A program made the position numbers and the translations under genes. From assembly GCA_016937175.1 (NCBI GenBank), contig JAFGWL010000056.1:166845-230844 (forward strand): a stretch of DNA of 64,000 nt. The letters run 5' to 3'. How positions within the stretch are numbered: the stretch's first letter is position 1; each line of letters starts with the position of its first letter. Below are positions 1 through 64,000 of this stretch, in pieces. Origin of the DNA: Candidatus Mcinerneyibacteriota bacterium (GTDB taxonomy: Bacteria > Macinerneyibacteriota > Macinerneyibacteria > Macinerneyibacteriales > DSCS01). The notes beneath the pieces are model-generated. The model saw only the letters and a list, made by a program, of their open reading frames with translations. It was not told the origin of the DNA and searched no databases.

Positions 1-1053
1 CAGGGTCTCCAGGGCATGGCTGAACCATTCCCGGGAACGGCTGGCGGGATCGATCCCCTTCTTTTCCAGAAAGGGTTTCAGATAAGGGGCGATCATATCG
101 TAGGAGAGCATCTTTATATGTTCCTGGTTGACCCAGAGAAGCTTTTCAGGGCTGAAGACAGCCGGCGCCTTATTAACCCCTTCAAGGGAAAAGGCCCGGA
201 TAAGTTCCTCTTTGGTGAAGAGTTCCGTATCGCCATGTCCCCAACCCAGTTTGGCCAGATAGTTCAGCAGGGCTGAAGGCAGGTATCCGTTGTGTCTGTA
301 TTCACTCACCGAAGTAGCCCCGTGCCTTTTGGAGAGCCGCGACTTATCGCTTCCCAGGATCATGGAAAAATGTCCGAACCCGGGTGTCTCATATCCCAGG
401 GCCCTGTAGATAGCGATCTGTTTCGGTGTATTGATAATATGGTCATCTCCGCGGAGGACATGGGTGATCCCCATAGCGTGATCGTCAACGACCACGGCGA
501 AGTTGTACGTGGGAAACCCGTCGGAGCGGATGAGGATAAAGTCATCGATCTCTTTGGAATCGAAATTGATCTCTCCCCTTATCAGGTCCGTATAGGAGAG
601 GTCCTCGCCATTATCCACTTTCAAACGGATCACCATGTGAGAAGCATCTCCCTTTTTGAGCCCCCGCTCTCGACAGCGTCCGTCATAACCTACAAAGACA
701 CCCCTGGATTCCAGCTCTTTTTTACGGATGTCCAGCTCTTCTTTTGTGCAGTCACAGTAATAGGCCTTCCCCCGGGACACGAGCTCTTCGGCAAGGGTGC
801 GATAGAGATCCAGTCGTTGGGATTGATAAGTGAGTTCTCCGTCCCATTCCAGGCCCAACCACTCCATGGCTTCAAGGATCTGGTCCAGCGATTCCTGTGT
901 GGACCTTTCCCGGTCTGTGTCTTCAATACGCAGCAGAAACTCTCCCCCCATCTTCCGGGCATAGAGATAGTTATAAAGGGCTGTCCGGACACCACCGATA
1001 TGCAAATACCCCGTGGGAGACGGGGCAAAACGAACACGGATCTTCTCTTTCAC
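1..1053 (-). CDS. gltX: glutamyl-tRNA synthetase, N-terminal ~350 codons; 3-prime end runs off the window start
   Basis: Minus-strand translation gives VKEKIRVRFAPSPTGYLHIGGVRTALYNYLY (class I HIGH-type motif, nt ~1053-961). The same frame gives KLSKRHGATSV (KMSKS) at nt ~330. Probable GTG start at 1053 preceded by GGGAGGA. Absent from the ORF track only because no in-window stop exists; the plus-strand ORFs 16-276 and 292-1188 are its antisense shadows. Confidence 0.85.
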   Translation of the reverse strand, partial: MKEKIRVRFAPSPTGYLHIGGVRTALYNYLYARKMGGEFLLRIEDTDRERSTQESLDQILEAMEWLGLEWDGELTYQSQRLDLYRTLAEELVSRGKAYYCDCTKEELDIRKKELESRGVFVGYDGRCRERGLKKGDASHMVIRLKVDNGEDLSYTDLIRGEINFDSKEIDDFILIRSDGFPTYNFAVVVDDHAMGITHVLRGDDHIINTPKQIAIYRALGYETPGFGHFSMILGSDKSRLSKRHGATSVSEYRHNGYLPSALLNYLAKLGWGHGDTELFTKEELIRAFSLEGVNKAPAVFSPEKLLWVNQEHIKMLSYDMIAPYLKPFLEKKGIDPASRSREWFSHALETL

Positions 1054-1275
1054 ATCATCCTCCCGTACTTCTTTCAAAGAAAGCCGGCCCGGGTCTTCAC
1101 TTCTCCCGCTCCGGCCTTCGGTATGTCTTTGTCTGACACGGGTACTATACCCTTTCTGCTCTCCTTTTCAAGTCATATCTCTTGGTGAATCAACAGAAGA
1201 ACTTCTTCTCCCTTGATTTTGCCTCCTCTTCTCACTATTCTGGAGGCACAGCTTAATGGTCACAAAGGAGGCCTC

Positions 1276-1884
1276 ATGGAGATCACACTTCGACGCGAAG
1301 AACCTGCTGACTACTTTCAGACAGAAAACCTTACCCGGGAAGCCTTCTGGGATGTCTACCAGCCCGGATGCGATGAACATCTCATCGTCCATCAGATCCG
1401 GTCGGTTCCTGAATTTGTTCCCGAACTCGCCTTTATAGCCCTTGTCCAGGGGAAACTGTCGGGCCATATCATGTTTACAAAAGCCTATGTCCTAACCGAT
1501 AAGGGAAAGAAAGAAGAGCTTCTCTGCCTGGGGCCTGTCAGTGTCCTTCCCTCTCTTCAAAAGCAGGGGATCGGGGCAAAGCTCATCCGGCATTCTTTAC
1601 AGGAAGCCGCTTCACTGGGTTACAGAGGAGTCCTTCTCTTCGGAGACCCGGCCTATTACTCCCGTTTCGGTTTTGTCAATGCCGCTTATTACAGCATTAC
1701 CACGGCAGATGGACAGAATTTCGACGCTTTTATGGCTCTTGAACTTCGTGATCAGGGCCTTGAAGGCATCAGGGGGAGATATCTGGAAAACCCGGTCTTT
1801 CAGGTAGATCCCAAAGAGCTGGAAGCCTTCGAAAAGCTCTTCCCGCCCAAAGAGAAGCATAAGAGAGAGGGGCAGTTCCGCTGA
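1276..1884 (+). CDS. GNAT family N-acetyltransferase (YhbS-like)
   Basis: ORF 1213-1884; internal ATG at 1276 preceded by GGAGG. Acetyl-CoA-binding region QKQGIGAKLIRHSLQEAASLGYRGVLLFGDPAYYSRFGF is typical of the YhbS/GNAT fold. Confidence 0.75.
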   Translation: MEITLRREEPADYFQTENLTREAFWDVYQPGCDEHLIVHQIRSVPEFVPELAFIALVQGKLSGHIMFTKAYVLTDKGKKEELLCLGPVSVLPSLQKQGIGAKLIRHSLQEAASLGYRGVLLFGDPAYYSRFGFVNAAYYSITTADGQNFDAFMALELRDQGLEGIRGRYLENPVFQVDPKELEAFEKLFPPKEKHKREGQFR

Positions 1885-1906
1885 GGGGAAATTTAATCAC
1901 ACCGCC

Positions 1907-4900
1907 CTACTCCTGTGCACGCCCCTTCTCCAACGCTTCGATGAGAGACTCGGTGAAAGAGAGGCTGTCGGTTCCCACAGCAGTGATCTGAGCTTTGATA
2001 CGGGCTGTGGAAGCATCGAAGGAGATCTGGCGGCCCCACTTCTCGACAAGGGAAAAGATGTCTCCCGGGTCGGCATCGGGAGTAAAGAGGATCCTGGCTT
2101 TGTTGTCTCTTACTTCGACTGTATGGAGAAAACACTTTTCCGCCCGCAGCCTGAGAGAGGCCAGGCGGAAAAGGTCGGCTGCTTCGTCCGGAAGTTTTCC
2201 GTAGCGGTCCTCCAACTCAGCCTTGATCAGGCTCAGTTCTTCCTCACTCCGGGCTCCATAGATCTTTTTGTAAAACTCGATCTTCCGGGCCCCCTCTTCT
2301 ACATAATCGTCTGGGAGGTAGGCGGCGATATCCAGATCGAGGGTCACCTTGACAGGCTCGGTGAGTTCCCGGCCCTGGAGTTCGGCGATGATTTCCTCAA
2401 GAAGCCGCCGATAGAGGTCATAGCCGATCATATTCATATATCCGCTCTGCTCTTTACCGATGATATTCCCCGCTCCGCGAAGCTCCAGATCCCTCATGGC
2501 GATCTCAAACCCGGCTCCGAGATAATCGAAATTGAGCAGGGCGTTGACCCGCTCTTTGGCAATGGTATTCATCTGGGGAGGGACGATAAGATAGGCATAG
2601 GCCTGGGTCTCCCGCCGTCCCACACGCCCCCTGATCTGATAGAGCTGAGACAAACCGAACTTATCGGCTTCATTGATGATGACAGTATTGACGTTGGGGA
2701 TGTCGATGCCGTTTTCGATGATGGTGGTGGAAAGAAGGATATCCGTCTCTCTGTTCATAAAGCGCAGGATCCGCGATTCTATCTCCCGGGCGGGCATCTG
2801 TCCGTGAACGAAATCGGTCTTGAGCTGTTTCATGGTGATCTCATCGATCTTCTGTTTGATCGACTCGATGTCCTTGATGCGGTTATGGATAAAAAAGACC
2901 TGTCCCTTTCTCCGGACTTCTCTGAAGATGATCTCCCGTAGCAGAGCTTCATCAAAGGGAATAGCCCTGGTCCGGATAGGATGGCGGTTTTTCGGCGGCG
3001 TCTCCAGCCGGCTGAGGTCCATGATCCCCGTAAGAGACATATACAATGTTCTGGGAATGGGAGTGGCGGAAAGGACAAGTGTATCGATATTCTTTTTTTC
3101 ATATTTCAGCTTCTCTTTATGGAGGACGCCAAAACGCTGCTCCTCATCGATGATAAGCAGCCCCAGGTCTTTAAAACGCATGTTCCCCATAAGGATCTTA
3201 TGGGTTCCGATGATAATATCCACTCCTCCTGTTTCTGCTTCTTTTTTGATCTCCCTGGCCCGGGCCGGAGCCACAAGACGGGAGAGCATAGCTATGGAGA
3301 CAGGATATTCAGCCATCCTTTCCCGGAAGGTCCGGTAGTGCTGGATCGCCAGGACCGTGGTGGGGCAGAGGAGAGCCACCTGTTTTCCGTCCTGAACGGC
3401 TTTGAAGGCCGCCCGGACAGCCACTTCCGTCTTTCCGAACCCCACATCGCCGCAAAGCAGCCGTTCCATGACTTTTTCAGACTCCATATCTCCTTTGATC
3501 TCCCTGAGAGCGATATCCTGGTCGGGAGTCGCCTTATAGATAAAACTCTCTTCAAAATCTTTCTGCCATGAGGTGTCGGGTGAAAACCGTATGCCTGAGA
3601 TCATCTGCCGCTCCGCCTGAAGAGAGAGAAGGTCCAGGGCAAACTCTCTGATCTTGTTTTTGACGATGGATTTTGTCTTCTTCCAGGCTGTATCGTTCAG
3701 GGCGTTGATATGGACACTCTTCTGGTCTCCGATATATTTTTCGATCTTGTCCAGATGGTCGATGGGCACGTAGATCCGTCCGTTATCCTTATAGGTGATG
3801 ACGACATAGTCTCCCTGCCGGCCGGCGATGGTCTCATTGACCACTCCGCCGTAGATCCCGATACCGTAATCGACATGGACGATAAAGTCCCCTTCCCTCA
3901 GTTCTCCCATGAGGTTTTCTTTTTTCTTCACCCCCGCAGCATATTCGATGTTCTTATGCTCCAGGTAACGGCCCAGGATCTCATCTTCCGATAGATGGGC
4001 CGCCTTTGTCTTCCGGTCCAGGTAACTCCCGCTGAAGGGCTCCACATGAAGTGTCAAAGAGCCAAGATAGTCGGTGAAATTATCTTTGAACCTCTTGAGC
4101 TGTCCCGGATTATCCATGTAAAAATGGATATCAAAACCCTCTTTCTGCCAGAGTGTGATTTTCTGGATAAGCTCCTTGTCACTCAGAGGCCCGGGGATCA
4201 CTTCGGCTCCCATAGTCTTTTCCTGCATAGTGACTGGGAGAAAGGTCTTTGTCTCGGCTTTTTTTCGATAGAATGAAAGAAGCCCGGAGATATCCTCTTC
4301 CACCTTTTCCATAAGTGAGACCTTTTCCCGAAAAACCACCTCAGGATCCGGAGGCCCCACTAAAAAGGCCTCCCAGCTCTCATCTAAAAAATCTGTTATT
4401 ACGGAATAGTCTTCATAGATCAGGGGGAAATCACGCTCCATACCGTCATAGGTTTCGCGGTTCATAAACTCAAGGACAGGGATACGCTCTTTAAGCCGCT
4501 CAAACGCAAGGGATTCATCATACAGGATCTCCCGCAAAGGGTAGATGACAGCCTCCCGGCAGGGAGACGCCGTCATCTGGGTATCGGGATTATAGAAGCG
4601 TAAGTTCTCTATCTCTTCATCCCAGAAGAGACAGCGGACAGGGAGAGTCTCAACGGGCGAAAAGACATCGATGATCTCACCCCGAACGGCAAACTGTCCC
4701 GGATAGCGGGCTTCGTAGACGCGATCATACCCCATCCGGGTCAATTTCCGGATAAGCTCCTCATGGCCGGGGCGCAGTCCCCTGGAAAGAGTTAGGGTAT
4801 ATTTGGAAAGGAGGGAGGCCGGAGGCATCTTCTGGTAGAGACCCATGACAGAGGTTATCACCGTCACGGAAGGACGGGTCAGCATGGCATGGACGACCTT

Positions 4901-5101
4901 GTAACGGGAGGCACACTTCTCTTTGTCCCCGATGAGGGGCTCGAAGGGCAGGATCTCCCAGGGATAGAAGAGAAGAGCATCCTCCTGAAGCTCTTCGAAG
5001 GCCATGGCTTCATCGATGGTCTCGAAGACGATAAGTCTCCTGGATGAGGGCCGGGACCTGAGGATATGGTGAAGGTGGCCCCGGGATACACTCTCTATCA
5101 T
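1907..5101 (-). CDS. mfd: transcription-repair coupling factor Mfd
   Basis: 1064 aa. CarD-like region (DFIVHVDYGIGIYGGV), superfamily-2 helicase motifs (GDVGFGKTEVA, LIIDEEQRFGV) and a TRCF C-terminal domain. Confidence 0.9.
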   Translation of the reverse strand: MIESVSRGHLHHILRSRPSSRRLIVFETIDEAMAFEELQEDALLFYPWEILPFEPLIGDKEKCASRYKVVHAMLTRPSVTVITSVMGLYQKMPPASLLSKYTLTLSRGLRPGHEELIRKLTRMGYDRVYEARYPGQFAVRGEIIDVFSPVETLPVRCLFWDEEIENLRFYNPDTQMTASPCREAVIYPLREILYDESLAFERLKERIPVLEFMNRETYDGMERDFPLIYEDYSVITDFLDESWEAFLVGPPDPEVVFREKVSLMEKVEEDISGLLSFYRKKAETKTFLPVTMQEKTMGAEVIPGPLSDKELIQKITLWQKEGFDIHFYMDNPGQLKRFKDNFTDYLGSLTLHVEPFSGSYLDRKTKAAHLSEDEILGRYLEHKNIEYAAGVKKKENLMGELREGDFIVHVDYGIGIYGGVVNETIAGRQGDYVVITYKDNGRIYVPIDHLDKIEKYIGDQKSVHINALNDTAWKKTKSIVKNKIREFALDLLSLQAERQMISGIRFSPDTSWQKDFEESFIYKATPDQDIALREIKGDMESEKVMERLLCGDVGFGKTEVAVRAAFKAVQDGKQVALLCPTTVLAIQHYRTFRERMAEYPVSIAMLSRLVAPARAREIKKEAETGGVDIIIGTHKILMGNMRFKDLGLLIIDEEQRFGVLHKEKLKYEKKNIDTLVLSATPIPRTLYMSLTGIMDLSRLETPPKNRHPIRTRAIPFDEALLREIIFREVRRKGQVFFIHNRIKDIESIKQKIDEITMKQLKTDFVHGQMPAREIESRILRFMNRETDILLSTTIIENGIDIPNVNTVIINEADKFGLSQLYQIRGRVGRRETQAYAYLIVPPQMNTIAKERVNALLNFDYLGAGFEIAMRDLELRGAGNIIGKEQSGYMNMIGYDLYRRLLEEIIAELQGRELTEPVKVTLDLDIAAYLPDDYVEEGARKIEFYKKIYGARSEEELSLIKAELEDRYGKLPDEAADLFRLASLRLRAEKCFLHTVEVRDNKARILFTPDADPGDIFSLVEKWGRQISFDASTARIKAQITAVGTDSLSFTESLIEALEKGRAQE

Positions 5102-5124
5102 GGCCTCTCCTGTCCGGAATCTCT

Positions 5125-6798
5125 CTATTCTTCGCTGCCGGCAGAGTCTCCCATGAACAGATACCTTTTGATCTTCCGGGTGGAAGTCTTAGGAAACTCT
5201 TCATGGCGAAGAGTGATCTTTCTCACCCGTTTATACTGAGCCAGGTGATTGTTCAATTTTTCAATCTCATGTTTCAAAAGTTCTTTCATCTTTTCGTCAT
5301 CAAGCTCCTTGATATTGTGCTCACCGGCCCACTCCTCCATCTTTTCGTAGTTGGGGAAGATAATAGCTTCAGGATGGTCCTGACCCACCACGAGGACCTC
5401 TTCAATATAGGGGCACTGGATCAGGATCTCCTCTATCTCTTCGGGGTAGATGTTTTTACCCCCGCTGGAGACGATGACGTTTTTCAGGCGCCCTTTGATA
5501 TTGATCCGTCCCTTCTTATCGATAAAACCATAATCCCCGGTATAAAACCATCCCTGTTTGAGGACTTCAGCTGTCTTACCGGGTTCTTTATAGTATCCTT
5601 TCATGATATTATCCCCCCGGACGACGATCTCTCCCACGCCGGTCTCATCGGGGTTGTAGATCCGCACTTTGACTCCTTCAAGAGGACGGCCCACCGAGTA
5701 GAAATCGATATCCCGGAAGTCTACGGCTGAAAGGACCGGAGAGGTCTCGGTCAGTCCATACCCCTGTATGATGGGGATCCCCAAAAGGAAGAAGAACTTA
5801 TTGATATGGGGCGGAAGAGCGGCTCCCCCGGCGACGAAAAAATCGATATTCTGAAACCCTGCCTTTTCAAGAAGGGGTTTGAAGATCCCCTTTGTCCCGT
5901 TAAGGCTCTTATCAAAGAGACGTCTGATCCTTGCTGCCAGGAAAAGGGTTTTCACAAGGGCCTTCCGTACCGGCGGGAGTTTGCTGATATTCGCCTGGAT
6001 GGAGTTATACATCTTCTCAAAGACCAGGGGGACTCCCACCATCTTGGTGACCTTCGTCTCCGCCATAGCCTTGACGATGTCACGGTTCGCCAGAGAAGGC
6101 GAGAAGGTAATAAGCGACCCGCTGAAGATAGGGGTCAGAAATCCCGCTGTTCCCTCATAAGCATGGTGGAGGGGCAGAATCGAAAGAAGATTGTCTTCGG
6201 GCTGGATCTGAAGCCGTTCCCGGATGGCCAGCAGGTTAGAGACAAGGTTTTTATGAGTGAGGATGACTCCTTTGGTCTTCCCGGTGGTTCCCGATGTATA
6301 GAGGAAGACAGCGGGATCTTCGGGGTCGATATCGGGGAGCGGAGGGATCTCCCGGGTCTTTTCAAAGAGTGAATAAAAACCGGTTTCCCCCATGGGGTTT
6401 AACTCGTAGAGATCTTTGAGGGCAGGCATCTCCTTTTTGGCCCCTGCGACATCTTCATAGAATTTCCCTTCGGCAAAAATACCCCTCATATCTGAATCGT
6501 TGATGATATGGACGATCTCACGGATTCCCAAAAGGCGGTCGATGGGGACGGCGATAAAACCCTGAAGCATACAGGCAGCATAGACCATGGCCCATTCGGG
6601 AGTATTGTTCCCAAGTATCCCGACTTTTTCCCCCTTCTCATACCCCAGCCCTCTTAAAAAAGAGCCCAGCTTCAGGGCATAATCTAGATATTGTCCGTAG
6701 GTATAGGATTGATAGGCTCCGTCCCGAAAGATCTGAAGAGCTTTCCTGTTTTCAAATGATTTCCCGTTTTGCAGAAAAAGATCCTGTAATGTCTTCAT
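5125..6798 (-). CDS. AMP-dependent synthetase / long-chain fatty-acid-CoA ligase
   Basis: 557 aa. AMP-binding signature YTSGTTGKTKGV and GYGLTET; ATGA overlap with the downstream STAS gene. Confidence 0.85.
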   Translation of the reverse strand: MKTLQDLFLQNGKSFENRKALQIFRDGAYQSYTYGQYLDYALKLGSFLRGLGYEKGEKVGILGNNTPEWAMVYAACMLQGFIAVPIDRLLGIREIVHIINDSDMRGIFAEGKFYEDVAGAKKEMPALKDLYELNPMGETGFYSLFEKTREIPPLPDIDPEDPAVFLYTSGTTGKTKGVILTHKNLVSNLLAIRERLQIQPEDNLLSILPLHHAYEGTAGFLTPIFSGSLITFSPSLANRDIVKAMAETKVTKMVGVPLVFEKMYNSIQANISKLPPVRKALVKTLFLAARIRRLFDKSLNGTKGIFKPLLEKAGFQNIDFFVAGGAALPPHINKFFFLLGIPIIQGYGLTETSPVLSAVDFRDIDFYSVGRPLEGVKVRIYNPDETGVGEIVVRGDNIMKGYYKEPGKTAEVLKQGWFYTGDYGFIDKKGRINIKGRLKNVIVSSGGKNIYPEEIEEILIQCPYIEEVLVVGQDHPEAIIFPNYEKMEEWAGEHNIKELDDEKMKELLKHEIEKLNNHLAQYKRVRKITLRHEEFPKTSTRKIKRYLFMGDSAGSEE

Positions 6799-7139
6799 AC
6801 GGCGACCTTTCTTTTGGCTTCCTCGACACTGCCAAAAATCTTGAATATCTTGTTGAACCCGGCAAGACTCAAAATCTTTTCGATCTTATGAGAGGGAGCG
6901 GCCAAAGCCAGCTCTCCGCTGCTCTTATTCAAGACAGACCGTGCTGCCAGAAACGATCCCATTCCGGCACTGTCCACATACTCTACTCCGTTCAGATCAA
7001 AAATGACAAAGATAAACCCCTTAGGTAAGAGAACATTCCTCACAAGCTCAATGACAGCGGGTTCATCATTGACGTTGATATTCCCTGAAAAGGAAACCAC
7101 CGCTGTTTTACCAAGCTCCTCTGTCACCCTCCATTCCAT
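6795..7139 (-). CDS. STAS-domain anti-sigma-factor antagonist (RsbV/SpoIIAA-like)
   Basis: 114 aa, matching the STAS pattern (VDSAGMGSF...GELALAAP...ILSLAGF); overlaps the upstream kinase gene. Confidence 0.8.
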   Translation of the reverse strand: MEWRVTEELGKTAVVSFSGNINVNDEPAVIELVRNVLLPKGFIFVIFDLNGVEYVDSAGMGSFLAARSVLNKSSGELALAAPSHKIEKILSLAGFNKIFKIFGSVEEAKRKVAV

Positions 7140-7557
7140 GACATCCTCCTCTGCATGCTATTTTCATCTCCAGGACAGTCTGCCCGGGAGAGAAATGGTA
7201 TTCGACGCTGTCCATCAGCCTTTTCATCAAAAAGATCCCTCGCCCTCCGGGAAGCGTGATGTTATCCGGATGAGTGGGATCAGCCAGGGTTTCCGGGCAA
7301 AACCCTTTCCCCAGGTCCTTTATGGTAATATGAAGAGCCTCTTCTGTCAAAAGAAGTTCAACATCGACATTTTTCTCAGGATCTTCACCGTTTCCGTGTT
7401 TTACCGCATTGACGACTCCTTCCACCACAGCCAGAAATATCTCATCGGGACATAGGCCGCTTTCTGCGGCGAAATCAGACATGAACTGCCTGTATAGAGC
7501 TTCGATACCCGGCAGAAATGAGGTCCGGCTGGGAAAACTGAAGTGGATGCGGACCAT
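7108..7557 (-). CDS. anti-sigma regulatory factor, HATPase_c Ser/Thr kinase (RsbW/SpoIIAB-like)
   Basis: 149 aa; GHKL N-box AVVEGVVNAVKHG and G-box DLGKGF...GGRGIFLMKRL. Confidence 0.8.
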   Translation of the reverse strand: MVRIHFSFPSRTSFLPGIEALYRQFMSDFAAESGLCPDEIFLAVVEGVVNAVKHGNGEDPEKNVDVELLLTEEALHITIKDLGKGFCPETLADPTHPDNITLPGGRGIFLMKRLMDSVEYHFSPGQTVLEMKIACRGGCHGMEGDRGAW

Positions 7558-7558
7558 A

Positions 7559-8803
7559 TCACTCTCTCCGGAAAAGCAGAAGAGTCATGTCGTCTGTCTG
7601 TTTTCCCCGGGCAAAATCGAAGGCCCTGTCGAAAAGATTCTGGCTGAACGCCTCAAGGCTCTCCCTCGGGCCCTTCTCCAGATCCTTCACAAAGGCCTTC
7701 TCCCCATAGAGGTTCTCTTCGCTGTCCATGGATTCAGTGATCCCGTCGGTGTAAAGGATCAGGGTCTCTTTCCGGTCGAGGGGAAGTGTATGAAGGCTGA
7801 AGTCATACTCTTCCAGGATACCCAGTGGAATGTCATTACTCTCAAGAAAACGGACAGAACCCTCCTCGGAAAGAAGAGCCGGATAATTATGGCCGGCATT
7901 GACGTATTCGATGGCATGTCTCTTTTTGTCCAGTTTACCTAAAACAAGAGTCACAAAGCGCTGAGCTTCCGTATCCCGGAAGATGGAACTGTTCAGCTGA
8001 TTCACGATATCGGCGAGATTCATTTTAAATCGGACAGCCGAATGAAGATAGGCACGCAATGTGCTCATGACCAGGGCAGCAGGGGCCCCTTTCCCGGAGA
8101 CATCTGCGATGACGAACAACACCTGGTCTTCTCCATAGGGAAGAACATCATAATAATCGCCCCCGACACTCCGGCAGGCCCGGTACCGGGCCACATACTG
8201 ATATCCCTCGATGGAGATATCATCGCGGGGAAGAAGCCTCTCCTGGATCTCTCCTGCGATCCTCAGGTCAGCTTCCATCCGTTCCTTTTCCAGAGTATCT
8301 TTATGCCACATGGCGTTTTTCAGATTTAAGGCAGCCAGATCTGCAAATGTCTGGAGGAGTTTCAAGTCCCGGGAATTAAAGGCTCCGCCGTCTTCCTTGT
8401 TCAGGACTTCTATCAGACCGATGACCTTACCGTTGATCCATACGGGAACACCGATGATGGATTTAGTAACAAATTCGCTTTTTTTGTCCACCCCCTGAAA
8501 AAACCTCGGATCGGCCGAAACATCTTTGACCAGAAGCGGCTTTTCATTCTGAATGATCCATCCGGCGATACCCTTGTCGGCGGGGAAGCGGATCTCTTTG
8601 ATCTTCTCCCCTTTTTCTCCCGTGGCCACATCAAAATAGAGCTCATTTTTTTCTGTATCCAGGAAGATCAAAGAACTGGCTTCCGCTTTAAAGACCACTT
8701 TAGCCTGTTCCATGATGACAGCTTTTGTCTTGTCAAAATCCAAAGAAGCATTGAGCATTTTGACGACATCAAGGAGTTTTCTGTACCGGCTTTGTTCCGC
8801 CAT
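7559..8803 (-). CDS. GAF-domain PP2C-type serine phosphatase (RsbU/SpoIIE-like)
   Basis: 414 aa. N-terminal GAF, then a PP2C/SpoIIE domain (GGDYYDV...ADVSGKG...YTDGITE); 1-nt gap to the downstream kinase gene. Confidence 0.85.
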   Translation of the reverse strand: MAEQSRYRKLLDVVKMLNASLDFDKTKAVIMEQAKVVFKAEASSLIFLDTEKNELYFDVATGEKGEKIKEIRFPADKGIAGWIIQNEKPLLVKDVSADPRFFQGVDKKSEFVTKSIIGVPVWINGKVIGLIEVLNKEDGGAFNSRDLKLLQTFADLAALNLKNAMWHKDTLEKERMEADLRIAGEIQERLLPRDDISIEGYQYVARYRACRSVGGDYYDVLPYGEDQVLFVIADVSGKGAPAALVMSTLRAYLHSAVRFKMNLADIVNQLNSSIFRDTEAQRFVTLVLGKLDKKRHAIEYVNAGHNYPALLSEEGSVRFLESNDIPLGILEEYDFSLHTLPLDRKETLILYTDGITESMDSEENLYGEKAFVKDLEKGPRESLEAFSQNLFDRAFDFARGKQTDDMTLLLFRRE

Positions 8804-10982
8804 CGCGTCCCTCCCTTTCCAATTGAGCTAACAGTTTAATATACCCTTTCATCTTCTCTTTGGCAACCAGAAGGGCTCTCAGGTTCTCCTCTTCCGCTTC
8901 GATGACCTGGGGGGAGGCTTTATTCAAAAATTCAAAATCAAACAGGCGGCTCCTTTTTTCGAGGATGCGTCTGTTTATCTCTTCCTTCTGCTGCTGCAAC
9001 TCCTCCATCCGCAGACTCACTCTTGATTTATCATAGACCGGGATATAGAGGCTGATCTTATCCAGCTTCATTTTCAAGCTTTTTTTGGGCATCTCCTTGG
9101 GAGTGATGTATTTGAGCTCTGTAAGACTTAAAAAACGGGTTATATAAAACATATTCCGGTTGAGGGTATCCTCCAGCCCGCCGCCGGGATTGGTTATCCA
9201 TATCTCCAGGGGTTCATCGGGCCCGATATTCAATATTGACTTTCCGTCCATGACCGTATCGATAAGATCCAGGATAAAATGGTCCCGTTCGAGTTCTTCG
9301 CTGAAGTGATAGTCCTCCCTGTAGGCCGGGATCCTTCCGGATTCCGAGATATCAGGATAAAAGGGAGCCAGACAGGTCTTAACAGCCCGGAAAACATAAA
9401 GAGAATTCCTGAAGACAGCGGGGTCCTCTTCTGCCTGAATCTTTTTGACAAAGGGATAGACACGGTGATCCAGAAGGCCCATGAGAGCTTCCAGATGCCC
9501 CAGAAAACTAAACAGGTCGCCTACTTCAAGGGATCCGGTCGCTTTCAGGATAAAATCTTCCAAGGCCGTGAGAAGCAATTTGTCGATATAAAAATCAGTC
9601 CTTATGTCCACTTCGTCCATGGCCCCTTTGATCCGTCTGGAAAAGAGCCTTTCCCACCTGTTGAGAAATGAAAGAACCTTCCTGTCGCTGAGATGGATAT
9701 CCCTGTGAAGAGCTCCATCAAGATAGGCCAGGGGAGATACTTCGGGGAAAGATTCCGGCAGGACTCCTTCTCCGGATCCCTCTCTGTATTCCAGCCCGAT
9801 GACCTTCCGGTTGTCCCCCTTTTGCCGGGGGGCGAGGATCTTTTGAAAAAAGGACAACCGGTCGGAGACGAAATCTTTTTCCTCCTCATGCAGGAGCAAA
9901 AACCTGACCGGTTGACGCCAGAGAAAGGGAAGGAGAAGATTTCGCATCCGGTCATTAAAGAGCGCCTCCTCCTTATGCGTAACTTTTGAACATGCCGGGC
10001 AGGACTTTTCATCATAAAAAAGTGTTTTACATTGCGGGCATATGCGGTATTCGATCCTGACCGGCCCCGGATGAGAGTCCGGCCAGCCTTTATGCGAAGT
10101 AAGGATCAGCGGCCCGCTTCTGGGCCGTTCAGAGGTCACTTGTTCTACTCCTTCCTCGGAGATAAAGAGATGCTCCGCCAGAAGGTTATCAGCCACTTCA
10201 TTGCAATGACGGCAGCGGGGGACTTCTATCTCCTGATCCAGAGATTGGGACAAAGCCCCGTACATACTGAGGTCTCCCAAAAGCCTCTCGGGGTCATTCC
10301 TGTAAAGGGAAAGGAGACGTGTCCGGCTTTCAGATTCTTCATCCTCTTTGTCCTCTTTCTGAAGAGTAATAAATCTTGTATAGTACTCCGGGCGTGAGAC
10401 ATCCTCTACTTTCAGGATAGGGACATGATGCCCCAGGATAGGGACGATTCCTTTTTTGTCAGCATACTTTTCCATATTCCGGACGCCGATGGCTTTGACA
10501 TTCAAAAGAGCCAGGGGATCTGTGACTGAAAAGGTCAGAGGGTCGGCAAGGGCGGTGACATTCATCCTCAATGAATAGACATGATGTCTTTCCCGGGTAA
10601 TGCGGACCTCATACCCTTCCAGGACCCTTCCGCATCCGGGGCAGAAATACCCTTTGATCAGGCCTTTACGGGGAAGCCGCCTCTTGAAGAGCTCTTTCAT
10701 GAGGCGGTTTACGAAATCATGCCGGGTCTCTTTGTCAAGGGGAAGATGAAGCTCTTCGAAGCGGATGCCGAGAAGAGTATAAAGTTTTTTTTTCAATATT
10801 TCTTTCTGATTGTTTTTGCAGAGGATAAGATCATAATAGGCCGGCTTTTCCTCCCCGAGAGAAGCAAACGCCTTGTGGAGAAAATTTCCATAGACCAGGG
10901 GATAAAGGTCACGGGCCGTGAGCCGCCTGTGGGTGACAGGCGTGTAATAGATCATGCCTTCTTTTTTGCTCTTATCAGCCAT
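8769..10982 (-). CDS. large cytoplasmic Zn-knuckle protein of unknown function; possible class I aaRS (MetRS)-like pseudo-enzyme
   Basis: 737 aa, no TM or signal peptide. Cys pairs CPGC (aa 114-117), CRHC (257-260) and CPQCKTLFYDEKSCPACS (315-331), the last resembling the MetRS Zn knuckle CPKCKSPDQYGDNCEVCG. No HIGH or KMSKS motif; C-terminal coiled-coil. Overlaps the PP2C gene by 35 nt and AMMECR1 by 8 nt. Confidence 0.55.
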   Translation of the reverse strand: MADKSKKEGMIYYTPVTHRRLTARDLYPLVYGNFLHKAFASLGEEKPAYYDLILCKNNQKEILKKKLYTLLGIRFEELHLPLDKETRHDFVNRLMKELFKRRLPRKGLIKGYFCPGCGRVLEGYEVRITRERHHVYSLRMNVTALADPLTFSVTDPLALLNVKAIGVRNMEKYADKKGIVPILGHHVPILKVEDVSRPEYYTRFITLQKEDKEDEESESRTRLLSLYRNDPERLLGDLSMYGALSQSLDQEIEVPRCRHCNEVADNLLAEHLFISEEGVEQVTSERPRSGPLILTSHKGWPDSHPGPVRIEYRICPQCKTLFYDEKSCPACSKVTHKEEALFNDRMRNLLLPFLWRQPVRFLLLHEEEKDFVSDRLSFFQKILAPRQKGDNRKVIGLEYREGSGEGVLPESFPEVSPLAYLDGALHRDIHLSDRKVLSFLNRWERLFSRRIKGAMDEVDIRTDFYIDKLLLTALEDFILKATGSLEVGDLFSFLGHLEALMGLLDHRVYPFVKKIQAEEDPAVFRNSLYVFRAVKTCLAPFYPDISESGRIPAYREDYHFSEELERDHFILDLIDTVMDGKSILNIGPDEPLEIWITNPGGGLEDTLNRNMFYITRFLSLTELKYITPKEMPKKSLKMKLDKISLYIPVYDKSRVSLRMEELQQQKEEINRRILEKRSRLFDFEFLNKASPQVIEAEEENLRALLVAKEKMKGYIKLLAQLEREGRDGGTKPVQKTP

Positions 10983-11532
10983 CCCGATCCTTTTCAGAAA
11001 AGATCTCGGCTGTAAAGGAGTAGATCTCAGTCTCGGGCCAGGAAGCAGCCTCGGGGGGGAGCCCCGCCTTCCGGCAGGTATGTCCGATAAACTCCTCCCG
11101 CCCCCAATGATACTCGACGGCTACCTGGGGCAGAAGGAGCCCTGATCTTGACCCGTTTCTGACAACGAGCCCGTCCCGTCCGGTACGTATCCCGCTCAGG
11201 TCCGTGATACGCTTCAGTGGCGACAGAAGAGAGATTTCAATGGCAACATCGTCAAGTTCCTCACGCCTGAGAGGTTCAAAACGGGGGTCGTGAAAAGCGG
11301 CTTCACGGGCTAAATGGATAACGGCGTCTTTCAACGGCTCCACTCCGGTTATAAAGCCGATGCATCCCTTTAGCTCACCGCTGAGAGTCAGAGTGACGAA
11401 AAGGCCTCTCTTTTGACTAAAAAGAGGATCTTCCAGAGGTTCGATAAAGATTCCGGGATCGAAGACAGATGCAATGCTCTGCCTTGCTCGTCTAAGAAGG
11501 GCTTGTCTCTGACCGTCCTTCAGTGTCAGCAT
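10975..11532 (-). CDS. AMMECR1-domain protein (AmmeMemoRadiSam system protein A-like)
   Basis: 185 aa with the AMMECR1 core LKGCIGF and LSPLKRI...LLLPQVA. Confidence 0.8.
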   Translation of the reverse strand: MLTLKDGQRQALLRRARQSIASVFDPGIFIEPLEDPLFSQKRGLFVTLTLSGELKGCIGFITGVEPLKDAVIHLAREAAFHDPRFEPLRREELDDVAIEISLLSPLKRITDLSGIRTGRDGLVVRNGSRSGLLLPQVAVEYHWGREEFIGHTCRKAGLPPEAASWPETEIYSFTAEIFSEKDRDG

Positions 11533-12493
11533 GCCCGGCCCCCCTCTTTGATTTCCGATGTATGAAAAAAACCACCAGGGCCCACAGGAAAAGAGCGATG
11601 ATGACGAAATTCATGATAACGCCCAGGTAGAGGTATTTCTTTTTATAGTCAAACTGCCGCTCATGTTCTTTCTTGAAGGCTTCGTCGCCGAAGCGGCACA
11701 TATATTTATGATCGGGAGCAAAGACATCAACGATGCCCTTGGCATTGTCACTCACGAAAAAATAACCGTTGTACGACGCAAGAGAGGCAGGAATATAATA
11801 TTTAGACTGAGCAGTCAAAAGAACTTCCTCAACCGGGTCATAGACATAATACCTGGCCGAGAAAAAATCCTTATCCGCGTAGAGAAAATGAAGGGCTCCC
11901 CCGTCATCTACTCCCCGGATGACGGTCCCCTCTTCAGGCAAACGGTCGAAAACTCTCTCCTCCGCCCCGCCAAGCTGACGGATGATATTACGGCCTCTCT
12001 CCGAGTAATAGATACCGCCTCTCCACTGAAAGAGGGCATAGGGCCTGACAGGTGTCTTTTGAGTCTCCAGGAGAGCCCCTTCAGAATCCAATATCTCAAT
12101 ATACTTCTCTTTAGCGGATACGCCGTAGATCTTTTTGCCGATGGCCGTGACTGTCGTGTAACGTCCGGCGGAAAAACTCTTCTGCGGGTTGAACCAGGAG
12201 TCATAGACGATAAACCGGCCATTCTCTCTGCGATAGGTCACCGGCACTCCTTCCAGAAAGAAGAAGGCATCGGGCTTGCTGCGGAATTGAAATCCCATGG
12301 ATTTCTCTCCGTTCAGTGTATACGCCTCGATGACACTTCCCTCAAGAAGATAGAGTTTATCTCCGTTGAACGCCAGGGCATCGATGCCGGGAGCTTTCAG
12401 GAAACGGTCTTTGGCGATAAAGTTGACGATAACGGCGAGGATGATAAGAGCGATGATGAGTATAGCCTGGGTGTTAAGCCTCTTCTCATTCAT
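11492..12493 (-). CDS. membrane protein, N- and C-terminal TM helices with ~270-aa Tyr/Gly-rich extracytoplasmic region
   Basis: ORF 11492-12526; likely start MNEKRL at 12493, whose ATG overlaps the TGA of the upstream small ORF (ATGA). Hydrophobic segments ILIIALIILAVIV and VIMNFVIIALFLWALVVFF. Confidence 0.55.
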   Translation of the reverse strand: MNEKRLNTQAILIIALIILAVIVNFIAKDRFLKAPGIDALAFNGDKLYLLEGSVIEAYTLNGEKSMGFQFRSKPDAFFFLEGVPVTYRRENGRFIVYDSWFNPQKSFSAGRYTTVTAIGKKIYGVSAKEKYIEILDSEGALLETQKTPVRPYALFQWRGGIYYSERGRNIIRQLGGAEERVFDRLPEEGTVIRGVDDGGALHFLYADKDFFSARYYVYDPVEEVLLTAQSKYYIPASLASYNGYFFVSDNAKGIVDVFAPDHKYMCRFGDEAFKKEHERQFDYKKKYLYLGVIMNFVIIALFLWALVVFFIHRKSKRGAGHADTEGRSETSPS

Positions 12494-12821
12494 CCCCGAC
12501 ACCGAATACTTCTTTAAGAAAATCATTCATAAGGTCTTCACTGTTATCCGAAGGAACGACCTGAGCCAATTCATCTTTTTCAGCATTTTTAATCGTGGAC
12601 ATCACCTCTTTGTGCTGTTCCACAAGCTTCTCCTCTATCTTCTTCTCGATCTTGTCCGGGTCTCCGTTAATGATCAACTTTTTTTTCTTGCTGCCGATGA
12701 TGGCCCCGTTATCGAAGATCAGGGTGACGATGGTGCTGTTGGACGGCATAAATTCCGTCTGAACATGGACCTTTCGGTTTTTAAATTCGACATCGCTGTT
12801 TCTCCCCTGAATCATGCTCAT
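12486..12821 (-). CDS. small hypothetical protein (111 aa), Lys/Glu-rich
   Basis: Complete ORF with ATGA-type coupling to rimI upstream and to the membrane protein downstream; no recognisable motif. Confidence 0.45.
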   Translation of the reverse strand: MSMIQGRNSDVEFKNRKVHVQTEFMPSNSTIVTLIFDNGAIIGSKKKKLIINGDPDKIEKKIEEKLVEQHKEVMSTIKNAEKDELAQVVPSDNSEDLMNDFLKEVFGVGDE

Positions 12822-13303
12822 TCCTCCTTGGCATGTTGGATTATATCATTTTTGCAGCCCTTTTCAAGAGTTAGTTGCATCACTAGGGCATCCTCTCCGT
12901 TATCCGTATAGTAGTTCTTGCGCAGGCCTGCGGGGACAAATCCTCTTGAGCGGTAGAGAGCCTGAGCTGCCCGGTTGCCGAGGCGGACCTCCAGCCAGAT
13001 GTTCCGTCCCCCCCGCTTTGCCATCTCTTCCAGAGCAGCATCCAGAAGTCCTCCTCCGACACCCTTTCTGCGGAAACTGGGATGAACGGCAAAATCCGCA
13101 ATATGCCCTTCATCGAACAGGACCCAGCTCAGGCAAAACCCTGCCAGGATATCCCCTTTAAACGACCCGATAAAAAAGGCGTAATCCTTTTCGAATTCAG
13201 CAGCCATCATCTCTTTGGTCCATGGGAGAGTGAAAGAGGCGGATTCGATGGCTAAGACTGCGGCCAGGTCACGTCTGTCAAGAAGACGGATTTTTCTTCT
13301 CAT
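12818..13303 (-). CDS. rimI: ribosomal-protein-alanine N-acetyltransferase RimI
   Basis: ORF 12818-13378; likely start MRRKIRLLDRRDL at 13303. GNAT motif RRKGVGGGLL; classic position after tsaB. Confidence 0.8.
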   Translation of the reverse strand: MRRKIRLLDRRDLAAVLAIESASFTLPWTKEMMAAEFEKDYAFFIGSFKGDILAGFCLSWVLFDEGHIADFAVHPSFRRKGVGGGLLDAALEEMAKRGGRNIWLEVRLGNRAAQALYRSRGFVPAGLRKNYYTDNGEDALVMQLTLEKGCKNDIIQHAKEE

Positions 13304-13979
13304 AATTGATCTCGGCATCAGAAAGCCTGCAATAATCCGGCTCCAGGGAAAGAAGATCGGACGGGCCCTCTTTTTCAAACTTCTCCAGCCCGATCCTGCC
13401 GACAGCGAAAGGATCCGTGCGCGTAAACCGACCGAGGCCTTTCACTGCACCGGGGAAAATGGAGAGAAGGGTCTCCCGGAAGGCTTCTCCCTCACCGAGA
13501 AAGGCCGGCTCCCGGGCTTTCTCCAGGACAAGCCTGAAAAAAGGCTCCGGCTCATAAGACCCTGAGGGAATGATCTCTTTAAGTTCCGCTCCGCTTTTTT
13601 CGTAGAGAGCTCCGAACACCTGGCCCTTTCTGGCGTCAAAAAGAGGGAGATAAAAACCGTCTCTGACGGCATAACTGGCGGCCAGAGCTTCAAGGGTGTT
13701 GACTCCCGTGATAGGGATTCCCAAGGCATAGGAGAGACTTTTACAAAGGGTCATCCCGATCCTGAGGCCTGTAAAAGATCCGGGTCCCCGGGCTACAGCC
13801 AGGAGCCCCACATCTTCGAGTCGGAGGCCGCTTTGGGCCAGGAGAAAATGAATCATGGGAAGAAGCTTTTCTGAATAGGTGGCTTTTACGTTAAAAGAGA
13901 TGCTCATCAGGGGGGTTCGATCGAGCAGAAGGCCTGCACTACCTAAAAAACGTGAGCTGTCGACAGCAAGAGTATACAT
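13278..13979 (-). CDS. tsaB: tRNA threonylcarbamoyladenosine biosynthesis protein TsaB (YeaZ)
   Basis: 233 aa, MYTLAVDSS...ARGPGSFTGLRIG Kae1/YeaZ fold lacking the metal site; between tsaE and rimI. Confidence 0.85.
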   Translation of the reverse strand: MYTLAVDSSRFLGSAGLLLDRTPLMSISFNVKATYSEKLLPMIHFLLAQSGLRLEDVGLLAVARGPGSFTGLRIGMTLCKSLSYALGIPITGVNTLEALAASYAVRDGFYLPLFDARKGQVFGALYEKSGAELKEIIPSGSYEPEPFFRLVLEKAREPAFLGEGEAFRETLLSIFPGAVKGLGRFTRTDPFAVGRIGLEKFEKEGPSDLLSLEPDYCRLSDAEINYEKKNPSS

Positions 13980-13982
13980 CGT

Positions 13983-14405
13983 TCACCTTTCAATCGTGAT
14001 CTCACGAGTCGTTTCATCGACCAGTTTAATAATGACCATGGCTTTATCTGTCCCCGGAGGGATCTCCGCCTTTTCGGCCCACTCGATAATGGATACAACC
14101 CCCTCTTCGAGATGCTCATCGAAACCCAGTTGAAAGAGCTCCTCAGAATCTTCGATCCGGTAGAGGTCGAAGTGGTTCACCGCTCCCCGGGAAGAGGGAT
14201 AGATGTTGAGAAGCGTAAAAGTGGGAGACCGGACTTCTTTTTCCGGGATTCCGTAAAAACGTGCCATTCCCCTGGCAAAGACGCTCTTCCCAGCTCCCAA
14301 ATCCCCATACAGGAGGACAACGGCACCCCGGGCCAGTTCACCTGCAAGCTTTTCCCCCAGGGACAGGGTATCTTCAGGAGAGCCGGATAAGAAGACTTCT
14401 TTCAT
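13983..14405 (-). CDS. tsaE: tRNA t6A ATPase TsaE (YjeE)
   Basis: 140 aa, Walker A GDLGAGKS and the YjeE signature; conserved tsaE-tsaB-rimI order. Confidence 0.85.
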   Translation of the reverse strand: MKEVFLSGSPEDTLSLGEKLAGELARGAVVLLYGDLGAGKSVFARGMARFYGIPEKEVRSPTFTLLNIYPSSRGAVNHFDLYRIEDSEELFQLGFDEHLEEGVVSIIEWAEKAEIPPGTDKAMVIIKLVDETTREITIER

Positions 14406-15841
14406 GGGATAAGATTCATTCCTTTTGATGTGACAGCCAGGACATAACCGTTATAGGCAAACAGCTTCTCTGTTCGGGAAGAGCACAGCCCGTCTTCTAC
14501 TGTCAGGACTTTAAACCGTTCAGTTTCCAGGTCGATAATATAGAGGCCTGTCTCTGTGGCGGCATAAAGCTTGCCTTCCCTTACGAGCATGTCAGAGACC
14601 CCTTCCCGCAGGGATTTGACGACCCCCGATTCGTGAGTATCGATGTCGTACCACATGATCCCCATATTCCCGCCCACATAGAGCCGGGTGCCGGCCCGGG
14701 CCATGGTATTGAGGAAATCACTGTGTAAAGAAGAGGCTGTCAGCCTTTGAAGGACCGTTCCGTCTTTTGCGGCCAGGATCAGGCGGTCTCTGTGCAGAAG
14801 GATCAGAGTCCCTTCCGTCACATCGAATTGGTCGACATTGAAAAAATCTATTCCTCGGATCTCTCTGACCTTACGGGGTTGACGGACATTGAAGGAATTG
14901 ATCCCGTATTTTGTCAGGAGATAAAGCTCTTCTCCCTCTGCCCGAAGGGAGATAATATTGTTATCCAGAAGGCCGGCATCCATCTTTACGGCTGAGCGGA
15001 AGGAAGTGCCGGCATAGACCCCGACTCCGTTGCTTCTTGTGGCCAACCAGAGACGCCCGGCAGCCCGGACAGCATCATTCAGGTTATCGTCCAGTTCAGG
15101 GACTCGGTCAAAAGAGAAAGCTCCATTTTTCAAATGGTTGATAAAAGTCCCCACAAACCAGTAACCGCCCTCTTCATCAGGCAGCACTGCTTTCAGGCCG
15201 GAGCCAAAGAGAGCTCCGTTCTCTTTTTTGACTACGGGAGAGGAGGATGAGAAGGCTGCAAGATAACCTTCTCGGGTGATGAGGACACCGTCCCCCCCCG
15301 GAAGTCCGGCATAGTCGATGACTTCCAGAGGATTTCCCGTATCGGGGTCAAGAGGCGGGAAGTCGGGTGCTTTACGATGTATGGGATGAACAGGTACCTG
15401 CAGTCCCCGGACCAGTTCGAACCGGGTCAAAAGCCATGTATAGTCACCGCCCTTCGCCCTCACAGAGATCCGCCGGTTGTCATATCCCCACTCCAGGACA
15501 GGGCCTACGGACTTCCCGATCTTCTCCCAGGAGTCATCAGCCAGGCGCCTGTAGATACCCCGGTCGGTGAAGGCCAGGACCTCACCCAGCTCTTCTGCAG
15601 CCGCTATCATATAGATATGGTGTCTTTCCAAAAGGTCTCCCGGATTCCCCGAATACTGAAAAGAACCTTCAGCTCCCCGATAGATAATAAGGCCTTTGTC
15701 GGTCCCGCAATAGACGTTAAAACTGTCAGAGGCCACATCGGTAGCCTTCTCATAAGAGATGAAAGAGAGGGCTTCCCGGGCTGCTGATGTCAGAGAAGCC
15801 GACAAGAACAGAAGGAGGAAAACCAACCATCTTCGTATCAT
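14402..15841 (-). CDS. secreted beta-propeller protein (two-component-regulator-propeller-like repeats)
   Basis: 479 aa with signal peptide MIRRWLVFLLLFLSASLTSAA; repeated blades WFVGT / LWLAT / LYAAT / LYVGG. Confidence 0.55.
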   Translation of the reverse strand: MIRRWLVFLLLFLSASLTSAAREALSFISYEKATDVASDSFNVYCGTDKGLIIYRGAEGSFQYSGNPGDLLERHHIYMIAAAEELGEVLAFTDRGIYRRLADDSWEKIGKSVGPVLEWGYDNRRISVRAKGGDYTWLLTRFELVRGLQVPVHPIHRKAPDFPPLDPDTGNPLEVIDYAGLPGGDGVLITREGYLAAFSSSSPVVKKENGALFGSGLKAVLPDEEGGYWFVGTFINHLKNGAFSFDRVPELDDNLNDAVRAAGRLWLATRSNGVGVYAGTSFRSAVKMDAGLLDNNIISLRAEGEELYLLTKYGINSFNVRQPRKVREIRGIDFFNVDQFDVTEGTLILLHRDRLILAAKDGTVLQRLTASSLHSDFLNTMARAGTRLYVGGNMGIMWYDIDTHESGVVKSLREGVSDMLVREGKLYAATETGLYIIDLETERFKVLTVEDGLCSSRTEKLFAYNGYVLAVTSKGMNLIP

Positions 15842-16404
15842 CAGAAACCTCCTGTAAAATGCTCCACACAGATTTTTAAACCGATCCCGATAAGGATCAA
15901 TCCTCCGGCGATATTGATCTTCGTCCCGAAGACCAGCCCGAAGACACGCCCGATGTAAACGGCGACCCAGCTTGTGAGGAAAGTGATTCCTCCGATTATG
16001 ACCACGGGCCAGAGAATAGAGACGTCCAGCAGAGCGAAGGTCAGCCCCAAAGCCAGGGCATCGATACTAGTGGCCACTCCCAGAGCCAGAAGGATCCCCG
16101 GTGTCAGCGAAGTCCGTTTTACGGCCTCTTCGGAAGCAAATCCTTCCCTGATCATATGCAGGCCGACTAAAAGAAGAAGGGCAAGGACGATCCAATGGTC
16201 TACAGGCTTGATCACCGGAGCCAGACTCTGCCCCGCCATCCATCCGGCTACGGGCATGGCGGCCTGAAAGAATCCGAATGTCGCAGCAATGATAAGAGGA
16301 TGCCGGAAATTGAAGAATTCCAGGCTGAAGCCATAAGCCAGGGCTACGGCAAAGGCGTCCAGGGCCAGCGAAAAAGCAATAAGGACAATATGGATGATGC
16401 TCAT
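15841..16404 (-). CDS. mntP: manganese efflux pump MntP
   Basis: 187 aa with two MntP half-domains (LALDAFAVALAYG ... ATSIDALALG). Confidence 0.85.
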   Translation of the reverse strand: MSIIHIVLIAFSLALDAFAVALAYGFSLEFFNFRHPLIIAATFGFFQAAMPVAGWMAGQSLAPVIKPVDHWIVLALLLLVGLHMIREGFASEEAVKRTSLTPGILLALGVATSIDALALGLTFALLDVSILWPVVIIGGITFLTSWVAVYIGRVFGLVFGTKINIAGGLILIGIGLKICVEHFTGGF

Positions 16405-16411
16405 AACCCTG

Positions 16412-17521
16412 CTATCCCTTTTCCCTTTGCAGATACTCGAGATATCCGAAGATAAACTGGTCGATATCGCCGTTTAGGACTGCATCGACATTCCCTGTCT
16501 CTACGCCGGTCCGGTGATCCTTGATCATCTTATAGGGATGAAGAACATAAGAGCGTATCTGGCTGCCCCAGGCATTTTCTTTTTTGGAGTTTTCTAATTT
16601 ACTCTTCTCCGCTTCCAATTTCTCCATTTCCAGCTGATAGAGCCGCGCTTTCAGCATCTTCATAGCCTGCTCTCTGTTCTGAATCTGGGAACGCTCATTT
16701 TGACACTGAACGACGATATTGGTAGGAAGGTGAGTAATACGGACCGCTGAATCGGTCATGTTGACATGCTGCCCTCCGGCTCCGGAAGCACGGAAGGTGT
16801 CGATACGCAGATCCTTTTCATTGATCTCCACCTCGATCTCTTCATCCACTTCGGGATAGACGAAGACAGAAGCAAAGGATGTGTGACGCCTCTTGTTGGA
16901 ATCAAATGGACTGATCCGGACAAGGCGATGGACACCGTTTTCAGTTTTAAGATATCCGTGTGCATAAGAGCCCTTGATATAAAGAGTCACGCTTTTGATG
17001 CCCGCTTCTTCTCCATCCTGATAGTCGATTATTTCCACACCGTATTTACGGTAATCGGCCCAATGCTGATACATCCTCATCAGCAATGAAGCCCAATCCT
17101 GGGATTCTGTCCCTCCTGCGCCGGGATGGATCTCCAGATAGGCATTGTTGGGGTCGTTTTTCCCGTTGAGCAGGCTCTGCAGCTCAGCGGCCTTCAATTC
17201 TCTTTGAAAGGTATAGATATTCTCTTCCAGCTCCCGGTTCATCCCCTCATCGGGCTCTTCTTCAAGCAAGTCGGCAAGAAGGATGATCTCTTCAAGAGCT
17301 TCTCTTATCCCAGAAAAAAGTTCCATCCTGTCTTCCAGGAGCCTCAGTTCCCGCCCCAGTTCCTTTGTCTTCTTCTGATCCGACCAGACCTCTTCCCGGG
17401 TCATCATCTCCCGGATCTCCCCGGCTCTTTTCGAGGCTGATTCAATTTTTAAGAACTCCTTCAATTTGGCCAATCTGGGAAGGGCCTCTTCTATGACACT
17501 CCTGGCTTCAAAGATCTCCAT
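16412..17521 (-). CDS. prfB: peptide chain release factor 2
   Basis: 369 aa in one continuous frame; GGQ motif (SGAGGQHVNMTDSAVRITHLPT) and RF2 SPF tripeptide (RISPFDS). Confidence 0.9.
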   Translation of the reverse strand: MEIFEARSVIEEALPRLAKLKEFLKIESASKRAGEIREMMTREEVWSDQKKTKELGRELRLLEDRMELFSGIREALEEIILLADLLEEEPDEGMNRELEENIYTFQRELKAAELQSLLNGKNDPNNAYLEIHPGAGGTESQDWASLLMRMYQHWADYRKYGVEIIDYQDGEEAGIKSVTLYIKGSYAHGYLKTENGVHRLVRISPFDSNKRRHTSFASVFVYPEVDEEIEVEINEKDLRIDTFRASGAGGQHVNMTDSAVRITHLPTNIVVQCQNERSQIQNREQAMKMLKARLYQLEMEKLEAEKSKLENSKKENAWGSQIRSYVLHPYKMIKDHRTGVETGNVDAVLNGDIDQFIFGYLEYLQREKG

Positions 17522-17524
17522 GTC

Positions 17525-18205
17525 CTACTCCTTCGCCCCTTGGCGCATCTCTTTTTGAAGATGGTTCAGCACCGTGCTGTAGTTTTTGTTTTCCGGTTCA
17601 CACTCTACCGCCATAGAGACTTCTCTGATCCCTTGCTCCCGTTCCCCCGATTGATAAAGGAGCATCCCGTAGAGATAGTGGGCCAGGGCATTTTTCTGAT
17701 TGACGCCCACCGCTTCCTTATAAGCTTTTCTGGCCTTTTCCGTCTCGCCATTGCGGGCTGCTTCAGCGCCCTTTTCAGTCAGTTCCAGGGACCTGACATA
17801 GGCCGTCCTCCATTCTTTATTGAAGACTTTGTCCCGCCTTTTCTGAATAAAATAGTTAAAGGGCTCCACTTCAAGAGCCAGGCTGACCGCCTCTTCAGCC
17901 TTTTTCCAGGCCTTCTGCCGCAAATAGACTTCTGAAAGAAGGGAAAAACTGGCGATGCTTTTGGGATTCATACGGGTAGCCTTGAGAAAATACTCTTCAG
18001 CTTTCTCCAGGTTTTTCTCTTCGAAATAGATCGTTGCAATATTATGAAAGATCATATAGTTGACCAGCCTGTTCTCTTCAAGCTGAAGGTAAAGGGCCTT
18101 TGCCCGGCTGTGATCTCCCTTACGAAGCGCTTCATTGGCTTTGCCCGTCAGGCGTCTGGCTTTGAGCAGCTTGGGATACAAAGCCAGTTTTTTTATAAAT
18201 TTCAT
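17525..18205 (-). CDS. TPR-repeat protein
   Basis: 226 aa with several 34-residue TPR units (AKALYLQLEEN..., AEEYFLKATRMNP..., AYKEAVGVNQKNALAHYLYG). Confidence 0.7.
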   Translation of the reverse strand: MKFIKKLALYPKLLKARRLTGKANEALRKGDHSRAKALYLQLEENRLVNYMIFHNIATIYFEEKNLEKAEEYFLKATRMNPKSIASFSLLSEVYLRQKAWKKAEEAVSLALEVEPFNYFIQKRRDKVFNKEWRTAYVRSLELTEKGAEAARNGETEKARKAYKEAVGVNQKNALAHYLYGMLLYQSGEREQGIREVSMAVECEPENKNYSTVLNHLQKEMRQGAKE

Positions 18206-18232
18206 GGTCCCTCCCTTATTTGGTCTAAAAGG

Positions 18233-18260
18233 ATGATACCCTTTTAAGGCTCTTTTTCAA
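18233..18260 (-). promoter_or_regulatory. sigma70-like promoter for the TPR-prfB-mntP-tsaE... operon
   Basis: Minus strand reads AAATAAC-TTGAAA-N16-TATCAT, then AGGGAGGG SD and the ATG at 18205. Confidence 0.5.
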
Positions 18261-18327
18261 GTTATTTCATCACATTGCGGCCGTAAAAGGAGCAGGAGTT
18301 GCCGTTTTTGCAACAAAGTCAGGATTC

Positions 18328-19068
18328 ATGAGTATACACAAGAGAGCGCCCATGATTGAAAAAGAAGCCTTGATCGTCTCGTCACAAAGACACCTGGCCT
18401 CACGCCTTCAGACAGAGCTGGCCCGTATCCCCGGAATATCTGTCCGCCCCCGGATCTATGAAGAGGGGCGGCTCTCCTTCAACCTCCGCCGGCGCAGCCC
18501 CGACCTTATCTTCATGTCCCTTAAAAACGAGCCTTCTCTCTGGGTCGACCTCTTCCTCCATAGGCCCCCATTTTCGCAGGTCATCGCAATCACGCCCGAC
18601 CCTGCCCTGGCTCCCCGGGCTTTCCTTTATAACTGTGCCGATGTCCTGACATCCCCCTTCCGCGTTCAGGACCTGCGCAGGGCTGTCGCCAGGGCCCTGA
18701 CACGGCGTTTTCTTTGGCTCCGAAGACAGGAGAGGCACTTCTCCCCCCTGGCAGCCCGTAAAAAAGATGTGATCCGCTTTTTCAACCCTGAAGAAATCCT
18801 CTTTTTTAAAGCAGAAGATAAAGTCGTCTTTCTGTATACAGACAAAGAGCGCTATTTCTCACGTTTCAGCCTGAGCCAGCTGGAAGCTCGCCTAAACCCC
18901 CTCCAATTCTGTCGTGTCCGGCGTAATGTGATCGTAGCGCTTCATGCGATCCGCGAAGTGGAAATCAAAGGCTCACGCGGGCTTTTCCTCTCTCTCAGAG
19001 GAAGCGGGATGAAGATCCGCGCCGGACGGAGATATATCCCTTATCTTAAAGAAAAGCTACTCCTTTAA
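18328..19068 (+). CDS. LytTR-family DNA-binding regulator with degenerate (pseudo-)receiver domain
   Basis: C-terminal LytTR domain (IRFFNPEEILFFKAEDKVVFLYTDKERYFSRFSLSQLEARL...FCRVRRNVIV). N-terminal receiver-like fold has Ser at the phospho-Asp position (PDLIFMSL) and IVSSQ in place of the acidic pair. Possible true start MIEKE at 18352. 12-nt convergent overlap with the MEMO gene. Confidence 0.7.
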   Translation: MSIHKRAPMIEKEALIVSSQRHLASRLQTELARIPGISVRPRIYEEGRLSFNLRRRSPDLIFMSLKNEPSLWVDLFLHRPPFSQVIAITPDPALAPRAFLYNCADVLTSPFRVQDLRRAVARALTRRFLWLRRQERHFSPLAARKKDVIRFFNPEEILFFKAEDKVVFLYTDKERYFSRFSLSQLEARLNPLQFCRVRRNVIVALHAIREVEIKGSRGLFLSLRGSGMKIRAGRRYIPYLKEKLLL

Positions 19069-19896
19069 TCCCCAGGATCCGTATGTCACAAAAGAGTGAA
19101 GCCCCCCTGCGGGCATTTTGTCGTAGCTGGTCGTATATTCGAGAAGCTGGATGACACCTTGCCGGAAAAGCCCGCAGATCAGGGCCACACCTCCAGGGCC
19201 GCAGGCGGACTGATGCTCCAGGGCATATGGAATGATCTCCTTCCATTCTCCCTTGCTCACCTTTTTAATGAACTCAGGGTCTTTTTGCCGGGTCACATAT
19301 TCATATCCCGCAGCTCCTGTCCCCAGGGAAGAGTCTCCGTAACGGAACCCGTAGTGAGTCAAATCGGTACTGGCCACAAAGATCACTTCCGGATGATCCT
19401 CTTTTAGTTTTTCAAGGATATTGACATAATCCGTAAGGCTTTTCTGGATCCCCGGAGGAACTGAGACGGGAATGATCCGGCTCCGGGGATAGAGGTACTT
19501 TAAAAAAGGAAGCTGGACCTCGATGGAATGTTCCCCTTCATGGGCCCGGGCTGAATGGAGAAAGAGCGATTCATCGAAATAGTCTCTGATAAGCCCATGG
19601 GCAACGGGCATATCTCCCAAAGGAGTCTCCCAGGCACCTTCCGGAAAGACAGCAGGACGCTCCACTCCGTAGGTATGGACGGCCCCCAGGAGGAGGAAGA
19701 CGGCATCGGGGCAGGCATTCAAAGCTGCCAAGGCTCTGAGAGCGATTCCTCCTGAGAAGGCCCAGCCTGCATGGGGAACGATGCCCCCCCGGTATTCCCT
19801 CAGCCCTGTCTCTGACAGCTCGCATTTGATAAAAGCTTCGATCTCAGCGGCCCGGGCAGGATAAAACTGTCCGGACACGACAGCATTTCGTCTCAT
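19057..19896 (-). CDS. MEMO1-family protein (AmmeMemoRadiSam system protein B-like)
   Basis: 279 aa with the N-terminal VSGQFYPA and metal-site PHAGWAFSG motifs of the Memo fold. Confidence 0.8.
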   Translation of the reverse strand: MRRNAVVSGQFYPARAAEIEAFIKCELSETGLREYRGGIVPHAGWAFSGGIALRALAALNACPDAVFLLLGAVHTYGVERPAVFPEGAWETPLGDMPVAHGLIRDYFDESLFLHSARAHEGEHSIEVQLPFLKYLYPRSRIIPVSVPPGIQKSLTDYVNILEKLKEDHPEVIFVASTDLTHYGFRYGDSSLGTGAAGYEYVTRQKDPEFIKKVSKGEWKEIIPYALEHQSACGPGGVALICGLFRQGVIQLLEYTTSYDKMPAGGLHSFVTYGSWGLKE

Positions 19897-19904
19897 TCCG
19901 CCTC

Positions 19905-22709
19905 CTATTCAAACAATATTTTAAGATCCTCCCACGACATCGTTTTCATGAAAGCGGTATCGGTAAAGTCGAGAGAGTGGAACATCTCGCTCTTCTCTTC
20001 CTGCATTCTGATGATCTTTTCCTCGATAGTCCCTTCGGTGATCAGCTTATAGACATTGACAGTCCGGGTCTGCCCCATTCTGTAAGCCCGGTCCGTGGCC
20101 TGTCTTTCCACCATGGGATTCCACCAGGGATCAAAGTGGACCACGACATCCGCCCCTGTGATATTCAGGCCGGTGCCTCCGGCTTTGAGACTGACCAGGA
20201 TGATGGGGGTTTCTCTGTTTTCATTGAAACGGTCGACGATCTCCACCCGGTTCGGGGTCTTTCCGTCGATATATTCAAAAGGGATCTTATCTTTTCTCAG
20301 CTCATCACGGATGATATGAAGCATTTTTACAAACTGGCTGAAGAGAAGGATCCGGTGTCCGCCGTCCATGGATTCTGCGAGGATCTCTCTGAGCAGATCC
20401 ATTTTTGCTGAGATATCTTCATTCTCAGTGAGCTCAGGATAGATCATCCCCGGATGGTTACAGATCTGGCGCAGCCTGATCAGCGCGCTGAGGATATGCA
20501 TACGGCTCTTGACAAATCCCTCTTTTTCCACAAGCCCGAAGATCTCGTTTCTGATCTCCCCGAGAAATCGCTGATAAAGGGCCTTCTGCCCGTCTGTGAG
20601 AGGGACGACAGAGACCTGTTCGATCTTGGGAGGAAGCTCTGTGAGGACCTCTTCTTTTGTCCTTCTGAGGATAAACGGCTTGATCTTCATATTCAGCTCG
20701 TTGAGGACTTCTTCATTCTTTTCTTTGACGATCTCTTTGTCGTAATAATCGACGAAATGCCTTCTTGTCCCCAGGTATCCGGGCATGATAAAGTCAAAGA
20801 TCGACCAGAGCTCGCGAATGGAATTCTCCATAGGGGTCCCTGTCAGTACCAGTTTAAACATGGCGTCGAGTTTTTTAACGCTCCTGGCTACTTTGGTCTG
20901 ATAATTCTTGATATGCTGGGCTTCATCCAGGATGACATAGTGGTAGACCCGATCCTCGTAGAGGTCGATATCGTTGCGGAGGAGGGAGTAGGAGGTGATG
21001 AGCAAGTCCGCTTTCTCCGACCCGGCGATGATCTCTTCTCTCTGAGCCCGGTTACCCTCCACCACGGCACATTTCATATGCGGTGTGAATTTCTTCACTT
21101 CCTTGACCCAGTTATGCATCAGGGATTTGGGGCATACAACCATGGAGGGCAGCGCGCTGCTGACAGAAATCATCATGGCCAGAGCCTGGACTGTCTTTCC
21201 CAATCCCATGTCATCGGCCAGCACTCCGGAGAGTTTATAGCGGTGGAGAAAATGAAGCCAATAATAACCCTCTTTCTGATAAGGCCGGAGGATCTTATCC
21301 AAGCTTTCCGGGACAGGTATCTTTCTGATTCCTTTGACATCCATGAGCTCTTCATAGAGGGCCCGGAAACGCTCGTCACCCCGGATCTCGATGTCTTTAT
21401 TCTTCTTGACGTAGTTGATCAGGTGAGGCAGGTAATAGATCTTATGCTGGAAGCTCTCTTTTTTATCCAGAGAGAGTGCAAAAGCCGCCTTAAAGTCCTC
21501 CATGAATTGACGGATCTCTTCCAGGTTCACAAGCTTCAGGATCCTTGTCTTATCCAATTTGATAAAGGGGTCCCCTTTACGGATATGATCTCTCAGCATC
21601 TCAGGGTCAAGCGAATAATCCTCTTTCAGCCCGCACCCGAAATTCAGGGTAAATGAAGAGTCCTCTTCCAGAGATATTTCCAGAACCGGTTTGATGGTCA
21701 CATTGAAAATGCGGATCTGCCGGAATTCCGGGGTCAGCCTCTTTGTCCAGTCAGAGGGGATCCTTTTAAATCCGTTGATGAGAAAGTCGATGATATCATC
21801 ATTGTCCTTGAGGACGAAAAAGCCCTCTTCCCATTTGAAGTTATATTGAAAGAAAAAAAGAAAAAGACGGCGTTCCTTCTTGGGGTCTCTGCGGATAAAA
21901 TTGATCTGGTCATCTACGGTCTTGACGATATAGGGGCCTTTTTTGACAATATCGCTGTAAGTAAAATCCATCTTCCCGTAATGATAGATGGGATCCACTT
22001 TGATGATCCCTTCGGAGTAGTCAAGCTTTAATTCTATATTGAGCTGGTTATGGTGGATCTCCAGACGTCTTATTTCCCCGTCCCATTGAAAATCGAGGTA
22101 TCTGTTCCAGTAATTGTGATAATTATCGATAAAATCAAAGAGCTCCTCCTCCCGGAACTCCTTCCCCTTAGTCAGAATCCTGTCCCAGAGAGGCTGGGAA
22201 TAGACCGGAAGAAGGCGGGCCAGCAGGGAACCGCTCAGATACCACTTCTCTCCCTCGAAGGAAAGGATGCGCGAACTGGCTTCAGGCCCTGGGTTGACCG
22301 ATATGCTCTCCTGACTGCATCGGATGAGGACAGCCGGTTTTTCGAACTTTTCGCGGACATCCAGCCGTACCCCTGAAGAGAGCAGATAAAGCTGCTCATA
22401 CCCGATCAGAAGGCTCAGGAGATCTCTGGCATAGGGGCCATGAAGGACAAAAGCCTTGTTGACAAATTTCCCGAATTTCAGGAGATGCTCCAGAATCATC
22501 TCCTGATGCTCCGTCAAAGTCCCGAGGATGTCGAATATCTCCTCTTCCCGGAAAAAATCCCGGGTTGCATTCTCGGGATGGCTGATAAACTCCATCATCT
22601 CGTTCTGCAGCCCTGGCCAGTCCGTCTCCCGGCCCGGTTTCAGCGTAATGAATATATCGCTGATCGTATCTTCTATACCGATGTAAAAGGGCAGGGGCCT
22701 TTCAGTCAT
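19905..22709 (-). CDS. SNF2-family helicase with ~480-aa N-terminal domain of unknown function
   Basis: 934 aa. SNF2_N motifs LADDMGLGKT and ILDEAQHIKN, then helicase C (LKAGGTGLNITGADVVVHFDPWWNP). The N-terminal half has no recognisable motif. Confidence 0.85.
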   Translation of the reverse strand: MTERPLPFYIGIEDTISDIFITLKPGRETDWPGLQNEMMEFISHPENATRDFFREEEIFDILGTLTEHQEMILEHLLKFGKFVNKAFVLHGPYARDLLSLLIGYEQLYLLSSGVRLDVREKFEKPAVLIRCSQESISVNPGPEASSRILSFEGEKWYLSGSLLARLLPVYSQPLWDRILTKGKEFREEELFDFIDNYHNYWNRYLDFQWDGEIRRLEIHHNQLNIELKLDYSEGIIKVDPIYHYGKMDFTYSDIVKKGPYIVKTVDDQINFIRRDPKKERRLFLFFFQYNFKWEEGFFVLKDNDDIIDFLINGFKRIPSDWTKRLTPEFRQIRIFNVTIKPVLEISLEEDSSFTLNFGCGLKEDYSLDPEMLRDHIRKGDPFIKLDKTRILKLVNLEEIRQFMEDFKAAFALSLDKKESFQHKIYYLPHLINYVKKNKDIEIRGDERFRALYEELMDVKGIRKIPVPESLDKILRPYQKEGYYWLHFLHRYKLSGVLADDMGLGKTVQALAMMISVSSALPSMVVCPKSLMHNWVKEVKKFTPHMKCAVVEGNRAQREEIIAGSEKADLLITSYSLLRNDIDLYEDRVYHYVILDEAQHIKNYQTKVARSVKKLDAMFKLVLTGTPMENSIRELWSIFDFIMPGYLGTRRHFVDYYDKEIVKEKNEEVLNELNMKIKPFILRRTKEEVLTELPPKIEQVSVVPLTDGQKALYQRFLGEIRNEIFGLVEKEGFVKSRMHILSALIRLRQICNHPGMIYPELTENEDISAKMDLLREILAESMDGGHRILLFSQFVKMLHIIRDELRKDKIPFEYIDGKTPNRVEIVDRFNENRETPIILVSLKAGGTGLNITGADVVVHFDPWWNPMVERQATDRAYRMGQTRTVNVYKLITEGTIEEKIIRMQEEKSEMFHSLDFTDTAFMKTMSWEDLKILFE

Positions 22710-22769
22710 ATCTCCATCTCTTCATCGTTTATCTTTTACTGTACCCCCATAAAATAAAACGGGCAAGCC

Positions 22770-25700
22770 TTAATGCTGTCGTATCTCCCTGATACGCGAT
22801 GCGGCTGTCTTACTGTACACGGTCTCTTTTCCTGATATCTGAATAATATATTCGTAGATCTCCACGGCTTTATCCATCTCTCCCAGCGCTTCATAGGCAG
22901 TCCCGCCCTGGAAGAGCGCGGTGACCATCCACTGAAAATCTTCATCGGTATTGACAGGGAGGTATTTCACTTTCATAAACTCACGGATGGCATCCCGGTA
23001 GTGTCCCCGGGCATAATAACAGTCTCCGATATTGAACTGGATTTCCATCTTCAGAGAGTCCGGTGCCCGGTCAATAAAGGAAGTGAGACGGCCCAGGGCC
23101 TCGTCATACTTCCTCTCATCCATAAAAGTATAGACAATATTGAGAAGAGCTCCGTAGTAAAGGGGTGTTTCAGGGAAACGGTCCACGACCTGCTGAAACG
23201 CTTCACGGGCTTTACCGGTCTCCCCCTCTTCCTTAAAGAGGAGTCCCCGGTTATAGAGCGCATCGGGACTGGGTTTGAATTCGTAGGAGCGTTGGAAATA
23301 GTCCAGCGCCTTATCTTTATCGCCCAGAGCATAATGGGCCTGTCCCAGGGAAAGATAGAGCTTTTCCTTTCCTTCGAAGGAGGGGTTAGCCTCAAGACGA
23401 AGGAAGATGTCCAGAGCCTTGTCCGTCTCGCCCTTTCCCAGGCGGATATTTCCGAGCATGAAGGCTGCCTGAAGGTTCCAGGGTGTCTCCAGGACTTCCT
23501 TCCCCCCGCCGGCCTGAATAAAATAATCTTCCGCCCGTCCGGCATCTTTTTTCCCCAGATAGGCCACTTCTCCCAAGACATAAGATATCTCTTCCTCAAA
23601 CTCTCTGAGGGTTTTGCTGTTCTTTCGACGAAGAGCAAGTCCTTCGTCAAGGCGGTTCAGACGGGTAAGTGCAATGACACGCCGGCTGACGGAATAAGCA
23701 TCCCCCTCCCGGAAAAACTCCAGGATATCCCTCCAGCGCTCCTGCTCAGCCAAAGCTTTATAGACCCGGCCCCGGACATCCCTTCCGCGGGCTTTTCCCA
23801 GAAGCCCCATGGCCTCTTCATCCATCCCCAGCTTCAGGCAGGCAAGTCCCTTGACCACAGCAAGCCCACCCTCTTCCGCCGTGATGTTCAGGCAGGCTTT
23901 CCGGGCGGCTTCTTTCTGTCCGTCAAGGATCAGGGCATCCAGATAGAGTCCCATGACCTCCGGGTCGTTATAATATTCGGGCAGACGGGTCAGGACATTA
24001 TAGATATTGAAGATCACTTCTTCGTAATCGGCTTCGCCGAAGGCGATATCGGCCAGCAGAAGGCTGGCTTTGACCTTCATCTCAAAGGGCTTCGTAATGG
24101 ACAAAAGAAGCTCCCTGGCTTCCCCGTTACGCCCTGTCCGGTGATAGATAGATGCCAGATAGTAGGACAGAGTCCCCCTCTTTTCCCCCTCTGTTTCAAG
24201 CAGTCCGGTAAAGAGGCGTTCGGCCTCTCCGTAATTGGAGTTGTAATAGGCAGTCATGGCACGGGCATACTCTTCAGCAGGTGTTCCTGCCACACTTTCG
24301 GGAAGCGGGAGCTCTTTGAACGCCTCTTCCCTCTCTTCACTGATAAGAAAATCGATATAGCTCCGCACCGTATCCTGGCTCACAGACCCGGGAAAGTTCG
24401 AAAAGGCGTAAAGGAAATCATCCTCTTCCAGAGTCCCTTCCATGTCATAATAGACCAGGACATGGGAATAGACTTCTCCTGCAGCCGGATGGTCTTTGCG
24501 TGCGTTGAAGAACGATTCGATTTCGCTTTTCGGCCCCTTTTTCAGAAGCAGGGCATAAGCTCCCGCCCGGAGGGCCTTCTCATCGTCCCGCCCGCCTTTT
24601 TGGTAATACTCATAGGCTTTGCTGAAATCTTTGACCGAGAAAAAGACATCGCCCCGCTGTCTGTAGAGCTCTTTTTCTCCCACGGGTTCTTTCAGCTGCT
24701 GCTCCAGGAGGCCGTCCAGCGCGGCAAGGCCCCGGGTTATATCGGTGATGATATAACGGTTCAGATAATCGATCCTTTTGCGGGCCTTATCGGCCAGGGG
24801 GGAGAAGGGGAAACGCTCTCCGATATTTTTGTAAGCTGTCACGGCTCTGTCGTAGCGAGGGATCTTCTCATAACAGAGGCCTATCTCATAAAGGGCTTTA
24901 TCCCCATATCCTTCAGTATTGAAGGCAATACGCTCAAAGGCGGCGATGGCCCGCTCATAATCCTTCATCTCATAGGCATAGATCCGCCCGACACGATAGA
25001 CCAGATAAGGGACCTGGGGATCCCGGGAGAAATATGTAATATAATCGAGAAGGGCATTGACGGCCTGGGCATGGAAACCGCCATCTTCAAAAAATTCGGC
25101 TTTCTCCATAAGAGCTCTTTTGATTTCGGCTTCATCCTGCCTGTTTCTGTGGAATCCTGCCATTTGATCGAAGAGAGCTGCGATCTTTTCCGTGTCCCAG
25201 CCTCTTTTTTCTCTCTCGATATCCAGAGCGAGCCTGACGATGTCGGGATAAAGGGAGCTGTCAGGATAGGCCTTAAGAAAATAGTCGACCTCCTTTGCCG
25301 CCTCCTCCTTCTTGCCCAGCAGAAGAAGGGCTTCGGCTTTCCCTTTCAGGGCATCATCAGCCATAGCGCTGTTGGGGTTCTTGTCAAGAAGAGACTGGAA
25401 AGCGGCTGCGGCTTCGGAAAAGGCCCTCTTTTCCATATATACCCGTCCCTTTCCGTAAAGAGCCCGGTAATAGTACTCGCTCTCCGGATAGCGTGACATG
25501 AGCCCCTGATACTCTCTGAGAGCCTTATCATAATCATACTGACCGAAGGCGATCTCCGCTCTGTACCAGGCCCATTTCCCCGGATCGAGGTCCTTCTCCT
25601 CTAATTTTTCCAAAAATGGACGGGCCTTTTCCATCTCTCCCCGTTCAAAATGGTAGTCCAGAAGAGAGATATAGGCCTTTTTCAGATTGTCTCCCCTCGG

Positions 25701-26192
25701 GTTGAGATTGATGATTTCCTTCATTGCCTTAAAATAGGCCTCATGTTCACCGGCTTGCCGGTAGAGAGATGCCGCCAGAAACAGGGTCTCGGTGTAGAGG
25801 GAGGTATCTTTATAAAAGCGCCTGATCTTTTCTGCCGTCTCAAGAGCCTGTTTTTTCATTCCGCTTTCATCCAGGGCCAAAGCGATGTAATAGAGGATAT
25901 CGCCTAAAGCCGGGCTCTCCTCATAACGCTGAAGGAACCTGTTCCCTTCCGTGAGGACCATATTCCACTTCTCCAGACGGGCATACGAGGCGATCAGCTT
26001 CCGGTAAGCGCCTTCGACCCGCCGGTCCTGGGGGTTCTCATTGATAAATGTCTTATACTCTTCCACGGCCAGGTCAAAAAAACCATCCTGAAAGAGTTTT
26101 TCGGCATAGTCGAATCCTCCGATGATCCCCGAGACAGAAACAGGGGAGAGGATCAACACCACGATGACCGCGATTTTATGAAGAAACTTCAT
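22770..26192 (-). CDS. giant TPR-repeat protein, secreted/periplasmic
   Basis: 1140 aa with N-terminal signal peptide (MKFLHKIAVIVVLILSPVSVSG) and TPR-like units along the whole length; 17-nt overlap with the upstream 4Fe-4S gene. Confidence 0.7.
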   Translation of the reverse strand: MKFLHKIAVIVVLILSPVSVSGIIGGFDYAEKLFQDGFFDLAVEEYKTFINENPQDRRVEGAYRKLIASYARLEKWNMVLTEGNRFLQRYEESPALGDILYYIALALDESGMKKQALETAEKIRRFYKDTSLYTETLFLAASLYRQAGEHEAYFKAMKEIINLNPRGDNLKKAYISLLDYHFERGEMEKARPFLEKLEEKDLDPGKWAWYRAEIAFGQYDYDKALREYQGLMSRYPESEYYYRALYGKGRVYMEKRAFSEAAAAFQSLLDKNPNSAMADDALKGKAEALLLLGKKEEAAKEVDYFLKAYPDSSLYPDIVRLALDIEREKRGWDTEKIAALFDQMAGFHRNRQDEAEIKRALMEKAEFFEDGGFHAQAVNALLDYITYFSRDPQVPYLVYRVGRIYAYEMKDYERAIAAFERIAFNTEGYGDKALYEIGLCYEKIPRYDRAVTAYKNIGERFPFSPLADKARKRIDYLNRYIITDITRGLAALDGLLEQQLKEPVGEKELYRQRGDVFFSVKDFSKAYEYYQKGGRDDEKALRAGAYALLLKKGPKSEIESFFNARKDHPAAGEVYSHVLVYYDMEGTLEEDDFLYAFSNFPGSVSQDTVRSYIDFLISEEREEAFKELPLPESVAGTPAEEYARAMTAYYNSNYGEAERLFTGLLETEGEKRGTLSYYLASIYHRTGRNGEARELLLSITKPFEMKVKASLLLADIAFGEADYEEVIFNIYNVLTRLPEYYNDPEVMGLYLDALILDGQKEAARKACLNITAEEGGLAVVKGLACLKLGMDEEAMGLLGKARGRDVRGRVYKALAEQERWRDILEFFREGDAYSVSRRVIALTRLNRLDEGLALRRKNSKTLREFEEEISYVLGEVAYLGKKDAGRAEDYFIQAGGGKEVLETPWNLQAAFMLGNIRLGKGETDKALDIFLRLEANPSFEGKEKLYLSLGQAHYALGDKDKALDYFQRSYEFKPSPDALYNRGLLFKEEGETGKAREAFQQVVDRFPETPLYYGALLNIVYTFMDERKYDEALGRLTSFIDRAPDSLKMEIQFNIGDCYYARGHYRDAIREFMKVKYLPVNTDEDFQWMVTALFQGGTAYEALGEMDKAVEIYEYIIQISGKETVYSKTAASRIREIRQH

Positions 26193-27018
26193 TGAAAGCT
26201 CCTTTCTTCTTCAAAAGAGGGGTAAAAGAGATACATGAGACCGGGCACGCAGGGAGACAGTCTCCGCAGCGGATACACTCCTCAGACCCGGGGTCTTCGC
26301 TGATATTGATATCCACAGGGCAGACGGAGCGGCAAGCTCCGCAAGAGACACAGCGGCCCATGTCCACATGGATGGTATAGAGGCTGATCCTATTGAAAAA
26401 CCCCAGTATTGTCCCCAAAGGACAGGTCGTCCTGCAGAAAAAACGGGGGATGACTACGGATAAACCGCTGTAGGCGATAAGGAGCCCCACTTTCCAGAAA
26501 TAGAGGAGCCCAAGGGGGATATTCAATGACCAGACCAGTGTCAACCCGCCCTCCAGGGTCCCTGCAGGGCAGATATAGGTGCAAAAGGCCGGTTTCAGGA
26601 GAACAAGAGGCAGAATTACGATAAAGAGGCCCAGGATGATATAGCGGATCAGGATGAAAAAACGGGGCAGTCCCAGAGAGATGGAAGAGATCTTCTTCAA
26701 CAGGTCCTGATAAAACCCGAAGGGACAGAGATGGCCGCAATACCACCGCCCTGCCAGAAGCCCGGCGCTTCCCAGAAGCCCCAAGACAAGAAGAGAGATG
26801 TGGCGGGCCTGGCTGTAGATCATATACTGCAGGCTGCCCAGGGGGCATGAAGTCAGTGCCCCCGGACAGGAGTAACAATTAAGGACCGGCAGACAGAGCC
26901 CCTTTGACTCACCCTGAAAGGGAGCAGCTTCGATAAATCCTTTAATATTGGAATTGATACCTATGCTGAAGAGAAGCTGCCGCCAAAAACGTTTTTTGAA
27001 AAAAGAAAGCCATTTCAT
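26176..27018 (-). CDS. membrane-bound 4Fe-4S-binding protein (NapH/MauN-like)
   Basis: 280 aa. Several TM helices, CxxCP-type motifs (CYSCPGALTSCPLG, GHLCPFG, CTYICPAGT, CPLGT) and a ferredoxin-type domain CVSCGACRSVCP...CIRCGDCLPACP. Confidence 0.75.
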   Translation of the reverse strand: MKWLSFFKKRFWRQLLFSIGINSNIKGFIEAAPFQGESKGLCLPVLNCYSCPGALTSCPLGSLQYMIYSQARHISLLVLGLLGSAGLLAGRWYCGHLCPFGFYQDLLKKISSISLGLPRFFILIRYIILGLFIVILPLVLLKPAFCTYICPAGTLEGGLTLVWSLNIPLGLLYFWKVGLLIAYSGLSVVIPRFFCRTTCPLGTILGFFNRISLYTIHVDMGRCVSCGACRSVCPVDINISEDPGSEECIRCGDCLPACPVSCISFTPLLKKKGAFNEVSS

Positions 27019-27019
27019 A

Positions 27020-27166
27020 TTATCCGATCCCGATGCACCCGTAGCAGATGTAAATACCGTTGTTTTTAATGAGTTCCCATTCCCCCGTCAGAAGGCCCGC
27101 CAGGATCAAAAGGAGAGCCAGAAAAAGCAGGAGGGCCGCTGTGCGGATCTTATTCTTCTTTGTCAA
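27020..27166 (-). CDS. candidate small membrane peptide (48 codons, TTG start) coupled to the NapH-like gene
   Basis: Minus strand reads TTG-ACA-AAG... and encodes LTKKNKIRTAALLLFLALLLILAGLLTGEWELIKNNGIYICYGCIGIG. It is preceded by GGGGGA, and its TAA lies 1 nt before the ATG of the 4Fe-4S gene. Below the ORF-track size cutoff; the start overlaps the folP stop by ~17 nt. Confidence 0.35.
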   Translation of the reverse strand: MTKKNKIRTAALLLFLALLLILAGLLTGEWELIKNNGIYICYGCIGIG

Positions 27167-28346
27167 GATAAATCCCCCTTATCACACGGACAGCGTCCCG
27201 GGCAGCTGCCACGTCGTGGACCCGGAGGATGTCGGCTCCGTTGCCCAGGGCCACAGCGTGAGCGGCGACAGTTCCCCACAGACGCCCGGCCGGCGGGCGC
27301 CCTGTAAGGGTCCCGAGAAACGATTTTCTTGAAAGCCCCATGACAAGGGGATAGGGGAGGGATTTAAACTCTCTCAGCCGCCTGAGAAGAGCGGTATTGT
27401 CTTCGAGCCGCTTCCCGAACCCTATTCCCGGGTCGATGAGGAGAGAATCTGCCGCGATCCCCGATTTCCGGGCTTCTTCCGTCCGGCCGGCAAGATATGC
27501 ATAGACTTCACCCGTGACATCTTCGTAAAAGGGGTTTTCCTGCATGGTATCAGGTGTCCCCTTCATATGCATAAGGATAACAGCGGCTTTAAAAGAGGCT
27601 GCTGTGGGAGCCATCTCAGGGTCATGAGAAAGCGCCGAGACGTCATTGATGATATCCGCCCCGTTTTCCAGAGCCTTGCGGGCGACATAGCTCTTGCGTG
27701 TATCCACCGAGACAGGGATCTCCGGAGCTTTTTCCCGGATAAGGGCCAGGGGCCTTTCTATTCGCTCCCACTCTTCAGAAGGCGATACCTCCCGGCTTCC
27801 CGGCCGGGTGGATTCTCCCCCGATATCGATAAGGTCGGCCCCCTCTTCTATAAGCTGTCTGATCCGGTTCTTTAAGGTGGCTTCATCTGTATGATGCCCT
27901 CCATCATAAAACGAATCGGGGGTCACATTAAGGATTCCCATGACCAGAGGGGCTGAAAGGCCGATCTCTTTGCCCCGGGCCCGGAAAAAGGCAGGAGGTG
28001 TATCGGGATTCAGCAGCGCGCGCGCTATTTGTTTCAGGCCGAAGGGCTGCTGTTCCAGTTTCCGGCTAAGTTTTTCCAGGTTTCTCCGGGTCCCCATGAG
28101 AATGATATCGGTCTTTTCAGGCTTCCCGGAAATGGCCGAACGGGGCAGCACAGCATCGGCCCCTACGCTTAGAGCATCCTGTTTTATGATATTGGCCGCT
28201 TCAATGCGACACCCTTCTATCTTGATCAGCCGGACCTCTCTCTTTCTCTCAAAGATCTCCAGGGCATAAGGGTCCACCCCGATTCTCTTGAGTTCATTTA
28301 AAAAATCCCCCTCTGAAGGATAGAGGCACCTCATCCGAGTCTCCAT
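27150..28346 (-). CDS. folP: dihydropteroate synthase with ~120-aa N-terminal extension
   Basis: 398 aa. DHPS core begins MGILNVTPDSFYDGG and includes DIGGESTRPG and MHMKGTP; the first ~120 residues are not part of canonical DHPS. Confidence 0.85.
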   Translation of the reverse strand: METRMRCLYPSEGDFLNELKRIGVDPYALEIFERKREVRLIKIEGCRIEAANIIKQDALSVGADAVLPRSAISGKPEKTDIILMGTRRNLEKLSRKLEQQPFGLKQIARALLNPDTPPAFFRARGKEIGLSAPLVMGILNVTPDSFYDGGHHTDEATLKNRIRQLIEEGADLIDIGGESTRPGSREVSPSEEWERIERPLALIREKAPEIPVSVDTRKSYVARKALENGADIINDVSALSHDPEMAPTAASFKAAVILMHMKGTPDTMQENPFYEDVTGEVYAYLAGRTEEARKSGIAADSLLIDPGIGFGKRLEDNTALLRRLREFKSLPYPLVMGLSRKSFLGTLTGRPPAGRLWGTVAAHAVALGNGADILRVHDVAAARDAVRVIRGIYLDKEE

Positions 28347-28406
28347 ATCACTCCTGTCGTTAGCCGTATTGATTGTCCGGGATTACGGGAAAACAGCCCT
28401 TTCATT

Positions 28407-30155
28407 CTAATTATCCCCCCTGCCGCTGTCAACGGAAATATCTCTCCGGGGCAGGCCGAAAACGCATATTTCAAAGGGTGAGAGGGTCACTCTCTTTCGG
28501 GACGGCCTTTTTTCCCCTTTGAAAAGGTCATAGGTGAAGGATTCCGGCATAAAGGGAGAGAGGTCGGCCTCCAGCCGCTTCTCTGTGACATTGATGACAC
28601 AGAAGAGTTGTTCCTCCCCTTCCCCGCGTACGACAGTGAAGACCCTTTTCCCTGTATCGGGATAGCGGGCCGGCTTGTCAGGAGCGAAGGCGGGCAACGC
28701 TCTTCTGAAGCGGAGAAGTCTTGTGTAACGGGCCCATATCTCTGACCTGTGCCCCTCCTGGCCGGCCATGACCCTTTCGGCTTCCCTTCGGGGGATCTTG
28801 TAACGGTTGATCGTCCGAGCTCTTCCGGTCGACTCCACCCCCTCTGCCCAGTTTCCGACACCGAAAAGACTGTTGATATAGACAGCGGGGATCCCGGGCA
28901 GAAAGAGCATGAGGGCCTGTGAGGCCAGGAAAGCCTCGGCACGCAGCTCTTCGCGCGCCAGGCCGGAAGCGATGGCGTCTATATAGGTGATATTCAGCTC
29001 ATAGGGCTTTTTCCCCCGGCGAGGGTCATCGCGTGTGGAGACGATCCCCCCGGCTTTTTCGATCTTTCGGATAAGATATCCAAGCTCTTCATCGTCAATA
29101 AGTCCTTCCAGGGGACGGACACCGATCCCGTCGTGAGAAGCGGTAAAATTCAAAAAAGTGCAACGGGGTGAGAGCGCTTTCAGAGAAGAAGCCCAGAACC
29201 GGAGTTTTGAGACATCCCCGTTGAGGAATGTATAGAGGATCAGAGGAGGAAGAGGGAAATTATAGACCACATGAGCCTCATCCTCTCCGTTACCGAAGTA
29301 GGAGATATTTTCCTTATGGGGGACATTGGTCTCTGTCACAAGCAGCCTCTTCCCGGGAAAAAGGTCGCAAAAAAGCCTGAAGAGCTTCACAAGGCGGTGT
29401 GTCTCCTCCAGATGAAGGCAGGTCGTCCCTTTCTTTTTCCACAAAAACCCTACCGCGTCCAGGCGGAGGGCTGAGATCCCTTTTTTCAGATAAAAAGCTG
29501 TCACTTCCAGCATCTTTTTGAGGACTTCCGGATTAGCGTAGTTGAGGTCCACCTGGTCAGAGCTGAATGTGGTCCAGAGCCAGGCAGTGGAACCGTCCTT
29601 CTTCTGAAACGGGGTCAGGAGAGGAAGAGAGCGGGGACGGACGACCAGGGTGGTATCTTCAGAAGGATCGGCTTCAATGAAAAAGTCCTTATAGGCAGGC
29701 TCACCGGCAAGGTACCCGAGGACCCATTCACTTCGGCTGGAGATATGATTTAAAACAAGATCCGCCATGAGAAAAAAAGAGTCTTCTATCTTCTGTACAC
29801 TTTTCCACCCCCCCAGGCCGGGACGGACTCTGGTATAATCGGTGACGGCAAACCCGTCATCCGAAGAGTAAGGGAAAAAGGGAAGGATATGGATCAGGGA
29901 AAAGAGAGGTGTGAAAGCAGCCTCGGCGATCTCAGCAAAGGCCTCCAGCGGTGGCCGGTTTCCATCCAGGATAGAATCGCCGTAGGTAATAAGCCATACA
30001 TCCTTATGGCCGAAGAGCTGTCCGGGAAAATCTCTTTCCTCTTCTTCTGACAGGTGCTCCATGAGGTCGATGATACGGTCTATCTCCCGGGGTGGATAAA
30101 GGCCCTTCATCAACTCTTCAGCTTGGATCTTCCATTTGCTTCTCATCTCTCTCAC
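28407..30155 (-). CDS. GH13_18 sucrose-phosphorylase-family glycoside phosphorylase
   Basis: 582 aa with LVLNH, VDLNYANPEV, the catalytic-region LRLDAVGFLWK and FLASHDGIG. Confidence 0.8.
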   Translation of the reverse strand: MREMRSKWKIQAEELMKGLYPPREIDRIIDLMEHLSEEEERDFPGQLFGHKDVWLITYGDSILDGNRPPLEAFAEIAEAAFTPLFSLIHILPFFPYSSDDGFAVTDYTRVRPGLGGWKSVQKIEDSFFLMADLVLNHISSRSEWVLGYLAGEPAYKDFFIEADPSEDTTLVVRPRSLPLLTPFQKKDGSTAWLWTTFSSDQVDLNYANPEVLKKMLEVTAFYLKKGISALRLDAVGFLWKKKGTTCLHLEETHRLVKLFRLFCDLFPGKRLLVTETNVPHKENISYFGNGEDEAHVVYNFPLPPLILYTFLNGDVSKLRFWASSLKALSPRCTFLNFTASHDGIGVRPLEGLIDDEELGYLIRKIEKAGGIVSTRDDPRRGKKPYELNITYIDAIASGLAREELRAEAFLASQALMLFLPGIPAVYINSLFGVGNWAEGVESTGRARTINRYKIPRREAERVMAGQEGHRSEIWARYTRLLRFRRALPAFAPDKPARYPDTGKRVFTVVRGEGEEQLFCVINVTEKRLEADLSPFMPESFTYDLFKGEKRPSRKRVTLSPFEICVFGLPRRDISVDSGRGDN

Positions 30156-30220
30156 CCTACCTGAATTTTATGCCAGTTGCAAGTTCCTTGCATTTTTTTA
30201 CAGACCTTGTATGATATTTT

Positions 30221-30935
30221 TATGAAAAAAGAGGTTTCTTCTCCCGCCCTTCTGACCCTCCCTTCTCTGAAGGAGGGGACTTTCCTCTCCCGGCCCAATC
30301 GTTTTACAGTCCGGGCCCTGATCGACGGAAATGAGGAGAATGCCCATCTTCATGACCCCGGCCGACTCACTGAACTGCTCACAGAAGGAAACCGTCTTCT
30401 GCTCAGGGCCGCCCCGGGGGAGAAACGGAAGACGGCCTGGGATGTCATCGCCGCCTTTGCTTCCGGCCGCTGGGTCATCATCAACTCTTCACTTCACCGC
30501 CCCCTGGGTGAAAATTTTCTGAAGGGGCCCGACAGCCCTCTGGGGAAGATCCTTTCTCTCAAGCCTGAAGTCCGCATTTCAGCAGGACGCCTTGATTTTT
30601 GCGCCGAGACCCTTTCAGGCAGGGTGTGGATCGAGACAAAGGGCTGCACTCTCTTCGAAGGGCCGAGGGCCCTCTTCCCTGATGCCCCGACAAGCCGCGG
30701 AACCCGCCATCTGCGTGAACTCATTTCCCTGCGTCACCGGGGAGAGCGTGCAGCGCTCCTCATTTTTATCTTTTCCGTTTCCGTCACCCGGTTCTCTCCC
30801 CACCGGGAGCGGGACAAAGATTTTGCAGACACCTTCGACGAAGCTCTGGAACAAGGGGTCGAAGTCTACCCCCTCTCTTTTGATTTTGACGGAACTCAGC
30901 TCAGTTATCATGGTTTAATCCCTGTAGAGTCATAG
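30221..30935 (+). CDS. sfsA: sugar fermentation stimulation protein A (SfsA nuclease family)
   Basis: ORF 30177-30935; ATG at 30221 (MKKEV). GTFLSRPNRFTVRALIDG...AHLHDPGRL follows the SfsA N-terminal pattern. Confidence 0.8.
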
Positions 30936-30954
30936 CAAAGCGAAAGGAGATCAT

Positions 30955-31923
30955 ATGCAATATAACCGCCTGGGAAAGACAGGGTTGAAAATCAGCGAAA
31001 TATCCTTCGGATCGTGGATCACATTCGGAAAGCAGACAGATCTTGTGTCAGCCGGAAAGCTGATGAGGAGCGCTTATGACCGGGGGATCAACTTTTTCGA
31101 TAATGCAGAAGCCTACGCCAGGGGGCTTTCCGAACTCATCATGGGTGAGATCCTCAGGAACTTCCGCCGCGAGGACCTGGTCATCTCCACAAAGATCTTC
31201 TGGGGCGGGGAAGGGCCCAATCAGACGGGGCTTTCACGGAAACATCTTCTGGAAGGGGCAAAAAACTCTCTGCGCAGGCTGCAGCTGGATTATGTGGATC
31301 TCCTCTTTTGCCACCGCCCCGATCCCGAGACACCTCTCGAAGAGACGATCCTGGCCATGGACGCTCTTGTCCGCGGAGGAGAGGCCCTCTATTGGGGAAC
31401 CTCCGAATGGAGCGCACAGGCCCTGGAAAAGACATTCCAGCTATGCCGGGAATTGAACGCCATCCCGCCGTCCATGGAACAGCCCCAGTATAATATGCTT
31501 GTCCGGAACCGCTTTGAGGAAGAGTACAAGCCCCTTTTTGAACAATATCATCTGGGAACCACCACCTGGAGCCCTCTGGCTTCAGGGATCCTTACAGGAA
31601 AATACAACAACGGAATCCCAGAAGAGAGCCGCCTGGCTCAAAACCCTGCTCTCCGCCAAAACATGGAAGAGACGGGGCTTCTCTCTGATGAGACCCTCGA
31701 GAAAGTCCGGCTCCTGACAGAGATCGCTGCTGACCTGGGAGGAAGCATGGCTCAGCTGGCTATTGCCTGGATCCTGAAAAACCCCCATGTGAGCAGTGTC
31801 ATCACCGGAGCTACATCAGAAGAGCAGCTGACAGAAAACCTCGGTGCCCTGGATATCAAAGAAAAACTCGATGATTCTGTTCTGCAGGCCATCGAAGCCA
31901 TTTTAACAAGGGAGGAAAAATGA
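30955..31923 (+). CDS. aldo/keto reductase, Kv-beta/Tas-like
   Basis: 322 aa; MQYNRLGKTGLKISEISFGSWITFG...INFFDNAEAYARG and DYVDLLFCHRPD. Confidence 0.85.
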   Translation: MQYNRLGKTGLKISEISFGSWITFGKQTDLVSAGKLMRSAYDRGINFFDNAEAYARGLSELIMGEILRNFRREDLVISTKIFWGGEGPNQTGLSRKHLLEGAKNSLRRLQLDYVDLLFCHRPDPETPLEETILAMDALVRGGEALYWGTSEWSAQALEKTFQLCRELNAIPPSMEQPQYNMLVRNRFEEEYKPLFEQYHLGTTTWSPLASGILTGKYNNGIPEESRLAQNPALRQNMEETGLLSDETLEKVRLLTEIAADLGGSMAQLAIAWILKNPHVSSVITGATSEEQLTENLGALDIKEKLDDSVLQAIEAILTREEK

Positions 31924-33272
31924 AACGACTCATTCCGTTCATCGCCTTATTATCCATCATCCTGACGGTCTCCTGCGGGAAAAAGGAGCTGGCGTCGGTA
32001 GGCGAACGTGTCTTCACCGCCGCAGAACTGGAAAAAAAGGTCTCGAAAATCGACCCCGCTGCGCTTCAGCAGTACGGAGAAAAGCGTCTCAAGGAGACCC
32101 TGCTTAACCGCATGATCGAGACAGAGCTTCTCTTCAGGGACTTGAAAGAGAAAAAGTATGATGAAAAAGAGGACATAGCCCGTCGCTGGGAAGAGATCAG
32201 ACCCGATGTGGAGTTGACCTATTTTGTCAACGAATATATCCGGCATGAAGCCGCTATCCCGGAAAAAGAACTGAAAAAAGAGTACGAGAAACGGCTGGCC
32301 CAGTTTGAGACACCGGAAAAGATCAAGGCAAGCCATATTCTCATCCAGGTAGGTGATAGACATACCGATGAAGAGGCCCTGGCCCTTATCACTGACGTCA
32401 AGAAGAAGATCGATGCCAAAGGATCCAATTTCGGAGACCTGGCCAGGGAGTATTCTGAAGGCCCCAGTGCCTCCAGAGATGGAGATCTGGGATGGTTCTC
32501 CCGCGGCCAGATGGTCAAACCCTTTGAAGAGGTTGCATTCAGCATGAAAAAAGGTGAGGTCTCCTCTGAGCCTGTGAAGACCCAGTTCGGCTATCATCTG
32601 ATCAGGATCACCGATAAAGCCGAAGCCGGGCGTATCCCCTATAAAGAAGCTAAAAACAGGTTGAAATACGACGTCTACAACGCTCTCCTCAAAAAGGAGT
32701 ACGGAGTCGCGGTCTATCCCGAAAAAGCTTCGCCGTCCCCTTCAGACGATATCGTAGCGGAGATCCAGAAGACCTCCACCGTCTATACCAATAAAGCTTT
32801 TCTTGAGGACCTCTCCAAATGGATGAACGAAGAGACCATGGCTCAACTCTTTAAGAATGCCGATGCTCTCTACGGGACTCTGAACGACCTGATCATCAGA
32901 AAGGCTTACCGGGGGATCATCGACTCGGAAAACCTGCGCAAATCCGAGGGGTATACCTCTTTTATGGATGAGATGAAGAAGGAGTATCTGGTCCAGAATT
33001 ATCTTGATGAAACCCTTTTCACCCAAATCAAAGTGACTGCGGAAGAGGTCAGAGAAGCTTATGAGAACAACCCGGCCCTCATGAAAAACCTGGCTGAACA
33101 ATACGGGGAACGTTTTCTCTCCGACAAGTCCTTCCGCCGGTCAAAGGAGAAGGAGTTCTTTCCCTACCTAGAGCAACAGATCATCAACAATAAAAAGCAG
33201 CAACTGTATGACAATTACATCATAACCCTTAAAAGTAAATATCCGGTAGAGGTCTCTGCAGACTTTTCCTGA
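31920..33272 (+). CDS. SurA/PrsA-like peptidyl-prolyl isomerase lipoprotein (parvulin domain)
   Basis: 450 aa. Lipobox LTVSC, and a PpiC parvulin domain (ASHILIQV...GDLGWFSRGQMVKPFEEVAFSMKKGEVS...FGYHLIRI). Confidence 0.8.
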   Translation: MKRLIPFIALLSIILTVSCGKKELASVGERVFTAAELEKKVSKIDPAALQQYGEKRLKETLLNRMIETELLFRDLKEKKYDEKEDIARRWEEIRPDVELTYFVNEYIRHEAAIPEKELKKEYEKRLAQFETPEKIKASHILIQVGDRHTDEEALALITDVKKKIDAKGSNFGDLAREYSEGPSASRDGDLGWFSRGQMVKPFEEVAFSMKKGEVSSEPVKTQFGYHLIRITDKAEAGRIPYKEAKNRLKYDVYNALLKKEYGVAVYPEKASPSPSDDIVAEIQKTSTVYTNKAFLEDLSKWMNEETMAQLFKNADALYGTLNDLIIRKAYRGIIDSENLRKSEGYTSFMDEMKKEYLVQNYLDETLFTQIKVTAEEVREAYENNPALMKNLAEQYGERFLSDKSFRRSKEKEFFPYLEQQIINNKKQQLYDNYIITLKSKYPVEVSADFS

Positions 33273-33284
33273 TCCTGTCTTTTC

Positions 33285-33324
33285 GCCGGAGGGTCATCCC
33301 TCCGGCGCTTCCCTTTTTCTTTTC
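33285..33324 (+). terminator. rho-independent terminator after the PPIase gene
   Basis: GCCGGAGGG-tcat-CCCTCCGGC stem followed by GCTTCCCTTTTTCTTTT; the hairpin also spans the znuB stop codon on the other strand. Confidence 0.6.
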
Positions 33325-34136
33325 ATAAGAACCCGGACAGCCCGGGCCGCTCCATACCCTGCAGCAGAGACGATGATGATCATCGCTCCTGAGGGCAGAT
33401 TCAGCAGATAGGAGATGCCGAGCCCTGCACTGTTGAAGAGCACGGCAAACAGAGACGCCAGGATCATCATGGAAGTCAAGTGCCGGCTGAAGAGGTTGGC
33501 TGCAGAAGCAGGCAGCGCCAGCAGGGCGATGACCAAAACAAGCCCCACGATCCGGGTCAGGAGGACGATGGTCACAGCGATCACTCCCAGAAAGAGAAGA
33601 GACATCAGGTTGACCGGCAGACCCCGCATGGCTGAATACTCTTCGTCAAATGAGACATAGAGGATATGCTTTTTAAACAAGACGACTCCGAGAATGAGGA
33701 AAAGGTCCAGGATGGCCAGGGCAAAGAGGTTTTTTGCGGTCACCAAAAGGATGTTCCCGAAAAGATAAGAGAGGAGGTCCACGGTATAGCCCGGCGTCAG
33801 AGAGATAAAGAGGACACCCAGGGCCATCCCCAGAGACCACAAGGCGGCGATGACAGTATCCTCTCTCTCCCCCAGCCTGTTTTTCCCCAGGACAAGGATC
33901 AGGACAAAAAGCAAAGCCGCTGCCAGCGCTCCCCACAGGGGTTCGAAGGAGAGGAAGACAGCCAGGCCGATCCCCCCCAGGACCGCATGAGCCAGCCCTC
34001 CGCTCATGACCGCCAAACGGCGGGTCACCACAAAGGTCCCGGCGATCCCGGCGGCTATCCCCGACAGGAGAGCCGCCGTGAAGGTAAACAAATAGAGAGG
34101 AATCACGCTATCCATACCTCCTCCTAAAGGCCGCAC
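33294..34136 (-). CDS. znuB: metal ABC transporter permease (ABC-3 family, ZnuB-like)
   Basis: 280 aa, ~8 TM helices, ABC-3 pattern; downstream of znuC and znuA. Confidence 0.8.
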   Translation of the reverse strand: MRPLGGGMDSVIPLYLFTFTAALLSGIAAGIAGTFVVTRRLAVMSGGLAHAVLGGIGLAVFLSFEPLWGALAAALLFVLILVLGKNRLGEREDTVIAALWSLGMALGVLFISLTPGYTVDLLSYLFGNILLVTAKNLFALAILDLFLILGVVLFKKHILYVSFDEEYSAMRGLPVNLMSLLFLGVIAVTIVLLTRIVGLVLVIALLALPASAANLFSRHLTSMMILASLFAVLFNSAGLGISYLLNLPSGAMIIIVSAAGYGAARAVRVLMKRKREAPEG

Positions 34137-34861
34137 TGATGGCGGATCTCTGTTACTTTATGCCCATAAGGTGCAATTCTTTCCCTTTCAAGGGCGATCT
34201 CTTCAGTAGCATGACAGGCAGACCTTCTGTTCAGACACATGACCTTATTGACATAGGAAGAGACAAAGGTGATATCATGGGTTACCAGAAGGATGGTCAT
34301 GACACTGTTCAGTTCTTTGAAGAGTTCATAGATATCCTCTTCCACGGCAATGTCCACGCTGGAAGTCGGCTCATCAAGGATCAAAAGTTCCGGAGAGGAG
34401 ACCAGGGCCCGGGCCAGCAAAGTCCTCTGCTTCTGGCCGCCTGAAAGCTGCCCGAAATGTCTCCCGGCCAGATCGGCGATCCCCAGCTGTTCCAATGAAC
34501 GGAGCCCCTGTTCCACAGCATCCCTTTTCCAGGCAGGGCCGATCATGCTTTTATGGAAGAGCCCCTGCAGAACGACTTCCAGTACGGTGATGGGAAAAGA
34601 GGCATCCATGGTACTGAACTGAGGGACATATCCTATGCGCGAGCCGGCCTTGGCGGGAGGGCCTCCCAAAACAGTCAATGTCCCCATAGTAGGCTGAAGA
34701 AGTCCTGTGATCAACTTCACCAAAGTCGTCTTCCCCCCTCCGTTGGGACCCACGATGGCGACAAAATCGCTTCTGTCTACAGATACAGAGATATCCTCCA
34801 GCACATAATCATCGTCATAGGCAAACCAGAGCCCGCGGCTCTCCAGTACTTTTTCCATCAC
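34124..34861 (-). CDS. znuC: metal ABC transporter ATP-binding protein (ZnuC-like)
   Basis: 245 aa with Walker A GPNGGGKTT, signature LSGGQKQR and Walker B LLILDEP. Confidence 0.85.
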   Translation of the reverse strand: MMEKVLESRGLWFAYDDDYVLEDISVSVDRSDFVAIVGPNGGGKTTLVKLITGLLQPTMGTLTVLGGPPAKAGSRIGYVPQFSTMDASFPITVLEVVLQGLFHKSMIGPAWKRDAVEQGLRSLEQLGIADLAGRHFGQLSGGQKQRTLLARALVSSPELLILDEPTSSVDIAVEEDIYELFKELNSVMTILLVTHDITFVSSYVNKVMCLNRRSACHATEEIALERERIAPYGHKVTEIRHQCGL

Positions 34862-35751
34862 TCCCCTGCCTTTCCTGCCGCCGCCCGGGCCGCCTCTTTA
34901 AGAAGGGCCGGATAATCGCTACCCAGAGGATCCAGAGTGACCACTTCCCCGTTGAGTGCCTGAGCTATGCGCACAGCCGCATGACGGCTGAATTCCTTCT
35001 GAATCATGACTGTTTTGACCCCCCTCTCCTTCAAATAGTCCAGGATGGCCTGCAGTTCGCGGGGAGCCGGCTCTTTGCCCCGGACCTCTATGGGAATCTG
35101 TTCCAGGCCAAACTCTCTGCAGAAATACCCCCAGGAGGGATGAAAGACAGCAAAAGGGGCTTTTTCTCCCTGCCCCAGAATGTACCTGACCTCTTTCTGC
35201 AGCTGTGTCAGGTCCTCCAGAAGAAGGGCCAGCCTCTCTTTGTAACGGCTTTCTCCTTCAGGGTCGATATGGGCCAGGGCCACAGCCATATTTTCGGCCA
35301 TCTGCTTCCCGAGCTCGGGACTCAGCCAGATATGGGGATCCAGGTGTCCATGGCCGTGGCTGTCCTCTTTCTCCGGGCTGCCGCCCATGAGAGTCCGGAA
35401 ATCGTCAACGGGCTGTTTGGGAATCCCTGCAGAGACATCATAGACCTTCATCCGAGGCAGAAGTTCTTTGATCCGGGGCATCCAGGCTTCTTCAAACGGA
35501 ACACCTATAGCAAAAAAAGCCTTCGCCCGGGAAAGTTTCTGCAGTTGGCGGGGCCGCGGCTCATAAGTCGCCGGGTTTTCTCCAGGACCCACCATGACCT
35601 CGACTTGAAACTCCTCTCCGGCCAGCTGTTCCATAAACCATACCTGGGGAGGAATGCTCACAAAAACAAGGGGTTTCTCGCCGGTACGGGACGAAAAAGA
35701 CGAGCAGGACCCCAGTATCAAAAGCAGGCCTATATAAAGCAGGCGTTTCAT
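34858..35751 (-). CDS. znuA: metal (zinc) ABC transporter substrate-binding lipoprotein (ZnuA/TroA cluster 9)
   Basis: 297 aa with lipobox LGSCSS, a His-rich flexible loop EKEDSHGHGHLDPH and the cluster-9 SBP fold. Confidence 0.8.
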   Translation of the reverse strand: MKRLLYIGLLLILGSCSSFSSRTGEKPLVFVSIPPQVWFMEQLAGEEFQVEVMVGPGENPATYEPRPRQLQKLSRAKAFFAIGVPFEEAWMPRIKELLPRMKVYDVSAGIPKQPVDDFRTLMGGSPEKEDSHGHGHLDPHIWLSPELGKQMAENMAVALAHIDPEGESRYKERLALLLEDLTQLQKEVRYILGQGEKAPFAVFHPSWGYFCREFGLEQIPIEVRGKEPAPRELQAILDYLKERGVKTVMIQKEFSRHAAVRIAQALNGEVVTLDPLGSDYPALLKEAARAAAGKAGE

Positions 35752-36149
35752 CCTTGGCTCCTCTCTTTACGTTTGGCCAGGGCTCTGGCACAATCGGAAC
35801 ACAATCCGCTGAACAGAAGTTTATGCCCCAGAATCGTATAGGAAAACTCCTCTTTCAACTCCTTTTCAATGCTTTTTGAGGGGCAATGGGGGAACATCTT
35901 GATTTCATGACACTCCCGGCAGATAAGAAAATGGCCGTTCTCTTTCCCGCTGTAGTAGTACTTTTTCTCTCCGAAAAAGGAGACGCTGTTGATGCGCCCC
36001 TCCTGTTCGAGTCTTTTCAGAGCACGGTAGACTGTGGAAAGATCCGGCTTACCCGGAAGGAGGCTTGCCAGACCTGCAGCGTCAAAAAGCTTAAATTCTG
36101 CATCCATCATCTTTTCAATGGACTTCTCTGTAGTCAAAGCTTTCGTCAT
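35748..36149 (-). CDS. zur: Fur-family regulator, probably Zur
   Basis: Track ORF starts at a TTG (36167); the better start is ATG at 36149 with AAGGAG 7 nt upstream. Fur fold with a C-terminal CxxC...CxxC structural Zn site (LICRECHEI...CSDC); heads the znuACB cluster. Confidence 0.75.
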   Translation of the reverse strand: MTKALTTEKSIEKMMDAEFKLFDAAGLASLLPGKPDLSTVYRALKRLEQEGRINSVSFFGEKKYYYSGKENGHFLICRECHEIKMFPHCPSKSIEKELKEEFSYTILGHKLLFSGLCSDCARALAKRKERSQG

Positions 36150-36163
36150 AGCAACTCCTTTGC

Positions 36164-36208
36164 GCAAATGATTTGCATTGATTATAAACTCTTTCTCCCC
36201 CCTGTCAA
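36164..36208 (-). promoter_or_regulatory. zur-znu promoter (TTGACA-N16-TATAAT) with Fur/Zur-box-like palindrome at the transcription start
   Basis: Minus strand: TTGACA (36208-36203), 16-nt spacer, TATAAT (36186-36181). Perfect inverted repeat GCAAAT-c-ATTTGC (36176-36164) sits between the -10 and the SD. Confidence 0.6.
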
Positions 36209-36255
36209 GAGAAGGTTTTCTTGAATCTTCGCACTCGCTGTGATAGAATAGCCTT

Positions 36256-37023
36256 ATGATTACTGCATTTTATCAATTTCATCCCCTTTTCGGGGAGCGG
36301 GATAAAAACCTCCAGATGATCCGGGCAGGGACAAAAAAGAGGGAGTTCGACCTGCTTGTCCTTCCGGAACTCTGCACCACGGGATATGCCCTGGCCCCTG
36401 AGGAACGTGACCTCCTGAGTGAACCGATCCCGGACGGCCCTACGACCTCATTTTTCCTCCGTTACTCGCGGGAAAAGAAGATTACCATCGTCTGGGGAAT
36501 GGCCGAGCGCGATGGAGATCGCTTCTTTAACAGCGCCGTCCTGGTCCATAACGGCTTCTTTTTGGGAAAATACAGAAAAATCCATCTTTTTCTTGATGAA
36601 AAAGACCTCTTTTCTCCCGGCGACCTTCCTCTGACCGTCTGGGATGTCGACGGCATACGGATCGGAGTCATGATCTGTTTCGACTGGGCCTTCCCTGAAG
36701 CAGCCCGGACTCTGGCGTTCAGGGGCGCTCAAGTAATCGCCCATCCTGCCAATCTTGTCCTGCCCCTGTGTCAGAAAGCCATGCCTGTCCGGGCTCTGGA
36801 AAACCGCATCTTTACCGTGACCGCAAACAGAACGGGGAAAGAGCACGGACTCCGATTTACCGGAAAAAGCCTGATCTGCGGCCCCGACGGGAAGATCCTC
36901 TCCCGGGCCCGCAAGAGCAACTCTTTCGGTTCTGCAGAAATCGACCCTGCCCAAGCCTCGGATAAGAAAGTGACTCCTCGAAACTCTGTCTTCGAAGACC
37001 GCAGGCCGTCATTTTACCTTTGA
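36256..37023 (+). CDS. carbon-nitrogen hydrolase family protein (nitrilase/amidase superfamily)
   Basis: 255 aa. N-terminal LLVLPELCTTGY (catalytic Glu), catalytic Cys region GVMICFDWAFPE and catalytic Lys context (FLGKYRKIHLF). Confidence 0.8.
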   Translation: MITAFYQFHPLFGERDKNLQMIRAGTKKREFDLLVLPELCTTGYALAPEERDLLSEPIPDGPTTSFFLRYSREKKITIVWGMAERDGDRFFNSAVLVHNGFFLGKYRKIHLFLDEKDLFSPGDLPLTVWDVDGIRIGVMICFDWAFPEAARTLAFRGAQVIAHPANLVLPLCQKAMPVRALENRIFTVTANRTGKEHGLRFTGKSLICGPDGKILSRARKSNSFGSAEIDPAQASDKKVTPRNSVFEDRRPSFYL

Positions 37024-37034
37024 AAGGAGCCTGT

Positions 37035-38621
37035 ATGGAAAACAGGAGCATTTATGACCAACGTCTGACAGAAATGCTTGATAAAGTCGCTGATGAGATC
37101 AAAAACTACTCTATCAGCTTCATCAGCCATATCAAGAAACTCGCTGAGATCGGGATCTCCCTCACTTCAGAGAAGAATATCACCAAGATCCTTGAAATGA
37201 TCGTAGAAGAGGCCAAAAACTTTACCAATGCTGATGCCGGGACGCTCTACTCGGTGAGTGGAGACCGCCTGATCTTCGAGATCCTCTACAACGATACTCT
37301 GGGTATTAAACAGGGCGGAACAACGGGAACTCCCATCAAACTTCCCCCTGTCCCCATCCACGAACAGAATGTCTCAGGCTATGTGGCCAAAAAAGGAGAG
37401 ATCATCAATATTCCTGATGTCTATAAAGACAACTCCTTTGATTTTACTGGCCCCAAAAAATATGATGCCCAGACCGGCTACCGCTCCCGTTCTTTTCTGG
37501 TAGTCCCCCTCCGGGACCATGAGAATACCATCATCGGGGTCCTTCAGCTCATCAACGCCAAAAACAAAGATACCGGCGAAGTCATCCCCTTTGCCCCTGA
37601 ATATGAGGATATCATCTATTCCCTTGCCTCTCAGGCTGCCGTGGCCATCACCAATGCCCAGCTGATCAAGGACATAGAGCAGATGCTCAACTCCTTTGTC
37701 AAAGTCATGGCCACAGCCATTGATGAACGGACTCCCTACAACAGGGACCATACCGCCCGTGTGGCCTGTTATACGGTAGCCCTGGCCAGCCGCATCAATG
37801 AGATCAGCGAGGGTAAGTACAAAGACCTCTATTTCACCGAAGAGAAACTGGCCGAGTTGAATATGGCCGCCTGGCTTCATGATGTAGGAAAAGTGACCAC
37901 CCCGGATATTGTGATGGATAAATCGACCAAGCTGGAATGCAAGATGGACCGTCTGGAACTGATCCTTCAGCGCATAGAACTTTTGCGAAAAGACTGCAGC
38001 CTCCAGGAGCTTTCCGGGACACTGGACGAGAAAAAAGCCAAAGAGATGCTGGAGCGCCTTTCCCGTTATGAAGATTTTCTCATCAAAGCCAATCAGCCGG
38101 CAGAATCCCTGAATAAATCCGATCTTGCCCTGCTTGACGAGATCCGCGCCTTTCGTTTTAAGGACCACATGGGAATCCCCCGGCAGGTGATCACAGAAGA
38201 GGAGTATACCAATCTCTCTATTCCGCGGGGGACTCTCAACCCCGAGGAAAGGGCCATTATGGAAAACCATGTCCTGGTCACCGAAAAGCTTCTGACCAAC
38301 ATGCCCTTTATCAAAAAATATAAAAATGTTCCCGAGATCGCTTCCTCCCATCATGAAAAGATCGACGGCAGCGGCTACCCCCATCATCTGAAAGGCGAAG
38401 AGATCCCCATCGGCGGAAAGATCATGGCCATTGCTGACTTTTTCGATGCCCTGACCGCAAGTGACCGCCCCTATAAAAAGGCCATGACTCCCGACCAGGC
38501 CTTTGAGATCCTGGAAAAAAGCGCTGAGCGGGGAGAAGTGGATAAAGAACTTTTACAGATCTTCCGTGACAGCAAGATCTATGCAACGGATACACACAAG
38601 AAAGGAGTCTTTGAGACATGA
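37035..38621 (+). CDS. GAF-domain HD-GYP phosphodiesterase (c-di-GMP)
   Basis: ORF 37020-38621; ATG at 37035 after GAAAGGAG. GAF N-terminus; HD motif WLHDVGK and GYP motif HHEKIDGSGYP separated by an unusually long (~150 aa) helical insert. Confidence 0.8.
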   Translation: MENRSIYDQRLTEMLDKVADEIKNYSISFISHIKKLAEIGISLTSEKNITKILEMIVEEAKNFTNADAGTLYSVSGDRLIFEILYNDTLGIKQGGTTGTPIKLPPVPIHEQNVSGYVAKKGEIINIPDVYKDNSFDFTGPKKYDAQTGYRSRSFLVVPLRDHENTIIGVLQLINAKNKDTGEVIPFAPEYEDIIYSLASQAAVAITNAQLIKDIEQMLNSFVKVMATAIDERTPYNRDHTARVACYTVALASRINEISEGKYKDLYFTEEKLAELNMAAWLHDVGKVTTPDIVMDKSTKLECKMDRLELILQRIELLRKDCSLQELSGTLDEKKAKEMLERLSRYEDFLIKANQPAESLNKSDLALLDEIRAFRFKDHMGIPRQVITEEEYTNLSIPRGTLNPEERAIMENHVLVTEKLLTNMPFIKKYKNVPEIASSHHEKIDGSGYPHHLKGEEIPIGGKIMAIADFFDALTASDRPYKKAMTPDQAFEILEKSAERGEVDKELLQIFRDSKIYATDTHKKGVFET

Positions 38622-39262
38622 TCAACGACATCGCCATCATCCCCCTGCAGATACTGGCCCTTCTCTATGCCATTGTCATCCACGAGTGGGCCCACGGGTT
38701 TGCCGCTTATAAGATGGGAGACAATACAGCCTACTATATGGGCCGGCTCACGCTGAACCCCATACGGCATATGGATCTCTTCGGCACGGTCCTTCTGCCC
38801 CTTCTTCTCATCGTCACCCGCTCTCCTATCCTGTTCGGCTGGGCCAAGCCTGTTCCCGTCAATCCCAATAATTTCAGGGACTTCAAAAAGGGTGAAGTAG
38901 TGGTCTCTCTTGCGGGGGTCACAGCCAACATCCTTTCTGCGCTGCTCTTCACAGCCCTGGTCTTTATTCTCCGTCCCTATTCGCGGACCCCTTTTGTCCA
39001 GCCGATGATCTTCTTTTTCATCATCGCATCGGTGATCAATGTCATCCTTTTCGCCTTCAACCTTATCCCGATTCCGCCGCTGGACGGCTCTCATATCCTC
39101 ATGCTTCTTTTACCTCCCAAGCAGGCTATGGTCTTCAACCGGATCGCACCCTACGGTTTTGTCATCATCCTGGGACTTCTTCTTGTGGGCGTTATCGACG
39201 TCTACCTGCGCCTTGTCCTGAACCTTTACTTCACCCTGACAGGCCTGCCCCTGATCTTTTGA
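38618..39262 (+). CDS. site-2 protease family (M50) membrane metalloprotease
   Basis: 214 aa. HExxH VIHEWAHGF inside a TM helix and second zinc-ligand region LIPIPPLDGSHIL; ATGA overlap with HD-GYP. Confidence 0.75.
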   Translation: MINDIAIIPLQILALLYAIVIHEWAHGFAAYKMGDNTAYYMGRLTLNPIRHMDLFGTVLLPLLLIVTRSPILFGWAKPVPVNPNNFRDFKKGEVVVSLAGVTANILSALLFTALVFILRPYSRTPFVQPMIFFFIIASVINVILFAFNLIPIPPLDGSHILMLLLPPKQAMVFNRIAPYGFVIILGLLLVGVIDVYLRLVLNLYFTLTGLPLIF

Positions 39263-40065
39263 TCCCTATGGTAAATCTGGAAAACATGACGCCGTTTACC
39301 GAGATTCCTCAGGGAGAGCTCTCCGGCCCCTTTCACCGGGATCCCGGAGGAGGGTTGTTTCTTCTCATAGAGATACCTCCAGAAGGGGTCCGAAGCCTTA
39401 TTGACGGGCTTCTTTCCCTGGGAGGGACGAAGAGCAGCCCTGATACCGTCCGGCTTATCATCACCGTCCATCAGAAAGAGGCCCCTCTCCTCCTTACGGA
39501 ACAGTTCCTCAGCCTTTCCCGTACAAAAGAGAAATATGCCGAATTCTTTTCAGGGGAAAGACAATCCATGGCCTTTTTCTATTCGTCAGAAGGCAAACGC
39601 TTCTTTATCCTGGCCAGGCAAGTCCGACTTGACGAAAGCCTTAAAGAAGAGCTTCTGGCCATGAGAGACCCCTCTTATCCTGCCGTTCACCGGATCCCCC
39701 TCTCCCAGGCGGATCTCACACCCTTCCTCAAACCTTTCTATTTTTTCTATCGGTTTGAAGAAAATGCTCTCACAGACCCGTCTCTTTTGAGAAGATTGGA
39801 TGACGGCGCCCTCTTGTCGGGCCCTTTCACCCTCTGGACAGGACGGGATCACGAAGGTTCTTTTCTCCTTTCAGACACTCCGCTAAGATCCCTTGCGCCT
39901 GAAAAGGAAAACTGTCACCCACTGGAGGAAGCAGCCCTGCCCTATGCTTTTTCAACGACAGCGGGGATCATATTCAGGATCATTATCGACAAGGAGGGAC
40001 TGAAAGAATTGAAAGCAAAAGGAGACTGCAAAAAGTATGAAGAAAGATATCCTTTCTGGAATTAG
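39259..40065 (+). CDS. hypothetical protein
   Basis: 268 aa, soluble, no motif recognised; 4-nt overlap with the upstream gene and 29-nt overlap with the downstream gene. Confidence 0.5.
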   Translation: MIPMVNLENMTPFTEIPQGELSGPFHRDPGGGLFLLIEIPPEGVRSLIDGLLSLGGTKSSPDTVRLIITVHQKEAPLLLTEQFLSLSRTKEKYAEFFSGERQSMAFFYSSEGKRFFILARQVRLDESLKEELLAMRDPSYPAVHRIPLSQADLTPFLKPFYFFYRFEENALTDPSLLRRLDDGALLSGPFTLWTGRDHEGSFLLSDTPLRSLAPEKENCHPLEEAALPYAFSTTAGIIFRIIIDKEGLKELKAKGDCKKYEERYPFWN

Positions 40066-41947
40066 CATTTCCCTCCTCCTTTTCTTCCTCTTCTATATCC
40101 CCGGCTGCTCCCTGATCAGGCGGCCCTCTCCTCCCCGCCCCTATTACACACTGGCCCTTGAAAAACTCGCTGAAAAAGAACCCTCTGCAGCCGCCAGGCT
40201 CCTCTTATCCGTAAGCCCCGATGAGGAAATCTACCCGGCTGCTCTCATCCGGGGGCTGGAAGCCGCCCGAGGGAAAGACGATGACCTCTATGCCCGGTTC
40301 CTTTCCCGCCTGGCAGGGATCCTGCCCCGTTACCCCTTCCTGGATGACTACTACTATTTTGCCCTCATGCGTCAGCAGGCTGACCGGGGGGATTACAGCT
40401 ATCTTCTGACCTATAGGGATTATTTTGACCTTGTCGAAGAAGAGGACCTCTATAAGGAGCTCCTGTTTTTCCATGTGAAAGCCCTCATGAAAGCCGGAAT
40501 GGAAGAAGAGGCTCTAAGAGAAGCGATTTCCCTCTATCCGAGACGCCTTCCGGGGAAAGAACGGGAAATCCTGGAGGAGCTGATCATCTCTCTTCTTCAA
40601 AAGGATTCCCTCTCTCTTCAGGGCCCCGAATGGAGCCTCTTGTCCCGCCTTCCCTTACGTACTTCACGGGTAAGACAAATTCTGTCCCGTCACTATGAAG
40701 ACACTCGTTTCTGGTGGGAGACGGCCTCGCGCTTCCTCTCCCTGCGTGAACTGACCGCCATAGGCGGTGAAAAAAACGGCTATATCCTGGCGCGCCGTCT
40801 CAACGGATCCCCTTCCAATGACCGCGTGCGGAACCTTATCGCCGGCTATCTGGATGACCCTGCCCTGAAATACCCCTCTCCCCTGGCTGCTCTCTTTCTT
40901 TCTCTTTTCCCCGATGACCTCAGGAGCTTCTCTTTTTTCCCTCTGCTGGATGATGAAGCTTCCGAAAAAGCAGCCGGGCGGTTGTTCAAAGCCCTTCTGG
41001 AAGAACGCCGTTACGATACTCTGAAGAAATGGCTCTCGGCGTGGAACCGGGAAGAAGAAACCTTCAGCAACGAAACCCGGTCCCGTTTCCTCTTCTGGGA
41101 GACTCTCTTAAATATACAAGAGAGGGGGCTGACGCCGGAAGATGAGGATAGGCTTGCCGAATGCAGCCGCCTGGCACCTCTGTCCTATTACCATATCCGG
41201 GCTGCCCGCCTCCTGGGCCTTTCTCCCCTGGACCCCCGCCTCTTCTCGCCCTCACAGACACGAAACCGGCCGGACCCGAAAATGGACTCTCTCCTCACGG
41301 CCCTGGATGCCTATGACGACACCGAGGGGATCCGGCTGATCCAACTTTCCATCGATAACGACCATTTCTTCGACAATCTTCCTTTGTTTATGGATCTCTA
41401 TGCCCAAGAGCATGAATATGACTGGATGATCCTGAGCGCCCGCTACCTCTGGAAGGCTGAAGGCCCCTCAGAAAGGCTGCTCCCCTATCTCTATCCCCGC
41501 GGTTTCGAAGAAGAGATCCGTTCCCACAGCGCCATGTCTGCAGAAAAAACCCCCCTGGTCTTTGCTGTCATCCATCAGGAAAGCCGTTTTTCTCCTTCAG
41601 CGGTCTCACGGGCAGGAGCCCGCGGACTCATGCAGCTGATGCCTGCCACTTTCCAAGGCCTGGTACAGGCCGCCGGGGAAGCAGACAAGGAACAGGACCC
41701 GTTTGACATCCATACCAATATCAAAGCCGGCACCCTCTATCTGAGGAGGCTTCTGGGCCGGTTCACAGAAAGAGAATATGCCCTGGCTGCTTATAATGCC
41801 GGTCCTCACCGGCTTCAACTCTGGAGAGAGGAGTTCGGTTCACGCCCTCCTGAAGAGTTCGTCGAACTCATCCCCTTCACCGAGACAAGAAATTATATCT
41901 ACAGGGTCATCGCCCTGGAAGAGATCTACCGGGCCCTTGGCCCGTGA
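40037..41947 (+). CDS. soluble lytic murein transglycosylase (Slt70-like: superhelical N-domain + SLT domain)
   Basis: 636 aa with signal peptide/lipobox-like N-terminus (PGCS). Catalytic SLT domain AVIHQESRFSPSAVSRAGARGLMQLMPAT ... AYNAGPHR. Confidence 0.8.
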   Translation: MKKDILSGISISLLLFFLFYIPGCSLIRRPSPPRPYYTLALEKLAEKEPSAAARLLLSVSPDEEIYPAALIRGLEAARGKDDDLYARFLSRLAGILPRYPFLDDYYYFALMRQQADRGDYSYLLTYRDYFDLVEEEDLYKELLFFHVKALMKAGMEEEALREAISLYPRRLPGKEREILEELIISLLQKDSLSLQGPEWSLLSRLPLRTSRVRQILSRHYEDTRFWWETASRFLSLRELTAIGGEKNGYILARRLNGSPSNDRVRNLIAGYLDDPALKYPSPLAALFLSLFPDDLRSFSFFPLLDDEASEKAAGRLFKALLEERRYDTLKKWLSAWNREEETFSNETRSRFLFWETLLNIQERGLTPEDEDRLAECSRLAPLSYYHIRAARLLGLSPLDPRLFSPSQTRNRPDPKMDSLLTALDAYDDTEGIRLIQLSIDNDHFFDNLPLFMDLYAQEHEYDWMILSARYLWKAEGPSERLLPYLYPRGFEEEIRSHSAMSAEKTPLVFAVIHQESRFSPSAVSRAGARGLMQLMPATFQGLVQAAGEADKEQDPFDIHTNIKAGTLYLRRLLGRFTEREYALAAYNAGPHRLQLWREEFGSRPPEEFVELIPFTETRNYIYRVIALEEIYRALGP

Positions 41948-43140
41948 AAGGAGAAGTCCTGAAATACGATTTTGATAAAATCGTGGACAGACTGGGGACA
42001 GACAGTGTCAAATGGGACGGGACAGAGGGCCTCTTCCAGAAGAAAGGGCTGCTCCCTCTCTGGGTGGCTGATATGGACTTTCCTTCTCCCCCTGAAGTCA
42101 CCCGGGCCCTCGTAAAAAGGGCCCGCCATCCGGCCTACGGCTATACACTCACAAGCAGCCGGTATTATGCTGCTGTCCGTCATTGGCTTTTCAGGCGGTT
42201 CCGGTGGGAAGTAGCAGAAGAAGATATTCTGACGACCCCCGGGATAGTCACAGCCTTAGCCCTTTGTGTAGAGGCCTTTACAGCCATCGGAGACGAAGTC
42301 ATCATCCAGCCCCCGGTCTATCCCCCCTTTTTCTCAGTGGTCAATCAAGCCCGCCGGCGCCTTCTCTTAAACCCTCTCTGTGAAGCAGAGGGAACATATC
42401 GCATGGATCTGGATGATTTAAAGAAGAAGATCTCTCCCAAGACAAAACTCCTGCTCCTCTGCAGTCCCCACAATCCCGTGGGGCGGGTCTGGTCAAGGCA
42501 GGAACTGGAAGATCTGGGAGAAATCTGCGAAAAACACGGGATCATCGTGGTCTCCGATGAGATCCATGCCGACCTCGTCTTTTCGGGGCATACTCATATT
42601 CCTACTGCCCGAAGCCATCCCGGACTCGCCGGACGGACTGTTACCTGCACCTCCCCGAGCAAGACCTTCAATATCCCGGGCCTCTACGGCTCCAACATCA
42701 TCATCTCTGATGCAGCGCTTAAAAAAGCCTACCAGGCTGTTTTGGAACGCTTCCACCTCTCCTCCCTTAACATCTTTGCCCTGGAAGCGGCCGTTGCAGC
42801 CTACTCCTTCGGAGAGCCCTGGCTTGAAAGCCTGCTGGAATACCTTTATAAGAATCTTCATTATCTGAAAAAGCGTCTTGACAAGATCCCGGGCATCGAA
42901 TTTTCAGTTCTCCCTCAGGGAACTACCCTCGCCTGGGTAAGTTTCAAGCCCTGGATGGAAAAAGGGCTGGATGTTAAAGAGATCGTCACAGGACGGGCCG
43001 GAATCGCACTGAATGACGGAATCGACTTCGGGGAACCCGGAAACGGATATATGCGGCTGAACTTCGCCTGTCCCAGGCCGCTGCTCAGGCATGCCCTGGA
43101 CCGCCTGGAAAAGGCGGCCCGCTTCGTTTGGCCCGAATAG
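41944..43140 (+). CDS. PLP-dependent C-S lyase / aminotransferase (PatB/MalY family)
   Basis: 398 aa, GTG start overlapping the Slt stop (GTGA). N-terminus YDFDKIVDRLGTDSVKW and PLP-lysine region CTSPSKTFNIPGL. Confidence 0.8.
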   Translation: MKGEVLKYDFDKIVDRLGTDSVKWDGTEGLFQKKGLLPLWVADMDFPSPPEVTRALVKRARHPAYGYTLTSSRYYAAVRHWLFRRFRWEVAEEDILTTPGIVTALALCVEAFTAIGDEVIIQPPVYPPFFSVVNQARRRLLLNPLCEAEGTYRMDLDDLKKKISPKTKLLLLCSPHNPVGRVWSRQELEDLGEICEKHGIIVVSDEIHADLVFSGHTHIPTARSHPGLAGRTVTCTSPSKTFNIPGLYGSNIIISDAALKKAYQAVLERFHLSSLNIFALEAAVAAYSFGEPWLESLLEYLYKNLHYLKKRLDKIPGIEFSVLPQGTTLAWVSFKPWMEKGLDVKEIVTGRAGIALNDGIDFGEPGNGYMRLNFACPRPLLRHALDRLEKAARFVWPE

Positions 43141-43142
43141 GC

Positions 43143-43490
43143 TTACTCTTTTTTCTTCCCGCCGTCTATGATCTTCTGGGCCTCTTCGGCCTTCTTGACG
43201 ATCCACCGTCCGATATTGAGAGCCGCCCGGGGTGTCAAAGCAACCTTGGCTACCACTTCGCGGATCACATCGGAGCCTTCTTCAAAATCGAGAGGCCTTT
43301 CATTTCCGAAGAGATGGTGTTCGATATGTTCGATCTCCAGAGACGTCGGCATGGATTTCCTGTCAAAATAGAGGTTCAGCGTCAGCAGGCCATCGGGAGA
43401 GATCCCCCCGAAGATCCCGTTGACCACCGGAGTGAACTCAAATTCCTCCAGATTTCTGTAAGAGATCTTCAGCTTTTTTCCCTCTTCCAT
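43143..43490 (-). CDS. hypothetical small protein (115 aa), Lys-rich C-terminus
   Basis: Complete ORF convergent with the aminotransferase (2-nt gap); function not recognised. Confidence 0.5.
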   Translation of the reverse strand: MEEGKKLKISYRNLEEFEFTPVVNGIFGGISPDGLLTLNLYFDRKSMPTSLEIEHIEHHLFGNERPLDFEEGSDVIREVVAKVALTPRAALNIGRWIVKKAEEAQKIIDGGKKKE

Positions 43491-43512
43491 GATTCCTCCT
43501 TTGGTAAGTGAA

Positions 43513-43547
43513 GATTTCCCGCCTGCGTACTTCCTCTGCGGGAAATC
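43513..43547 (+). promoter_or_regulatory. 10-bp perfect inverted repeat in the divergent intergenic region
   Basis: GATTTCCCGC-N15-GCGGGAAATC, immediately upstream of the DUF47/PiT -35 and inside the 5-prime UTR of the minus-strand 115-aa gene. Confidence 0.4.
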
Positions 43548-43551
43548 CGTG

Positions 43552-43579
43552 TTGACATCAACTCAATTTACCATAAAAT
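43552..43579 (+). promoter_or_regulatory. sigma70-like promoter for the DUF47-PiT operon
   Basis: TTGACA (43552-43557), 16-nt spacer, TAAAAT (43574-43579), ~24 nt upstream of GGAGGAG and the ATG at 43603. Confidence 0.5.
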
Positions 43580-43602
43580 CTATGTATCGTGAAGGAGGAG
43601 TC

Positions 43603-44277
43603 ATGAAAAGTGCTTTTTTTATCCGTATGTTCCCTAAAGAGACCCCGATCCAACTGCTTATCGAACACGCGGCTGTCCTGGAAGAGATCAGCCGGCTCAT
43701 CAAACCCCTCATGGAAGCCTACTTTAACAATGAAGATATTCATGAGAGGATGAAGTTCATCTCCAAGCGTGAGAGTGACGCCGACGAGATCAAGTTCCAG
43801 ATCAGAAGGATGCTCTCCCAGAGTGTCCGGACCCCCTTTGCCGTCAAGGACATCCTGGACTACCTTCATCTTCAGGATTCTCTCATCGACCGCTTTGAGG
43901 ATGTGGCAAAAAAGCTCTCCCTGAACAAAGTGGAAGGGCTGGATGACTATATCAAGGATAAAGTCATGGAACTCGTGGATCAGGTGATCCAGTCCATCGA
44001 TTATCTGGAAGATATGATCCGGGAAGTACGGAAAGTCATAAGCTACTCTTTTGCTTCTAAACTTCTAAAAAAGGAAGCCAATAACTATGTCAAGATCGAA
44101 GATATTGAAAACAGGGTCGACGACCTTTCCATCGAGATCGGAAAGTGGATCTATTCAAAAAAGAAGGAGATCAACCCTTTAGACCTTGTATTTTTCCGGG
44201 AGACGGTCCTCATCCTGGTCCATATCACCGACAGAGCGGAAAACACCGCAGAGCTTTTAAAAGCTTTCTTGAAGTAA
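43603..44277 (+). CDS. DUF47-family (PhoU-like) phosphate-transport accessory protein
   Basis: ORF 43489-44277; ATG at 43603 after GGAGGAG. N-terminus FFIRMFPKE...LLIEHA and conserved DUF47 pairing with the PiT gene. Confidence 0.75.
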   Translation: MKSAFFIRMFPKETPIQLLIEHAAVLEEISRLIKPLMEAYFNNEDIHERMKFISKRESDADEIKFQIRRMLSQSVRTPFAVKDILDYLHLQDSLIDRFEDVAKKLSLNKVEGLDDYIKDKVMELVDQVIQSIDYLEDMIREVRKVISYSFASKLLKKEANNYVKIEDIENRVDDLSIEIGKWIYSKKKEINPLDLVFFRETVLILVHITDRAENTAELLKAFLK

Positions 44278-44287
44278 AGGAGATGAT

Positions 44288-45493
44288 ATGACGATTCTCA
44301 TCATCGCAGCGGTCATCGGGTTTGTCATGTCCATGGCCATCGGAGCCAATGACGTCGCGAACTCCATGGCCACCGCTGTAGGCGCTAAAGCCATCACCAT
44401 CAAACAGGCGGTGATCATAGCCGCCCTGCTGGAATTCACAGGAGCCTTCTTTTTCGGGAAGATGGTCACAGAGACCATCCGCAAAGGGATCGTAGATCCC
44501 TCTCTGATCAAAGAACCCAAGATCATGATCGCCGGAGCCTTCGCTGCCCTGGTCGCAGCCGCTATCTGGGTCTTTGTCTCCACCTTCTTCGCCCTTCCCA
44601 TATCCACGACCCATTCCATTGTAGGGGGAATGGCCGGTTTTGGAATCGTGGCCGTGGGATGGCATGCCATCAATTGGGGAAAGATGCTTTTTATCGTCTC
44701 CAGCTGGTTTCTCTCCCCTCTTCTCGGAGGGATCCTGGCCTATCTTGTCTTCCGGTTTATCTCCTGGGCCATCCTTCACCGGGAGTTTCCCCTGAATGCC
44801 GCGAAAAAAGTCGGCCCCTTCCTCATCGGGATCACCGTCTTTATTGTCATGCTGATGTTTTTCTCCAAGGCCCTTCATATGGATATCAACAGCAAACCCC
44901 TTCTCTGGTCCTCCCTTTTCGGCCTTGCCGCAACCGCTGTCAGCTTTTTTGTCCTGAAACGTGTAAAACCCAGAAACGATGAGTACCAAGCTGTCGAAGG
45001 GATCTTCCGCAGGATGCAGGTAGTGACCTCCTGCTATGTCTCTCTCTCCCATGGAGCTAACGATGTGGCCAACGCTATCGGGCCCCTGGCAGCCATCTAT
45101 GCCGTGGTGACCACCGGGGTCGTAGGAGCCCAGGCAGGGATCCCCAAATATCTCCTCGGGCTGGGCGGACTGGGAATCGCCCTTGGTGTCGCTGTCCTGG
45201 GATATCGGGTCATGCAGACGGTGGGAGATAATATCACAGAACTCAATAATACCCGGGGATTCTCCATTGATTTTTCTACAGCTACCACCGTTTTCCTGGC
45301 CTCTGTCTTCGGGCTCCCGGTCTCTTCAAGCCACACCGTTGTAGGCTCCATCGTGGGGGTAGGCATGGCCCGGGGGCTGGAAGCAATCAACCTGGATATT
45401 ATCAAAAAGATCGCTCTCTCCTGGCTCCTGACAGTACCTCTGGCAGCAGGGACGGCAGCGCTTCTGTTCAAACTCTTTATCGGGTGGTTTTAG
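44288..45493 (+). CDS. inorganic phosphate transporter, PiT family
   Basis: 401 aa. Duplicated PiT signature GANDVANSMATAVG and HGANDVANAIGPL, with ~10 TM helices. Confidence 0.85.
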   Translation: MTILIIAAVIGFVMSMAIGANDVANSMATAVGAKAITIKQAVIIAALLEFTGAFFFGKMVTETIRKGIVDPSLIKEPKIMIAGAFAALVAAAIWVFVSTFFALPISTTHSIVGGMAGFGIVAVGWHAINWGKMLFIVSSWFLSPLLGGILAYLVFRFISWAILHREFPLNAAKKVGPFLIGITVFIVMLMFFSKALHMDINSKPLLWSSLFGLAATAVSFFVLKRVKPRNDEYQAVEGIFRRMQVVTSCYVSLSHGANDVANAIGPLAAIYAVVTTGVVGAQAGIPKYLLGLGGLGIALGVAVLGYRVMQTVGDNITELNNTRGFSIDFSTATTVFLASVFGLPVSSSHTVVGSIVGVGMARGLEAINLDIIKKIALSWLLTVPLAAGTAALLFKLFIGWF

Positions 45494-45496
45494 ATT

Positions 45497-46156
45497 GTGA
45501 GAAGCCGTCTGCGGACCATCAAACTCCCCCCTGAACTGTGGGGCCGGTATGTCCTGCCCTTGGGAGAAGAGAAGATGTCTGATGAGCTGAGCTCCTATAT
45601 CGGGGAAAAAGGCCTTGTCATCGAATGCTGCTGCGGCAAAGGGGAATTCCTGGTTGAAGAGGCCCTTAAATATCCCGACAAGCATTTTCTCGGAATCGAT
45701 TATGCCTATCCTGTGGTCCAGAGAGCGGTAAAAAGGGCTCACCAACATGGGCTGGATAATATCCGCTTTCTTCATGCGACCATGGAGAAGGCTTTCTCCC
45801 TTATCCCGCGCACCGGACAGCTTGAACGCATCTATATCAATTTTTCCGATCCCTGGCCCAAAAAACGGCATTGGAAAAGACGAGTTGTTCAACAGGAGAC
45901 TCTGCGCCTTATCCACAATGTCATGGAGGAAGAGACTGTTCTCTACATCGTTACGGATCATCCCGGTTACAAGGAGTGGATCAGGGACCAGCTCGATCAG
46001 GCCTCCTCCCTTCTCAGACCCGTGGAAGAGGAGTGGGCTGTCGAAAACCTGGATGAGTTTCATGAATCGGATTATATGATGAAAGGATTGGCGAGGGGGT
46101 ATACCATCACCTTTTTTCTTGCCCGCCGGGCAGATACTCCCCGCCGCAATAATTGA
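45497..46156 (+). CDS. trmB: tRNA (guanine46-N7)-methyltransferase TrmB
   Basis: 219 aa, GTG start. SAM-binding LVIECCCGKGEF and the TrmB-specific INFSDPWPKKRH. Confidence 0.85.
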   Translation: MRSRLRTIKLPPELWGRYVLPLGEEKMSDELSSYIGEKGLVIECCCGKGEFLVEEALKYPDKHFLGIDYAYPVVQRAVKRAHQHGLDNIRFLHATMEKAFSLIPRTGQLERIYINFSDPWPKKRHWKRRVVQQETLRLIHNVMEEETVLYIVTDHPGYKEWIRDQLDQASSLLRPVEEEWAVENLDEFHESDYMMKGLARGYTITFFLARRADTPRRNN

Positions 46157-46167
46157 AGGAGGTCTTT

Positions 46168-46479
46168 ATGGAATTCAAAGATGTCACTGTCATCGCAAAA
46201 GCCAATATCTACGACCACGGAAAAGTCACCAGCCGGACCCTTCTCTTCCCCGACGGGACGAAGAAGACTCTGGGCATCATGATGCCTGGCCGCTACCATT
46301 TTAACACCTCTTCATCGGAGCTCATGGAGATCCTGGGCGGCACAGCCCGTGTTCTTGTCAAAGGAGAGAAAGACTGGACATCGGTCAGTGAGGGAAAATC
46401 CTTCTCCGTACCCGCAGATTCCCACTTCGATATCGAAGTCGTTGAACTTCTGGATTACTGCTGTTCCTATAACGTCTGA
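46168..46479 (+). CDS. ppnP: pyrimidine/purine nucleoside phosphorylase PpnP (DUF1255/YaiE)
   Basis: ORF 46153-46479; ATG at 46168 after AGGAGG. ~104 aa cupin-like protein. Confidence 0.65.
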   Translation: MEFKDVTVIAKANIYDHGKVTSRTLLFPDGTKKTLGIMMPGRYHFNTSSSELMEILGGTARVLVKGEKDWTSVSEGKSFSVPADSHFDIEVVELLDYCCSYNV

Positions 46480-46489
46480 GAGTGTAAGA

Positions 46490-46512
46490 GAGCGGGGCCT
46501 TCAGCCCCGCTC
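46490..46512. terminator. GC-rich hairpin between the convergent ppnP and OMP genes
   Basis: GAGCGGGGC-cttca-GCCCCGCTC; no clear U-tract on either strand, so terminator function is uncertain. Confidence 0.35.
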
Positions 46513-46515
46513 AGA

Positions 46516-47217
46516 TCATTGAGGCCTGAATCTCACAAGGGCGGAAAAGCGTACATACTGATCGTCGTAGACTTTTGTCCCATCCTCATATCCCAGGGTG
46601 GAATCGTAATAACCGCTTAACTCCAGGATGAAGGTATCGCTCAGTTCCCAGCCGATCCCTCCTCCAAACTCCCAGTAATCCTGATGGATCAGGTCATTCT
46701 CCTTGTCTGAAGCACGGATATACTCCCCCGAAGCTATGAGATAAGAGGTATAGCTCACAGGAAGCTTTGCCTTTATCCCTACGGGGAAAAGATTTGTCCC
46801 GGTCGAAGCAGCAAAACCTGCATTGAAAGAAAAAAGGGCCTGGTCATAGTCAAGAGTCCCCAGCAGGTCGAGACGATAGTAGTCCGCTTTGTTCTCACAG
46901 AAATAGTAGCCGCCCTGAAGAGCCAGAAGGGTCTGATAAAGGAGGACTTTCCCACCCATATGCCACTCATCCATCTTCCACCCCTGATCGGCAAACTCGT
47001 AAGCATCGACCCCTATCCGGGCCTGAAAAAACGAGGACGGGGCATAGTAAAGAGAGGCTCCGACCATATTCATATCGGAATCCTCATTCATGATGATCCC
47101 GATGGAAGCTTCCGCTCCCGTAAAAATTGAAGTATCTCTCACTGAGAAATCAAATCCCCGGACAGAAGCGACAAACGCAACCACAATTAGAAGGGTCATC
47201 CCGATCTTTTTCTTCAT
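46516..47217 (-). CDS. outer-membrane beta-barrel protein (hypothetical)
   Basis: ORF 46516-47277; likely start MKKKIGMTLLIVVAFVASV (signal peptide) at 47217 after AAAGGAG. Alternating hydrophobic beta-strand pattern rich in Tyr/Gly. Confidence 0.55.
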   Translation of the reverse strand: MKKKIGMTLLIVVAFVASVRGFDFSVRDTSIFTGAEASIGIIMNEDSDMNMVGASLYYAPSSFFQARIGVDAYEFADQGWKMDEWHMGGKVLLYQTLLALQGGYYFCENKADYYRLDLLGTLDYDQALFSFNAGFAASTGTNLFPVGIKAKLPVSYTSYLIASGEYIRASDKENDLIHQDYWEFGGGIGWELSDTFILELSGYYDSTLGYEDGTKVYDDQYVRFSALVRFRPQ

Positions 47218-47303
47218 AGAACTCAACTCCTTTATTTTCTGATAATCAATTTTAATGGAATCAAAGGTGTTTGACAATAAAAAAGCAAAACCAGCCGTCG
47301 TTA

Positions 47304-47331
47304 TTGCAAAGGGGAGGAGAAGCCCTATAAT
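47304..47331 (+). promoter_or_regulatory. sigma70-like promoter for the nitroreductase gene
   Basis: TTGCAA (47304-47309), 16-nt spacer, TATAAT (47326-47331); SD AAGGGAAGGA and ATG at 47355. Confidence 0.5.
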
Positions 47332-47354
47332 AGGGAAAAAGGGAAGGATAACAT

Positions 47355-48140
47355 ATGCGAAACGAAACAGTCAATCTTATGCTCAACCGAAAATCCATTC
47401 GCTCCTTTACAGAGCGCCAGCCGTCAGAAGTGGAGGTCGAAGTCCTCCTGGAAGCCGCCCGGCAGGCTCCCTTCGCTTATCAGGCCTATTCCATCCTCCT
47501 CCGGCGGGATAGATCGAAAAACCCCTTCCATGCTCCTCTCACCTTTATTTTTTGCGCCGATCTCTATAAGATCGAACGCATGATGGAAATAAGGGGTTGG
47601 AAAAGATCCATGAATGATATTTTTACCCTTCTCCTTGCTTTCCAGGATGCCGCTTATGCAGCCCAGAATATGGTCATCGCTGCAGAAAGCCTCAAAATGG
47701 GAAGCTGCTATATCGGGGGCGCGCCGTTGGCAGCTCCGTCTCTGCGAAAAGAGTTCGATCTTCCGCCGCTGGTCTTTCCCCTGGTGGGACTTGCTGTAGG
47801 TTACCCCGGCGAAAACCCTCCGGTGCGTCCACGCTTCCCCCGCTCTTTTACCGTGATCGAAGGGAAATATCCACGCTGGAGTGAAGAAGAGGTCTCTGCT
47901 GCCATGGAGGTCATGGATCAGGGATATCTTGACCAGGACTACTACCGTCAGGCGGGTTTTATGATCCCTTTAAAAGAGGGGATGGAAGAAAAGTATTCCT
48001 TTGACAACTATTCCTGGACGGAACATATCTCCCGTAAACTGGGGTTGTGGGAATCGTCTCCCGAGCGGATTGAAAAGCTCTTCAGGGAAAACGGCTTTTT
48101 GGGCGATGAGAAGGATCAGAAGACAGAGAGCCCGCTGTAG
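47355..48140 (+). CDS. nitroreductase-family protein
   Basis: 261 aa; nitroreductase N-terminus LNRKSIRSF, C-terminal extension. 25-nt convergent overlap with glsA. Confidence 0.7.
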   Translation: MRNETVNLMLNRKSIRSFTERQPSEVEVEVLLEAARQAPFAYQAYSILLRRDRSKNPFHAPLTFIFCADLYKIERMMEIRGWKRSMNDIFTLLLAFQDAAYAAQNMVIAAESLKMGSCYIGGAPLAAPSLRKEFDLPPLVFPLVGLAVGYPGENPPVRPRFPRSFTVIEGKYPRWSEEEVSAAMEVMDQGYLDQDYYRQAGFMIPLKEGMEEKYSFDNYSWTEHISRKLGLWESSPERIEKLFRENGFLGDEKDQKTESPL

Positions 48141-49030
48141 GTCGTGAAAAGGTCCAGGGCTTCTATTCCCCGGAGAGAATTGCCGCAGGCATTCAGCTCC
48201 GGGCCCCAGAGAGCCAGGGAAAAATGTCCCGGAAGGATGGAGACGATCCCCCCTCCGACTCCGCTTTTTGAAGGCAGCCCCACACGGTATGCGAATTCTC
48301 CTGATTCATTGTAGAGTCCGGAGGTCATCATGAGCGAATTGAGCCGCTTGGTCAGAGAGGAGGTCAGGACTTGTTCCCCCGTCACGGGATGACGCCCTCC
48401 GTCAGCGAGAAAAAGGAATGCCCGGGCCAGGCTGATACAATCCATTGTTATGGCACAATGGCTGAAGTAGAGTTTCAGCACATCGTCAACTCCATGGCGG
48501 ATATTTCCAAAACTCTTCATAAAATGAGCCAGAGCGGCGTTTCGGTCTCCCTTCTCCTCCTCAGACAACGCGACCTCTTCGTCAGAAATGATGGAGTCGG
48601 AGCCGGCCAGCTCTCTGATAAAGCCGAGGATCTCCTCTAAAGGCCGGGGTAAATGGTCAAGGAGGATATCCGTGATCACCAGCGCCCCTCCGTTGATAAA
48701 GGGATTCCTGGGAACCCCCTGTTCGACTTCCAGCTGGGCAAGAGAGTTGAAAGGATGTCCCGAAGGCTCCTTCCCCACACGTTTCCAGACTTGATCCCCT
48801 TCCTGCTTGAGAGCCAGAGCCAGGGTAAAGACTTTCGAAATACTCTGAATGGAAAAGGGCTTATCCACATCACCCGTGGTATAAAGACTGCCGTCCACTG
48901 TGGCCAGGGCTATCCCGAACCGCCCGGGATCCACCCTCCCCAGGGCGGGAATATAATCAGCTACCTTTCCCTTCCCCCGGAAAGCCTCTGTCTCATGACA
49001 GACCCGCTCCAACAGACCCTGATAATCCAT
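48116..49030 (-). CDS. glsA: glutaminase A
   Basis: 304 aa with the serine-dependent beta-lactamase-like glutaminase signature (YIPALGRV...SIQSISKVFTLALAL...GGVGGGI). Confidence 0.85.
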   Translation of the reverse strand: MDYQGLLERVCHETEAFRGKGKVADYIPALGRVDPGRFGIALATVDGSLYTTGDVDKPFSIQSISKVFTLALALKQEGDQVWKRVGKEPSGHPFNSLAQLEVEQGVPRNPFINGGALVITDILLDHLPRPLEEILGFIRELAGSDSIISDEEVALSEEEKGDRNAALAHFMKSFGNIRHGVDDVLKLYFSHCAITMDCISLARAFLFLADGGRHPVTGEQVLTSSLTKRLNSLMMTSGLYNESGEFAYRVGLPSKSGVGGGIVSILPGHFSLALWGPELNACGNSLRGIEALDLFTTYSGLSVF

Positions 49031-49036
49031 TCACAC

Positions 49037-49849
49037 CTACCCGCTGTATCCTGTGCCCCTGTTAAAGATCATCTCGCTCTTCCGCTCTCCGGCCAGGGCT
49101 CCTGCTTTCATCAGAGGGCTTCTGAGCACTTCCTTGAACCCCCGTCTTTCAGCATAGGCCAAGGCTTTCTCATTCTCCTCGGGGATAATGGCAAAGGCCT
49201 CTTTCTGGGCCCACATGGCTTCTAAAAGGAGTTCTCCCGCTTCAGCGTGGAGGGCTCCTATAGCCCCCGTCCCCAGGGCGGGAAGATAATATCCGGTGGC
49301 TCTTCCTTTCCTGTCATGGGTGATGCAGGCCCCCTCCATATACCGGGAAAGAAACTGTTGGCGCGTTTCTCCGGTGATGTAAGCATCCATCTCTCTGATA
49401 TGATCATGATCCTCGGGGCCGGCCTTCTTTACCTCCGGCGGGATCTTAAAGTCCCCTTTGTCGGCGGATAAAAAAATATAATAACCGTTTACCCGAAAAC
49501 CAAGGCGCTCATAGACCGGCTGTCCCATGGGAGTTGCAAAGAGACAAAACTGCTGACATCCCTGTCCGGCCAGAATGTCCATGCATTTCTTTGTCAGAGC
49601 TGTCCCGATACCCCGGTTACGAGAACTTTCCAGGACAGCTATATTTCCGAGCCAACCGCTTTCCCCGAAACAGAATGTGTTGGCATACCCCACAGGCTTC
49701 CCGTCAGATAGGGCGATAACAGCTTTGAAATAGCCGCTTTTGAAATGGAGGCTGAAAAGACTCTCCAGAGAGACCTGCCAGTTTTCCGGAAGAATCGGCT
49801 GGACATCTTTAATGCGGGGCTCCTGCAACACATCCAGTAAATAATTCAT
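49037..49849 (-). CDS. GNAT family N-acetyltransferase (two-lobed)
   Basis: 270 aa with the GNAT acetyl-CoA motif RNRGIGTAL. Confidence 0.65.
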   Translation of the reverse strand: MNYLLDVLQEPRIKDVQPILPENWQVSLESLFSLHFKSGYFKAVIALSDGKPVGYANTFCFGESGWLGNIAVLESSRNRGIGTALTKKCMDILAGQGCQQFCLFATPMGQPVYERLGFRVNGYYIFLSADKGDFKIPPEVKKAGPEDHDHIREMDAYITGETRQQFLSRYMEGACITHDRKGRATGYYLPALGTGAIGALHAEAGELLLEAMWAQKEAFAIIPEENEKALAYAERRGFKEVLRSPLMKAGALAGERKSEMIFNRGTGYSG

Positions 49850-49861
49850 TTTCCCTCCTCC

Positions 49862-50269
49862 TCACGGCCGAAAAGCAAAATAGACAGCCAGAATCAGGCA
49901 CAGAAAGGCCAAGGCATGATTCATCCTAAGCCCTCCCGTCTTGAAAAGAAAAGAGGCGATGACCATGAATACGGTCAGAGAGACAGCCTCCTGAAGCACC
50001 TTCAACTGAACCAGGCTAAAGGGCCCTCCGTTTTCAGAAAAACCGATCCTGTTAGCCGGAACTTGAAAAGAGTATTCGAACAGAGCGACACTCCAGCTCA
50101 GGACGATGACCGCCGTCAAACTGAGCTCAGAAAAGAAACGGATGCTTTTCAGCCTTAAATGACCATACCACGCCAATGTCATAAAGACATTGGAGACTGT
50201 GAGAAGAAGAAGGGTTGTAAGTGCTTTCTGTACCATATTATCTGCCAGAGCATAGCCTAAAGGAATCAA
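49862..50269 (-). CDS. DMT-superfamily small membrane protein (DUF486-like)
   Basis: 135 aa, 4 TM helices; true start may be MVQKAL at 50233. Confidence 0.55.
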   Translation of the reverse strand: MIPLGYALADNMVQKALTTLLLLTVSNVFMTLAWYGHLRLKSIRFFSELSLTAVIVLSWSVALFEYSFQVPANRIGFSENGGPFSLVQLKVLQEAVSLTVFMVIASFLFKTGGLRMNHALAFLCLILAVYFAFRP

Positions 50270-50289
50270 AAAGCAAGAAAATTTGTCAT

Positions 50290-51651
50290 TTATATCAAAG
50301 GGAAAGAGCGGTACCGCTGCAGGGTTTCCAGCCTCTCTTTTCTGTGATCTACCAGAGGAGGAGGGTATCCCTTTTTGTCAGAGAGAGGGTCATGAAGGAA
50401 CCCGGCGGAGACACCGTTCAATTCGGGGATCCATTTCCTGATATAATCGCCCCGGGGGTCGAATCTTTTTTGCTGGAGCCAGGGGTTCATGATCCTGAAG
50501 TAAGGGGCCGCGTCACACCCGGTAGAGGCCGCCCATTGCCAATTCCCGTTATTGACGCAGGGGTCGTAATCTGTCAGCTGTGCGGCAAAAGCGAGTTCCC
50601 CTTCTTTCCAATGAATATGAAGGTCTTTAATAAGAAACGAAGCAGCAACCATACGGACACGGTTATGCATATGACCTGTCTCATCGAGTTCGCGCATTCC
50701 GGCATCCACAAGGGGAAAGCCCGTCTCGCCGCGGCGCCACTTTTCAAAATTCTCTCCCGGCTCCTCCCAGGGGATATCTTCGTATCGCTTCTGAAAACTA
50801 CCCTGAAAGACATGGGGAAAATGAAAAGCAATATGGGTAAAGAAATCGCGCCACAGGAGTTCAGATAAAAACGTCTCTGCCTCCCCGAACTCTTTCAGAG
50901 CCCTGTGCCACACCTCACGCACCGACAACGTCCCGAACTTAAGGTGAGGGGAGAGACGGGATGTGGCGTCCTGAGCTGGAAAATCCCGTGAGGTCTTATA
51001 ATCATCCCGGTTCAGAAAGGCTTTGAATCTCTCCAGTCCCCTCCGACGGCCCCCTTCTTTAAGGGAGCTTCCTCCCAGTTCGCGCAGATGGGGCAGCGAA
51101 AGGTTTTCGGGAAAAGAGCGGGTTGAAAATGTCCCGCGGGTAAGTTTTTCCGGAGAAGGGATGTCCATCTGAAAAGCCCTCTTTTTAAAAGGTGTAAAGA
51201 CCCGGTAGGGCTCCCCGGAATGGGTCAGGAGTCCCTCCGGCGGGAAAAGGAGGCTCTGATGGATCAAATGGATCTCCGCCTGATGCTTCCGGCAGACTTC
51301 TGTCAGATTCTTTTCCCTTTCCCGTGCGAAGGGAGTATAGTCTTTCTGGCAGAAGAGGGCTTTGACCCCGTACTCCCTCAGAAGTCGGGAAAGGGTCTCT
51401 TCAGAACGCCCCCGGATGATGTTAAGGACCCCTCCTTTACCGGTGATGGCACGGGAGAGGTCTTCCAGCGATTCCAGCATGAATGAGAAGGCCCGGTTGC
51501 TGAAATATCTGTTCTCTTCCCCCTGGCGGGGATCCAGGATAAAAAGGGGAATGACTTCGCGGCACAAGCTCAACGCTTCATTCAAGGCCGGATTGTCTTC
51601 CACCCTCAGATCACGGGTAAAGAGGTATATTCCTTTTGATATCTTTTCCAT
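50290..51651 (-). CDS. deoxyribodipyrimidine photolyase / cryptochrome family FAD protein
   Basis: 453 aa with an N-terminal photolyase alpha/beta domain and the FAD-binding region (TGFPLVDAGMREL...GHMHNRVRMVAASFL...WQWAAS). Confidence 0.85.
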   Translation of the reverse strand: MEKISKGIYLFTRDLRVEDNPALNEALSLCREVIPLFILDPRQGEENRYFSNRAFSFMLESLEDLSRAITGKGGVLNIIRGRSEETLSRLLREYGVKALFCQKDYTPFAREREKNLTEVCRKHQAEIHLIHQSLLFPPEGLLTHSGEPYRVFTPFKKRAFQMDIPSPEKLTRGTFSTRSFPENLSLPHLRELGGSSLKEGGRRRGLERFKAFLNRDDYKTSRDFPAQDATSRLSPHLKFGTLSVREVWHRALKEFGEAETFLSELLWRDFFTHIAFHFPHVFQGSFQKRYEDIPWEEPGENFEKWRRGETGFPLVDAGMRELDETGHMHNRVRMVAASFLIKDLHIHWKEGELAFAAQLTDYDPCVNNGNWQWAASTGCDAAPYFRIMNPWLQQKRFDPRGDYIRKWIPELNGVSAGFLHDPLSDKKGYPPPLVDHRKERLETLQRYRSFPLI

Positions 51652-51743
51652 GGGATAAGCATAACCTATTTTTGACTGAGGGGAAAGGTTGTAAACAATT
51701 CAGCTTTATGGTGTGTCTCATAAAAAAGAACTTTTTGAAAGGA

Positions 51744-52742
51744 GTCGATATGTCCCGATTATTCTCTTTTCTGGCTCTCCTGGGCCTCATGGTTTCACCG
51801 GCATCCGCCTCTCAGTCCATCGACGCCCCTCTTCCTTCTCCGGAAAAGGCCCGTCTTCTTCTTCCGGGTATTCTGAGCACCGGGTTGTTCGAACGCGACT
51901 TTACCCTCTCCCCTGAAGGAGACGAGATCTATTTTACTGTGATGGGACGTTCTTTTTCCGTTATCCTGGTCACAAACAAGGTAAAAGGAAAATGGAGCAC
52001 CCCCCGGCCGGCCTCCTTTTCGGGCAAAAAAGAGTTTTTTGATGCCGAACCATGTCTCTCTCCGGGCGGAAAGAAGATCTACTTTCTCTCCACTCGCCCT
52101 TTGCCGGGAGACCCTCCTCATCCCGGATGGGGTTACGAGAATATCTGGATGGCCCATCGGACATCGGAAGGATGGAGTGACCCTGTCCCCCTGGGCCCGT
52201 CTGTGAATGACGGACGCAATGTCTTCTACCCGACGTTCACCGGCGAAGGCACCCTTTATTATACGGCATCTCCCCGCGGCGGAGAAAGAAAATCGGATCT
52301 TTTCAGGGCTTTCCCCGAAAAAGATGGATTCTCCGCAGGAGAGAAGCTCCCTGAGCCTCTGAATACATTTCCCCTTCAATTCAACAGTGCTGTCGATCCT
52401 CAAGGAGAATATCTTCTTTTTCTGGCTGCCGGAAGTGAAGCGAATCAAAATGCTTCGGATATCTGGGTCTCTTTCCTTTCGGAGGATGACCGGTGGAGCA
52501 AGCCTCTTAACCTTGGGAGCGCTGTCAATTTCCCCGGCGGCAACGCTCAGTCGGTCTCCATCACCCCGGACGGCCGTTTTATCGTCTTTGCCATGACCTA
52601 CGTAAATCCGGATCTTCTTCCGCCGGAGATCACTTATGAGTCTTTGCAAAAATCCATGACTTCCCCACAGAACGGCCTCTCGGATCTCTACTGGATCGAT
52701 GCCGGCCTTCTGAAAGGATTGAAAGCAAAAGCAGAGTGGTGA
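51744..52742 (+). CDS. secreted WD40-like (PD40/TolB-type) beta-propeller protein
   Basis: ORF 51636-52742; likely start MSRLFSFLALLGLMVSPASA (signal peptide) at 51744. Repeated PD40-like blades (SPEGDEIYF, SPGGKKIYF, TPDGRFIVF). Confidence 0.65.
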   Translation, partial: VDMSRLFSFLALLGLMVSPASASQSIDAPLPSPEKARLLLPGILSTGLFERDFTLSPEGDEIYFTVMGRSFSVILVTNKVKGKWSTPRPASFSGKKEFFDAEPCLSPGGKKIYFLSTRPLPGDPPHPGWGYENIWMAHRTSEGWSDPVPLGPSVNDGRNVFYPTFTGEGTLYYTASPRGGERKSDLFRAFPEKDGFSAGEKLPEPLNTFPLQFNSAVDPQGEYLLFLAAGSEANQNASDIWVSFLSEDDRWSKPLNLGSAVNFPGGNAQSVSITPDGRFIVFAMTYVNPDLLPPEITYESLQKSMTSPQNGLSDLYWIDAGLLKGLKAKAEW

Positions 52743-52750
52743 TAAGGGCC

Positions 52751-53191
52751 TTAACGGGAGATTTTTTTTATCTCTTCCTCAAGATACCCTGTAACAAACT
52801 CGATGACCAGGGGGCAGACCTCGTCAAAGAGGCCTGCTCTCCGGGCTTTCAGATATTCATCCGGATCACTCATGTCGATCCCCAGCAAGTCGCGGCAGCG
52901 CAGAGCCCCGAACCGGTTTCTGACCGCCTCCCCCAGAGACCTGACCCTTCCGTAGCACTTCTCCTTGTCCGACCCGAAAAGAACCCCCAGGATCATGACT
53001 CCTCCTGTAAAGGCTCCGCAGGCCTCCTGCAAGCGTCCCATGCCTCCCCCGAAACCGGCCCCCAGGGGAGCCAGATTTTGCGGATTAAACCCCAGCTCTT
53101 CTGCCCACGGCAGAATAACAGACTGACAGCAGTTAAACGGGCCACTGAATCTCTCCAGGGCTTCTTTTACTTTTCCGCTCCTTTTTTCCAT
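52751..53191 (-). CDS. C_GCAxxG_C_C family protein (putative redox-active)
   Basis: 146 aa with CCQSV...ACGAFTGG...C pattern; 59-nt overlap with the upstream CPBP gene. Confidence 0.65.
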   Translation of the reverse strand: MEKRSGKVKEALERFSGPFNCCQSVILPWAEELGFNPQNLAPLGAGFGGGMGRLQEACGAFTGGVMILGVLFGSDKEKCYGRVRSLGEAVRNRFGALRCRDLLGIDMSDPDEYLKARRAGLFDEVCPLVIEFVTGYLEEEIKKISR

Positions 53192-53987
53192 TCTTCTCCT
53201 TTATGGTATCTATGACGATGACAATTGTGACCACAACTGCTTCGATAACGGTCCTCCAGATCTTGGCTTCTTCAGGGATCACGAGAAGTTCTCCCCAGGT
53301 GTTGGCTGACCAATGGATCAATACGGCACCCAAAACAGAGCGCCGGTACCGGTCATAGAACCGGATCATAAGGATGGCATGAGGGAAAAATGCAACCACA
53401 TATGTCAGAAGATTGGCATATCCTGCAGCAGCTGCTCTCTGCTGATAGCTCCCCTCCATGAAAAAGAGGGGGAGATGCCAGAGAGCCCAAAACAAAGCGC
53501 TGATCACTGACATCTGCCAAAAGGAGACTTTCTCCCGAACCAGATCCGGGACATATCCCCGCCAGGCAGGTTCTTCAGTCAGGGGGCCGAATAAAAGCAT
53601 AAAGAGGAGAAAAGGGAGAAGCGAAACAGGGTTTTGTGCGAATAAGGAGATCTGTGTCAAATGGTTCGAGAACTCACCCCCCGTGTACAGCAAGAGAGCA
53701 ACCAGGTTGGATAACGGGAAGAGGAGGACGATGATAAGGTATCCTGAAACAGAAATACTTTTAAAATCGACACATCGTATTAAAAAGCGTTTTCTTTCCC
53801 TGTTCCCATCCAGGGAGATCAAGACTGTCAAAAGGGGCATCGCCCCGCCCAGGGCCAGAAAGAGTTTTCCCGTGATCGGTCTTGTTCCCGTCAAAACAGG
53901 GAGGATCCACCATACCCATGTAAGGAGGAATGACTTGAGATAGAAGCTGAGGGCCTTCTTCCAGACTTGCATTTCTACGGTCCTCAT
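53133..53987 (-). CDS. CPBP-family intramembrane metalloprotease (CAAX protease/Abi)
   Basis: 284 aa polytopic protein with motif 1 EEPAWRGY and motif 2 FWALWH. Confidence 0.75.
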   Translation of the reverse strand: MRTVEMQVWKKALSFYLKSFLLTWVWWILPVLTGTRPITGKLFLALGGAMPLLTVLISLDGNRERKRFLIRCVDFKSISVSGYLIIVLLFPLSNLVALLLYTGGEFSNHLTQISLFAQNPVSLLPFLLFMLLFGPLTEEPAWRGYVPDLVREKVSFWQMSVISALFWALWHLPLFFMEGSYQQRAAAAGYANLLTYVVAFFPHAILMIRFYDRYRRSVLGAVLIHWSANTWGELLVIPEEAKIWRTVIEAVVVTIVIVIDTIKEKNGKKERKSKRSPGEIQWPV

Positions 53988-53988
53988 C

Positions 53989-54534
53989 CTACCATTTTTC
54001 CCAGTGAAGGCGGCTTTCCTCCCACTTGTCTTTCGGAAGGATTTTCTCAGCAGGGTATCCCAGCGGGATCACATTAAGGGGAATGATCCTCTCGGGGAGA
54101 GAAAGGAGGGGACGGATCTTTCCGATACGTTCCTGGTCAGGATAGAGCCCTGTCCAAACAGCGCCCAGTCCCAGAGCTTCTGCTGCCAAAAGAATATTCT
54201 CCGTGGCGGCTGAACAGTCCTGAACCCAGAACTTCCGGGCGATCCCACTATCATCTCTTTCGGGATCTCCGCAGACGATGATGGCTGCCGCCGCCTCTCT
54301 CAGCATGGAAGCATTGGGGAGCCGTTCAGCCAATGAATCCAGGAGCCCGGCATCCGTCACAGCGATAAACTCCCAGGGACAGATGTTCACTGCAGACGGA
54401 GCGCTCATCCCAGCCTGGATAAGGAGTTTCAGTTTATCTTTTCCGACCTCCTTCCCATTCTGATAATGGCGTATGCTTTTCCGGTTGAAGATAAGGTTCA
54501 GATCATCCACCAAGCCTCCTTTCAATGGGGCCAT
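53989..54534 (-). CDS. NAD(P)H nitroreductase-family protein
   Basis: 181 aa with LIFNRKSIRHYQ and the conserved C-terminal nitroreductase fold. Confidence 0.75.
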   Translation of the reverse strand: MAPLKGGLVDDLNLIFNRKSIRHYQNGKEVGKDKLKLLIQAGMSAPSAVNICPWEFIAVTDAGLLDSLAERLPNASMLREAAAAIIVCGDPERDDSGIARKFWVQDCSAATENILLAAEALGLGAVWTGLYPDQERIGKIRPLLSLPERIIPLNVIPLGYPAEKILPKDKWEESRLHWEKW

Positions 54535-55469
54535 AAGAAGATCATATAGACGATATAGAGAGCAAGTAGAATCCCCCCCTCCGGACGGCTGAGCCTGAAT
54601 CCACTTTTGAAAAACGGGAGAGCCATACAGGATGTCATGACAAAAGCTCCCATATCAGTCCATGTGATCCCGTTTGCCGCCAGGGGGCGGACTGCACCCG
54701 CACCTCCCAGGACAGCTAGGATATTAAAGATATTCGACCCGATAATATTTCCCACAGAAATATCGGGCTCTTTTTTCAAAGCAGCCACGACAGATGTCGC
54801 AAGCTCTGGAAGGCTGGTCCCGGCCGCCACGATGGTCAGTCCGATGACAGCTTCACTCACACCAAAGTGCCTGGCCAGAGAGACACTTCCCAGGACAAGG
54901 AAATGAGCTCCCCCCACGAGCAGGCCCAACCCGCCTCCGATAAAAAGGATACAGAGCAGAGGAGTGCCGGTTTTCGGGCTGAGATAGTCTTTAAACTCAT
55001 CATTGAGAGGCTTTTCCTTTTTCTCCAAAGCAGGACGGATAGTCCACCCCGTATAGACGAGGAAGAAAAACAGAAAAGCCAGACTTTCTACCCTCGAAAG
55101 GACTCCATCTCTGAAAAAGAGGATCACTAGAAATGAAGCCAGGATCATAACCGGGACATCACGCCTGACAAGGCCCGACTGGACGCGCAGAGGATGTATC
55201 AGTGAAGCCAACCCCAGGATGACACAGAGATTGAAGATATTCGAACCCAGGACATTTCCCAGAGAGAGTGCGCTGTTACCGGAAAAAGAGGCCTTCAGGC
55301 TCACGATCATTTCCGGCATGCTTGTTCCGAAAGCGACGACAGTCAAGCCCACGATGAGGGGCGCGACCTTCATACTCAGTGCCAGTCGGGAACTCCCTTT
55401 GACGAGTAGATCGGCACCGAAATAGAGAAGGACAGTTGAAGCGAGGATGAGACCGACAGAAGAATACAT
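54522..55469 (-). CDS. calcium/sodium antiporter (CaCA family, YrbG-like)
   Basis: 315 aa with two alpha-repeats (GNVLGSNIFNL and GNIIGSNIFNIL). Confidence 0.85.
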   Translation of the reverse strand: MYSSVGLILASTVLLYFGADLLVKGSSRLALSMKVAPLIVGLTVVAFGTSMPEMIVSLKASFSGNSALSLGNVLGSNIFNLCVILGLASLIHPLRVQSGLVRRDVPVMILASFLVILFFRDGVLSRVESLAFLFFFLVYTGWTIRPALEKKEKPLNDEFKDYLSPKTGTPLLCILFIGGGLGLLVGGAHFLVLGSVSLARHFGVSEAVIGLTIVAAGTSLPELATSVVAALKKEPDISVGNIIGSNIFNILAVLGGAGAVRPLAANGITWTDMGAFVMTSCMALPFFKSGFRLSRPEGGILLALYIVYMIFLWPH

Positions 55470-55624
55470 CTTAATTAACCTCCTGACCCTTAATCTTAAG
55501 ATAAGTCATTCCGGGCCGGTGTCAAGATTTCTCTTGTCTGCTTGTCGCTTCAGATGAGCGCTCTGTCAGAATACCCTTGCCCCGTCCGACAGAGAGAGAT
55601 ACCCTGAGACAGAAAGGAGGAGAC

Positions 55625-56650
55625 ATGCGGACTTCACAGTTTCTTATCCTCGGCCTCTTCCTCATCTCGGGATGCCGCCCGGTTGAGGAAGCTCTTCAAA
55701 ATGACTTTACCACCATCTCCCTCCGCCTTCTCTTTTCAGGGACATGGAGGACCCCGGCCCGTCTTCTTCACCTGGCTTCCCTGAACGGGAAGGTTTATGG
55801 ACTGGATAAGACCGACGGGAGGCTCTTCGTTACCTATATTAACGGGAAAAAAATCCAGACCGAAACACTCTCCACTCTTCCGGTGGGATGCGAACCCGGG
55901 GAGATCTTCAACCCCGCAGCCTTTATCCCTCTCTCCTCCCGCTCTTTTCTTATCGCTGACCGTTACCGGAACCGTCTCCACCTGATTTCTGAAAAGGGCA
56001 AAAACCGGGAGACTCTTTTCCTGTCTTCCAGGGGGATTTATCCGTCGGGAAACCGTATCATGGCCCGGAAGGATGAACACCGGGGAGCTCTCCTCTTTAT
56101 CGATTCTTCAAGCAGGGGGGAGATCCTTCTCATCAGGACGCAGCCTTTCGGGGTGGAGTCTTTCACGGGAGAAAAACAATCTCTTCGTTCTTCTTGCAAG
56201 AAAAAACCTTCGTTCTCCCTTTTTTCAGGAGATCTGATCTATACGACACAGGGATTCTTCAGGCTGACATATTCTCCCTCTCTCTATCGAGTCGGGAGTT
56301 CGGGAGTCTTCTATCACAATGAACCCTTTACTGCCCTCAGGGACGTCGGTTACTCTTTTTCTTTAAACCCTAAAGGCCGTTTTTCAGGCACTTCTTTCCT
56401 TAAGGCGTTTCTTTGCAGGGTTGAAATGGTGGCGCTCCGTGATGAAGTTCTTCTTCTCTTCTATGATGATCATCGGCAGCGAATCCTGGCCCTCTCCCCT
56501 GATACCCGCGTTAAAGCGGTTATCCCCTGGCCGAAAGAGATTCCCTGGAAAAAACCGCACCTGATCCCGGCCGGGGAGAGGCAGTTTCTTCTTTACGGTG
56601 ATGATAAACGCTTTTTTCTTTTTGAGACAGAGACGGCCCTTTTCCGGTGA
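55625..56650 (+). CDS. hypothetical lipoprotein
   Basis: ORF 55577-56650; ATG at 55625 after AAGGAGGAG. Signal peptide with lipobox LISGC; no motif recognised. Confidence 0.5.
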   Translation: MRTSQFLILGLFLISGCRPVEEALQNDFTTISLRLLFSGTWRTPARLLHLASLNGKVYGLDKTDGRLFVTYINGKKIQTETLSTLPVGCEPGEIFNPAAFIPLSSRSFLIADRYRNRLHLISEKGKNRETLFLSSRGIYPSGNRIMARKDEHRGALLFIDSSSRGEILLIRTQPFGVESFTGEKQSLRSSCKKKPSFSLFSGDLIYTTQGFFRLTYSPSLYRVGSSGVFYHNEPFTALRDVGYSFSLNPKGRFSGTSFLKAFLCRVEMVALRDEVLLLFYDDHRQRILALSPDTRVKAVIPWPKEIPWKKPHLIPAGERQFLLYGDDKRFFLFETETALFR

Positions 56651-56664
56651 AAAGGGCCGCATTT

Positions 56665-57396
56665 CTACTTTTTGATAAATCGGGGCTCTTTTTGAAATGA
56701 GATGATACGGGCCTTCCAGAGAAGGTAAAGAAGAAGAGTCATGACTCCTGCCAGGAGAACAGCAAGCAGGATCCAAACTCCCCTTTGCACTTTTGTATAA
56801 GTCAATTCAAGCGTGTTTTCCGAGAAGGGATCCAATTTCCATGTGTAGAGCCCCTCCTCTTCATCCACTTGCGAAGCATTGTGAGAAAGGACCTTGAAGG
56901 GAAGCCGGATGGTATAAGTATAATCCATATTTTTTGTAAAATTTTCAGGAAGAAAACCTTCGGCCTGATCATTGGTCACCAATTCATCCCCGACAGAGGA
57001 GAAATCTGTCTTTATCGAAAGGGCGATTGTGGACTTGAAGAGACCTTTTTCCGTCACTACGTCGAGAGAGGCTCCCAGCCGCCCTTTATTCTTTTCCAGT
57101 GAGGATCTCAATGATTCCAGTGATGAATATTCCTGACGGGCTGTAAAACCCTGAACCCCCTCTTTTTCATAATCTGTCACCTTGAATCCTTCTTCTGCAA
57201 GCTTCTTTTTTATCGTCCCGAAAGGATCTTCTTCATTGCTTCGGGCTGCTTCATAGACGACCTGCATCAGGCCGAAAGAATACTCATACGAGACCTTTCC
57301 GTTCCGTTCCAGTGTCAGCACGGAATGGGACTCTGAACAGGCGGACAGGATCAGAAGAATAAGAAACAGAAGAGTTGAAAGGGCGCCTCTCTTCAT
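56665..57396 (-). CDS. hypothetical lipoprotein with C-terminal TM anchor
   Basis: ORF 56665-57426; likely start MKRGALSTLLFLILLILSAC at 57396 after GGAGG. C-terminal hydrophobic helix VWILLAVLLAGVMTLLLYLLW. Confidence 0.5.
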   Translation of the reverse strand: MKRGALSTLLFLILLILSACSESHSVLTLERNGKVSYEYSFGLMQVVYEAARSNEEDPFGTIKKKLAEEGFKVTDYEKEGVQGFTARQEYSSLESLRSSLEKNKGRLGASLDVVTEKGLFKSTIALSIKTDFSSVGDELVTNDQAEGFLPENFTKNMDYTYTIRLPFKVLSHNASQVDEEEGLYTWKLDPFSENTLELTYTKVQRGVWILLAVLLAGVMTLLLYLLWKARIISFQKEPRFIKK

Positions 57397-57427
57397 CTTC
57401 ACAACCTCCTTGATTTCGTTGTCCATA

Positions 57428-57455
57428 AGGATAGCTTTTCTACGCCGTTTTTCAA
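57428..57455 (-). promoter_or_regulatory. sigma70-like promoter for the 56665-57396 lipoprotein gene
   Basis: Minus strand: AAATAAC-TTGAAA-N16-TATCCT, the same architecture and 15-nt core (AAATAACTTGAAAAA) as the promoter at 18233-18260. Confidence 0.45.
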
Positions 57456-57488
57456 GTTATTTATTTGGAAAATATTTTTACAAACACC

Positions 57489-57534
57489 TTGACAAAAAAA
57501 AAGAAGATGGTATATTTACTTTGTAACACAAAGT
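57489..57534 (+). promoter_or_regulatory. sigma70 promoter with operator palindrome for the membrane-protein/wHTH-regulator pair
   Basis: TTGACA (57489-57494), 16-nt spacer, TATATT (57511-57516). Immediately followed by perfect inverted repeat ACTTTGT-aac-ACAAAGT (57518-57534); a second TTGTAAC lies 17 nt downstream. Confidence 0.6.
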
Positions 57535-57558
57535 TATTTGTAACCAAAGGAGGTTTGT

Positions 57559-58158
57559 ATGAATTCGCACAAGGCCTATGAAGATGTCCAGCTGATCAAA
57601 GAGATGTTGTCTAAAACAAAGAAAAATGTCATGGGGAGTGGAAAATATTTTGCTCTGTGGGGGTATATTATACTTGTCGCGGCATTAAGCTCCGATTACA
57701 TCGCCAGTTCCCTGGGAAAACCCTGGGTTTTTAGTGTGATATGGCTCGGAGCTATGGGGATCGGATCACTCATTACATTCATTTTTATATCAACCGATAA
57801 AAAAAGAACTCGCGTTAAGACTTTCTTTGATCGTGTGGGGGGATACATGGGAGGAGGGTTCGGAATTGCTTTTCTGCTATCCGGAATTATCTATCCTGCT
57901 CTCGGTGTCTATCCTTATTCCACTATCCCTATCGTCACAGGGATGATAGCCGGCACATTTCTTTTTATTACAGCCTGTCTCTACCAATGGAAATTTCTTT
58001 TCGGGGCAGCTTTTATCTGGTGGGCTTCTACGATAGCAGCATCTCTTCTTCCGTATAACCAAAGGGGTTGGGCCATCGTCTTCGCTTTAATCTTCGGCTA
58101 CATCGTCCCCGGGCATATGCTTCATTACAAAGAGAGGAAAGGCCAAAGGGATGAATAA
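57559..58158 (+). CDS. hypothetical polytopic membrane protein (5 predicted TM helices)
   Basis: 199 aa, AT-richer codon usage than neighbours; stop overlaps the start of the downstream regulator (ATGAATAA). Confidence 0.55.
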   Translation: MNSHKAYEDVQLIKEMLSKTKKNVMGSGKYFALWGYIILVAALSSDYIASSLGKPWVFSVIWLGAMGIGSLITFIFISTDKKRTRVKTFFDRVGGYMGGGFGIAFLLSGIIYPALGVYPYSTIPIVTGMIAGTFLFITACLYQWKFLFGAAFIWWASTIAASLLPYNQRGWAIVFALIFGYIVPGHMLHYKERKGQRDE

Positions 58159-58456
58159 AGAGTCGGTCCAACTTGATCCCCTGATCCACGCCCCGGTAAG
58201 GCTGGCTATCCTCTCTTTGCTGATGACAGTGGAAGAGGCCGACTTCACTTACCTGAAAGAGCATACGGGAACGACAGAAGGCAACCTGAGTACACACCTG
58301 ACCCGGCTGGAAGAGGGCGGCCTCATTTCCGTCACAAAGACTTTTCATAAAAAGAGGCCGAAAACGATATGCGCCATCAGTCCCGAAGGGAGAAAACGTT
58401 TTCATCATTATCTCTCCTGTCTGGAAGCGATCCTCACGCCGGAAAAAACAGAGTGA
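58151..58456 (+). CDS. winged-helix transcriptional regulator (HTH_34 / PadR-ArsR-like)
   Basis: 101 aa with LDPLIHAPVRLAILSLL...FTYLKEHTGTTEGNLSTHLTRLEEGGLISVTK, matching the small winged-helix pattern. Confidence 0.65.
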   Translation: MNKESVQLDPLIHAPVRLAILSLLMTVEEADFTYLKEHTGTTEGNLSTHLTRLEEGGLISVTKTFHKKRPKTICAISPEGRKRFHHYLSCLEAILTPEKTE

Positions 58457-58487
58457 CGAAGCCGGCTTCAGAGCCGGCTTCTCTCAC

Positions 58488-59543
58488 TTATTGAAATGCG
58501 CATACGACTATTTCAGAAAGGTTGCGGCTCTCCTCTTCCAGTTGAGACTCCTGATAGATCAGGGTATCGTCGGAAGCACAATATAATAAAACAGGGCTGG
58601 TCACTCCGGGACGGAAACGGTGCCGGGCTGTAGCCACGAGTTCTCCCCGGCTGTTATAGCTGAGAAGAACAGCCTTATCCCTGGCTTCAGCAGAGCCGAT
58701 GAGGATCCAGTAAGCATTCTGACGGGTGAAAAATGCCACTGTCCCACGGGGAGAAAAGCGGAGCGAAAGCTCATTCTCTTCGTCTCCCTGACGGCTTTCG
58801 CCCTCGAACCACTTTCCCTTGAACTCGGGGTAATCCACCTCCCGCTCAACAAGGAGCTCCTCCTTCTCCCATCGGGTAAAGAGCAGCCTTTTCCCCAGAA
58901 ATCCGAAAAGCAGGACCCCGTCTTGAGAGACAAGGGGAATAAAGATGGAACGGGCCGCATAATCCATGAGTTCCTGTTTGTTCATCGATGAAAAATCAGG
59001 ATTCCCAGCCGGAACAAAATGGCCCAGGAGCTTCCCCTTTTTATCGTAAACATGAAGAAAAGCGGGGCCTTCAATGATGCTGCAGTAAATATATCCGTCA
59101 TTGCCCAAAGCACCTGCGATGATGCTGCCCTCCCCCAGGGTGAATTCATCCATAAACCGGATCTTTCCTTCGGGAGAGACTTCAAATGTCATGATCTTGT
59201 TGACTCCACGGTCTCCCAGATAGACTCTGTTCTCCTCACAACCGATATAGAAAATATCTCCGGGCCCGAATTCTCCGGGGCCTTTTCCTTTCCTGTCATA
59301 CCGGTCTCTGATAAGTCCCTCGCCGGTGAAGGTCACAAGTGCATAGCGGTGGTTCCGGGAATCCAGCGCCACATAAAAGCTTCCGATCTTATCGATACTC
59401 TCTATTTCCATATCATGAGATAAGGAGATTCGATTGACTTCTTTGATACTAATTGACGGTAATGATTCGATATCTGTCACAGAAGATCCCCGGCAAGCGC
59501 TGAATATCACAAGAACTATTCCCAGGTAGAGATAAAATTTCAT
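58488..59543 (-). CDS. lipoprotein with predicted 6-bladed beta-propeller (NHL-like) fold
   Basis: 351 aa with lipobox IFSACRGS and repeated propeller-like segments. Confidence 0.5.
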   Translation of the reverse strand: MKFYLYLGIVLVIFSACRGSSVTDIESLPSISIKEVNRISLSHDMEIESIDKIGSFYVALDSRNHRYALVTFTGEGLIRDRYDRKGKGPGEFGPGDIFYIGCEENRVYLGDRGVNKIMTFEVSPEGKIRFMDEFTLGEGSIIAGALGNDGYIYCSIIEGPAFLHVYDKKGKLLGHFVPAGNPDFSSMNKQELMDYAARSIFIPLVSQDGVLLFGFLGKRLLFTRWEKEELLVEREVDYPEFKGKWFEGESRQGDEENELSLRFSPRGTVAFFTRQNAYWILIGSAEARDKAVLLSYNSRGELVATARHRFRPGVTSPVLLYCASDDTLIYQESQLEEESRNLSEIVVCAFQ

Positions 59544-59611
59544 ATGTCCTCCCTTTTTCCATGGGACAAAAAAATAACTGGGGATGTTTCAGTGATTAAT
59601 GCGAACGGGAT

Positions 59612-62600
59612 TCAGGAATCAAGAGCCTCTTTGAGGGCCCGTCCCAGCTCCTGCCTTCGGTAGGGTTTCTGGATAAACCCCCTGGCTCCTTTTTCCATGA
59701 GCTCGTGAAATCCCCGGTCATGGCTAAACCCTGATGAAAAGACGACTTTGATATGAGGGTCCAGTTTCAGAAGTTCCTCAAAGACTTCACGGCCGTTCAT
59801 TTTTGGCATCACCATATCCAGAAGGATCACATCGATCTCTTCACGTTTCTCACGGTAAGCCTGAAGCCCTTCATCCCCGTCTGAAGCCTCAAAGACACGG
59901 TATCCCAGGCCGGACAGGACCTCTGAAGCGATCGCCCGTACCACATGGTCATCTTCGATGATGAGGACAGTCTTGTCTTGAACAGTGAGATCCCCATGTT
60001 CGCGAGAGGATTTTCTGATCGGCGTACTTTCTGCCGGCAGATAAATCCTGAATAAACTTCCAGCGCCGGGGGTGCTTTCGCACATCACCATGCCGTTGTG
60101 ATCTTTGACAGACCCGTAGACGGCAGCCAGCCCCAATCCTGTCCCCTTCCCCACACCCTTCGTCGTAAAGAAGGGTTCAAAGATATGCTCCTGGATCTCC
60201 GGGGCCATTCCCTCTCCGTTGTCCCTGACTTCCACACAGACAAAGGGCCCGGGTTTGAGGTCAAAGGAACTCTCACGGCAAAAAGATTCATCCAGATAAC
60301 AATCCTTTGTCGTGAATGAGACGATCCCCCCTTCCGGCAGGGCATCCCGTGCATTGATTCCGAGGTTTAAAAATGCGTTCTGAAGCTGGGCAGGATCTCC
60401 GATCACTGTGGAAAGGTTCGCTTTGAAATCCATTTTAATCTCAATGCGCCTGTCCAGGCTTCGCTCCAGGATCTGGATCGCGTCTTTAAGGATCAGGTGA
60501 ATATTCACAGGAGTCGATTCGACCTTCCCTTTTCGTGAAAAATCAAGAAGTTTTTGTGTCAGGGCTGAGGCTCGACGGGCTGTATCGACGATCATATTGA
60601 GATTTCTTTTGAGATCCCGGTCCTTTCCCACTTTCATAACCAGAAGATCGGCCGATCCCATGATACCGGCCAACATATTGTTGAAATCGTGGGCGATCCC
60701 GCCGGCCAGCAGGCCTATGGAATCAAGCTTCTGAGACTGACGGAGCTGCTGTTCCAATACATATTGCTCTGTCATGTCGCGGAAGACGACGACTGTCCCG
60801 GTGACCACCCCTTTTTCGTCCCGGATGGGAGCGATACTGAGGGAGACCCTTCTTTCCTTCCCGTCAGGAGTCCTCAGAAGAGAGGCGGAGGGCAGCCTTA
60901 TTTTCTGCCTGCGGTCAGCCTCATCCGGAGCCAAAAGTGAGCCGTCTAACTCCTCATTCATAAATCGCAACACTGCCCGGGCCGGCTTCCCTCTCGCTTC
61001 ATCCGCGGAAAGGCCCAGAATCTTCTCCCCCACAGGGTTCATCTCCTGGATATTGCCCTGTGTGTCCAGGGCTATGACCGCATCCCCGATGGAGTTGAGG
61101 ATAGTCCTGAGATCGGCTTCTCTCCGGCGTAAGGCTTCCTCGGTGGCCTTACGTCGTGTGATATCCCGTGCAATGGAGAGAATGGCCTGCTCCCCCCGAA
61201 AGTTGATAAGCCGGGCGTTGACCTCTGTGGGGACCGGCCGCCCCTCTTTAGTGATATGCTCGGTCTCAAAGATCAGATGCCCTTCCTTTATCAGGTCCTC
61301 GATCCGTTCAGAGACTCGTTCCGCATAGGCGGGCGCGTCAAACTGGGCGGGGCCCATAGCAAGCATCTCTTCACGGCTGTAGCCCATGCGCTCACAGAAG
61401 GCGTCGTTGACCTGCAGTGTCTTTCCGGCGGGAGTATGAATCAGCATGCCATCGGCAGCTGAATGGAAAAAGAGACGGAATTGCTCTTCACTCTCCCGGA
61501 GCGTCTCTTCCATCTTTTGCTTTTCGGTGATGTCCGTTCCCGAACTGAGAATCCCTTTCTTCTCTCCTTTCTCATCATACAAGGGCGCATTCCGCCAGGC
61601 TATATAACGTAGTTTCCCCGTCCCTGTGAGAATAAAGTTTTCATGATACCGTACATCTTTGTTCTTATCAGCCATTAAATCATGGAAAAGGGACCTGGTC
61701 TCTCCCTTGTAGGCCCCAGGAACAAACTCATCTATCCACACTTTACCCAGGATCTCCTCTTCGCTTCTCTCAAGGACCCGGCATCCCTTGGGGTTGACCA
61801 TGACGACCCGGCCCTCCCGGTCCAGGGCCAGCATCATCACATCGGCCACATCGAGATAGGCCTGTGCCTTATCCCTCTCCTCATTTATCTTCTCTTCGGC
61901 CAGTTTGAAATCGGTCACATCGATGACAGAGATCAACCCCGCCTTTTTCCCTTTATAGACACAGGTCGTCCCGGCCAGGCGGACCCATCGCTCGGTCCCG
62001 TCTTTTCGGATGATCTTGAATTCATACCCTGTAGGCGCATCCTCCCCCTGCTGACGTTTCCGTCCCCGTCCCTGGACCAATTCCTTAAAATCGGGGTGGA
62101 CTATACTCCAGAAATTCATCCGTTGTAGTTCGTCCCTTGAATAACCGGTGATCTTTTCCGAGACCGGATTCACATAGACCCATTTATCTTCCTGGTAGAG
62201 CATCACGGCTACCGGTGTGGAGACAGCCAGAGTCCTGAAGAGCTCCTCGCTCTCTTCAAGGGCTTCCCGTACGGCATACTCTTCTGTCACATCCCGAAAC
62301 ACCAACACCACGCCGATGACTTCGCCTTTCTGGTCCTTGACCGGCGCGGCACTGTCAGCGATCTGGTAGCGGGAGCCGTCTTTGGCGATGAGAATCGTGT
62401 GATTCGCCAGCCCCACGATTATCCCGTTTCTCAGAACATCCTCGACCGGATTATTTGCTCTTTCCCCTGTCCGTGCGTTGATGATCTGGAAGACTTCTTC
62501 AAGGGGTTTCCCAGCAGCCTCATCAGCTGCCCAGCCGGTGAGCTTTTCAGCTACCCGGTTCATCTCGATGACCCGCCCCTCGATATCGGTTCCGATCACA

Positions 62601-63868
62601 GCATCACCGATGGACTGCAGGATGGCCAGGCGCGTCTTTTCAGATTTGTATTGTCTGTTTTCTTCCCGAAGCCGGATAAACCGTAAAAAAAGAAGAAGAA
62701 GGCCCGTTACAAGAAGGCCGCTTGCAAAAACAAGCCAAGGTATATACAGAGGGCTTTCTTTAAAAAACATCCGGTCAGCAGCCAGACGGACATTCCATTC
62801 GTTTTCACCCGCCCTGATGGAATCTTCCCTGACAAAGGGCTCCCTAGCCTTTGCCGGACAGCGGGAAAAGACTGTTTTGGAACCGGTGAGCCCGTAAGGG
62901 TCACGGACTTCGATTCCTATATAAAACTGTTCCTTTGGGCTTATAATCTCCGTAATCACCTGATCCATAAGGATGACTCCCTCAAGAAAGCCCTGAAGCT
63001 CTTTTGTATTTACCGCCTTATAGACAGGGAGAATAAAAGAGACAACGGCGTGTTCTTTCAGCTCTCCGGGGTGGAACGTGGAATCCACCAGCGTTATGCT
63101 GCCCCGGGCCAGGGCCCGCTCATAGACCATCCTTCGATATGGGAACTCCTCGGTTTTCAGTCCAGTAACCCCTTCGTGTCCTTGTTTGGGTTCAATAAAG
63201 AAAACCGGGTAATAGACCGACTCCTTTTGAATAACCTTGGCCGGGGTCAAGTCTTTTTCTTTCAAAACAAAGTCAAACCCCTCCTGCAGGGCTTTTTGTC
63301 TCAGAGAAGGAAGCTCTTGTCCTCGCACCGCTGCGATCCAGACGATCGAATGAATGTCCGGGTTCTTACTCAGAAGATGGGAGGAAAAGTTTGTAAACTC
63401 CCGATAAGAGATTTGTTCACTGTTTTCAAAAAAATTCTTCACCCCGGCCAGGCCGTTCCACAACTCGCTGACCTTGGCCTGAAGGGAGACTTCGAGGAGG
63501 TCGGCTCTCCTGTCAAAGATTTTTTTCAACCCTTTCAACTCACTCTGATAGGTCATCCAGAAGAGGACGATAAAAAAGACATAGCCGGTGAGGGCGATAC
63601 TGATAAGATGGTTTCTGCCGTCGGAGCCCTGGAGTCCTGCTTCTTCCTCTGTGCGTCTTCTCCCCTTAATCCACTTGATCAGGATAAAAGTATTTGCAGA
63701 AATGATAATTAAGATAAAAAGAATGAAGATGAGATCAGCTCTCCACAAACAGGTCAGAGGCCCCAAGCCATTCAGCCGTAAAACGATGTACAGAGTGCTG
63801 AGCAGCGTAAGAGCCAGGCTCAGCCCTAATACAGGGTGCTGACTTTTTCCACGCAAATGGTTGGACAA
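59612..63868 (-). CDS. multi-PAS hybrid sensor histidine kinase with extracytoplasmic sensor domain
   Basis: 1418 aa. Two TM helices flank a ~330-aa periplasmic domain. At least four PAS/PAC modules, HisKA H-box [10 protein letters not shown], HATPase N/G boxes ([16 protein letters not shown]) and a C-terminal receiver (VLIIEDD...VILLDMVMP). Confidence 0.85.
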
Positions 63869-64000
63869 CCGTCACCTCACTTTCATACAGTGAATCATTG
63901 TATTATACCAGTTCCCTTGCAGTTTTGTCAAATTATCTTCTCTCAGGCCGGTAGGGGCCCCTCTCTCAAAGTTTTCGGTTCCAATGGGTGTCTTCCACGT

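Follow-up and report, generated by a model that had tools for sequence, protein, structure and literature searches.

The closest described counterparts of the protein reported here are HisZ, a HisRS-like regulatory subunit of ATP-phosphoribosyltransferase, and GCN2, which has a HisRS-like domain. HisZ and the HisRS-like domain of GCN2 are classic cases of enzymes that became sensors or regulators. Inactive partner subunits also occur among tRNA-modifying enzymes, where ADAT3/Tad3 pairs with ADAT2/Tad2 and Trm6 with Trm61. HisZ has been listed as a HisRS paralogue (PMC7373986), and tRNA sensing by GCN2 has been discussed (PMC13580269; PMC4052509). No ValRS-derived pseudoenzyme, that is, a full-length class Ia protein with an editing domain, was found described in the searchable literature, in line with the novelty that an earlier note on this DNA had suggested for a repurposed non-catalytic class I aminoacyl-tRNA synthetase (aaRS).

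The window analyzed here is a stretch of 64,000 nucleotides from a Candidatus Mcinerneyibacteriota genome. It contains, on the minus strand and at the position that the earlier note had given, a complete reading frame for a 737-aa protein, hereafter pseudo-ValRS (Table 1). The product is 100% identical to the NCBI hypothetical protein JXR74_07945 (Candidatus Mcinerneyibacteriota bacterium), which is at present labelled "hypothetical" and carries no Pfam domain. Judged by profile alignment and a predicted structure, pseudo-ValRS has the scaffold of a class I (subclass Ia) aaRS and derives from ValRS rather than MetRS. We are highly confident that it is at once ValRS-derived, non-catalytic, and a functional protein.

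Table 1. Positions in the window of the pseudo-ValRS gene, the domains of its product, and the neighboring genes.
Feature	Coordinates	Strand	Basis
Pseudo-ValRS, complete ORF, 737 aa	8769..10982	(-)	ATG start, ORF listing
Shrunken N-terminal Rossmann half, residues 1-103	10674..10982	(-)	AF2 E10-13/H23-41/E48-50
Zn site 1, first half (C114, C117), hairpin into CP1, residues 104-123	10614..10673	(-)	Aligns with ValRS FCPRCGT
CP1 domain, editing-domain fold, editing residues lost, residues 124-253	10224..10613	(-)	
Zn site 1, second half (C257, C260), hairpin out of CP1, residues 254-275	10158..10223	(-)	Aligns with ValRS CYRCQT
CP2/CP3 remnant and Zn site 2 (C315, C318, C328, C331), residues 276-342	9957..10157	(-)	
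Decayed C-terminal Rossmann half and ex-KMSKS loop, residues 343-430	9693..9956	(-)	hhalign alignments
Anticodon-binding helix bundle, residues 431-545	9348..9692	(-)	
C-terminal alpha/beta junction domain, IleRS/ValRS type, residues 546-650	9033..9347	(-)	valS models, alignment
Coiled-coil hairpin homologous to ValRS tRNA-binding arm, residues 651-726	8805..9032	(-)	PF10458 subthreshold, alignment, AF2
AMMECR1 (AmmeMemoRadiSam system protein A), upstream gene	10975..11532	(-)	Pfam PF01871, E 1e-52; TIGR04335
GAF-PP2C (SpoIIE/RsbU-type) phosphatase, downstream gene	7559..8803	(-)	Pfam GAF and SpoIIE
RsbW-type anti-sigma factor / serine kinase	7108..7557	(-)	Pfam HATPase_c_2, E 3e-25; NCBIfam RsbW-like
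STAS anti-sigma-factor antagonist	6795..7139	(-)	Pfam STAS, E 1e-17; TIGR00377, 68.5 bits vs cutoff 53

Several comparisons point to ValRS as the parent. Three valS models are the sole matches in NCBIfam, with NF004349 the best (E 6e-14). These models cover residues 552/557-701/712, and their scores (NF004349, 51.1 bits, cutoff 704; TIGR00422, 37.8 bits, cutoff 612) stay under the curated equivalog thresholds. The only aaRS-related Pfam match, PF10458 Val_tRNA-synt_C (E 0.039, 14.7 bits), is under its cutoff of 25.9. When the family is aligned with a ValRS profile, hhalign returns collinear matches in both local (Prob 99.8, E 8e-30) and global (Prob 100, E 1e-43) mode; the alignment covers residues 86-719, and the two proteins are collinear from the base of CP1 to the C-terminal coiled coil. 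In the reverse direction, tblastn with canonical ValRS queries finds the pseudo-ValRS gene at E 1e-7 to 1e-9. Foldseek ranks ValRS-tRNAVal (1GAX) first for the AF2 model (pLDDT 79.4, pTM 0.72), with E 1.2e-24, followed by IleRS and then LeuRS, and the modelled domain arrangement superimposes on tRNA-bound ValRS over 547 residues.

The same comparisons decide against a dead Zn-knuckle protein derived from MetRS, the reading of the earlier note, which had seen in the second cysteine cluster a close mimic of the MetRS zinc knuckle. The knuckle does lie in the connective-peptide region and resembles that of E. coli MetRS. However, the likeness is that of a generic CxxC-x9-CxxC, and its positional homologue is the second Zn site of ValRS: C315/318/328/331 align with C414/417/431/434 of canonical ValRS, and C114/C117 and C257/C260 with the Zn-ligand residues C174/C177 and C341/C344 (P0027 numbering). 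Because the motifs coincide exactly with the CxxC pairs that ligate Zn in ValRS when the profiles are aligned collinearly, they are not a chance resemblance. No MetRS model was matched in the NCBIfam or Pfam searches, where profile matches are confined to valS models and the ValRS arm, and no MetRS occurs among Foldseek's best 50 matches, which contain ValRS, IleRS, and LeuRS. Moreover, MetRS has neither a CP1 editing domain nor a ValRS-type coiled-coil arm, whereas pseudo-ValRS has a CP1 domain of editing fold and the arm. A MetRS origin, refuted by profiles, structure search, Zn-site alignment, and architecture alike, is thus given next to no credence. The scaffold proposed in the earlier note survives as a class I (subclass Ia) synthetase with lost catalytic motifs, and its parent changes from MetRS to ValRS, the best match in both the profile and the structure comparisons.

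The architecture follows that of ValRS (TIGR00422/NF004349; 1GAX). A Rossmann core, a Zn-clasped CP1, a CP2/3 Zn knuckle, an anticodon-binding helix bundle, an alpha/beta junction domain, and a coiled-coil arm occur in the same order, and the putative Zn-ligand cysteines occupy homologous positions in the alignment. Compared with ValRS, pseudo-ValRS is about 140 residues shorter; residues 1-103, which lack HIGH, are about 60 residues shorter than their ValRS counterpart. The CPGC motif (C114-P-G-C117) reported earlier is present, as is the tandem knuckle (C315-P-Q-C318...C328-P-A-C331), whose 18-residue string spans 315-332 and not 315-331. A third pair, C257-R-H-C260, had been overlooked. Together with C114/C117 it forms Zn site 1, which is invariant throughout the family. 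The knuckle of Zn site 2 is kept solely in two clades, that of the window and P0007/P0008/L011, whereas P0005, P0006, P0009, and P0010 have lost it; on this alignment, half of the family can dispense with Zn site 2. The long C-terminal coiled coil of the earlier note is borne out as a helical hairpin (AF2 helices 652-680 and 691-726). It retains the tip motif F-x-F-L-x-K-A of the ValRS arm, and a column-by-column alignment shows L680, A689, and L718 to be identical to invariants of the canonical arm.

The catalytic and editing machinery has been lost. The absence of HIGH and KMSKS, already claimed for this protein, extends to the whole family: no H.GH, relaxed HIGH, KMSKS, or relaxed KMSKS is present in any of 11 members, whereas both motifs occur in five of five canonical ValRS. 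TRPET, TPAHD, WCISRQ, and DTWF show the same division (0/11 vs 5/5). In the alignment, the ValRS KMSKS falls on a non-conserved FPEVS (412-416) in a region where pLDDT is low (401-428), the PGTDHAG loop is absent, the WCISRQ..WGH segment is deleted, and DTWFSS is lost. Among the editing residues of CP1, TTRPET has become VTDPLA and the GTG..K.TPAHD loop has been deleted. To judge from these motifs, pseudo-ValRS is no longer able to activate valine, charge tRNA, or edit. The family also carries invariant motifs absent from canonical ValRS, namely RxDF[YF][IF][DE]K, VYP[YF], and [YF]R[EA]DY. In the window these read RTDFYIDK (461-468) and VYPF (508-511) in the anticodon-binding bundle and YREDY (554-558) in the junction domain.

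Could the protein nevertheless be the organism's real ValRS, extremely divergent and still catalytic? In favor of this, no canonical valS was found in the window or in the retrieved homologous loci, which amount to about 64 kb plus flanks per Mcinerneyibacteriota genome. Yet the elements that serve adenylate formation and tRNA 3'-end handling (HIGH, KMSKS, the DHAG loop, WCISRQ, and DTWF) are all missing, invariant residues are absent from the Rossmann halves between 261 and 442, and the best valS score is 51 bits where the equivalog cutoff is 704. Phylum-wide identity of pseudo-ValRS is 25-31%, compared with 65-72% for RF2 and 53-60% for Mfd. The gene thus evolves much faster than housekeeping genes and by far outpaces what an essential synthetase would allow, and a catalytic ValRS is very improbable.

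Loss of chemistry has not been accompanied by uniform decay. Inter-clade identity is 0.10-0.16 in the former catalytic core, with 0.16 for residues 1-103, 0.13 and zero invariant residues for residues 343-430, and 0.10 for the CP2/CP3 remnant, the least conserved region. In contrast, it reaches 0.27-0.36 in the Zn1 clasp, CP1, the anticodon-binding domain, the junction domain (0.32, with 10 invariant residues), and the coiled-coil hairpin (0.33), the best-conserved large domain. Conservation of the Zn1 clasp, CP1 fold, anticodon-binding bundle, junction, and coiled-coil arm is thus about double that of the ex-catalytic core. The dN/dS of the gene is 0.123, a value within the range of its neighbors (0.006-0.18), and the gene is under purifying selection. 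With a synthetase fold, lost motifs, and purifying selection, pseudo-ValRS in these respects fits the pattern of aaRS-derived pseudoenzymes.

A pseudogene in decay, or a relic of valS duplication without function, would also lack catalytic motifs and could well rank, as this gene does, among the three fastest-evolving of its 15-gene string. It would not be expected to show a dN/dS of 0.12, a confident AF2 model, or a full-length frame of 695-737 aa that is intact in every lineage, across seven species-level genomes with GC contents of 28-53%. Nor would it keep 42 invariant residues, including all four Zn1 cysteines, between clades at 23-30% identity. A relic is accordingly assigned a minimal probability.

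The family is small, with about eight clusters in a set of 1.84 billion representative proteins and the gene present in 7 of 185,579 species genomes, and it is apparently confined to Mcinerneyibacteriota. Its gene is tightly packed between its neighbors. As the earlier note had stated, the stop of AMMECR1 and the start of pseudo-ValRS share 8 nt (10975-10982), and the start of the GAF-PP2C phosphatase lies inside the pseudo-ValRS 3' end, with an overlap of 35 nt (8769-8803); a GGGAGGG Shine-Dalgarno-like run lies within this 3' end, 5' of the PP2C start. Start/stop overlaps recur on both flanks in nearly all lineages. Where starts can be placed, AMMECR1 junctions range from -4 to +11 nt, and the overlaps with GAF-PP2C in other lineages from 8 to 41 nt.

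AMMECR1 and PP2C/RsbW/STAS modules are widespread in bacteria without an accompanying ValRS-like gene. Here, AMMECR1 scores 172 bits against the TIGR04335 cutoff of 99, and its translation shows KGCIG and DPRF motifs (RGChG-like, DxRa). AmmeMemoRadiSam protein B (Memo-like; 192 bits, cutoff 26) is encoded 7.5 kb from the protein A gene, and a scan of 38 window ORFs revealed no radical SAM partner. Immediately downstream of pseudo-ValRS, three genes supply a complete RsbU/RsbW/RsbV-type set (PP2C, HATPase_c_2 kinase, STAS), and this trio is present in all homologous loci that extend far enough. No tRNA genes or Rfam elements were found within the window. In homologous loci, the pseudo-ValRS gene always lies between AMMECR1 and the GAF-PP2C/RsbW/STAS module. 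The partner-switching context proposed earlier holds as regards tight coupling. As functional evidence, however, synteny weighs little: all 15 genes from RF2 to Mfd keep their order throughout the phylum, and a place next to AMMECR1 or PP2C is thus no specific sign of a shared function.

Overall, we consider it somewhat better than an even chance that pseudo-ValRS is a dead ValRS duplicate retained as a non-catalytic tRNA-binding subunit or sensor for a coupled neighbor. Counting against this reading are the lack of tRNA genes and Rfam elements in the window, the wide occurrence of AMMECR1 and partner-switching modules apart from any ValRS-like gene, the phylum-wide synteny, and the loss of Zn site 2 in half of the family. 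An ancient valS duplicate would have discarded its chemistry and been kept as a folded, Zn-stabilized, multi-domain protein. Because ValRS holds its tRNA with the very modules that survive here, tRNA binding would be the activity most likely retained; that the protein has kept its hold on tRNA, probably tRNA-Val, but performs no reaction on it is, from its sequence, an evenly balanced proposition. It could then act as the RNA-recognition or sensor subunit for the product of a translationally coupled neighbor. One candidate partner is AMMECR1, which lacks a tRNA-recognition module. In the literature, AMMECR1 is predicted to modify RNA bases and to have a catalytic Cys (PMC2034487; PMC4075521). 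The other candidate is the GAF-PP2C phosphatase at the head of the RsbW/STAS partner-switching module. Given tRNA binding, AMMECR1, PP2C, and neither are each assigned roughly one third. In a scheme with GCN2-like logic, pseudo-ValRS would sense the presence or charging of tRNA-Val through its anticodon-binding domain, coiled-coil arm, and remodelled CP1 pocket and signal to GAF-PP2C, which would switch the RsbW/STAS cascade. This specific scheme is unlikely; about the same probability is given to a role in which pseudo-ValRS, as a subunit, presents tRNA to AMMECR1.

The family-specific invariant motifs could also point to a new ligand that has nothing to do with tRNA. A possible but doubtful reading takes this further and sees a protein-only scaffold or regulator, in which RNA binding has been lost and the ValRS body reused as a docking platform, perhaps for GAF-PP2C, AMMECR1, or canonical ValRS. 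The motifs RTDFYIDK, VYPY, and YREDY, absent from canonical ValRS, suggest a new binding surface in the bundle and junction; CP1 remains conserved despite the loss of its editing residues, the tRNA-facing domains are close to neutral in net charge, and expression is tightly coupled to both neighbors. On the other hand, conservation is best in exactly the three modules that contact tRNA in ValRS, including an arm-tip motif shared with canonical enzymes, and the extended superposition of the model on tRNA-bound ValRS likewise argues against loss of RNA binding.

Retention as a tRNA-binding subunit or sensor would have consequences for both candidate partners. If tRNA is bound for AMMECR1, the complex would offer a testable handle on the function of this long-uncharacterized protein, found from archaea to human, and would give AMMECR1 a substrate. 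If it is bound for PP2C, partner-switching signalling would gain a new, hitherto undescribed tRNA-dependent input. In either case, the family is a natural experiment in which the chemistry has been discarded and the Zn clasp, the CP1 fold, and the tRNA-holding modules have been kept. It also poses an annotation risk, as pseudo-ValRS can be mistaken for a broken valS in assessments of MAG completeness.

Pseudo-ValRS resembles HisZ and the HisRS-like domain of GCN2 in having a synthetase fold that has lost aminoacylation, is retained under selection, and presumably binds the ancestral ligand. However, HisZ and GCN2 derive from the class II HisRS, whereas pseudo-ValRS is a full-length class Ia protein that keeps a domain of editing fold and a tRNA arm. 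Unlike them, it is restricted to one candidate phylum. In ADAT3/Tad3 and Trm6, a dead paralogue supplies tRNA binding, an arrangement that, by analogy, would fit a pair of pseudo-ValRS and AMMECR1. Those subunits are paralogues of their own catalytic partners, whereas pseudo-ValRS derives from a synthetase and its putative partner is AMMECR1.

The parent enzyme of the 737-aa protein (pseudo-ValRS) is valyl-tRNA synthetase (ValRS), not methionyl-tRNA synthetase (MetRS). The reading frame proposed for it in an earlier note was confirmed, and its product is 100% identical to the NCBI hypothetical protein JXR74_07945. Pfam returned no significant domain, the best match being a sub-threshold one to the ValRS tRNA-binding arm (PF10458, E 0.039). 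A generic double zinc-ribbon protein was rejected, as the Pfam DZR match (E 0.15) is below cutoff. NCBIfam matches were confined to three models, all of valine--tRNA ligase (best NF004349, E 6e-14). Eight family clusters (P0001, P0005-P0011) came out of an exhaustive profile search through 1.84 billion representative proteins; after a large score gap, canonical ValRS of 860-910 aa and fragments of ValRS followed at E 2e-7 or weaker. When the family was compared with canonical ValRS profile to profile, residues 86-719 were collinear with ValRS 146-872 (probability 99.8%, E 8e-30; in global mode, 100% and E 1e-43), and canonical ValRS used as a tblastn query matches the pseudo-ValRS gene at E 1e-7 to 1e-9. 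Homology to solved chains is beyond the reach of single-profile HMMER, phmmer and a 4-sequence profile having found no synthetase among PDB sequences. An indexed search with the 11-sequence family alignment returned just the four close homologues, though the collection contains the distant members.

Structural comparison points to the same parent. AlphaFold2 (AF2) reached a pLDDT of only 39 with a 4-sequence alignment; the model from seven family sequences, used instead, has a pLDDT of 79.4 and a pTM of 0.72. Foldseek with this model placed the Thermus thermophilus ValRS-tRNAVal complex 1GAX first (E 1.2e-24), then IleRS and LeuRS. MetRS was absent from the top 50, and structures of MetRS, ArgRS and CysRS align only over the ~300-370 residues of the common class Ia core. 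The sequence matches and the AF2 and Foldseek results therefore identify ValRS as the parent; the class I synthetase similarity suspected earlier is real, and the MetRS origin is rejected. Both cysteine motifs reported earlier are present in the translation (C114-P-G-C117 and C315-P-Q-C318...C328-P-A-C331), together with a further pair that had been overlooked, C257-R-H-C260. By alignment, C114/C117 and C257/C260 (Zn1) correspond to the ValRS zinc clasp at the base of CP1, the domain with the ValRS editing fold. The "tandem knuckle" C315...C331, once likened to that of MetRS, is the positional homologue of the second zinc site of ValRS itself.

Although homologous to ValRS, pseudo-ValRS fails the NF004349 cutoff (51 bits vs 704) and lacks the motifs of the active enzyme. 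In ValRS, HIGH and KMSKS serve aminoacylation, TRPET and TPAHD serve editing, WCISRQ belongs to the catalytic core/connective region, and DTWF to the catalytic core. Each of these six motifs occurs in 0/11 family members vs 5/5 canonical ValRS, which bears out the earlier observation that HIGH and KMSKS are missing. At the KMSKS position, the alignment has a non-conserved FPEVS; deletions have removed the TPAHD loop and the WCISRQ..WGH segment; and the N-terminal Rossmann half is ~60 residues shorter than that of ValRS, with the strand-helix-strand skeleton alone left. Judged from these losses, pseudo-ValRS is predicted to be catalytically dead, and a divergent ValRS that is still active is excluded or very unlikely, since every catalytic and editing motif is gone. 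Another ValRS-like protein without HIGH and KMSKS, P0045 (882 aa, on a 4.2-kb ENA contig outside the window), retains WCISR and, in place of TPAHD, a PGHD remnant; it may be a second dead ValRS that arose independently in another lineage and has decayed less.

The pseudo-ValRS gene is functional and under purifying selection. Its dN/dS against the 79%-identical orthologue at locus L006 is 0.123, compared with 0.006-0.18 for the 14 genes around it. A genome scan, queried with the family alignment minus two fragment sequences, found the family in 7 of 185,579 species-representative genomes (GC 28-53%), including Ca. Mcinerneyibacterium aminivorans, and the ORF is full-length (695-737 aa) in all seven. 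A decaying pseudogene is excluded or very unlikely given this dN/dS and the intact ORFs. The family is limited to one poorly sampled candidate phylum, Mcinerneyibacteriota, to which the genome of the window belongs. Selective constraint falls mainly on CP1 and the C-terminal half. Inter-clade identity is 0.16 in the Rossmann N-half, 0.10 in CP2/3, and 0.13 in the Rossmann C-half with the former KMSKS loop; it is 0.30-0.36 in the Zn1 hairpins, 0.28 in CP1, 0.27 in the anticodon-binding bundle, 0.32 in the junction domain, and 0.33 in the coiled-coil arm. No residue between positions 261 and 442 is invariant in the family alignment. Of the 42 residues invariant in the family, 12 are also ValRS invariants, including the four Zn1 cysteines and L680, A689, and L718 of the arm; others make up motifs peculiar to the family. 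The C-terminal tail GGTKP.QKT is invariant in the window clade; because it is encoded within the overlap with the PP2C start (as in the equivalent region of L001-L007), its conservation may partly reflect dual-coding constraint rather than protein function.

In the 1GAX complex, the anticodon-binding bundle touches the anticodon, the coiled-coil arm the elbow, and CP1 the 3' end of the tRNA; PF10458 is named "tRNA binding arm" by Pfam. The modules surviving in pseudo-ValRS would thus be those with which ValRS grips tRNA. The most economical reading is that pseudo-ValRS is a non-catalytic tRNA-binding protein, its ligand probably being tRNA-Val. The chief alternative, a protein-only scaffold, would exploit the new family-specific motifs lacking a ValRS counterpart (RxDF[YF][IF][DE]K, VYP[YF], and [YF]R[EA]DY). 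As a tRNA-binding protein, pseudo-ValRS could be the subunit that provides recognition or sensing for one of its two translationally coupled neighbours, AMMECR1 or the GAF-PP2C phosphatase.

Coordinates of pseudo-ValRS and other features in the window
Feature	Position	Strand	Description
Pseudo-ValRS ORF	8769-10982	-	ATG start, 737 aa
Overlap with PP2C start	8769-8803	-	35 nt; encodes tail GGTKP.QKT
AMMECR1	10975-11532	-	AmmeMemoRadiSam protein A
Membrane protein	11492-12526	-	344 aa; hydrophobic N- and C-terminal segments; no family assignment
RomY-N-domain protein	12486-12821	-	111 aa; NF053858, 57.7 bits vs cutoff 50
Beta-propeller protein	14402-15841	-	479 aa; weak PorZ-like similarity; no family assignment
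Memo-like protein	19057-19896	-	AmmeMemoRadiSam protein B
Hybrid sensor kinase	59612-63868	-	1418 aa; CHASE, at least 5 PAS, HisKA/HATPase, receiver domain

The overlaps reported earlier, 8 nt with AMMECR1 upstream and 35 nt with the GAF-PP2C gene downstream, were reproduced. A ribosome-binding-like run, GGGAGGG, lies within the 3' end of the pseudo-ValRS gene, and both junctions overlap or nearly overlap in almost all lineages. The seven genomes and the metagenomic contigs all place the gene in one and the same string of co-directional genes: RF2, MntP, the beta-propeller protein, TsaE, TsaB, RimI, the RomY-N-domain protein, the membrane protein, AMMECR1, pseudo-ValRS, GAF-PP2C, an RsbW-like kinase, STAS, an acyl-CoA ligase, and Mfd. 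The suggested adjacency to AMMECR1 and the PP2C/RsbW/STAS genes is therefore kept, but it is not specific: because the entire RF2-to-Mfd string is syntenic phylum-wide, adjacency is weak evidence of a functional link, and synteny was rejected as specific evidence for one. Pseudo-ValRS is among the fastest-evolving genes of the string (25-31% identity across the phylum, RF2 65-72%, PP2C 51-60%). The 344-aa and 479-aa proteins evolve similarly fast, down to 23-32%. The RomY-N-domain gene is by far the most conserved (dN/dS 0.006), with 99% identity to L006 vs 70-95% for its neighbours and 54% in the GC-29% M. aminivorans. Locus L007 (DSCS01000057.1, deposited as 'Bacillota bacterium SpSt-1200') shares the 15-gene string, its proteins being 51-91% identical to those of the window, and so clearly groups with the Mcinerneyibacteriota genomes; its NCBI organism label is probably wrong.

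AMMECR1 scores as AmmeMemoRadiSam system protein A. Computational studies (PMC2034487, PMC4075521) predict that it is an enzyme that modifies RNA bases by way of a catalytic cysteine, and KGCIG and DPRF, corresponding to the predicted motifs, are seen in the window protein. Proteins A and B lie 7.5 kb apart with nine unrelated genes between them; a scan of 38 window ORFs brought up no radical SAM partner. Neither tRNA genes nor Rfam families were found in the 64-kb window. The hybrid sensor kinase appears unrelated to pseudo-ValRS.

Canonical ValRS was sought in the phylum through the cluster names of the best canonical matches, tblastn of the window and all loci, and relatives of a canonical ValRS query (P0013); none of the three routes identified one. 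In the indexed search, the named relatives of P0013 came from Oligoflexia and other phyla, and none from Mcinerneyibacteriota. ValRS activity is universally needed; because of this need, and because pseudo-ValRS has lost all its catalytic motifs and evolves fast, we infer that these genomes also carry canonical valS.

No Pfam domain covers the family, whose members are annotated as hypothetical, and no description of a ValRS-like pseudoenzyme was found in the searchable literature. The ValRS-derived identity of pseudo-ValRS is solid and unusual, its function a prediction. Conceptually, it resembles HisZ and the HisRS-like domain of GCN2, which are likewise synthetase-derived pseudoenzymes.

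Follow-up and report, generated by a model that had tools for sequence, protein, structure and literature searches.

Do AMMECR1 and MEMO genes that lie in different operons, with no radical-SAM gene alongside, still encode a functional pair? The question is raised by a 64-kb stretch of DNA (the window) from a Candidatus Mcinerneyibacteriota bacterium, in which homologues of proteins A (AMMECR1) and B (MEMO) of the AmmeMemoRadiSam system (TIGR04335/TIGR04336/TIGR04337) are encoded 7.5 kb apart. A literature search found no biochemical function for bacterial AMMECR1 or for the three-gene system. Burroughs and colleagues reportedly predicted a nucleotide base or an isoprenoid as the substrate. 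The TIGR04335 and TIGR04336 models were presumably built on genomes with all three genes.

Protein A (10975..11532, minus strand; 185 aa) matched TIGR04335 in profile searches with 172.3 bits (cutoff 99, E = 6e-51) over profile positions 2–175 of 175, and PF01871 with 178 bits over positions 2–168 of 168, the full-length domain. It also resembles the archaeal AMMECR1 proteins (PH0010, 1VAJ; MM0484, 1ZQ7; ST0229, 1WSC). A exceeds the cutoff of their model, TIGR00296 (158.6 versus 91.05), and its alignment with PH0010 runs over the full length (E = 6e-40), but the bacterial system model gives it a higher score. A protein 100% identical to A is already named 'AmmeMemoRadiSam system protein A [Candidatus Mcinerneyibacteriota bacterium]' by NCBI, and the identical protein is found on two Logan contigs, both inside the window span. 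An alignment of 111 sequences has 32 columns with a conservation of 90% or more; A keeps 30 of them, including the invariant G56-C57-I58-G59 (GCIG cysteine motif) and L132–V137 (LLLPQV segment). The exceptions are R55K and W163A. The former gives LKGCIG in place of LRGCIG, at a column where R is 98% conserved, and is restricted to the window species and its closest relative.

Protein B (19057..19896, minus strand; 279 aa) matched TIGR04336 with 191.8 bits (cutoff 26, E = 1.3e-56) over profile positions 1–267 of 270, and the LigB-like domain PF01875 with 148 bits. It fell below the equivalog cutoff of the archaeal MEMO model PRK00782 (151 versus 295), which sets it apart from archaeal MEMO. Human MEMO1 (3BCZ) is a distant relative (E = 6e-13 over residues 3–189), and in the alignment H42, H74, D178 and H181 of B fall on the PHAG, SH and DxxH metal-site positions of MEMO1. 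Among B homologues, H42, H74, E122, H123 and C232-G233 are conserved; the alignment did not place C232 against the MEMO1 cysteine. The B proteins of this clade are highly divergent, scoring at most 80 bits against B at other loci, whereas the shorter A reaches 195 bits. Each gene is present once in the window. On the strength of the curated-model scores, Pfam matches, PDB relatives and retained conserved residues, we identify the two proteins as AmmeMemoRadiSam system proteins A and B. The initial annotation, which had placed AMMECR1 and MEMO at these positions, was thus right about both genes, with matches to curated models far beyond chance.

The two genes belong to separate transcription units. 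A comes tenth in a co-directional array of tightly packed genes, TPR226-prfB-mntP-479aa-tsaE-tsaB-rimI-111aa-344aa-A-737aa-SpoIIE/GAF-HATPase-STAS-AMP-binding-mfd. Its first block (14402..18205, minus strand, like all genes of the array named here; assigned by Pfam) comprises a TPR protein (17525–18205), prfB (16412–17521), mntP (15841–16404) and a 479-aa beta-propeller-like protein (14402–15841), separated by gaps of at most 7 nt or overlapping. Then come tsaE (13983–14405; PF02367), tsaB (13278–13979; PF00814) and rimI (12818–13378; Acetyltransf_1), their domains assigned on an identical Logan contig, followed by a 111-aa RomY_Nterm-like gene (12486–12821; NF053858, 57.7 bits versus a cutoff of 50). 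Directly upstream of A is a 344-aa ORF (11492..12526), called as 333 aa, that encodes a predicted membrane protein. Profile searches with it gave no family match; its position is conserved in all relatives. The start of A overlaps this gene by 41 nt, and the stop of A overlaps the gene for a 737-aa protein by 8 nt. B is the last gene of a unit (upstream block 19905..28346, minus strand) made up of folP (27150–28346; PF00809), a Fer4_5/NapH-like gene (26176–27018; PF12801), a gene for a 1140-aa TPR protein (22770–26192), a SNF2 helicase gene (19905–22709; PF00176, PF00271 and PF08455) and B itself, whose start follows the SNF2 stop by 8 nt. Between the two units, on the opposite strand, lies a gene for a LytTR-domain regulator (18328..19068, plus strand; PF04397, 73.7 bits). 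The 3' end of B overlaps this convergent gene by 12 nt, and the overlap is conserved in relatives. In sequence scans, promoter-like sites occurred at chance level and terminator-like sites marginally above it, so we set the operon limits by the spacing and strand of the genes. These limits agree with the earlier placement of A in a tsaEB-rimI array and of B at the end of a folP-NapH-TPR-SNF2 unit. One promoter-like site lies before the A array (18260–18233, minus strand); the overall count of such sites was not above that in shuffles.

No radical-SAM gene accompanies either protein in the window, as had been claimed. None of the plausible genes in the 64 kb matched PF04055, and the CxxxCxxC motif occurred in a single 88-aa junk ORF. 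A profile made from ten verified TIGR04337 proteins, run with filters off against the six-frame translation of the 64 kb, found nothing (best E = 1.3). The same holds around A and B in related genomes: on the contigs of four clade lineages, all of which have the split arrangement, the 10 kb to either side of A and of B contain no TIGR04337-like gene, and none of the four has a radical-SAM gene beside either one. Nor is there one beside P0006 and P0007, two of the closest non-clade A homologues.

How unusual is this arrangement? Scans with A retrieved only non-clade loci from metagenomes (best identity 51%), and 58 loci, again all non-clade, from species genomes (best identity 48%). The survey drew on 57 unrelated loci, each flanked by 3 kb or more of sequence, 25 from metagenomes and 32 from species genomes (GTDB). 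MEMO was adjacent to or fused with AMMECR1 in 88% of these; A–B fusions accounted for 20 of the 57, and one locus (L085) had a triple R-B-A fusion. A full A-B-radical-SAM cassette was present at 6 of the 25 metagenome loci (24%) and 18 of the 32 species-genome loci (56%). Six loci were inspected individually, and in none was the radical-SAM enzyme adjacent. Likewise, at the seven GTDB loci ranked closest to the window A (43–48% identity), none lay within 10 kb. AMMECR1 stood alone at ∼10% of loci, and A–B separation recurs in about 10–20% of unrelated loci. The stable core is thus the A–B pair or fusion; the radical-SAM gene often lies apart from it. The initial annotation had taken a compact three-gene cassette as the norm. 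For A and B this holds, but with an adjacent radical-SAM gene at only 24–56% of loci it does not extend to the third member. The implied oddity of the locus was likewise overstated with respect to the radical-SAM gene; the separation of A from B is the less common feature, though not a unique one. Since the system is often scattered in other bacteria, we regard the split arrangement as ordinary. By the same token, absence of the radical-SAM gene from the window tells little about the genome, and we estimate that a TIGR04337 gene is quite likely to be present elsewhere in it. The earlier alternative, that the system works without the enzyme or that the partner is distal, is logically safe.

We also looked for recurrent neighbours of A and B across ∼140 loci, and found only sporadic, unconvincing matches. 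A SNF2 neighbour occurs in L124 and a Fer4_5 neighbour in L010 and L137. At L016, an unrelated locus with A alone, A has tsaE and a release-factor gene in its vicinity, and at the Dechloromonas locus L136, which has a full A-B-R cassette, no more than 8 kb separates A from tsaB, rimI and mfd.

Within the clade, the arrangement is conserved. The initial annotation had asked whether related genomes keep the split; they do, in four lineages and down to 62% AMMECR1 identity. The order SNF2-B-(LytTR)-TPR-prfB-...-tsaEB-rimI-...-A-737aa-SpoIIE is identical, gene for gene, across the contigs of the four, whose A proteins are 100, 71–74 and 62% identical to that of the window. A and B are thus fixed in two neighbouring, separate housekeeping arrays, A among translation and stress-signalling genes and B behind a SNF2 helicase. 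Where dS was unsaturated, dN/dS was ∼0.13–0.15 for A and B (0.114/0.751 for A of L003 versus L007; 0.150/1.19 for B of the window versus L003), indicative of purifying selection, and on this ground we judge both proteins to be functional.

On every related contig, A is followed directly by the gene for the Cys-rich, clade-restricted 737-aa protein (8769..10982, minus strand). It forms only 4 clusters among 5.8 billion proteins, and has no Pfam match and no sequence relative in the PDB. Only its last ∼155 aa show some similarity, to the C-terminal part of ValRS (NF004349, E = 6e-14, a score far short of the cutoff). An AlphaFold model built on a 4-sequence alignment was uninformative (pLDDT 39). 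Outside the clade, no detectable relative adjoins A. A 645-aa protein without a Pfam match, encoded downstream of A in L155, was considered as a counterpart and proved not to be homologous.

Together, these data favor a reading to which we give a probability of about 0.7: A and B are single-copy functional orthologues, encoded in separate arrays and working in trans, with a distal radical-SAM partner. Both would be expressed constitutively and probably act jointly, like the conserved pair elsewhere (the 'Memo-AMMECR1 system' of Burroughs et al. 2019, as cited in PMC7159879). Such cooperation is suggested by the co-occurrence and fusion of A and B in other organisms. B would contribute a predicted His/His/Asp/His(/Cys) metal centre on a LigB/extradiol-dioxygenase-like fold, and A would contribute the conserved GCIG cysteine pocket. 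As for the third component, the genome most likely encodes this PflA/NrdG-like radical-SAM enzyme (TIGR04337) at another site; in favor of this are the many other loci at which the enzyme is non-adjacent, and the scores of A and B above the cutoffs of models presumably built on genomes with all three genes. By model scores and conserved residues the locus matches the AmmeMemoRadiSam system, differing in that A and B are unlinked, in two transcription units, with no TIGR04337 gene in 64 kb. Against this reading we counted the divergence of B, the K of A in place of a 98%-conserved R, and the radical-SAM gene unseen in the window.

Could the radical-SAM component instead have been lost, or never have been present, in the clade? 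A and B would then be a two-component system as in eukaryotes, where the MEMO1 and AMMECR1 genes are unlinked and where no cognate radical-SAM enzyme is known. The unlinked genes and the alignment of the metal-site positions fit this comparison, but B is distant from human MEMO1 and a bacterial lineage may still have the partner. The lack of any TIGR04337-like gene or remnant in the window, and of any such gene near A or B in the four lineages, speaks for loss or original absence, as do the unusual divergence of B from the B of other lineages and the uncoupling of A from B, which fits a loosened system. Yet the absence spans ∼64 kb, whereas the whole genome probably measures megabases, and the enzyme is commonly non-adjacent in other lineages. 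The clade is described as anaerobic, moreover, which gives no evident reason for discarding an oxygen-sensitive enzyme, and A and B keep the family residues and exceed the system-model cutoffs. We consider this explanation unlikely.

Another view is that A and B are stray paralogues, with a complete cassette elsewhere, or that they are independent of each other, A perhaps serving its translation- or tRNA-related neighbours (tsaE, tsaB, rimI, prfB and the 737-aa protein). The overlaps of 41 and 8 nt, by which A is translationally coupled to its neighbours, would suit independence, and so would the translation genes near A in L016 and L136. But such neighbours recur only two or three times in ∼140 loci, which is compatible with chance, and outside the clade the 737-aa protein is not detectable beside A. 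Single copies in the window, purifying selection and clade-wide synteny are all as expected for primary copies; the best 120 A homologues include only one Mcinerneyibacteriota-named A, although 120 entries are too few for a paralogue to be excluded. This view appears very unlikely.

As a variant in the gene order of a system that has been annotated before, the split pair carries little weight alone. It does hold a lesson for annotation, namely that adjacency should not be expected for AmmeMemoRadiSam genes. More speculatively, and in our estimate improbably, the whole clade may lack the radical-SAM enzyme, making it a bacterial equivalent of the eukaryotic MEMO/AMMECR1 state, and AMMECR1 may act with its coupled neighbours, including the 737-aa protein. 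If AMMECR1 did act with that protein, its ValRS-like tRNA-binding tail would hint at an RNA-directed role. Human MEMO1 and AMMECR1 are both disease-linked and biochemically unexplained. A clade without the radical-SAM enzyme would offer a bacterial model for MEMO/AMMECR1 function that is independent of radical SAM, as it is in humans.

The window carries one AMMECR1-family gene (A, 10975–11532, minus strand, 185 aa) and one MEMO-family gene (B, 19057–19896, minus strand, 279 aa), each intact and in single copy, where the initial annotation had placed them. Protein A scored 172.3 bits against NCBIfam model TIGR04335, 'AmmeMemoRadiSam system protein A' (cutoff 99, E = 6e-51), and 178 bits against Pfam AMMECR1. 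It also aligned over its whole length with PH0010, an archaeal AMMECR1 structure (1VAJ; E = 6e-40), and the identical NCBI protein is named 'AmmeMemoRadiSam system protein A [Candidatus Mcinerneyibacteriota bacterium]'. All columns conserved in at least 90% of the homologues collected here are kept in A, except R55K and W163A. The former turns the family motif LRGCIG into LKGCIG. Arginine occupies residue 55 in 98% of 111 AMMECR1 sequences; lysine is confined to the window species and the relative with 78% identity, with R in the other members of the clade, the Mcinerneyibacteriota lineages that share the window's gene order.

Protein B scored 191.8 bits against NCBIfam TIGR04336, 'system protein B' (cutoff 26, E = 1.3e-56), and 148 bits against Pfam Memo. 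Human MEMO1 (3BCZ) could be aligned to it (E = 6e-13), with H42, H74, D178 and H181 of B falling at the PHAG, SH and DxxH positions of MEMO1. Comparison with the homologues collected here showed that H42, H74, E122, H123 and C232 are retained. In phmmer comparisons with proteins of ∼140 other loci, the MEMO of the clade was far more divergent than its AMMECR1, the best scores being 80 bits for B (279 aa) versus 195 bits for A (185 aa).

A and B lie 7.5 kb apart on the same strand in two units, as initially described, with a plus-strand LytTR regulator gene (18328–19068) between them. B is the terminal gene of a co-directional minus-strand unit that begins with folP (27150–28346) and continues with genes for a Fer4_5/NapH-like protein (26176–27018), an 1140-aa TPR protein and an SNF2 helicase (19905–22709), the stop codon of which lies 8 nt from the B start. 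The 3' end of B overlaps the convergent LytTR gene by 12 nt. The folP product has 398 aa; its pterin-binding domain covers only residues 136–377, and the N-terminal ∼135 aa form an extension that matches no Pfam family.

A belongs, as noted initially, to the array containing tsaE, tsaB and rimI, a minus-strand run of ∼17 co-directional genes (1907–18205) that overlap or are separated by at most 23 nt. The order is TPR226, prfB, mntP, a 479-aa propeller-like protein, tsaE, tsaB, rimI, a 111-aa RomY_Nterm-like protein, a 344-aa membrane protein, A, a 737-aa Cys-rich protein, a SpoIIE/GAF phosphatase, HATPase, STAS, an AMP-binding enzyme and mfd. A shares 41 nt with the gene upstream of it and 8 nt with the one downstream. 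Promoter and terminator scans of the window added nothing reliable on the unit limits. The run mixes translation genes (prfB, tsaE, tsaB, rimI) with mntP, a SpoIIE/HATPase/STAS partner-switching module and mfd, and its gene order is kept down to 57–62% protein identity. Its prfB (16412–17521, minus strand; 369 aa, release factor 2 type with PCRF and RF-1 domains) is a single uninterrupted ORF, and nothing in it points to the programmed +1 frameshift that many bacteria use. The 737-aa protein (8769–10982, minus strand; JXR74_07945), translationally coupled to AMMECR1, is an orphan of the clade: a search of 5.8 billion proteins gave just 4 clusters, and neither Pfam nor the PDB yielded a match. 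Resemblance to a valyl-tRNA synthetase C-terminus (E = 6e-14) is confined to the final ∼155 aa, and AlphaFold with 4 sequences gave a pLDDT of 39.

Close relatives of A number only a handful (78, 74, 71 and 62% identity), the next homologues being ∼53–55% identical. Comparison with related genomes, a check the initial annotation had proposed, showed the split to be conserved: the order from SNF2–B through mfd is exactly alike on the relatives' contigs, including the most distant (L153). Synonymous sites are saturated between clade lineages; where dS was measurable, dN/dS was ∼0.15 for A and ∼0.13 for B, indicative of purifying selection. From the shared order and these ratios, the split arrangement is old and fixed, and both of its genes are functional.

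Three independent checks concur with the initial annotation that the window has no radical-SAM gene. The CxxxCxxC motif occurs solely in one 88-aa junk ORF, and no plausible gene of the 64 kb matched PF04055, either in Pfam scans or in the annotation of the identical contig. For the third check, a profile of the radical-SAM partner (TIGR04337) was seeded with ten radical-SAM genes adjoining A/B genes in metagenome loci; three of these proteins, compared with NCBIfam, were TIGR04337 (363–390 bits, cutoff 220), and their secondary NCBIfam matches were PflA/NrdG-like. The profile, run without any filters on all six reading frames of the window, gave a best E-value of 1.3; the window thus lacks a decayed remnant as well as a gene.

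How common is such an arrangement? We compared three samples of unrelated loci. Six A homologues inspected individually comprised three with A alone, two B–A pairs and one A/B fusion, none with a radical SAM within 5–10 kb. A search of metagenomes with an A alignment yielded 80 loci; in the 25 of them flanked by 3 kb or more on either side, B was adjacent or fused in 22, a radical SAM was present in 6, and A was alone in 3. GTDB species genomes supplied the third sample, of 58 loci. In the 32 with a flank of 3 kb or more, B was found in 28, radical SAM in 18 and A alone in 3; with at least 9 kb, 3/16 had neither partner within reach. In the seven GTDB loci ranked nearest to the window's A (43–48% identity), B was always adjacent and no radical SAM lay within 10 kb. 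The full three-gene cassette is the prevailing form in Betaproteobacteria, Lentisphaerota and Kiritimatiellia. The system's stable core is thus A with B, paired or fused, and the gene for the radical SAM often lies elsewhere. What is less usual in the window is that A and B are apart, though about one locus in ten shows this too. The initial annotation was right about the split and the missing neighbour but over-weighted their oddity, radical SAM being adjacent in only those 6/25 and 18/32 loci. In two unrelated A-alone loci, L016 (1494–7776) and L155 (195–8022), A is ∼48–51% identical to that of the window and is directly preceded by an MraY-like GT4 gene. A release-factor gene and tsaE are also present in L016, and a SpoIIE gene in L155. 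This faint echo of the window could reflect old synteny or chance.

Since A and B are near-universally adjacent elsewhere, often fused and occasionally fused with a radical SAM, the two proteins probably act jointly in trans. The metal centre would come from B, on its LigB-like fold, the conserved cysteine pocket from A, and the radical chemistry from a PflA/NrdG-like radical-SAM enzyme. One 835-aa ORF (L085, 4021–6525, plus strand) fuses radical-SAM, MEMO and AMMECR1 domains, direct support for joint action of the three components in some lineages. Several TIGR04337 enzymes adjoining A/B genes carry an N-terminal leader, odd for a SAM-dependent iron–sulfur enzyme. Of the 37 examined, 6 have a twin-arginine-like leader (SRRxFLK-type) and about 3 others a hydrophobic one that resembles a signal or anchor; the proteobacterial and Lentisphaerota copies have none.

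We put the probability that the genome encodes a TIGR04337 enzyme distally at roughly 70–75%, on three grounds: in other lineages the enzyme gene commonly lies apart from A and B, the two proteins exceed the cutoffs of models presumably defined on genomes with all three genes, and the clade is described as anaerobic. As to substrate, a prediction by Burroughs and colleagues, to our knowledge the sole one published, reportedly connects Memo systems with the modification of nucleotide bases and isoprenoids. That work (Burroughs et al. 2019) is cited in PMC7159879. No report of a biochemical function of the system was found in the literature searched. The translation-flavoured surroundings of A (tsaE, tsaB, rimI, prfB and the protein with the ValRS-like tail) are suggestive of RNA, but such neighbours recur elsewhere too rarely to count as evidence. 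The system is already annotated, and its order here is a minority one, present in other lineages too; the finding would gain weight only if the clade truly lacked the radical-SAM enzyme genome-wide.

Follow-up and report, generated by a model that had tools for sequence, protein, structure and literature searches.

A probable six-gene operon headed by folP, conserved in the lineage of Candidatus Mcinerneyibacterium and likely of mixed function

The block described here lies on the minus strand at positions 19057-28346 of a 64,000-nt stretch of DNA (hereafter the window). It consists of six ORFs, all of which are present at the coordinates given in an earlier note on this DNA. The genes of the block and the associated features are:

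28404-28432, minus strand: candidate sigma-70-type promoter, with the -35 element TTGACA (28432-28427), a 17-nt spacer and the -10 element TAGAAT (28409-28404)
27150-28346, minus strand: folP, 398 aa
about 27996-28346, minus strand: N-terminal α/β domain of the folP product, ~115-130 aa, uncharacterised
about 27216-27941, minus strand: Pterin_bind TIM barrel of the folP product (PF00809)
27020-27166, minus strand: micropeptide ORF, 48 aa, TTG start
26176-27018, minus strand: polyferredoxin, 280 aa
22770-26192, minus strand: TPR protein, 1140 aa
19905-22709, minus strand: SNF2 ATPase, 934 aa
19057-19896, minus strand: Memo, 279 aa, last gene of the block
10975-11532, minus strand: AMMECR1 (AmmeMemoRadiSam system protein A), outside the operon (PF01871, 1.3e-52)

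The ORF coordinates confirm that the six genes are co-directional and either overlap or are separated by no more than 60 nt. The folP gene overlaps the micropeptide ORF by 17 nt, which is followed after 1 nt by the polyferredoxin gene, and a 60-nt gap separates the TPR and SNF2 genes. Of the two overlaps claimed earlier, the one between the polyferredoxin and TPR genes (26176-26192, 17 nt) is real, whereas the SNF2/Memo junction (19896 to 19905) is in fact an 8-nt gap. The 3' end of Memo overlaps a convergent LytTR gene by 12 nt. The surroundings within 10 kb of the polyferredoxin gene comprise amylase-family, SfsA, aldo-keto reductase, LytTR, TPR, prfB and similar genes. The whole window gave no Rfam match at gathering thresholds and no tRNAs, so that a riboswitch or other RNA element was rejected. 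Pfam and NCBIfam profile searches upheld the family names previously given to the block genes, "NapH-like" for the polyferredoxin being apt in a distant sense only.

Five further lineages, Candidatus Mcinerneyibacterium aminivorans among them, share the gene order of the block and its tight junctions, and this recurrence places the arrangement beyond chance. The six lineages are represented by the window, loci L002-4 with L089-90, L005-6, L007 with L009, L008 and L010, which span ~33-60% protein identity and 31-52% GC. Five of these lineages were compared and proved approximately equidistant, with identities of ~52% for folP, ~33% for the TPR protein and 40-47% for Memo. The SNF2 ATPase is 53-93% identical across the clade, and the TPR protein is the most diverged member of the block (32-34%). 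In most lineages, four of the five junctions are overlaps or gaps of at most 12 nt; no lineage has lost the polyferredoxin/TPR overlap, which is 14-23 nt long, and the TPR/SNF2 gap measures 60-95 nt. L008 and L010 are the most distant loci. Of the ~55 window genes outside the block, they carry none within ±10 kb, which leaves the block as the sole conserved synteny. The earlier note had held that a complete lack of synteny in relatives would speak against the grouping; synteny is conserved, though the flanks differ. Overall, conservation of the operon characterises one deep lineage, sparsely sampled so far, to which Candidatus Mcinerneyibacterium aminivorans belongs.

Consensus scanning revealed that the candidate promoter upstream of folP matches the sigma-70 consensus at 11 of 12 positions and is the only such site on the operon strand near the block; its -10 element shares nucleotides with the stop codon of the alpha-amylase-family gene that lies upstream. 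The string ATATTT..GTTGACA..N17..TAGAATG is invariant in four loci (the window, L002, L005 and L007) amid diverged surrounding sequence, and L010 (TTGACA-17-TAAAAT) and L008 (TTGACA-17-TACAAT) have equivalent sites ahead of the block. The upstream neighbour in L010 is divergent, which makes folP the head of the unit. Inside the block, the consensus scan found no sigma-70-like site on the operon strand. A pattern scan returned 28 internal terminator candidates, compared to 18 ± 3.7 expected. The two main candidates, at 22163-22137 and 28321-28305, were folded and rejected, with a best energy of -13.9 kcal/mol (z = -1.7) inside a conserved coding segment, and the 60-nt TPR/SNF2 gap is unstructured (z = 0.06). 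Within the reach of these consensus and energy scans, the strong internal promoters or terminators that had been named as evidence against a single unit were not found. Given the conserved order and junctions, the conserved head promoter, and an interior in which no promoter or convincing terminator was seen, the six genes very probably form a real operon, probably co-transcribed from one promoter upstream of folP. In addition, the stop and start codons that overlap or nearly abut suggest partial translational coupling across the junctions.

Alternatively, the genes might be merely adjacent, as inherited, undecayed synteny with separate transcription. The block lineages may represent one clade, in which case shared ancestry alone would explain the block, and the TPR/SNF2 gap could hold an unrecognised promoter; indeed, this gap carries TATAC/TATAAT-like strings in L008 and L010. 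We consider mere adjacency very improbable, because the block stays intact in L008 and L010 despite complete replacement of both flanks, the four overlapping or nearly abutting junctions leave no room for promoters or terminators, and a single conserved promoter stands at the head of a block in which no consensus-type promoter or persuasive terminator was seen.

The first gene encodes a dihydropteroate synthase (DHPS), the sulfonamide target enzyme. Its product matches TIGR01496 over aa 135-390 at 330.9 bits, compared to a cut-off of 162.6, and its ATG is preceded by an AGGAG ribosome-binding site. Pterin_bind spans aa 136-377 of the 398-aa protein, and since it begins only at aa 136, the N-terminal extension named in the earlier note is real, at ~130 aa. 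However, it is not special to this locus. Exhaustive HMMER search retrieved the N-domain in 643 cluster representatives, and it occupies the N-terminus in all of the best 150 of these 643 matches. Pterin_bind is present in nine of ten matches scanned, seven of these nine being 393-407 aa long. The AF2 models have a pLDDT of 92 for the full-length protein and 88 for the N-domain alone. The N-domain has neither a Pfam match nor a PDB sequence match. A BMC-shell-like fold (EutS/CutR/PduU) was considered and rejected, as the best Foldseek match was not significant (E 0.14, TM 0.42), and a search within a limited literature collection returned nothing relevant on an N-terminal extension of DHPS. 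Judged from these profile matches, the N-extended folP is a widespread, unnamed architecture.

The micropeptide is K/R-rich at its N-terminus, contains a single TM helix and ends in the motif IC-x-x-CIGIG, which reads ICYGCIGIG in the window. Its conservation in every clade relative marks the ORF as a real gene. It aligns to positions 2-38 of the 38-position model NF040920 (CD1871A CXXC family) with E = 5e-6, at 26.2 bits and thus below the cut-off of 32. In 82 of 87 loci across phyla, the polyferredoxin homologue is immediately preceded by a small CxxC-terminal ORF. From this survey we derived a working definition of such a micropeptide, namely a small TM peptide that bears CXXC at its C-terminus and is encoded immediately before a 4Fe-4S polyferredoxin, and the window micropeptide falls within it. 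The CD1871A-type pairs found elsewhere likewise consist of a one-TM peptide of ~45-50 aa ending in IC-x-x-CIG[IL]G upstream of a Fer4_5 polyferredoxin of ~280 aa, and their polyferredoxins (from Clostridia, Spirochaetes, Aminicenantes and others) are 40-49% identical to the window protein. They differ in two respects: at the position of E in the C-x-E-C of most other peptides, the clade micropeptides carry G or S, and the pair elsewhere stands alone without recurrent neighbours, whereas in the window it sits between folP and the TPR gene.

The polyferredoxin itself matches Pfam Fer4_5/Fer4_7 and has a C-terminal 2x[4Fe-4S] ferredoxin domain, to which its PDB matches are confined. Its cysteine motifs comprise an N-terminal CX5CX2CX6CP and three CX3CP, and 24 cysteines are invariant in an alignment of eight sequences. 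With NapH/MauN it shares an integral membrane architecture, CX3CP motifs (Fer4_5) and the C-terminal 2x[4Fe-4S] domain, which accounts for the distant resemblance noted earlier; unlike them, it possesses the extra N-terminal CX5CX2CX6CP and a third CX3CP. Assignment as NapH or a nitrate-reductase subunit was rejected, because it scores 54.1 bits against TIGR02163 (cut-off 213) and 48.6 against NF007013 (cut-off 234), and the context is lacking: there is no association with nap or mau genes, none of the window ORFs scanned is a nap or molybdopterin gene, and no napA, napG or napC lies nearby. Homologues number more than 4300. Six of 70 are fused to a C-terminal TM helix followed by a WCGPC/WCGSC domain; in the two homologues scanned, this domain matches Redoxin/Thioredoxin in Pfam. 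From these fusions we infer electron transfer by the module, from [4Fe-4S] clusters in the cytoplasm towards cysteines on the extracytoplasmic side. By gene neighbourhood, the micropeptide and polyferredoxin are the only pair of the block that forms a cross-phylum module. Within the same limited literature collection, nothing relevant was found on Mcinerneyibacterium or CD1871A.

The 1140-aa protein contains multiple TPR families, with YbgF/CpoB-like and BamD-like repeats. It has a signal-peptide-like N-terminus in all five lineages compared, and is therefore predicted to be exported. The SNF2 ATPase comprises the Pfam domains SNF2_assoc, SNF2-rel_dom and Helicase_C, and reaches the cut-off of no named NCBIfam equivalog. 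Outgroup ATPases with the same SNF2_assoc-SNF2 architecture (PF08455 and PF00176) are at the nearest 37-46% identical to it. Compared to most of these outgroup proteins (roughly 980-1130 aa), the window protein is shorter (934 aa), and inspection shows in it no counterpart of the N-terminal CxC...CxH SWIM-like motif that the one outgroup representative examined carries. SWIM-finger forms of SNF2 ATPases are common in Firmicutes. Only in the present clade is the SNF2 gene flanked by the TPR and Memo genes.

SNF2 helicases occur in the Zorya, DISARM and Dpd systems, and the ATPase scores high against the PADLOC DpdE/ZorD and NCBIfam ZorD/DrmD models, which raises the question of whether a mobile or anti-phage defence island is present here, formed by the whole block or by its SNF2 portion. 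The matches are limited to the generic helicase core (aa ~437-912) and lie far below the NCBIfam cut-offs (ZorD, 247 bits compared to 1500; DrmD, 88 to 950; DpdE, 40 to 500). PADLOC matched none of the four other block proteins scanned, which were DHPS, the polyferredoxin, the TPR protein and Memo. Moreover, no integrase, transposase, tRNA or repeat signature was seen near the block, the composition is uniform across the region, and every lineage keeps the SNF2 gene within the block as a conserved single copy. The defence-island reading is thus largely refuted, and we regard it as extremely improbable.

Memo matches PF01875 (4.6e-43) and TIGR04336 (AmmeMemoRadiSam B; 191.8 bits, cut-off 26). 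As in AmmeMemoRadiSam systems, the B component is accompanied by an A component in the same window: AMMECR1, 7.5 kb outside the block, which matches TIGR04335 at 172 bits (cut-off 99). In contrast, the components are dispersed here, so that A, B and the radical SAM protein are not adjacent, and no CX3CX2C motif of a radical SAM partner was found in the ~60 ORFs of the window. This partner may be encoded outside the window.

Gene neighbourhoods beyond the clade were surveyed from the best 80 matches, which are dominated by Firmicutes, Spirochaetes and gut taxa; partial blocks in sister phyla may have escaped these surveys. None of 78 outgroup polyferredoxin loci has folP, TPR, SNF2 or Memo within 10 kb, and none of the 78 nearest outgroup SNF2 loci has any other block gene within this distance. 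Neighbour clustering revealed no recurrent partner of the polyferredoxin except the micropeptide, and none of SNF2. Response regulators and ABC ATPases appear only sporadically in these neighbourhoods, alongside groups of near-duplicate gut contigs. With each junction tested from one side, only the micropeptide-polyferredoxin junction recurs in outgroups, so the recurrence across unrelated lineages expected of a functionally coupled cluster was not observed for the block. Outgroup N-extended folP genes reside in tilS-ftsH-(folE)-folP-cdaA clusters, and a mixed ftsH-folP-glmM arrangement is found in Pseudomonas and Burkholderia (PMC6629908, PMC5587915). The window block resembles both in that folP is packed co-directionally with genes of unrelated function in a lineage-conserved arrangement. 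It differs in that folP is first rather than internal, ftsH, glmM and cdaA are absent, and its neighbours (micropeptide/polyferredoxin, TPR, SNF2 and Memo) are entirely unlike those in the ftsH-folP clusters.

The block could also be read as one lineage-specific functional system, for example an envelope redox/assembly machine, in which the exported TPR protein would receive electrons from the micropeptide-polyferredoxin pair or serve as its scaffold. In such a machine, Memo and the SNF2 ATPase would act as cytoplasmic regulators or maturases, and DHPS would be co-regulated. The single-system reading is consistent with the retention of order, spacing and overlaps in six lineages with diverged proteins and unrelated flanks, and with a polyferredoxin/TPR overlap that is invariant in kind; the TPR protein, with its signal-peptide-like N-terminus, and the two membrane proteins could meet in the envelope. 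Against it, the pairings other than micropeptide-polyferredoxin are absent from both sets of outgroup loci, the redox module stands alone elsewhere, Memo belongs to a separate three-part system, and the role of DHPS is well established and unrelated. To our knowledge, no biochemistry links SNF2 ATPases to folate or to envelope redox. We therefore judge a single system unlikely. Less likely still is a specific form of it, in which the micropeptide-polyferredoxin and the translationally coupled exported TPR protein make up a lineage-specific envelope redox/assembly complex. There, clients bound to the TPR scaffold would be acted upon by the CXXC peptide and by outer-face cysteine or Fe-S sites of the polyferredoxin. 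Mutual dependence of the products would keep all six genes in the operon, those for the SNF2 ATPase, Memo and the N-domain DHPS included.

We favour, with reasonable though incomplete confidence, a conserved six-cistron operon of mixed housekeeping functions that provides co-expression without a shared pathway, as the block is found only in one little-known lineage. The operon would string together at least four independent units: a DHPS for folate synthesis, with its widespread uncharacterised N-terminal domain; a two-gene membrane redox module of CXXC micropeptide and polyferredoxin; an exported TPR scaffold protein; and a cytoplasmic SNF2 ATPase, together with Memo, whose AMMECR1 partner is encoded elsewhere. 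The earlier note had stated that no described pathway contains this combination. The combination is indeed unseen outside the lineage, but the single undescribed pathway thereby implied is unsupported, given the outgroup loci devoid of the other block genes, the folP genes in ftsH-folP-cdaA clusters, and AMMECR1 outside the block. What speaks against the mixed operon is that gene order and overlaps are kept while the flanks are reshuffled, a stronger conservation than in many mixed operons. It could reflect functional interdependence invisible to cross-phylum comparison, and the conserved polyferredoxin/TPR overlap would fit stoichiometric co-production of interacting envelope proteins.

Altogether, what is new here, as far as sequence comparison reaches, is a lineage-specific mixed-function operon with no comparative support for a new pathway, a finding that cautions, for candidate phyla, against inferring a shared function whenever genes share an operon. 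Two of its parts may merit follow-up: the confidently folding N-domain of ~115 aa, carried by hundreds of DHPS clusters without a Pfam model or structural relative, and the micropeptide-polyferredoxin pair, an uncharacterised membrane redox module of many anaerobic phyla that in some cases carries a fused extracytoplasmic thioredoxin-like domain. Moreover, the block may be of use as a synteny marker of the lineage containing Candidatus Mcinerneyibacterium.

The earlier note described six co-directional genes at window 19057-28346, and ORF listing and profile searches established the following members:

27150-28346 (-), folP, 398 aa; TIGR01496, 331 bits; Pterin_bind over aa 136-377 only
27020-27166 (-), micropeptide ORF, 48 aa, TTG start; NCBIfam CD1871A CXXC family, E = 5e-6
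26176-27018 (-), Fer4_5 polyferredoxin, 280 aa
22770-26192 (-), TPR protein, 1140 aa; signal-peptide-like N-terminus
19905-22709 (-), SNF2_assoc/SNF2/Helicase_C ATPase, 934 aa
19057-19896 (-), Memo protein, 279 aa; TIGR04336, 192 bits

The description was accurate, since the ORFs, family matches and junctions agree with it, except that the overlap claimed at 19896-19905 between the SNF2 and Memo genes is actually a gap. In order from folP to Memo, the listed junctions measure -17, +1, -17, +60 and +8 nt, and an AGGAG ribosome-binding site lies in front of the folP extension. The ORFs opposite the TPR and SNF2 genes, at 23001-25496 (+, 831 aa) and 20454-21656 (+, 400 aa), are probably shadow ORFs rather than genes, because the sense-strand proteins are conserved. 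At its 3' end, Memo shares 12 nt with a convergent LytTR-domain gene (18328-19068, +), in which Pfam detected no receiver domain; the LytTR orthologue at L007, a homologous locus from another genome, carries Response_reg and adjoins a histidine kinase. The window also encodes a 1418-aa hybrid sensor kinase (59612-63868, -) with CHASE, at least five PAS, HisKA/HATPase_c and receiver domains.

Relatives of the block were located via genes encoding close and distant polyferredoxin homologues, together with a scan of species-representative genomes. Five further lineages have the identical six genes in identical order, with equally tight or overlapping junctions: L002-4 with L089-90, L005-6, L007 with L009, L008 (GCA_964423645.1), and L010, belonging to Candidatus Mcinerneyibacterium aminivorans, which represents its own candidate phylum. 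The window itself is placed phylogenetically by its similarity to the Mcinerneyibacterium locus. Among the five lineages compared, pairwise distances are roughly equal, GC content spans 31-52%, and protein identities are ~52% for folP, 45-59% for the polyferredoxin, 51-62% for SNF2 and 40-47% for Memo; the TPR protein is the least conserved, at only 32-34%. The flanks are syntenic too in the nearer relatives. At L008 and L010, the other ~55 window genes are all absent from the 10 kb on either side, so the block has outlived complete reshuffling of its surroundings. Small lineage-specific ORFs flank it there, namely a 108-aa ORF between promoter and folP (L008 8340-8666) and a 110-aa ORF 3' of Memo (L010 18124-18456), neither of which has a Pfam match.

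A consensus scan revealed a promoter (TTGACA, 17 nt, TAGAAT) at 28432-28404 (-), 58 nt upstream of the folP ATG, which is invariant in L002, L005 and L007 although adjacent bases have diverged. The block is headed by TTGACA-17-TAAAAT in L010, where the upstream gene is divergently oriented, and by TTGACA-17-TACAAT in L008, upstream of the extra ORF. In the window, the -10 hexamer (28404-28409, -) includes the TAG stop of an alpha-amylase/sucrose-phosphorylase-like gene (28407-30155), so that the folP promoter lies inside the 3'-terminal part of the co-directional gene before it. The same scan detected no sigma-70-like site inside the block on the operon strand. The strongest internal hairpin (-13.9 kcal/mol, z = -1.7) lies within a conserved SNF2 coding segment, and the 60-nt TPR/SNF2 spacer is unstructured by folding. 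The earlier note had regarded strong internal promoters or terminators, or a complete lack of synteny in relatives, as marks of coincidental juxtaposition. Since neither was found, the best reading is a single operon, for which we infer from sequence both co-transcription and translational coupling.

The micropeptide and polyferredoxin constitute the sole real cross-phylum module in the block. Directly upstream of the polyferredoxin homologue, 82 of 87 loci carry a small ORF whose product has a single TM helix and IC-x-x-CIG[IL]G at the C-terminus, and the micropeptides of the block-carrying clade align well with each other. Every cysteine motif of the polyferredoxin is invariant: CX5CX2CX6CP at the N-terminus, CX3CP three times, and a pair of classical [4Fe-4S] motifs. 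Assignment to NapH was rejected, since its 54 bits fall below the cut-off of 213 and nap genes are absent from the surroundings. Solved structural relatives cover only the ferredoxin domain. Six of 70 homologues, all Clostridia-type (L051 2936-4486, L052, L064 9938-11548, L078, L086 and L087), are extended by a further TM helix and, C-terminally, a WCGPC/WCGSC domain; in the two scanned with Pfam, L051 and L064, the domain is Redoxin/Thioredoxin. Because of these fusions, which hint at a role in extracytoplasmic thiol redox, the module might supply extracytoplasmic thiols with reducing power from the other side of the membrane. At L064 (9160-9945) and six similar loci, a ~261-aa multi-TM protein without a Pfam match has the motif (...ICTECIGLG) at its C-terminus and takes the place of the free 45-50-aa micropeptide.

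The N-terminal α/β domain of FolP (27996-28346, -; aa 1-~117) carries the conserved motif AANILKQ..LS.GGDAA...QPFGL. Exhaustive search found the extension in 643 cluster representatives, so it is not peculiar to this locus. It is N-terminal in all of the 150 matches listed, many of the shorter of which may be fragments; Pterin_bind was present in nine of ten scanned with Pfam, seven of them 393-407 aa long and two longer. AlphaFold2 predicted the α/β fold with a pLDDT of 92 when the whole protein was modelled and 88 for the domain alone. It has neither a Pfam model nor a PDB sequence match, and comparison of the model with PDB folds gave nothing significant, the best Foldseek hits being BMC-shell-like proteins (E = 0.14, TM = 0.42).

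The earlier note had implied a new pathway joining the six genes. Each junction was examined from one side in outgroups. Among 185,579 species genomes, 78 of the best 80 polyferredoxin loci lie outside the clade (Clostridia, Spirochaetes, Aminicenantes, Desulfobulbaceae, Dehalococcoidales and others), and no folP, SNF2, Memo or related TPR gene occurs within 10 kb of any of these. The best 80 SNF2 loci in metagenomes include two from the clade and 78 outgroup loci (37-46% identity), none with other block genes. Neighbour clustering around these two sets of 78 outgroup loci found no recurrent partner for either family apart from the micropeptide. A defence island was rejected, as PADLOC matched only the generic SNF2 core.

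Memo belongs to the AmmeMemoRadiSam set (system protein B), and its partner AMMECR1 (system protein A; 10975-11532, -) lies 7.5 kb away, outside the block; the components are therefore dispersed. No radical-SAM-type CX3CX2C ORF occurs anywhere in the 64-kb window, and a 344-aa ORF adjoining AMMECR1 (11492-12526) has no family match.

Outside the clade, the nearest N-extended folP genes lie in tilS-ftsH-(folE)-folP-cdaA clusters, a form of the mixed ftsH-folP-glmM neighbourhood, which is well known (PMC6629908, PMC5587915). Two loci of an outgroup with N-extended folP encode, 3' of an ftsH-folE-folP-cdaA cluster, a TMEM260-like protein of 974 aa (L169 6368-9292, L170 7574-10498) that gives faint TPR (ANAPC3) matches. 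As in the block, a large TPR-containing envelope protein thus follows N-extended folP, although its family differs and cdaA intervenes.

Missing outgroup pairings, folP clusters elsewhere and AMMECR1 outside the block argue against a shared pathway, and indicate that the block is most likely an operon specific to this lineage whose genes function independently. Block conservation is so deep that we retain an improbable reading in which the redox module is functionally linked to the exported, translationally coupled TPR protein, and perhaps to the whole block. The six-gene arrangement was not found in other lineages in genome and metagenome scans, nor described in the literature searched. It therefore adds an example to a familiar kind, the conserved mixed-function operon anchored on folP.
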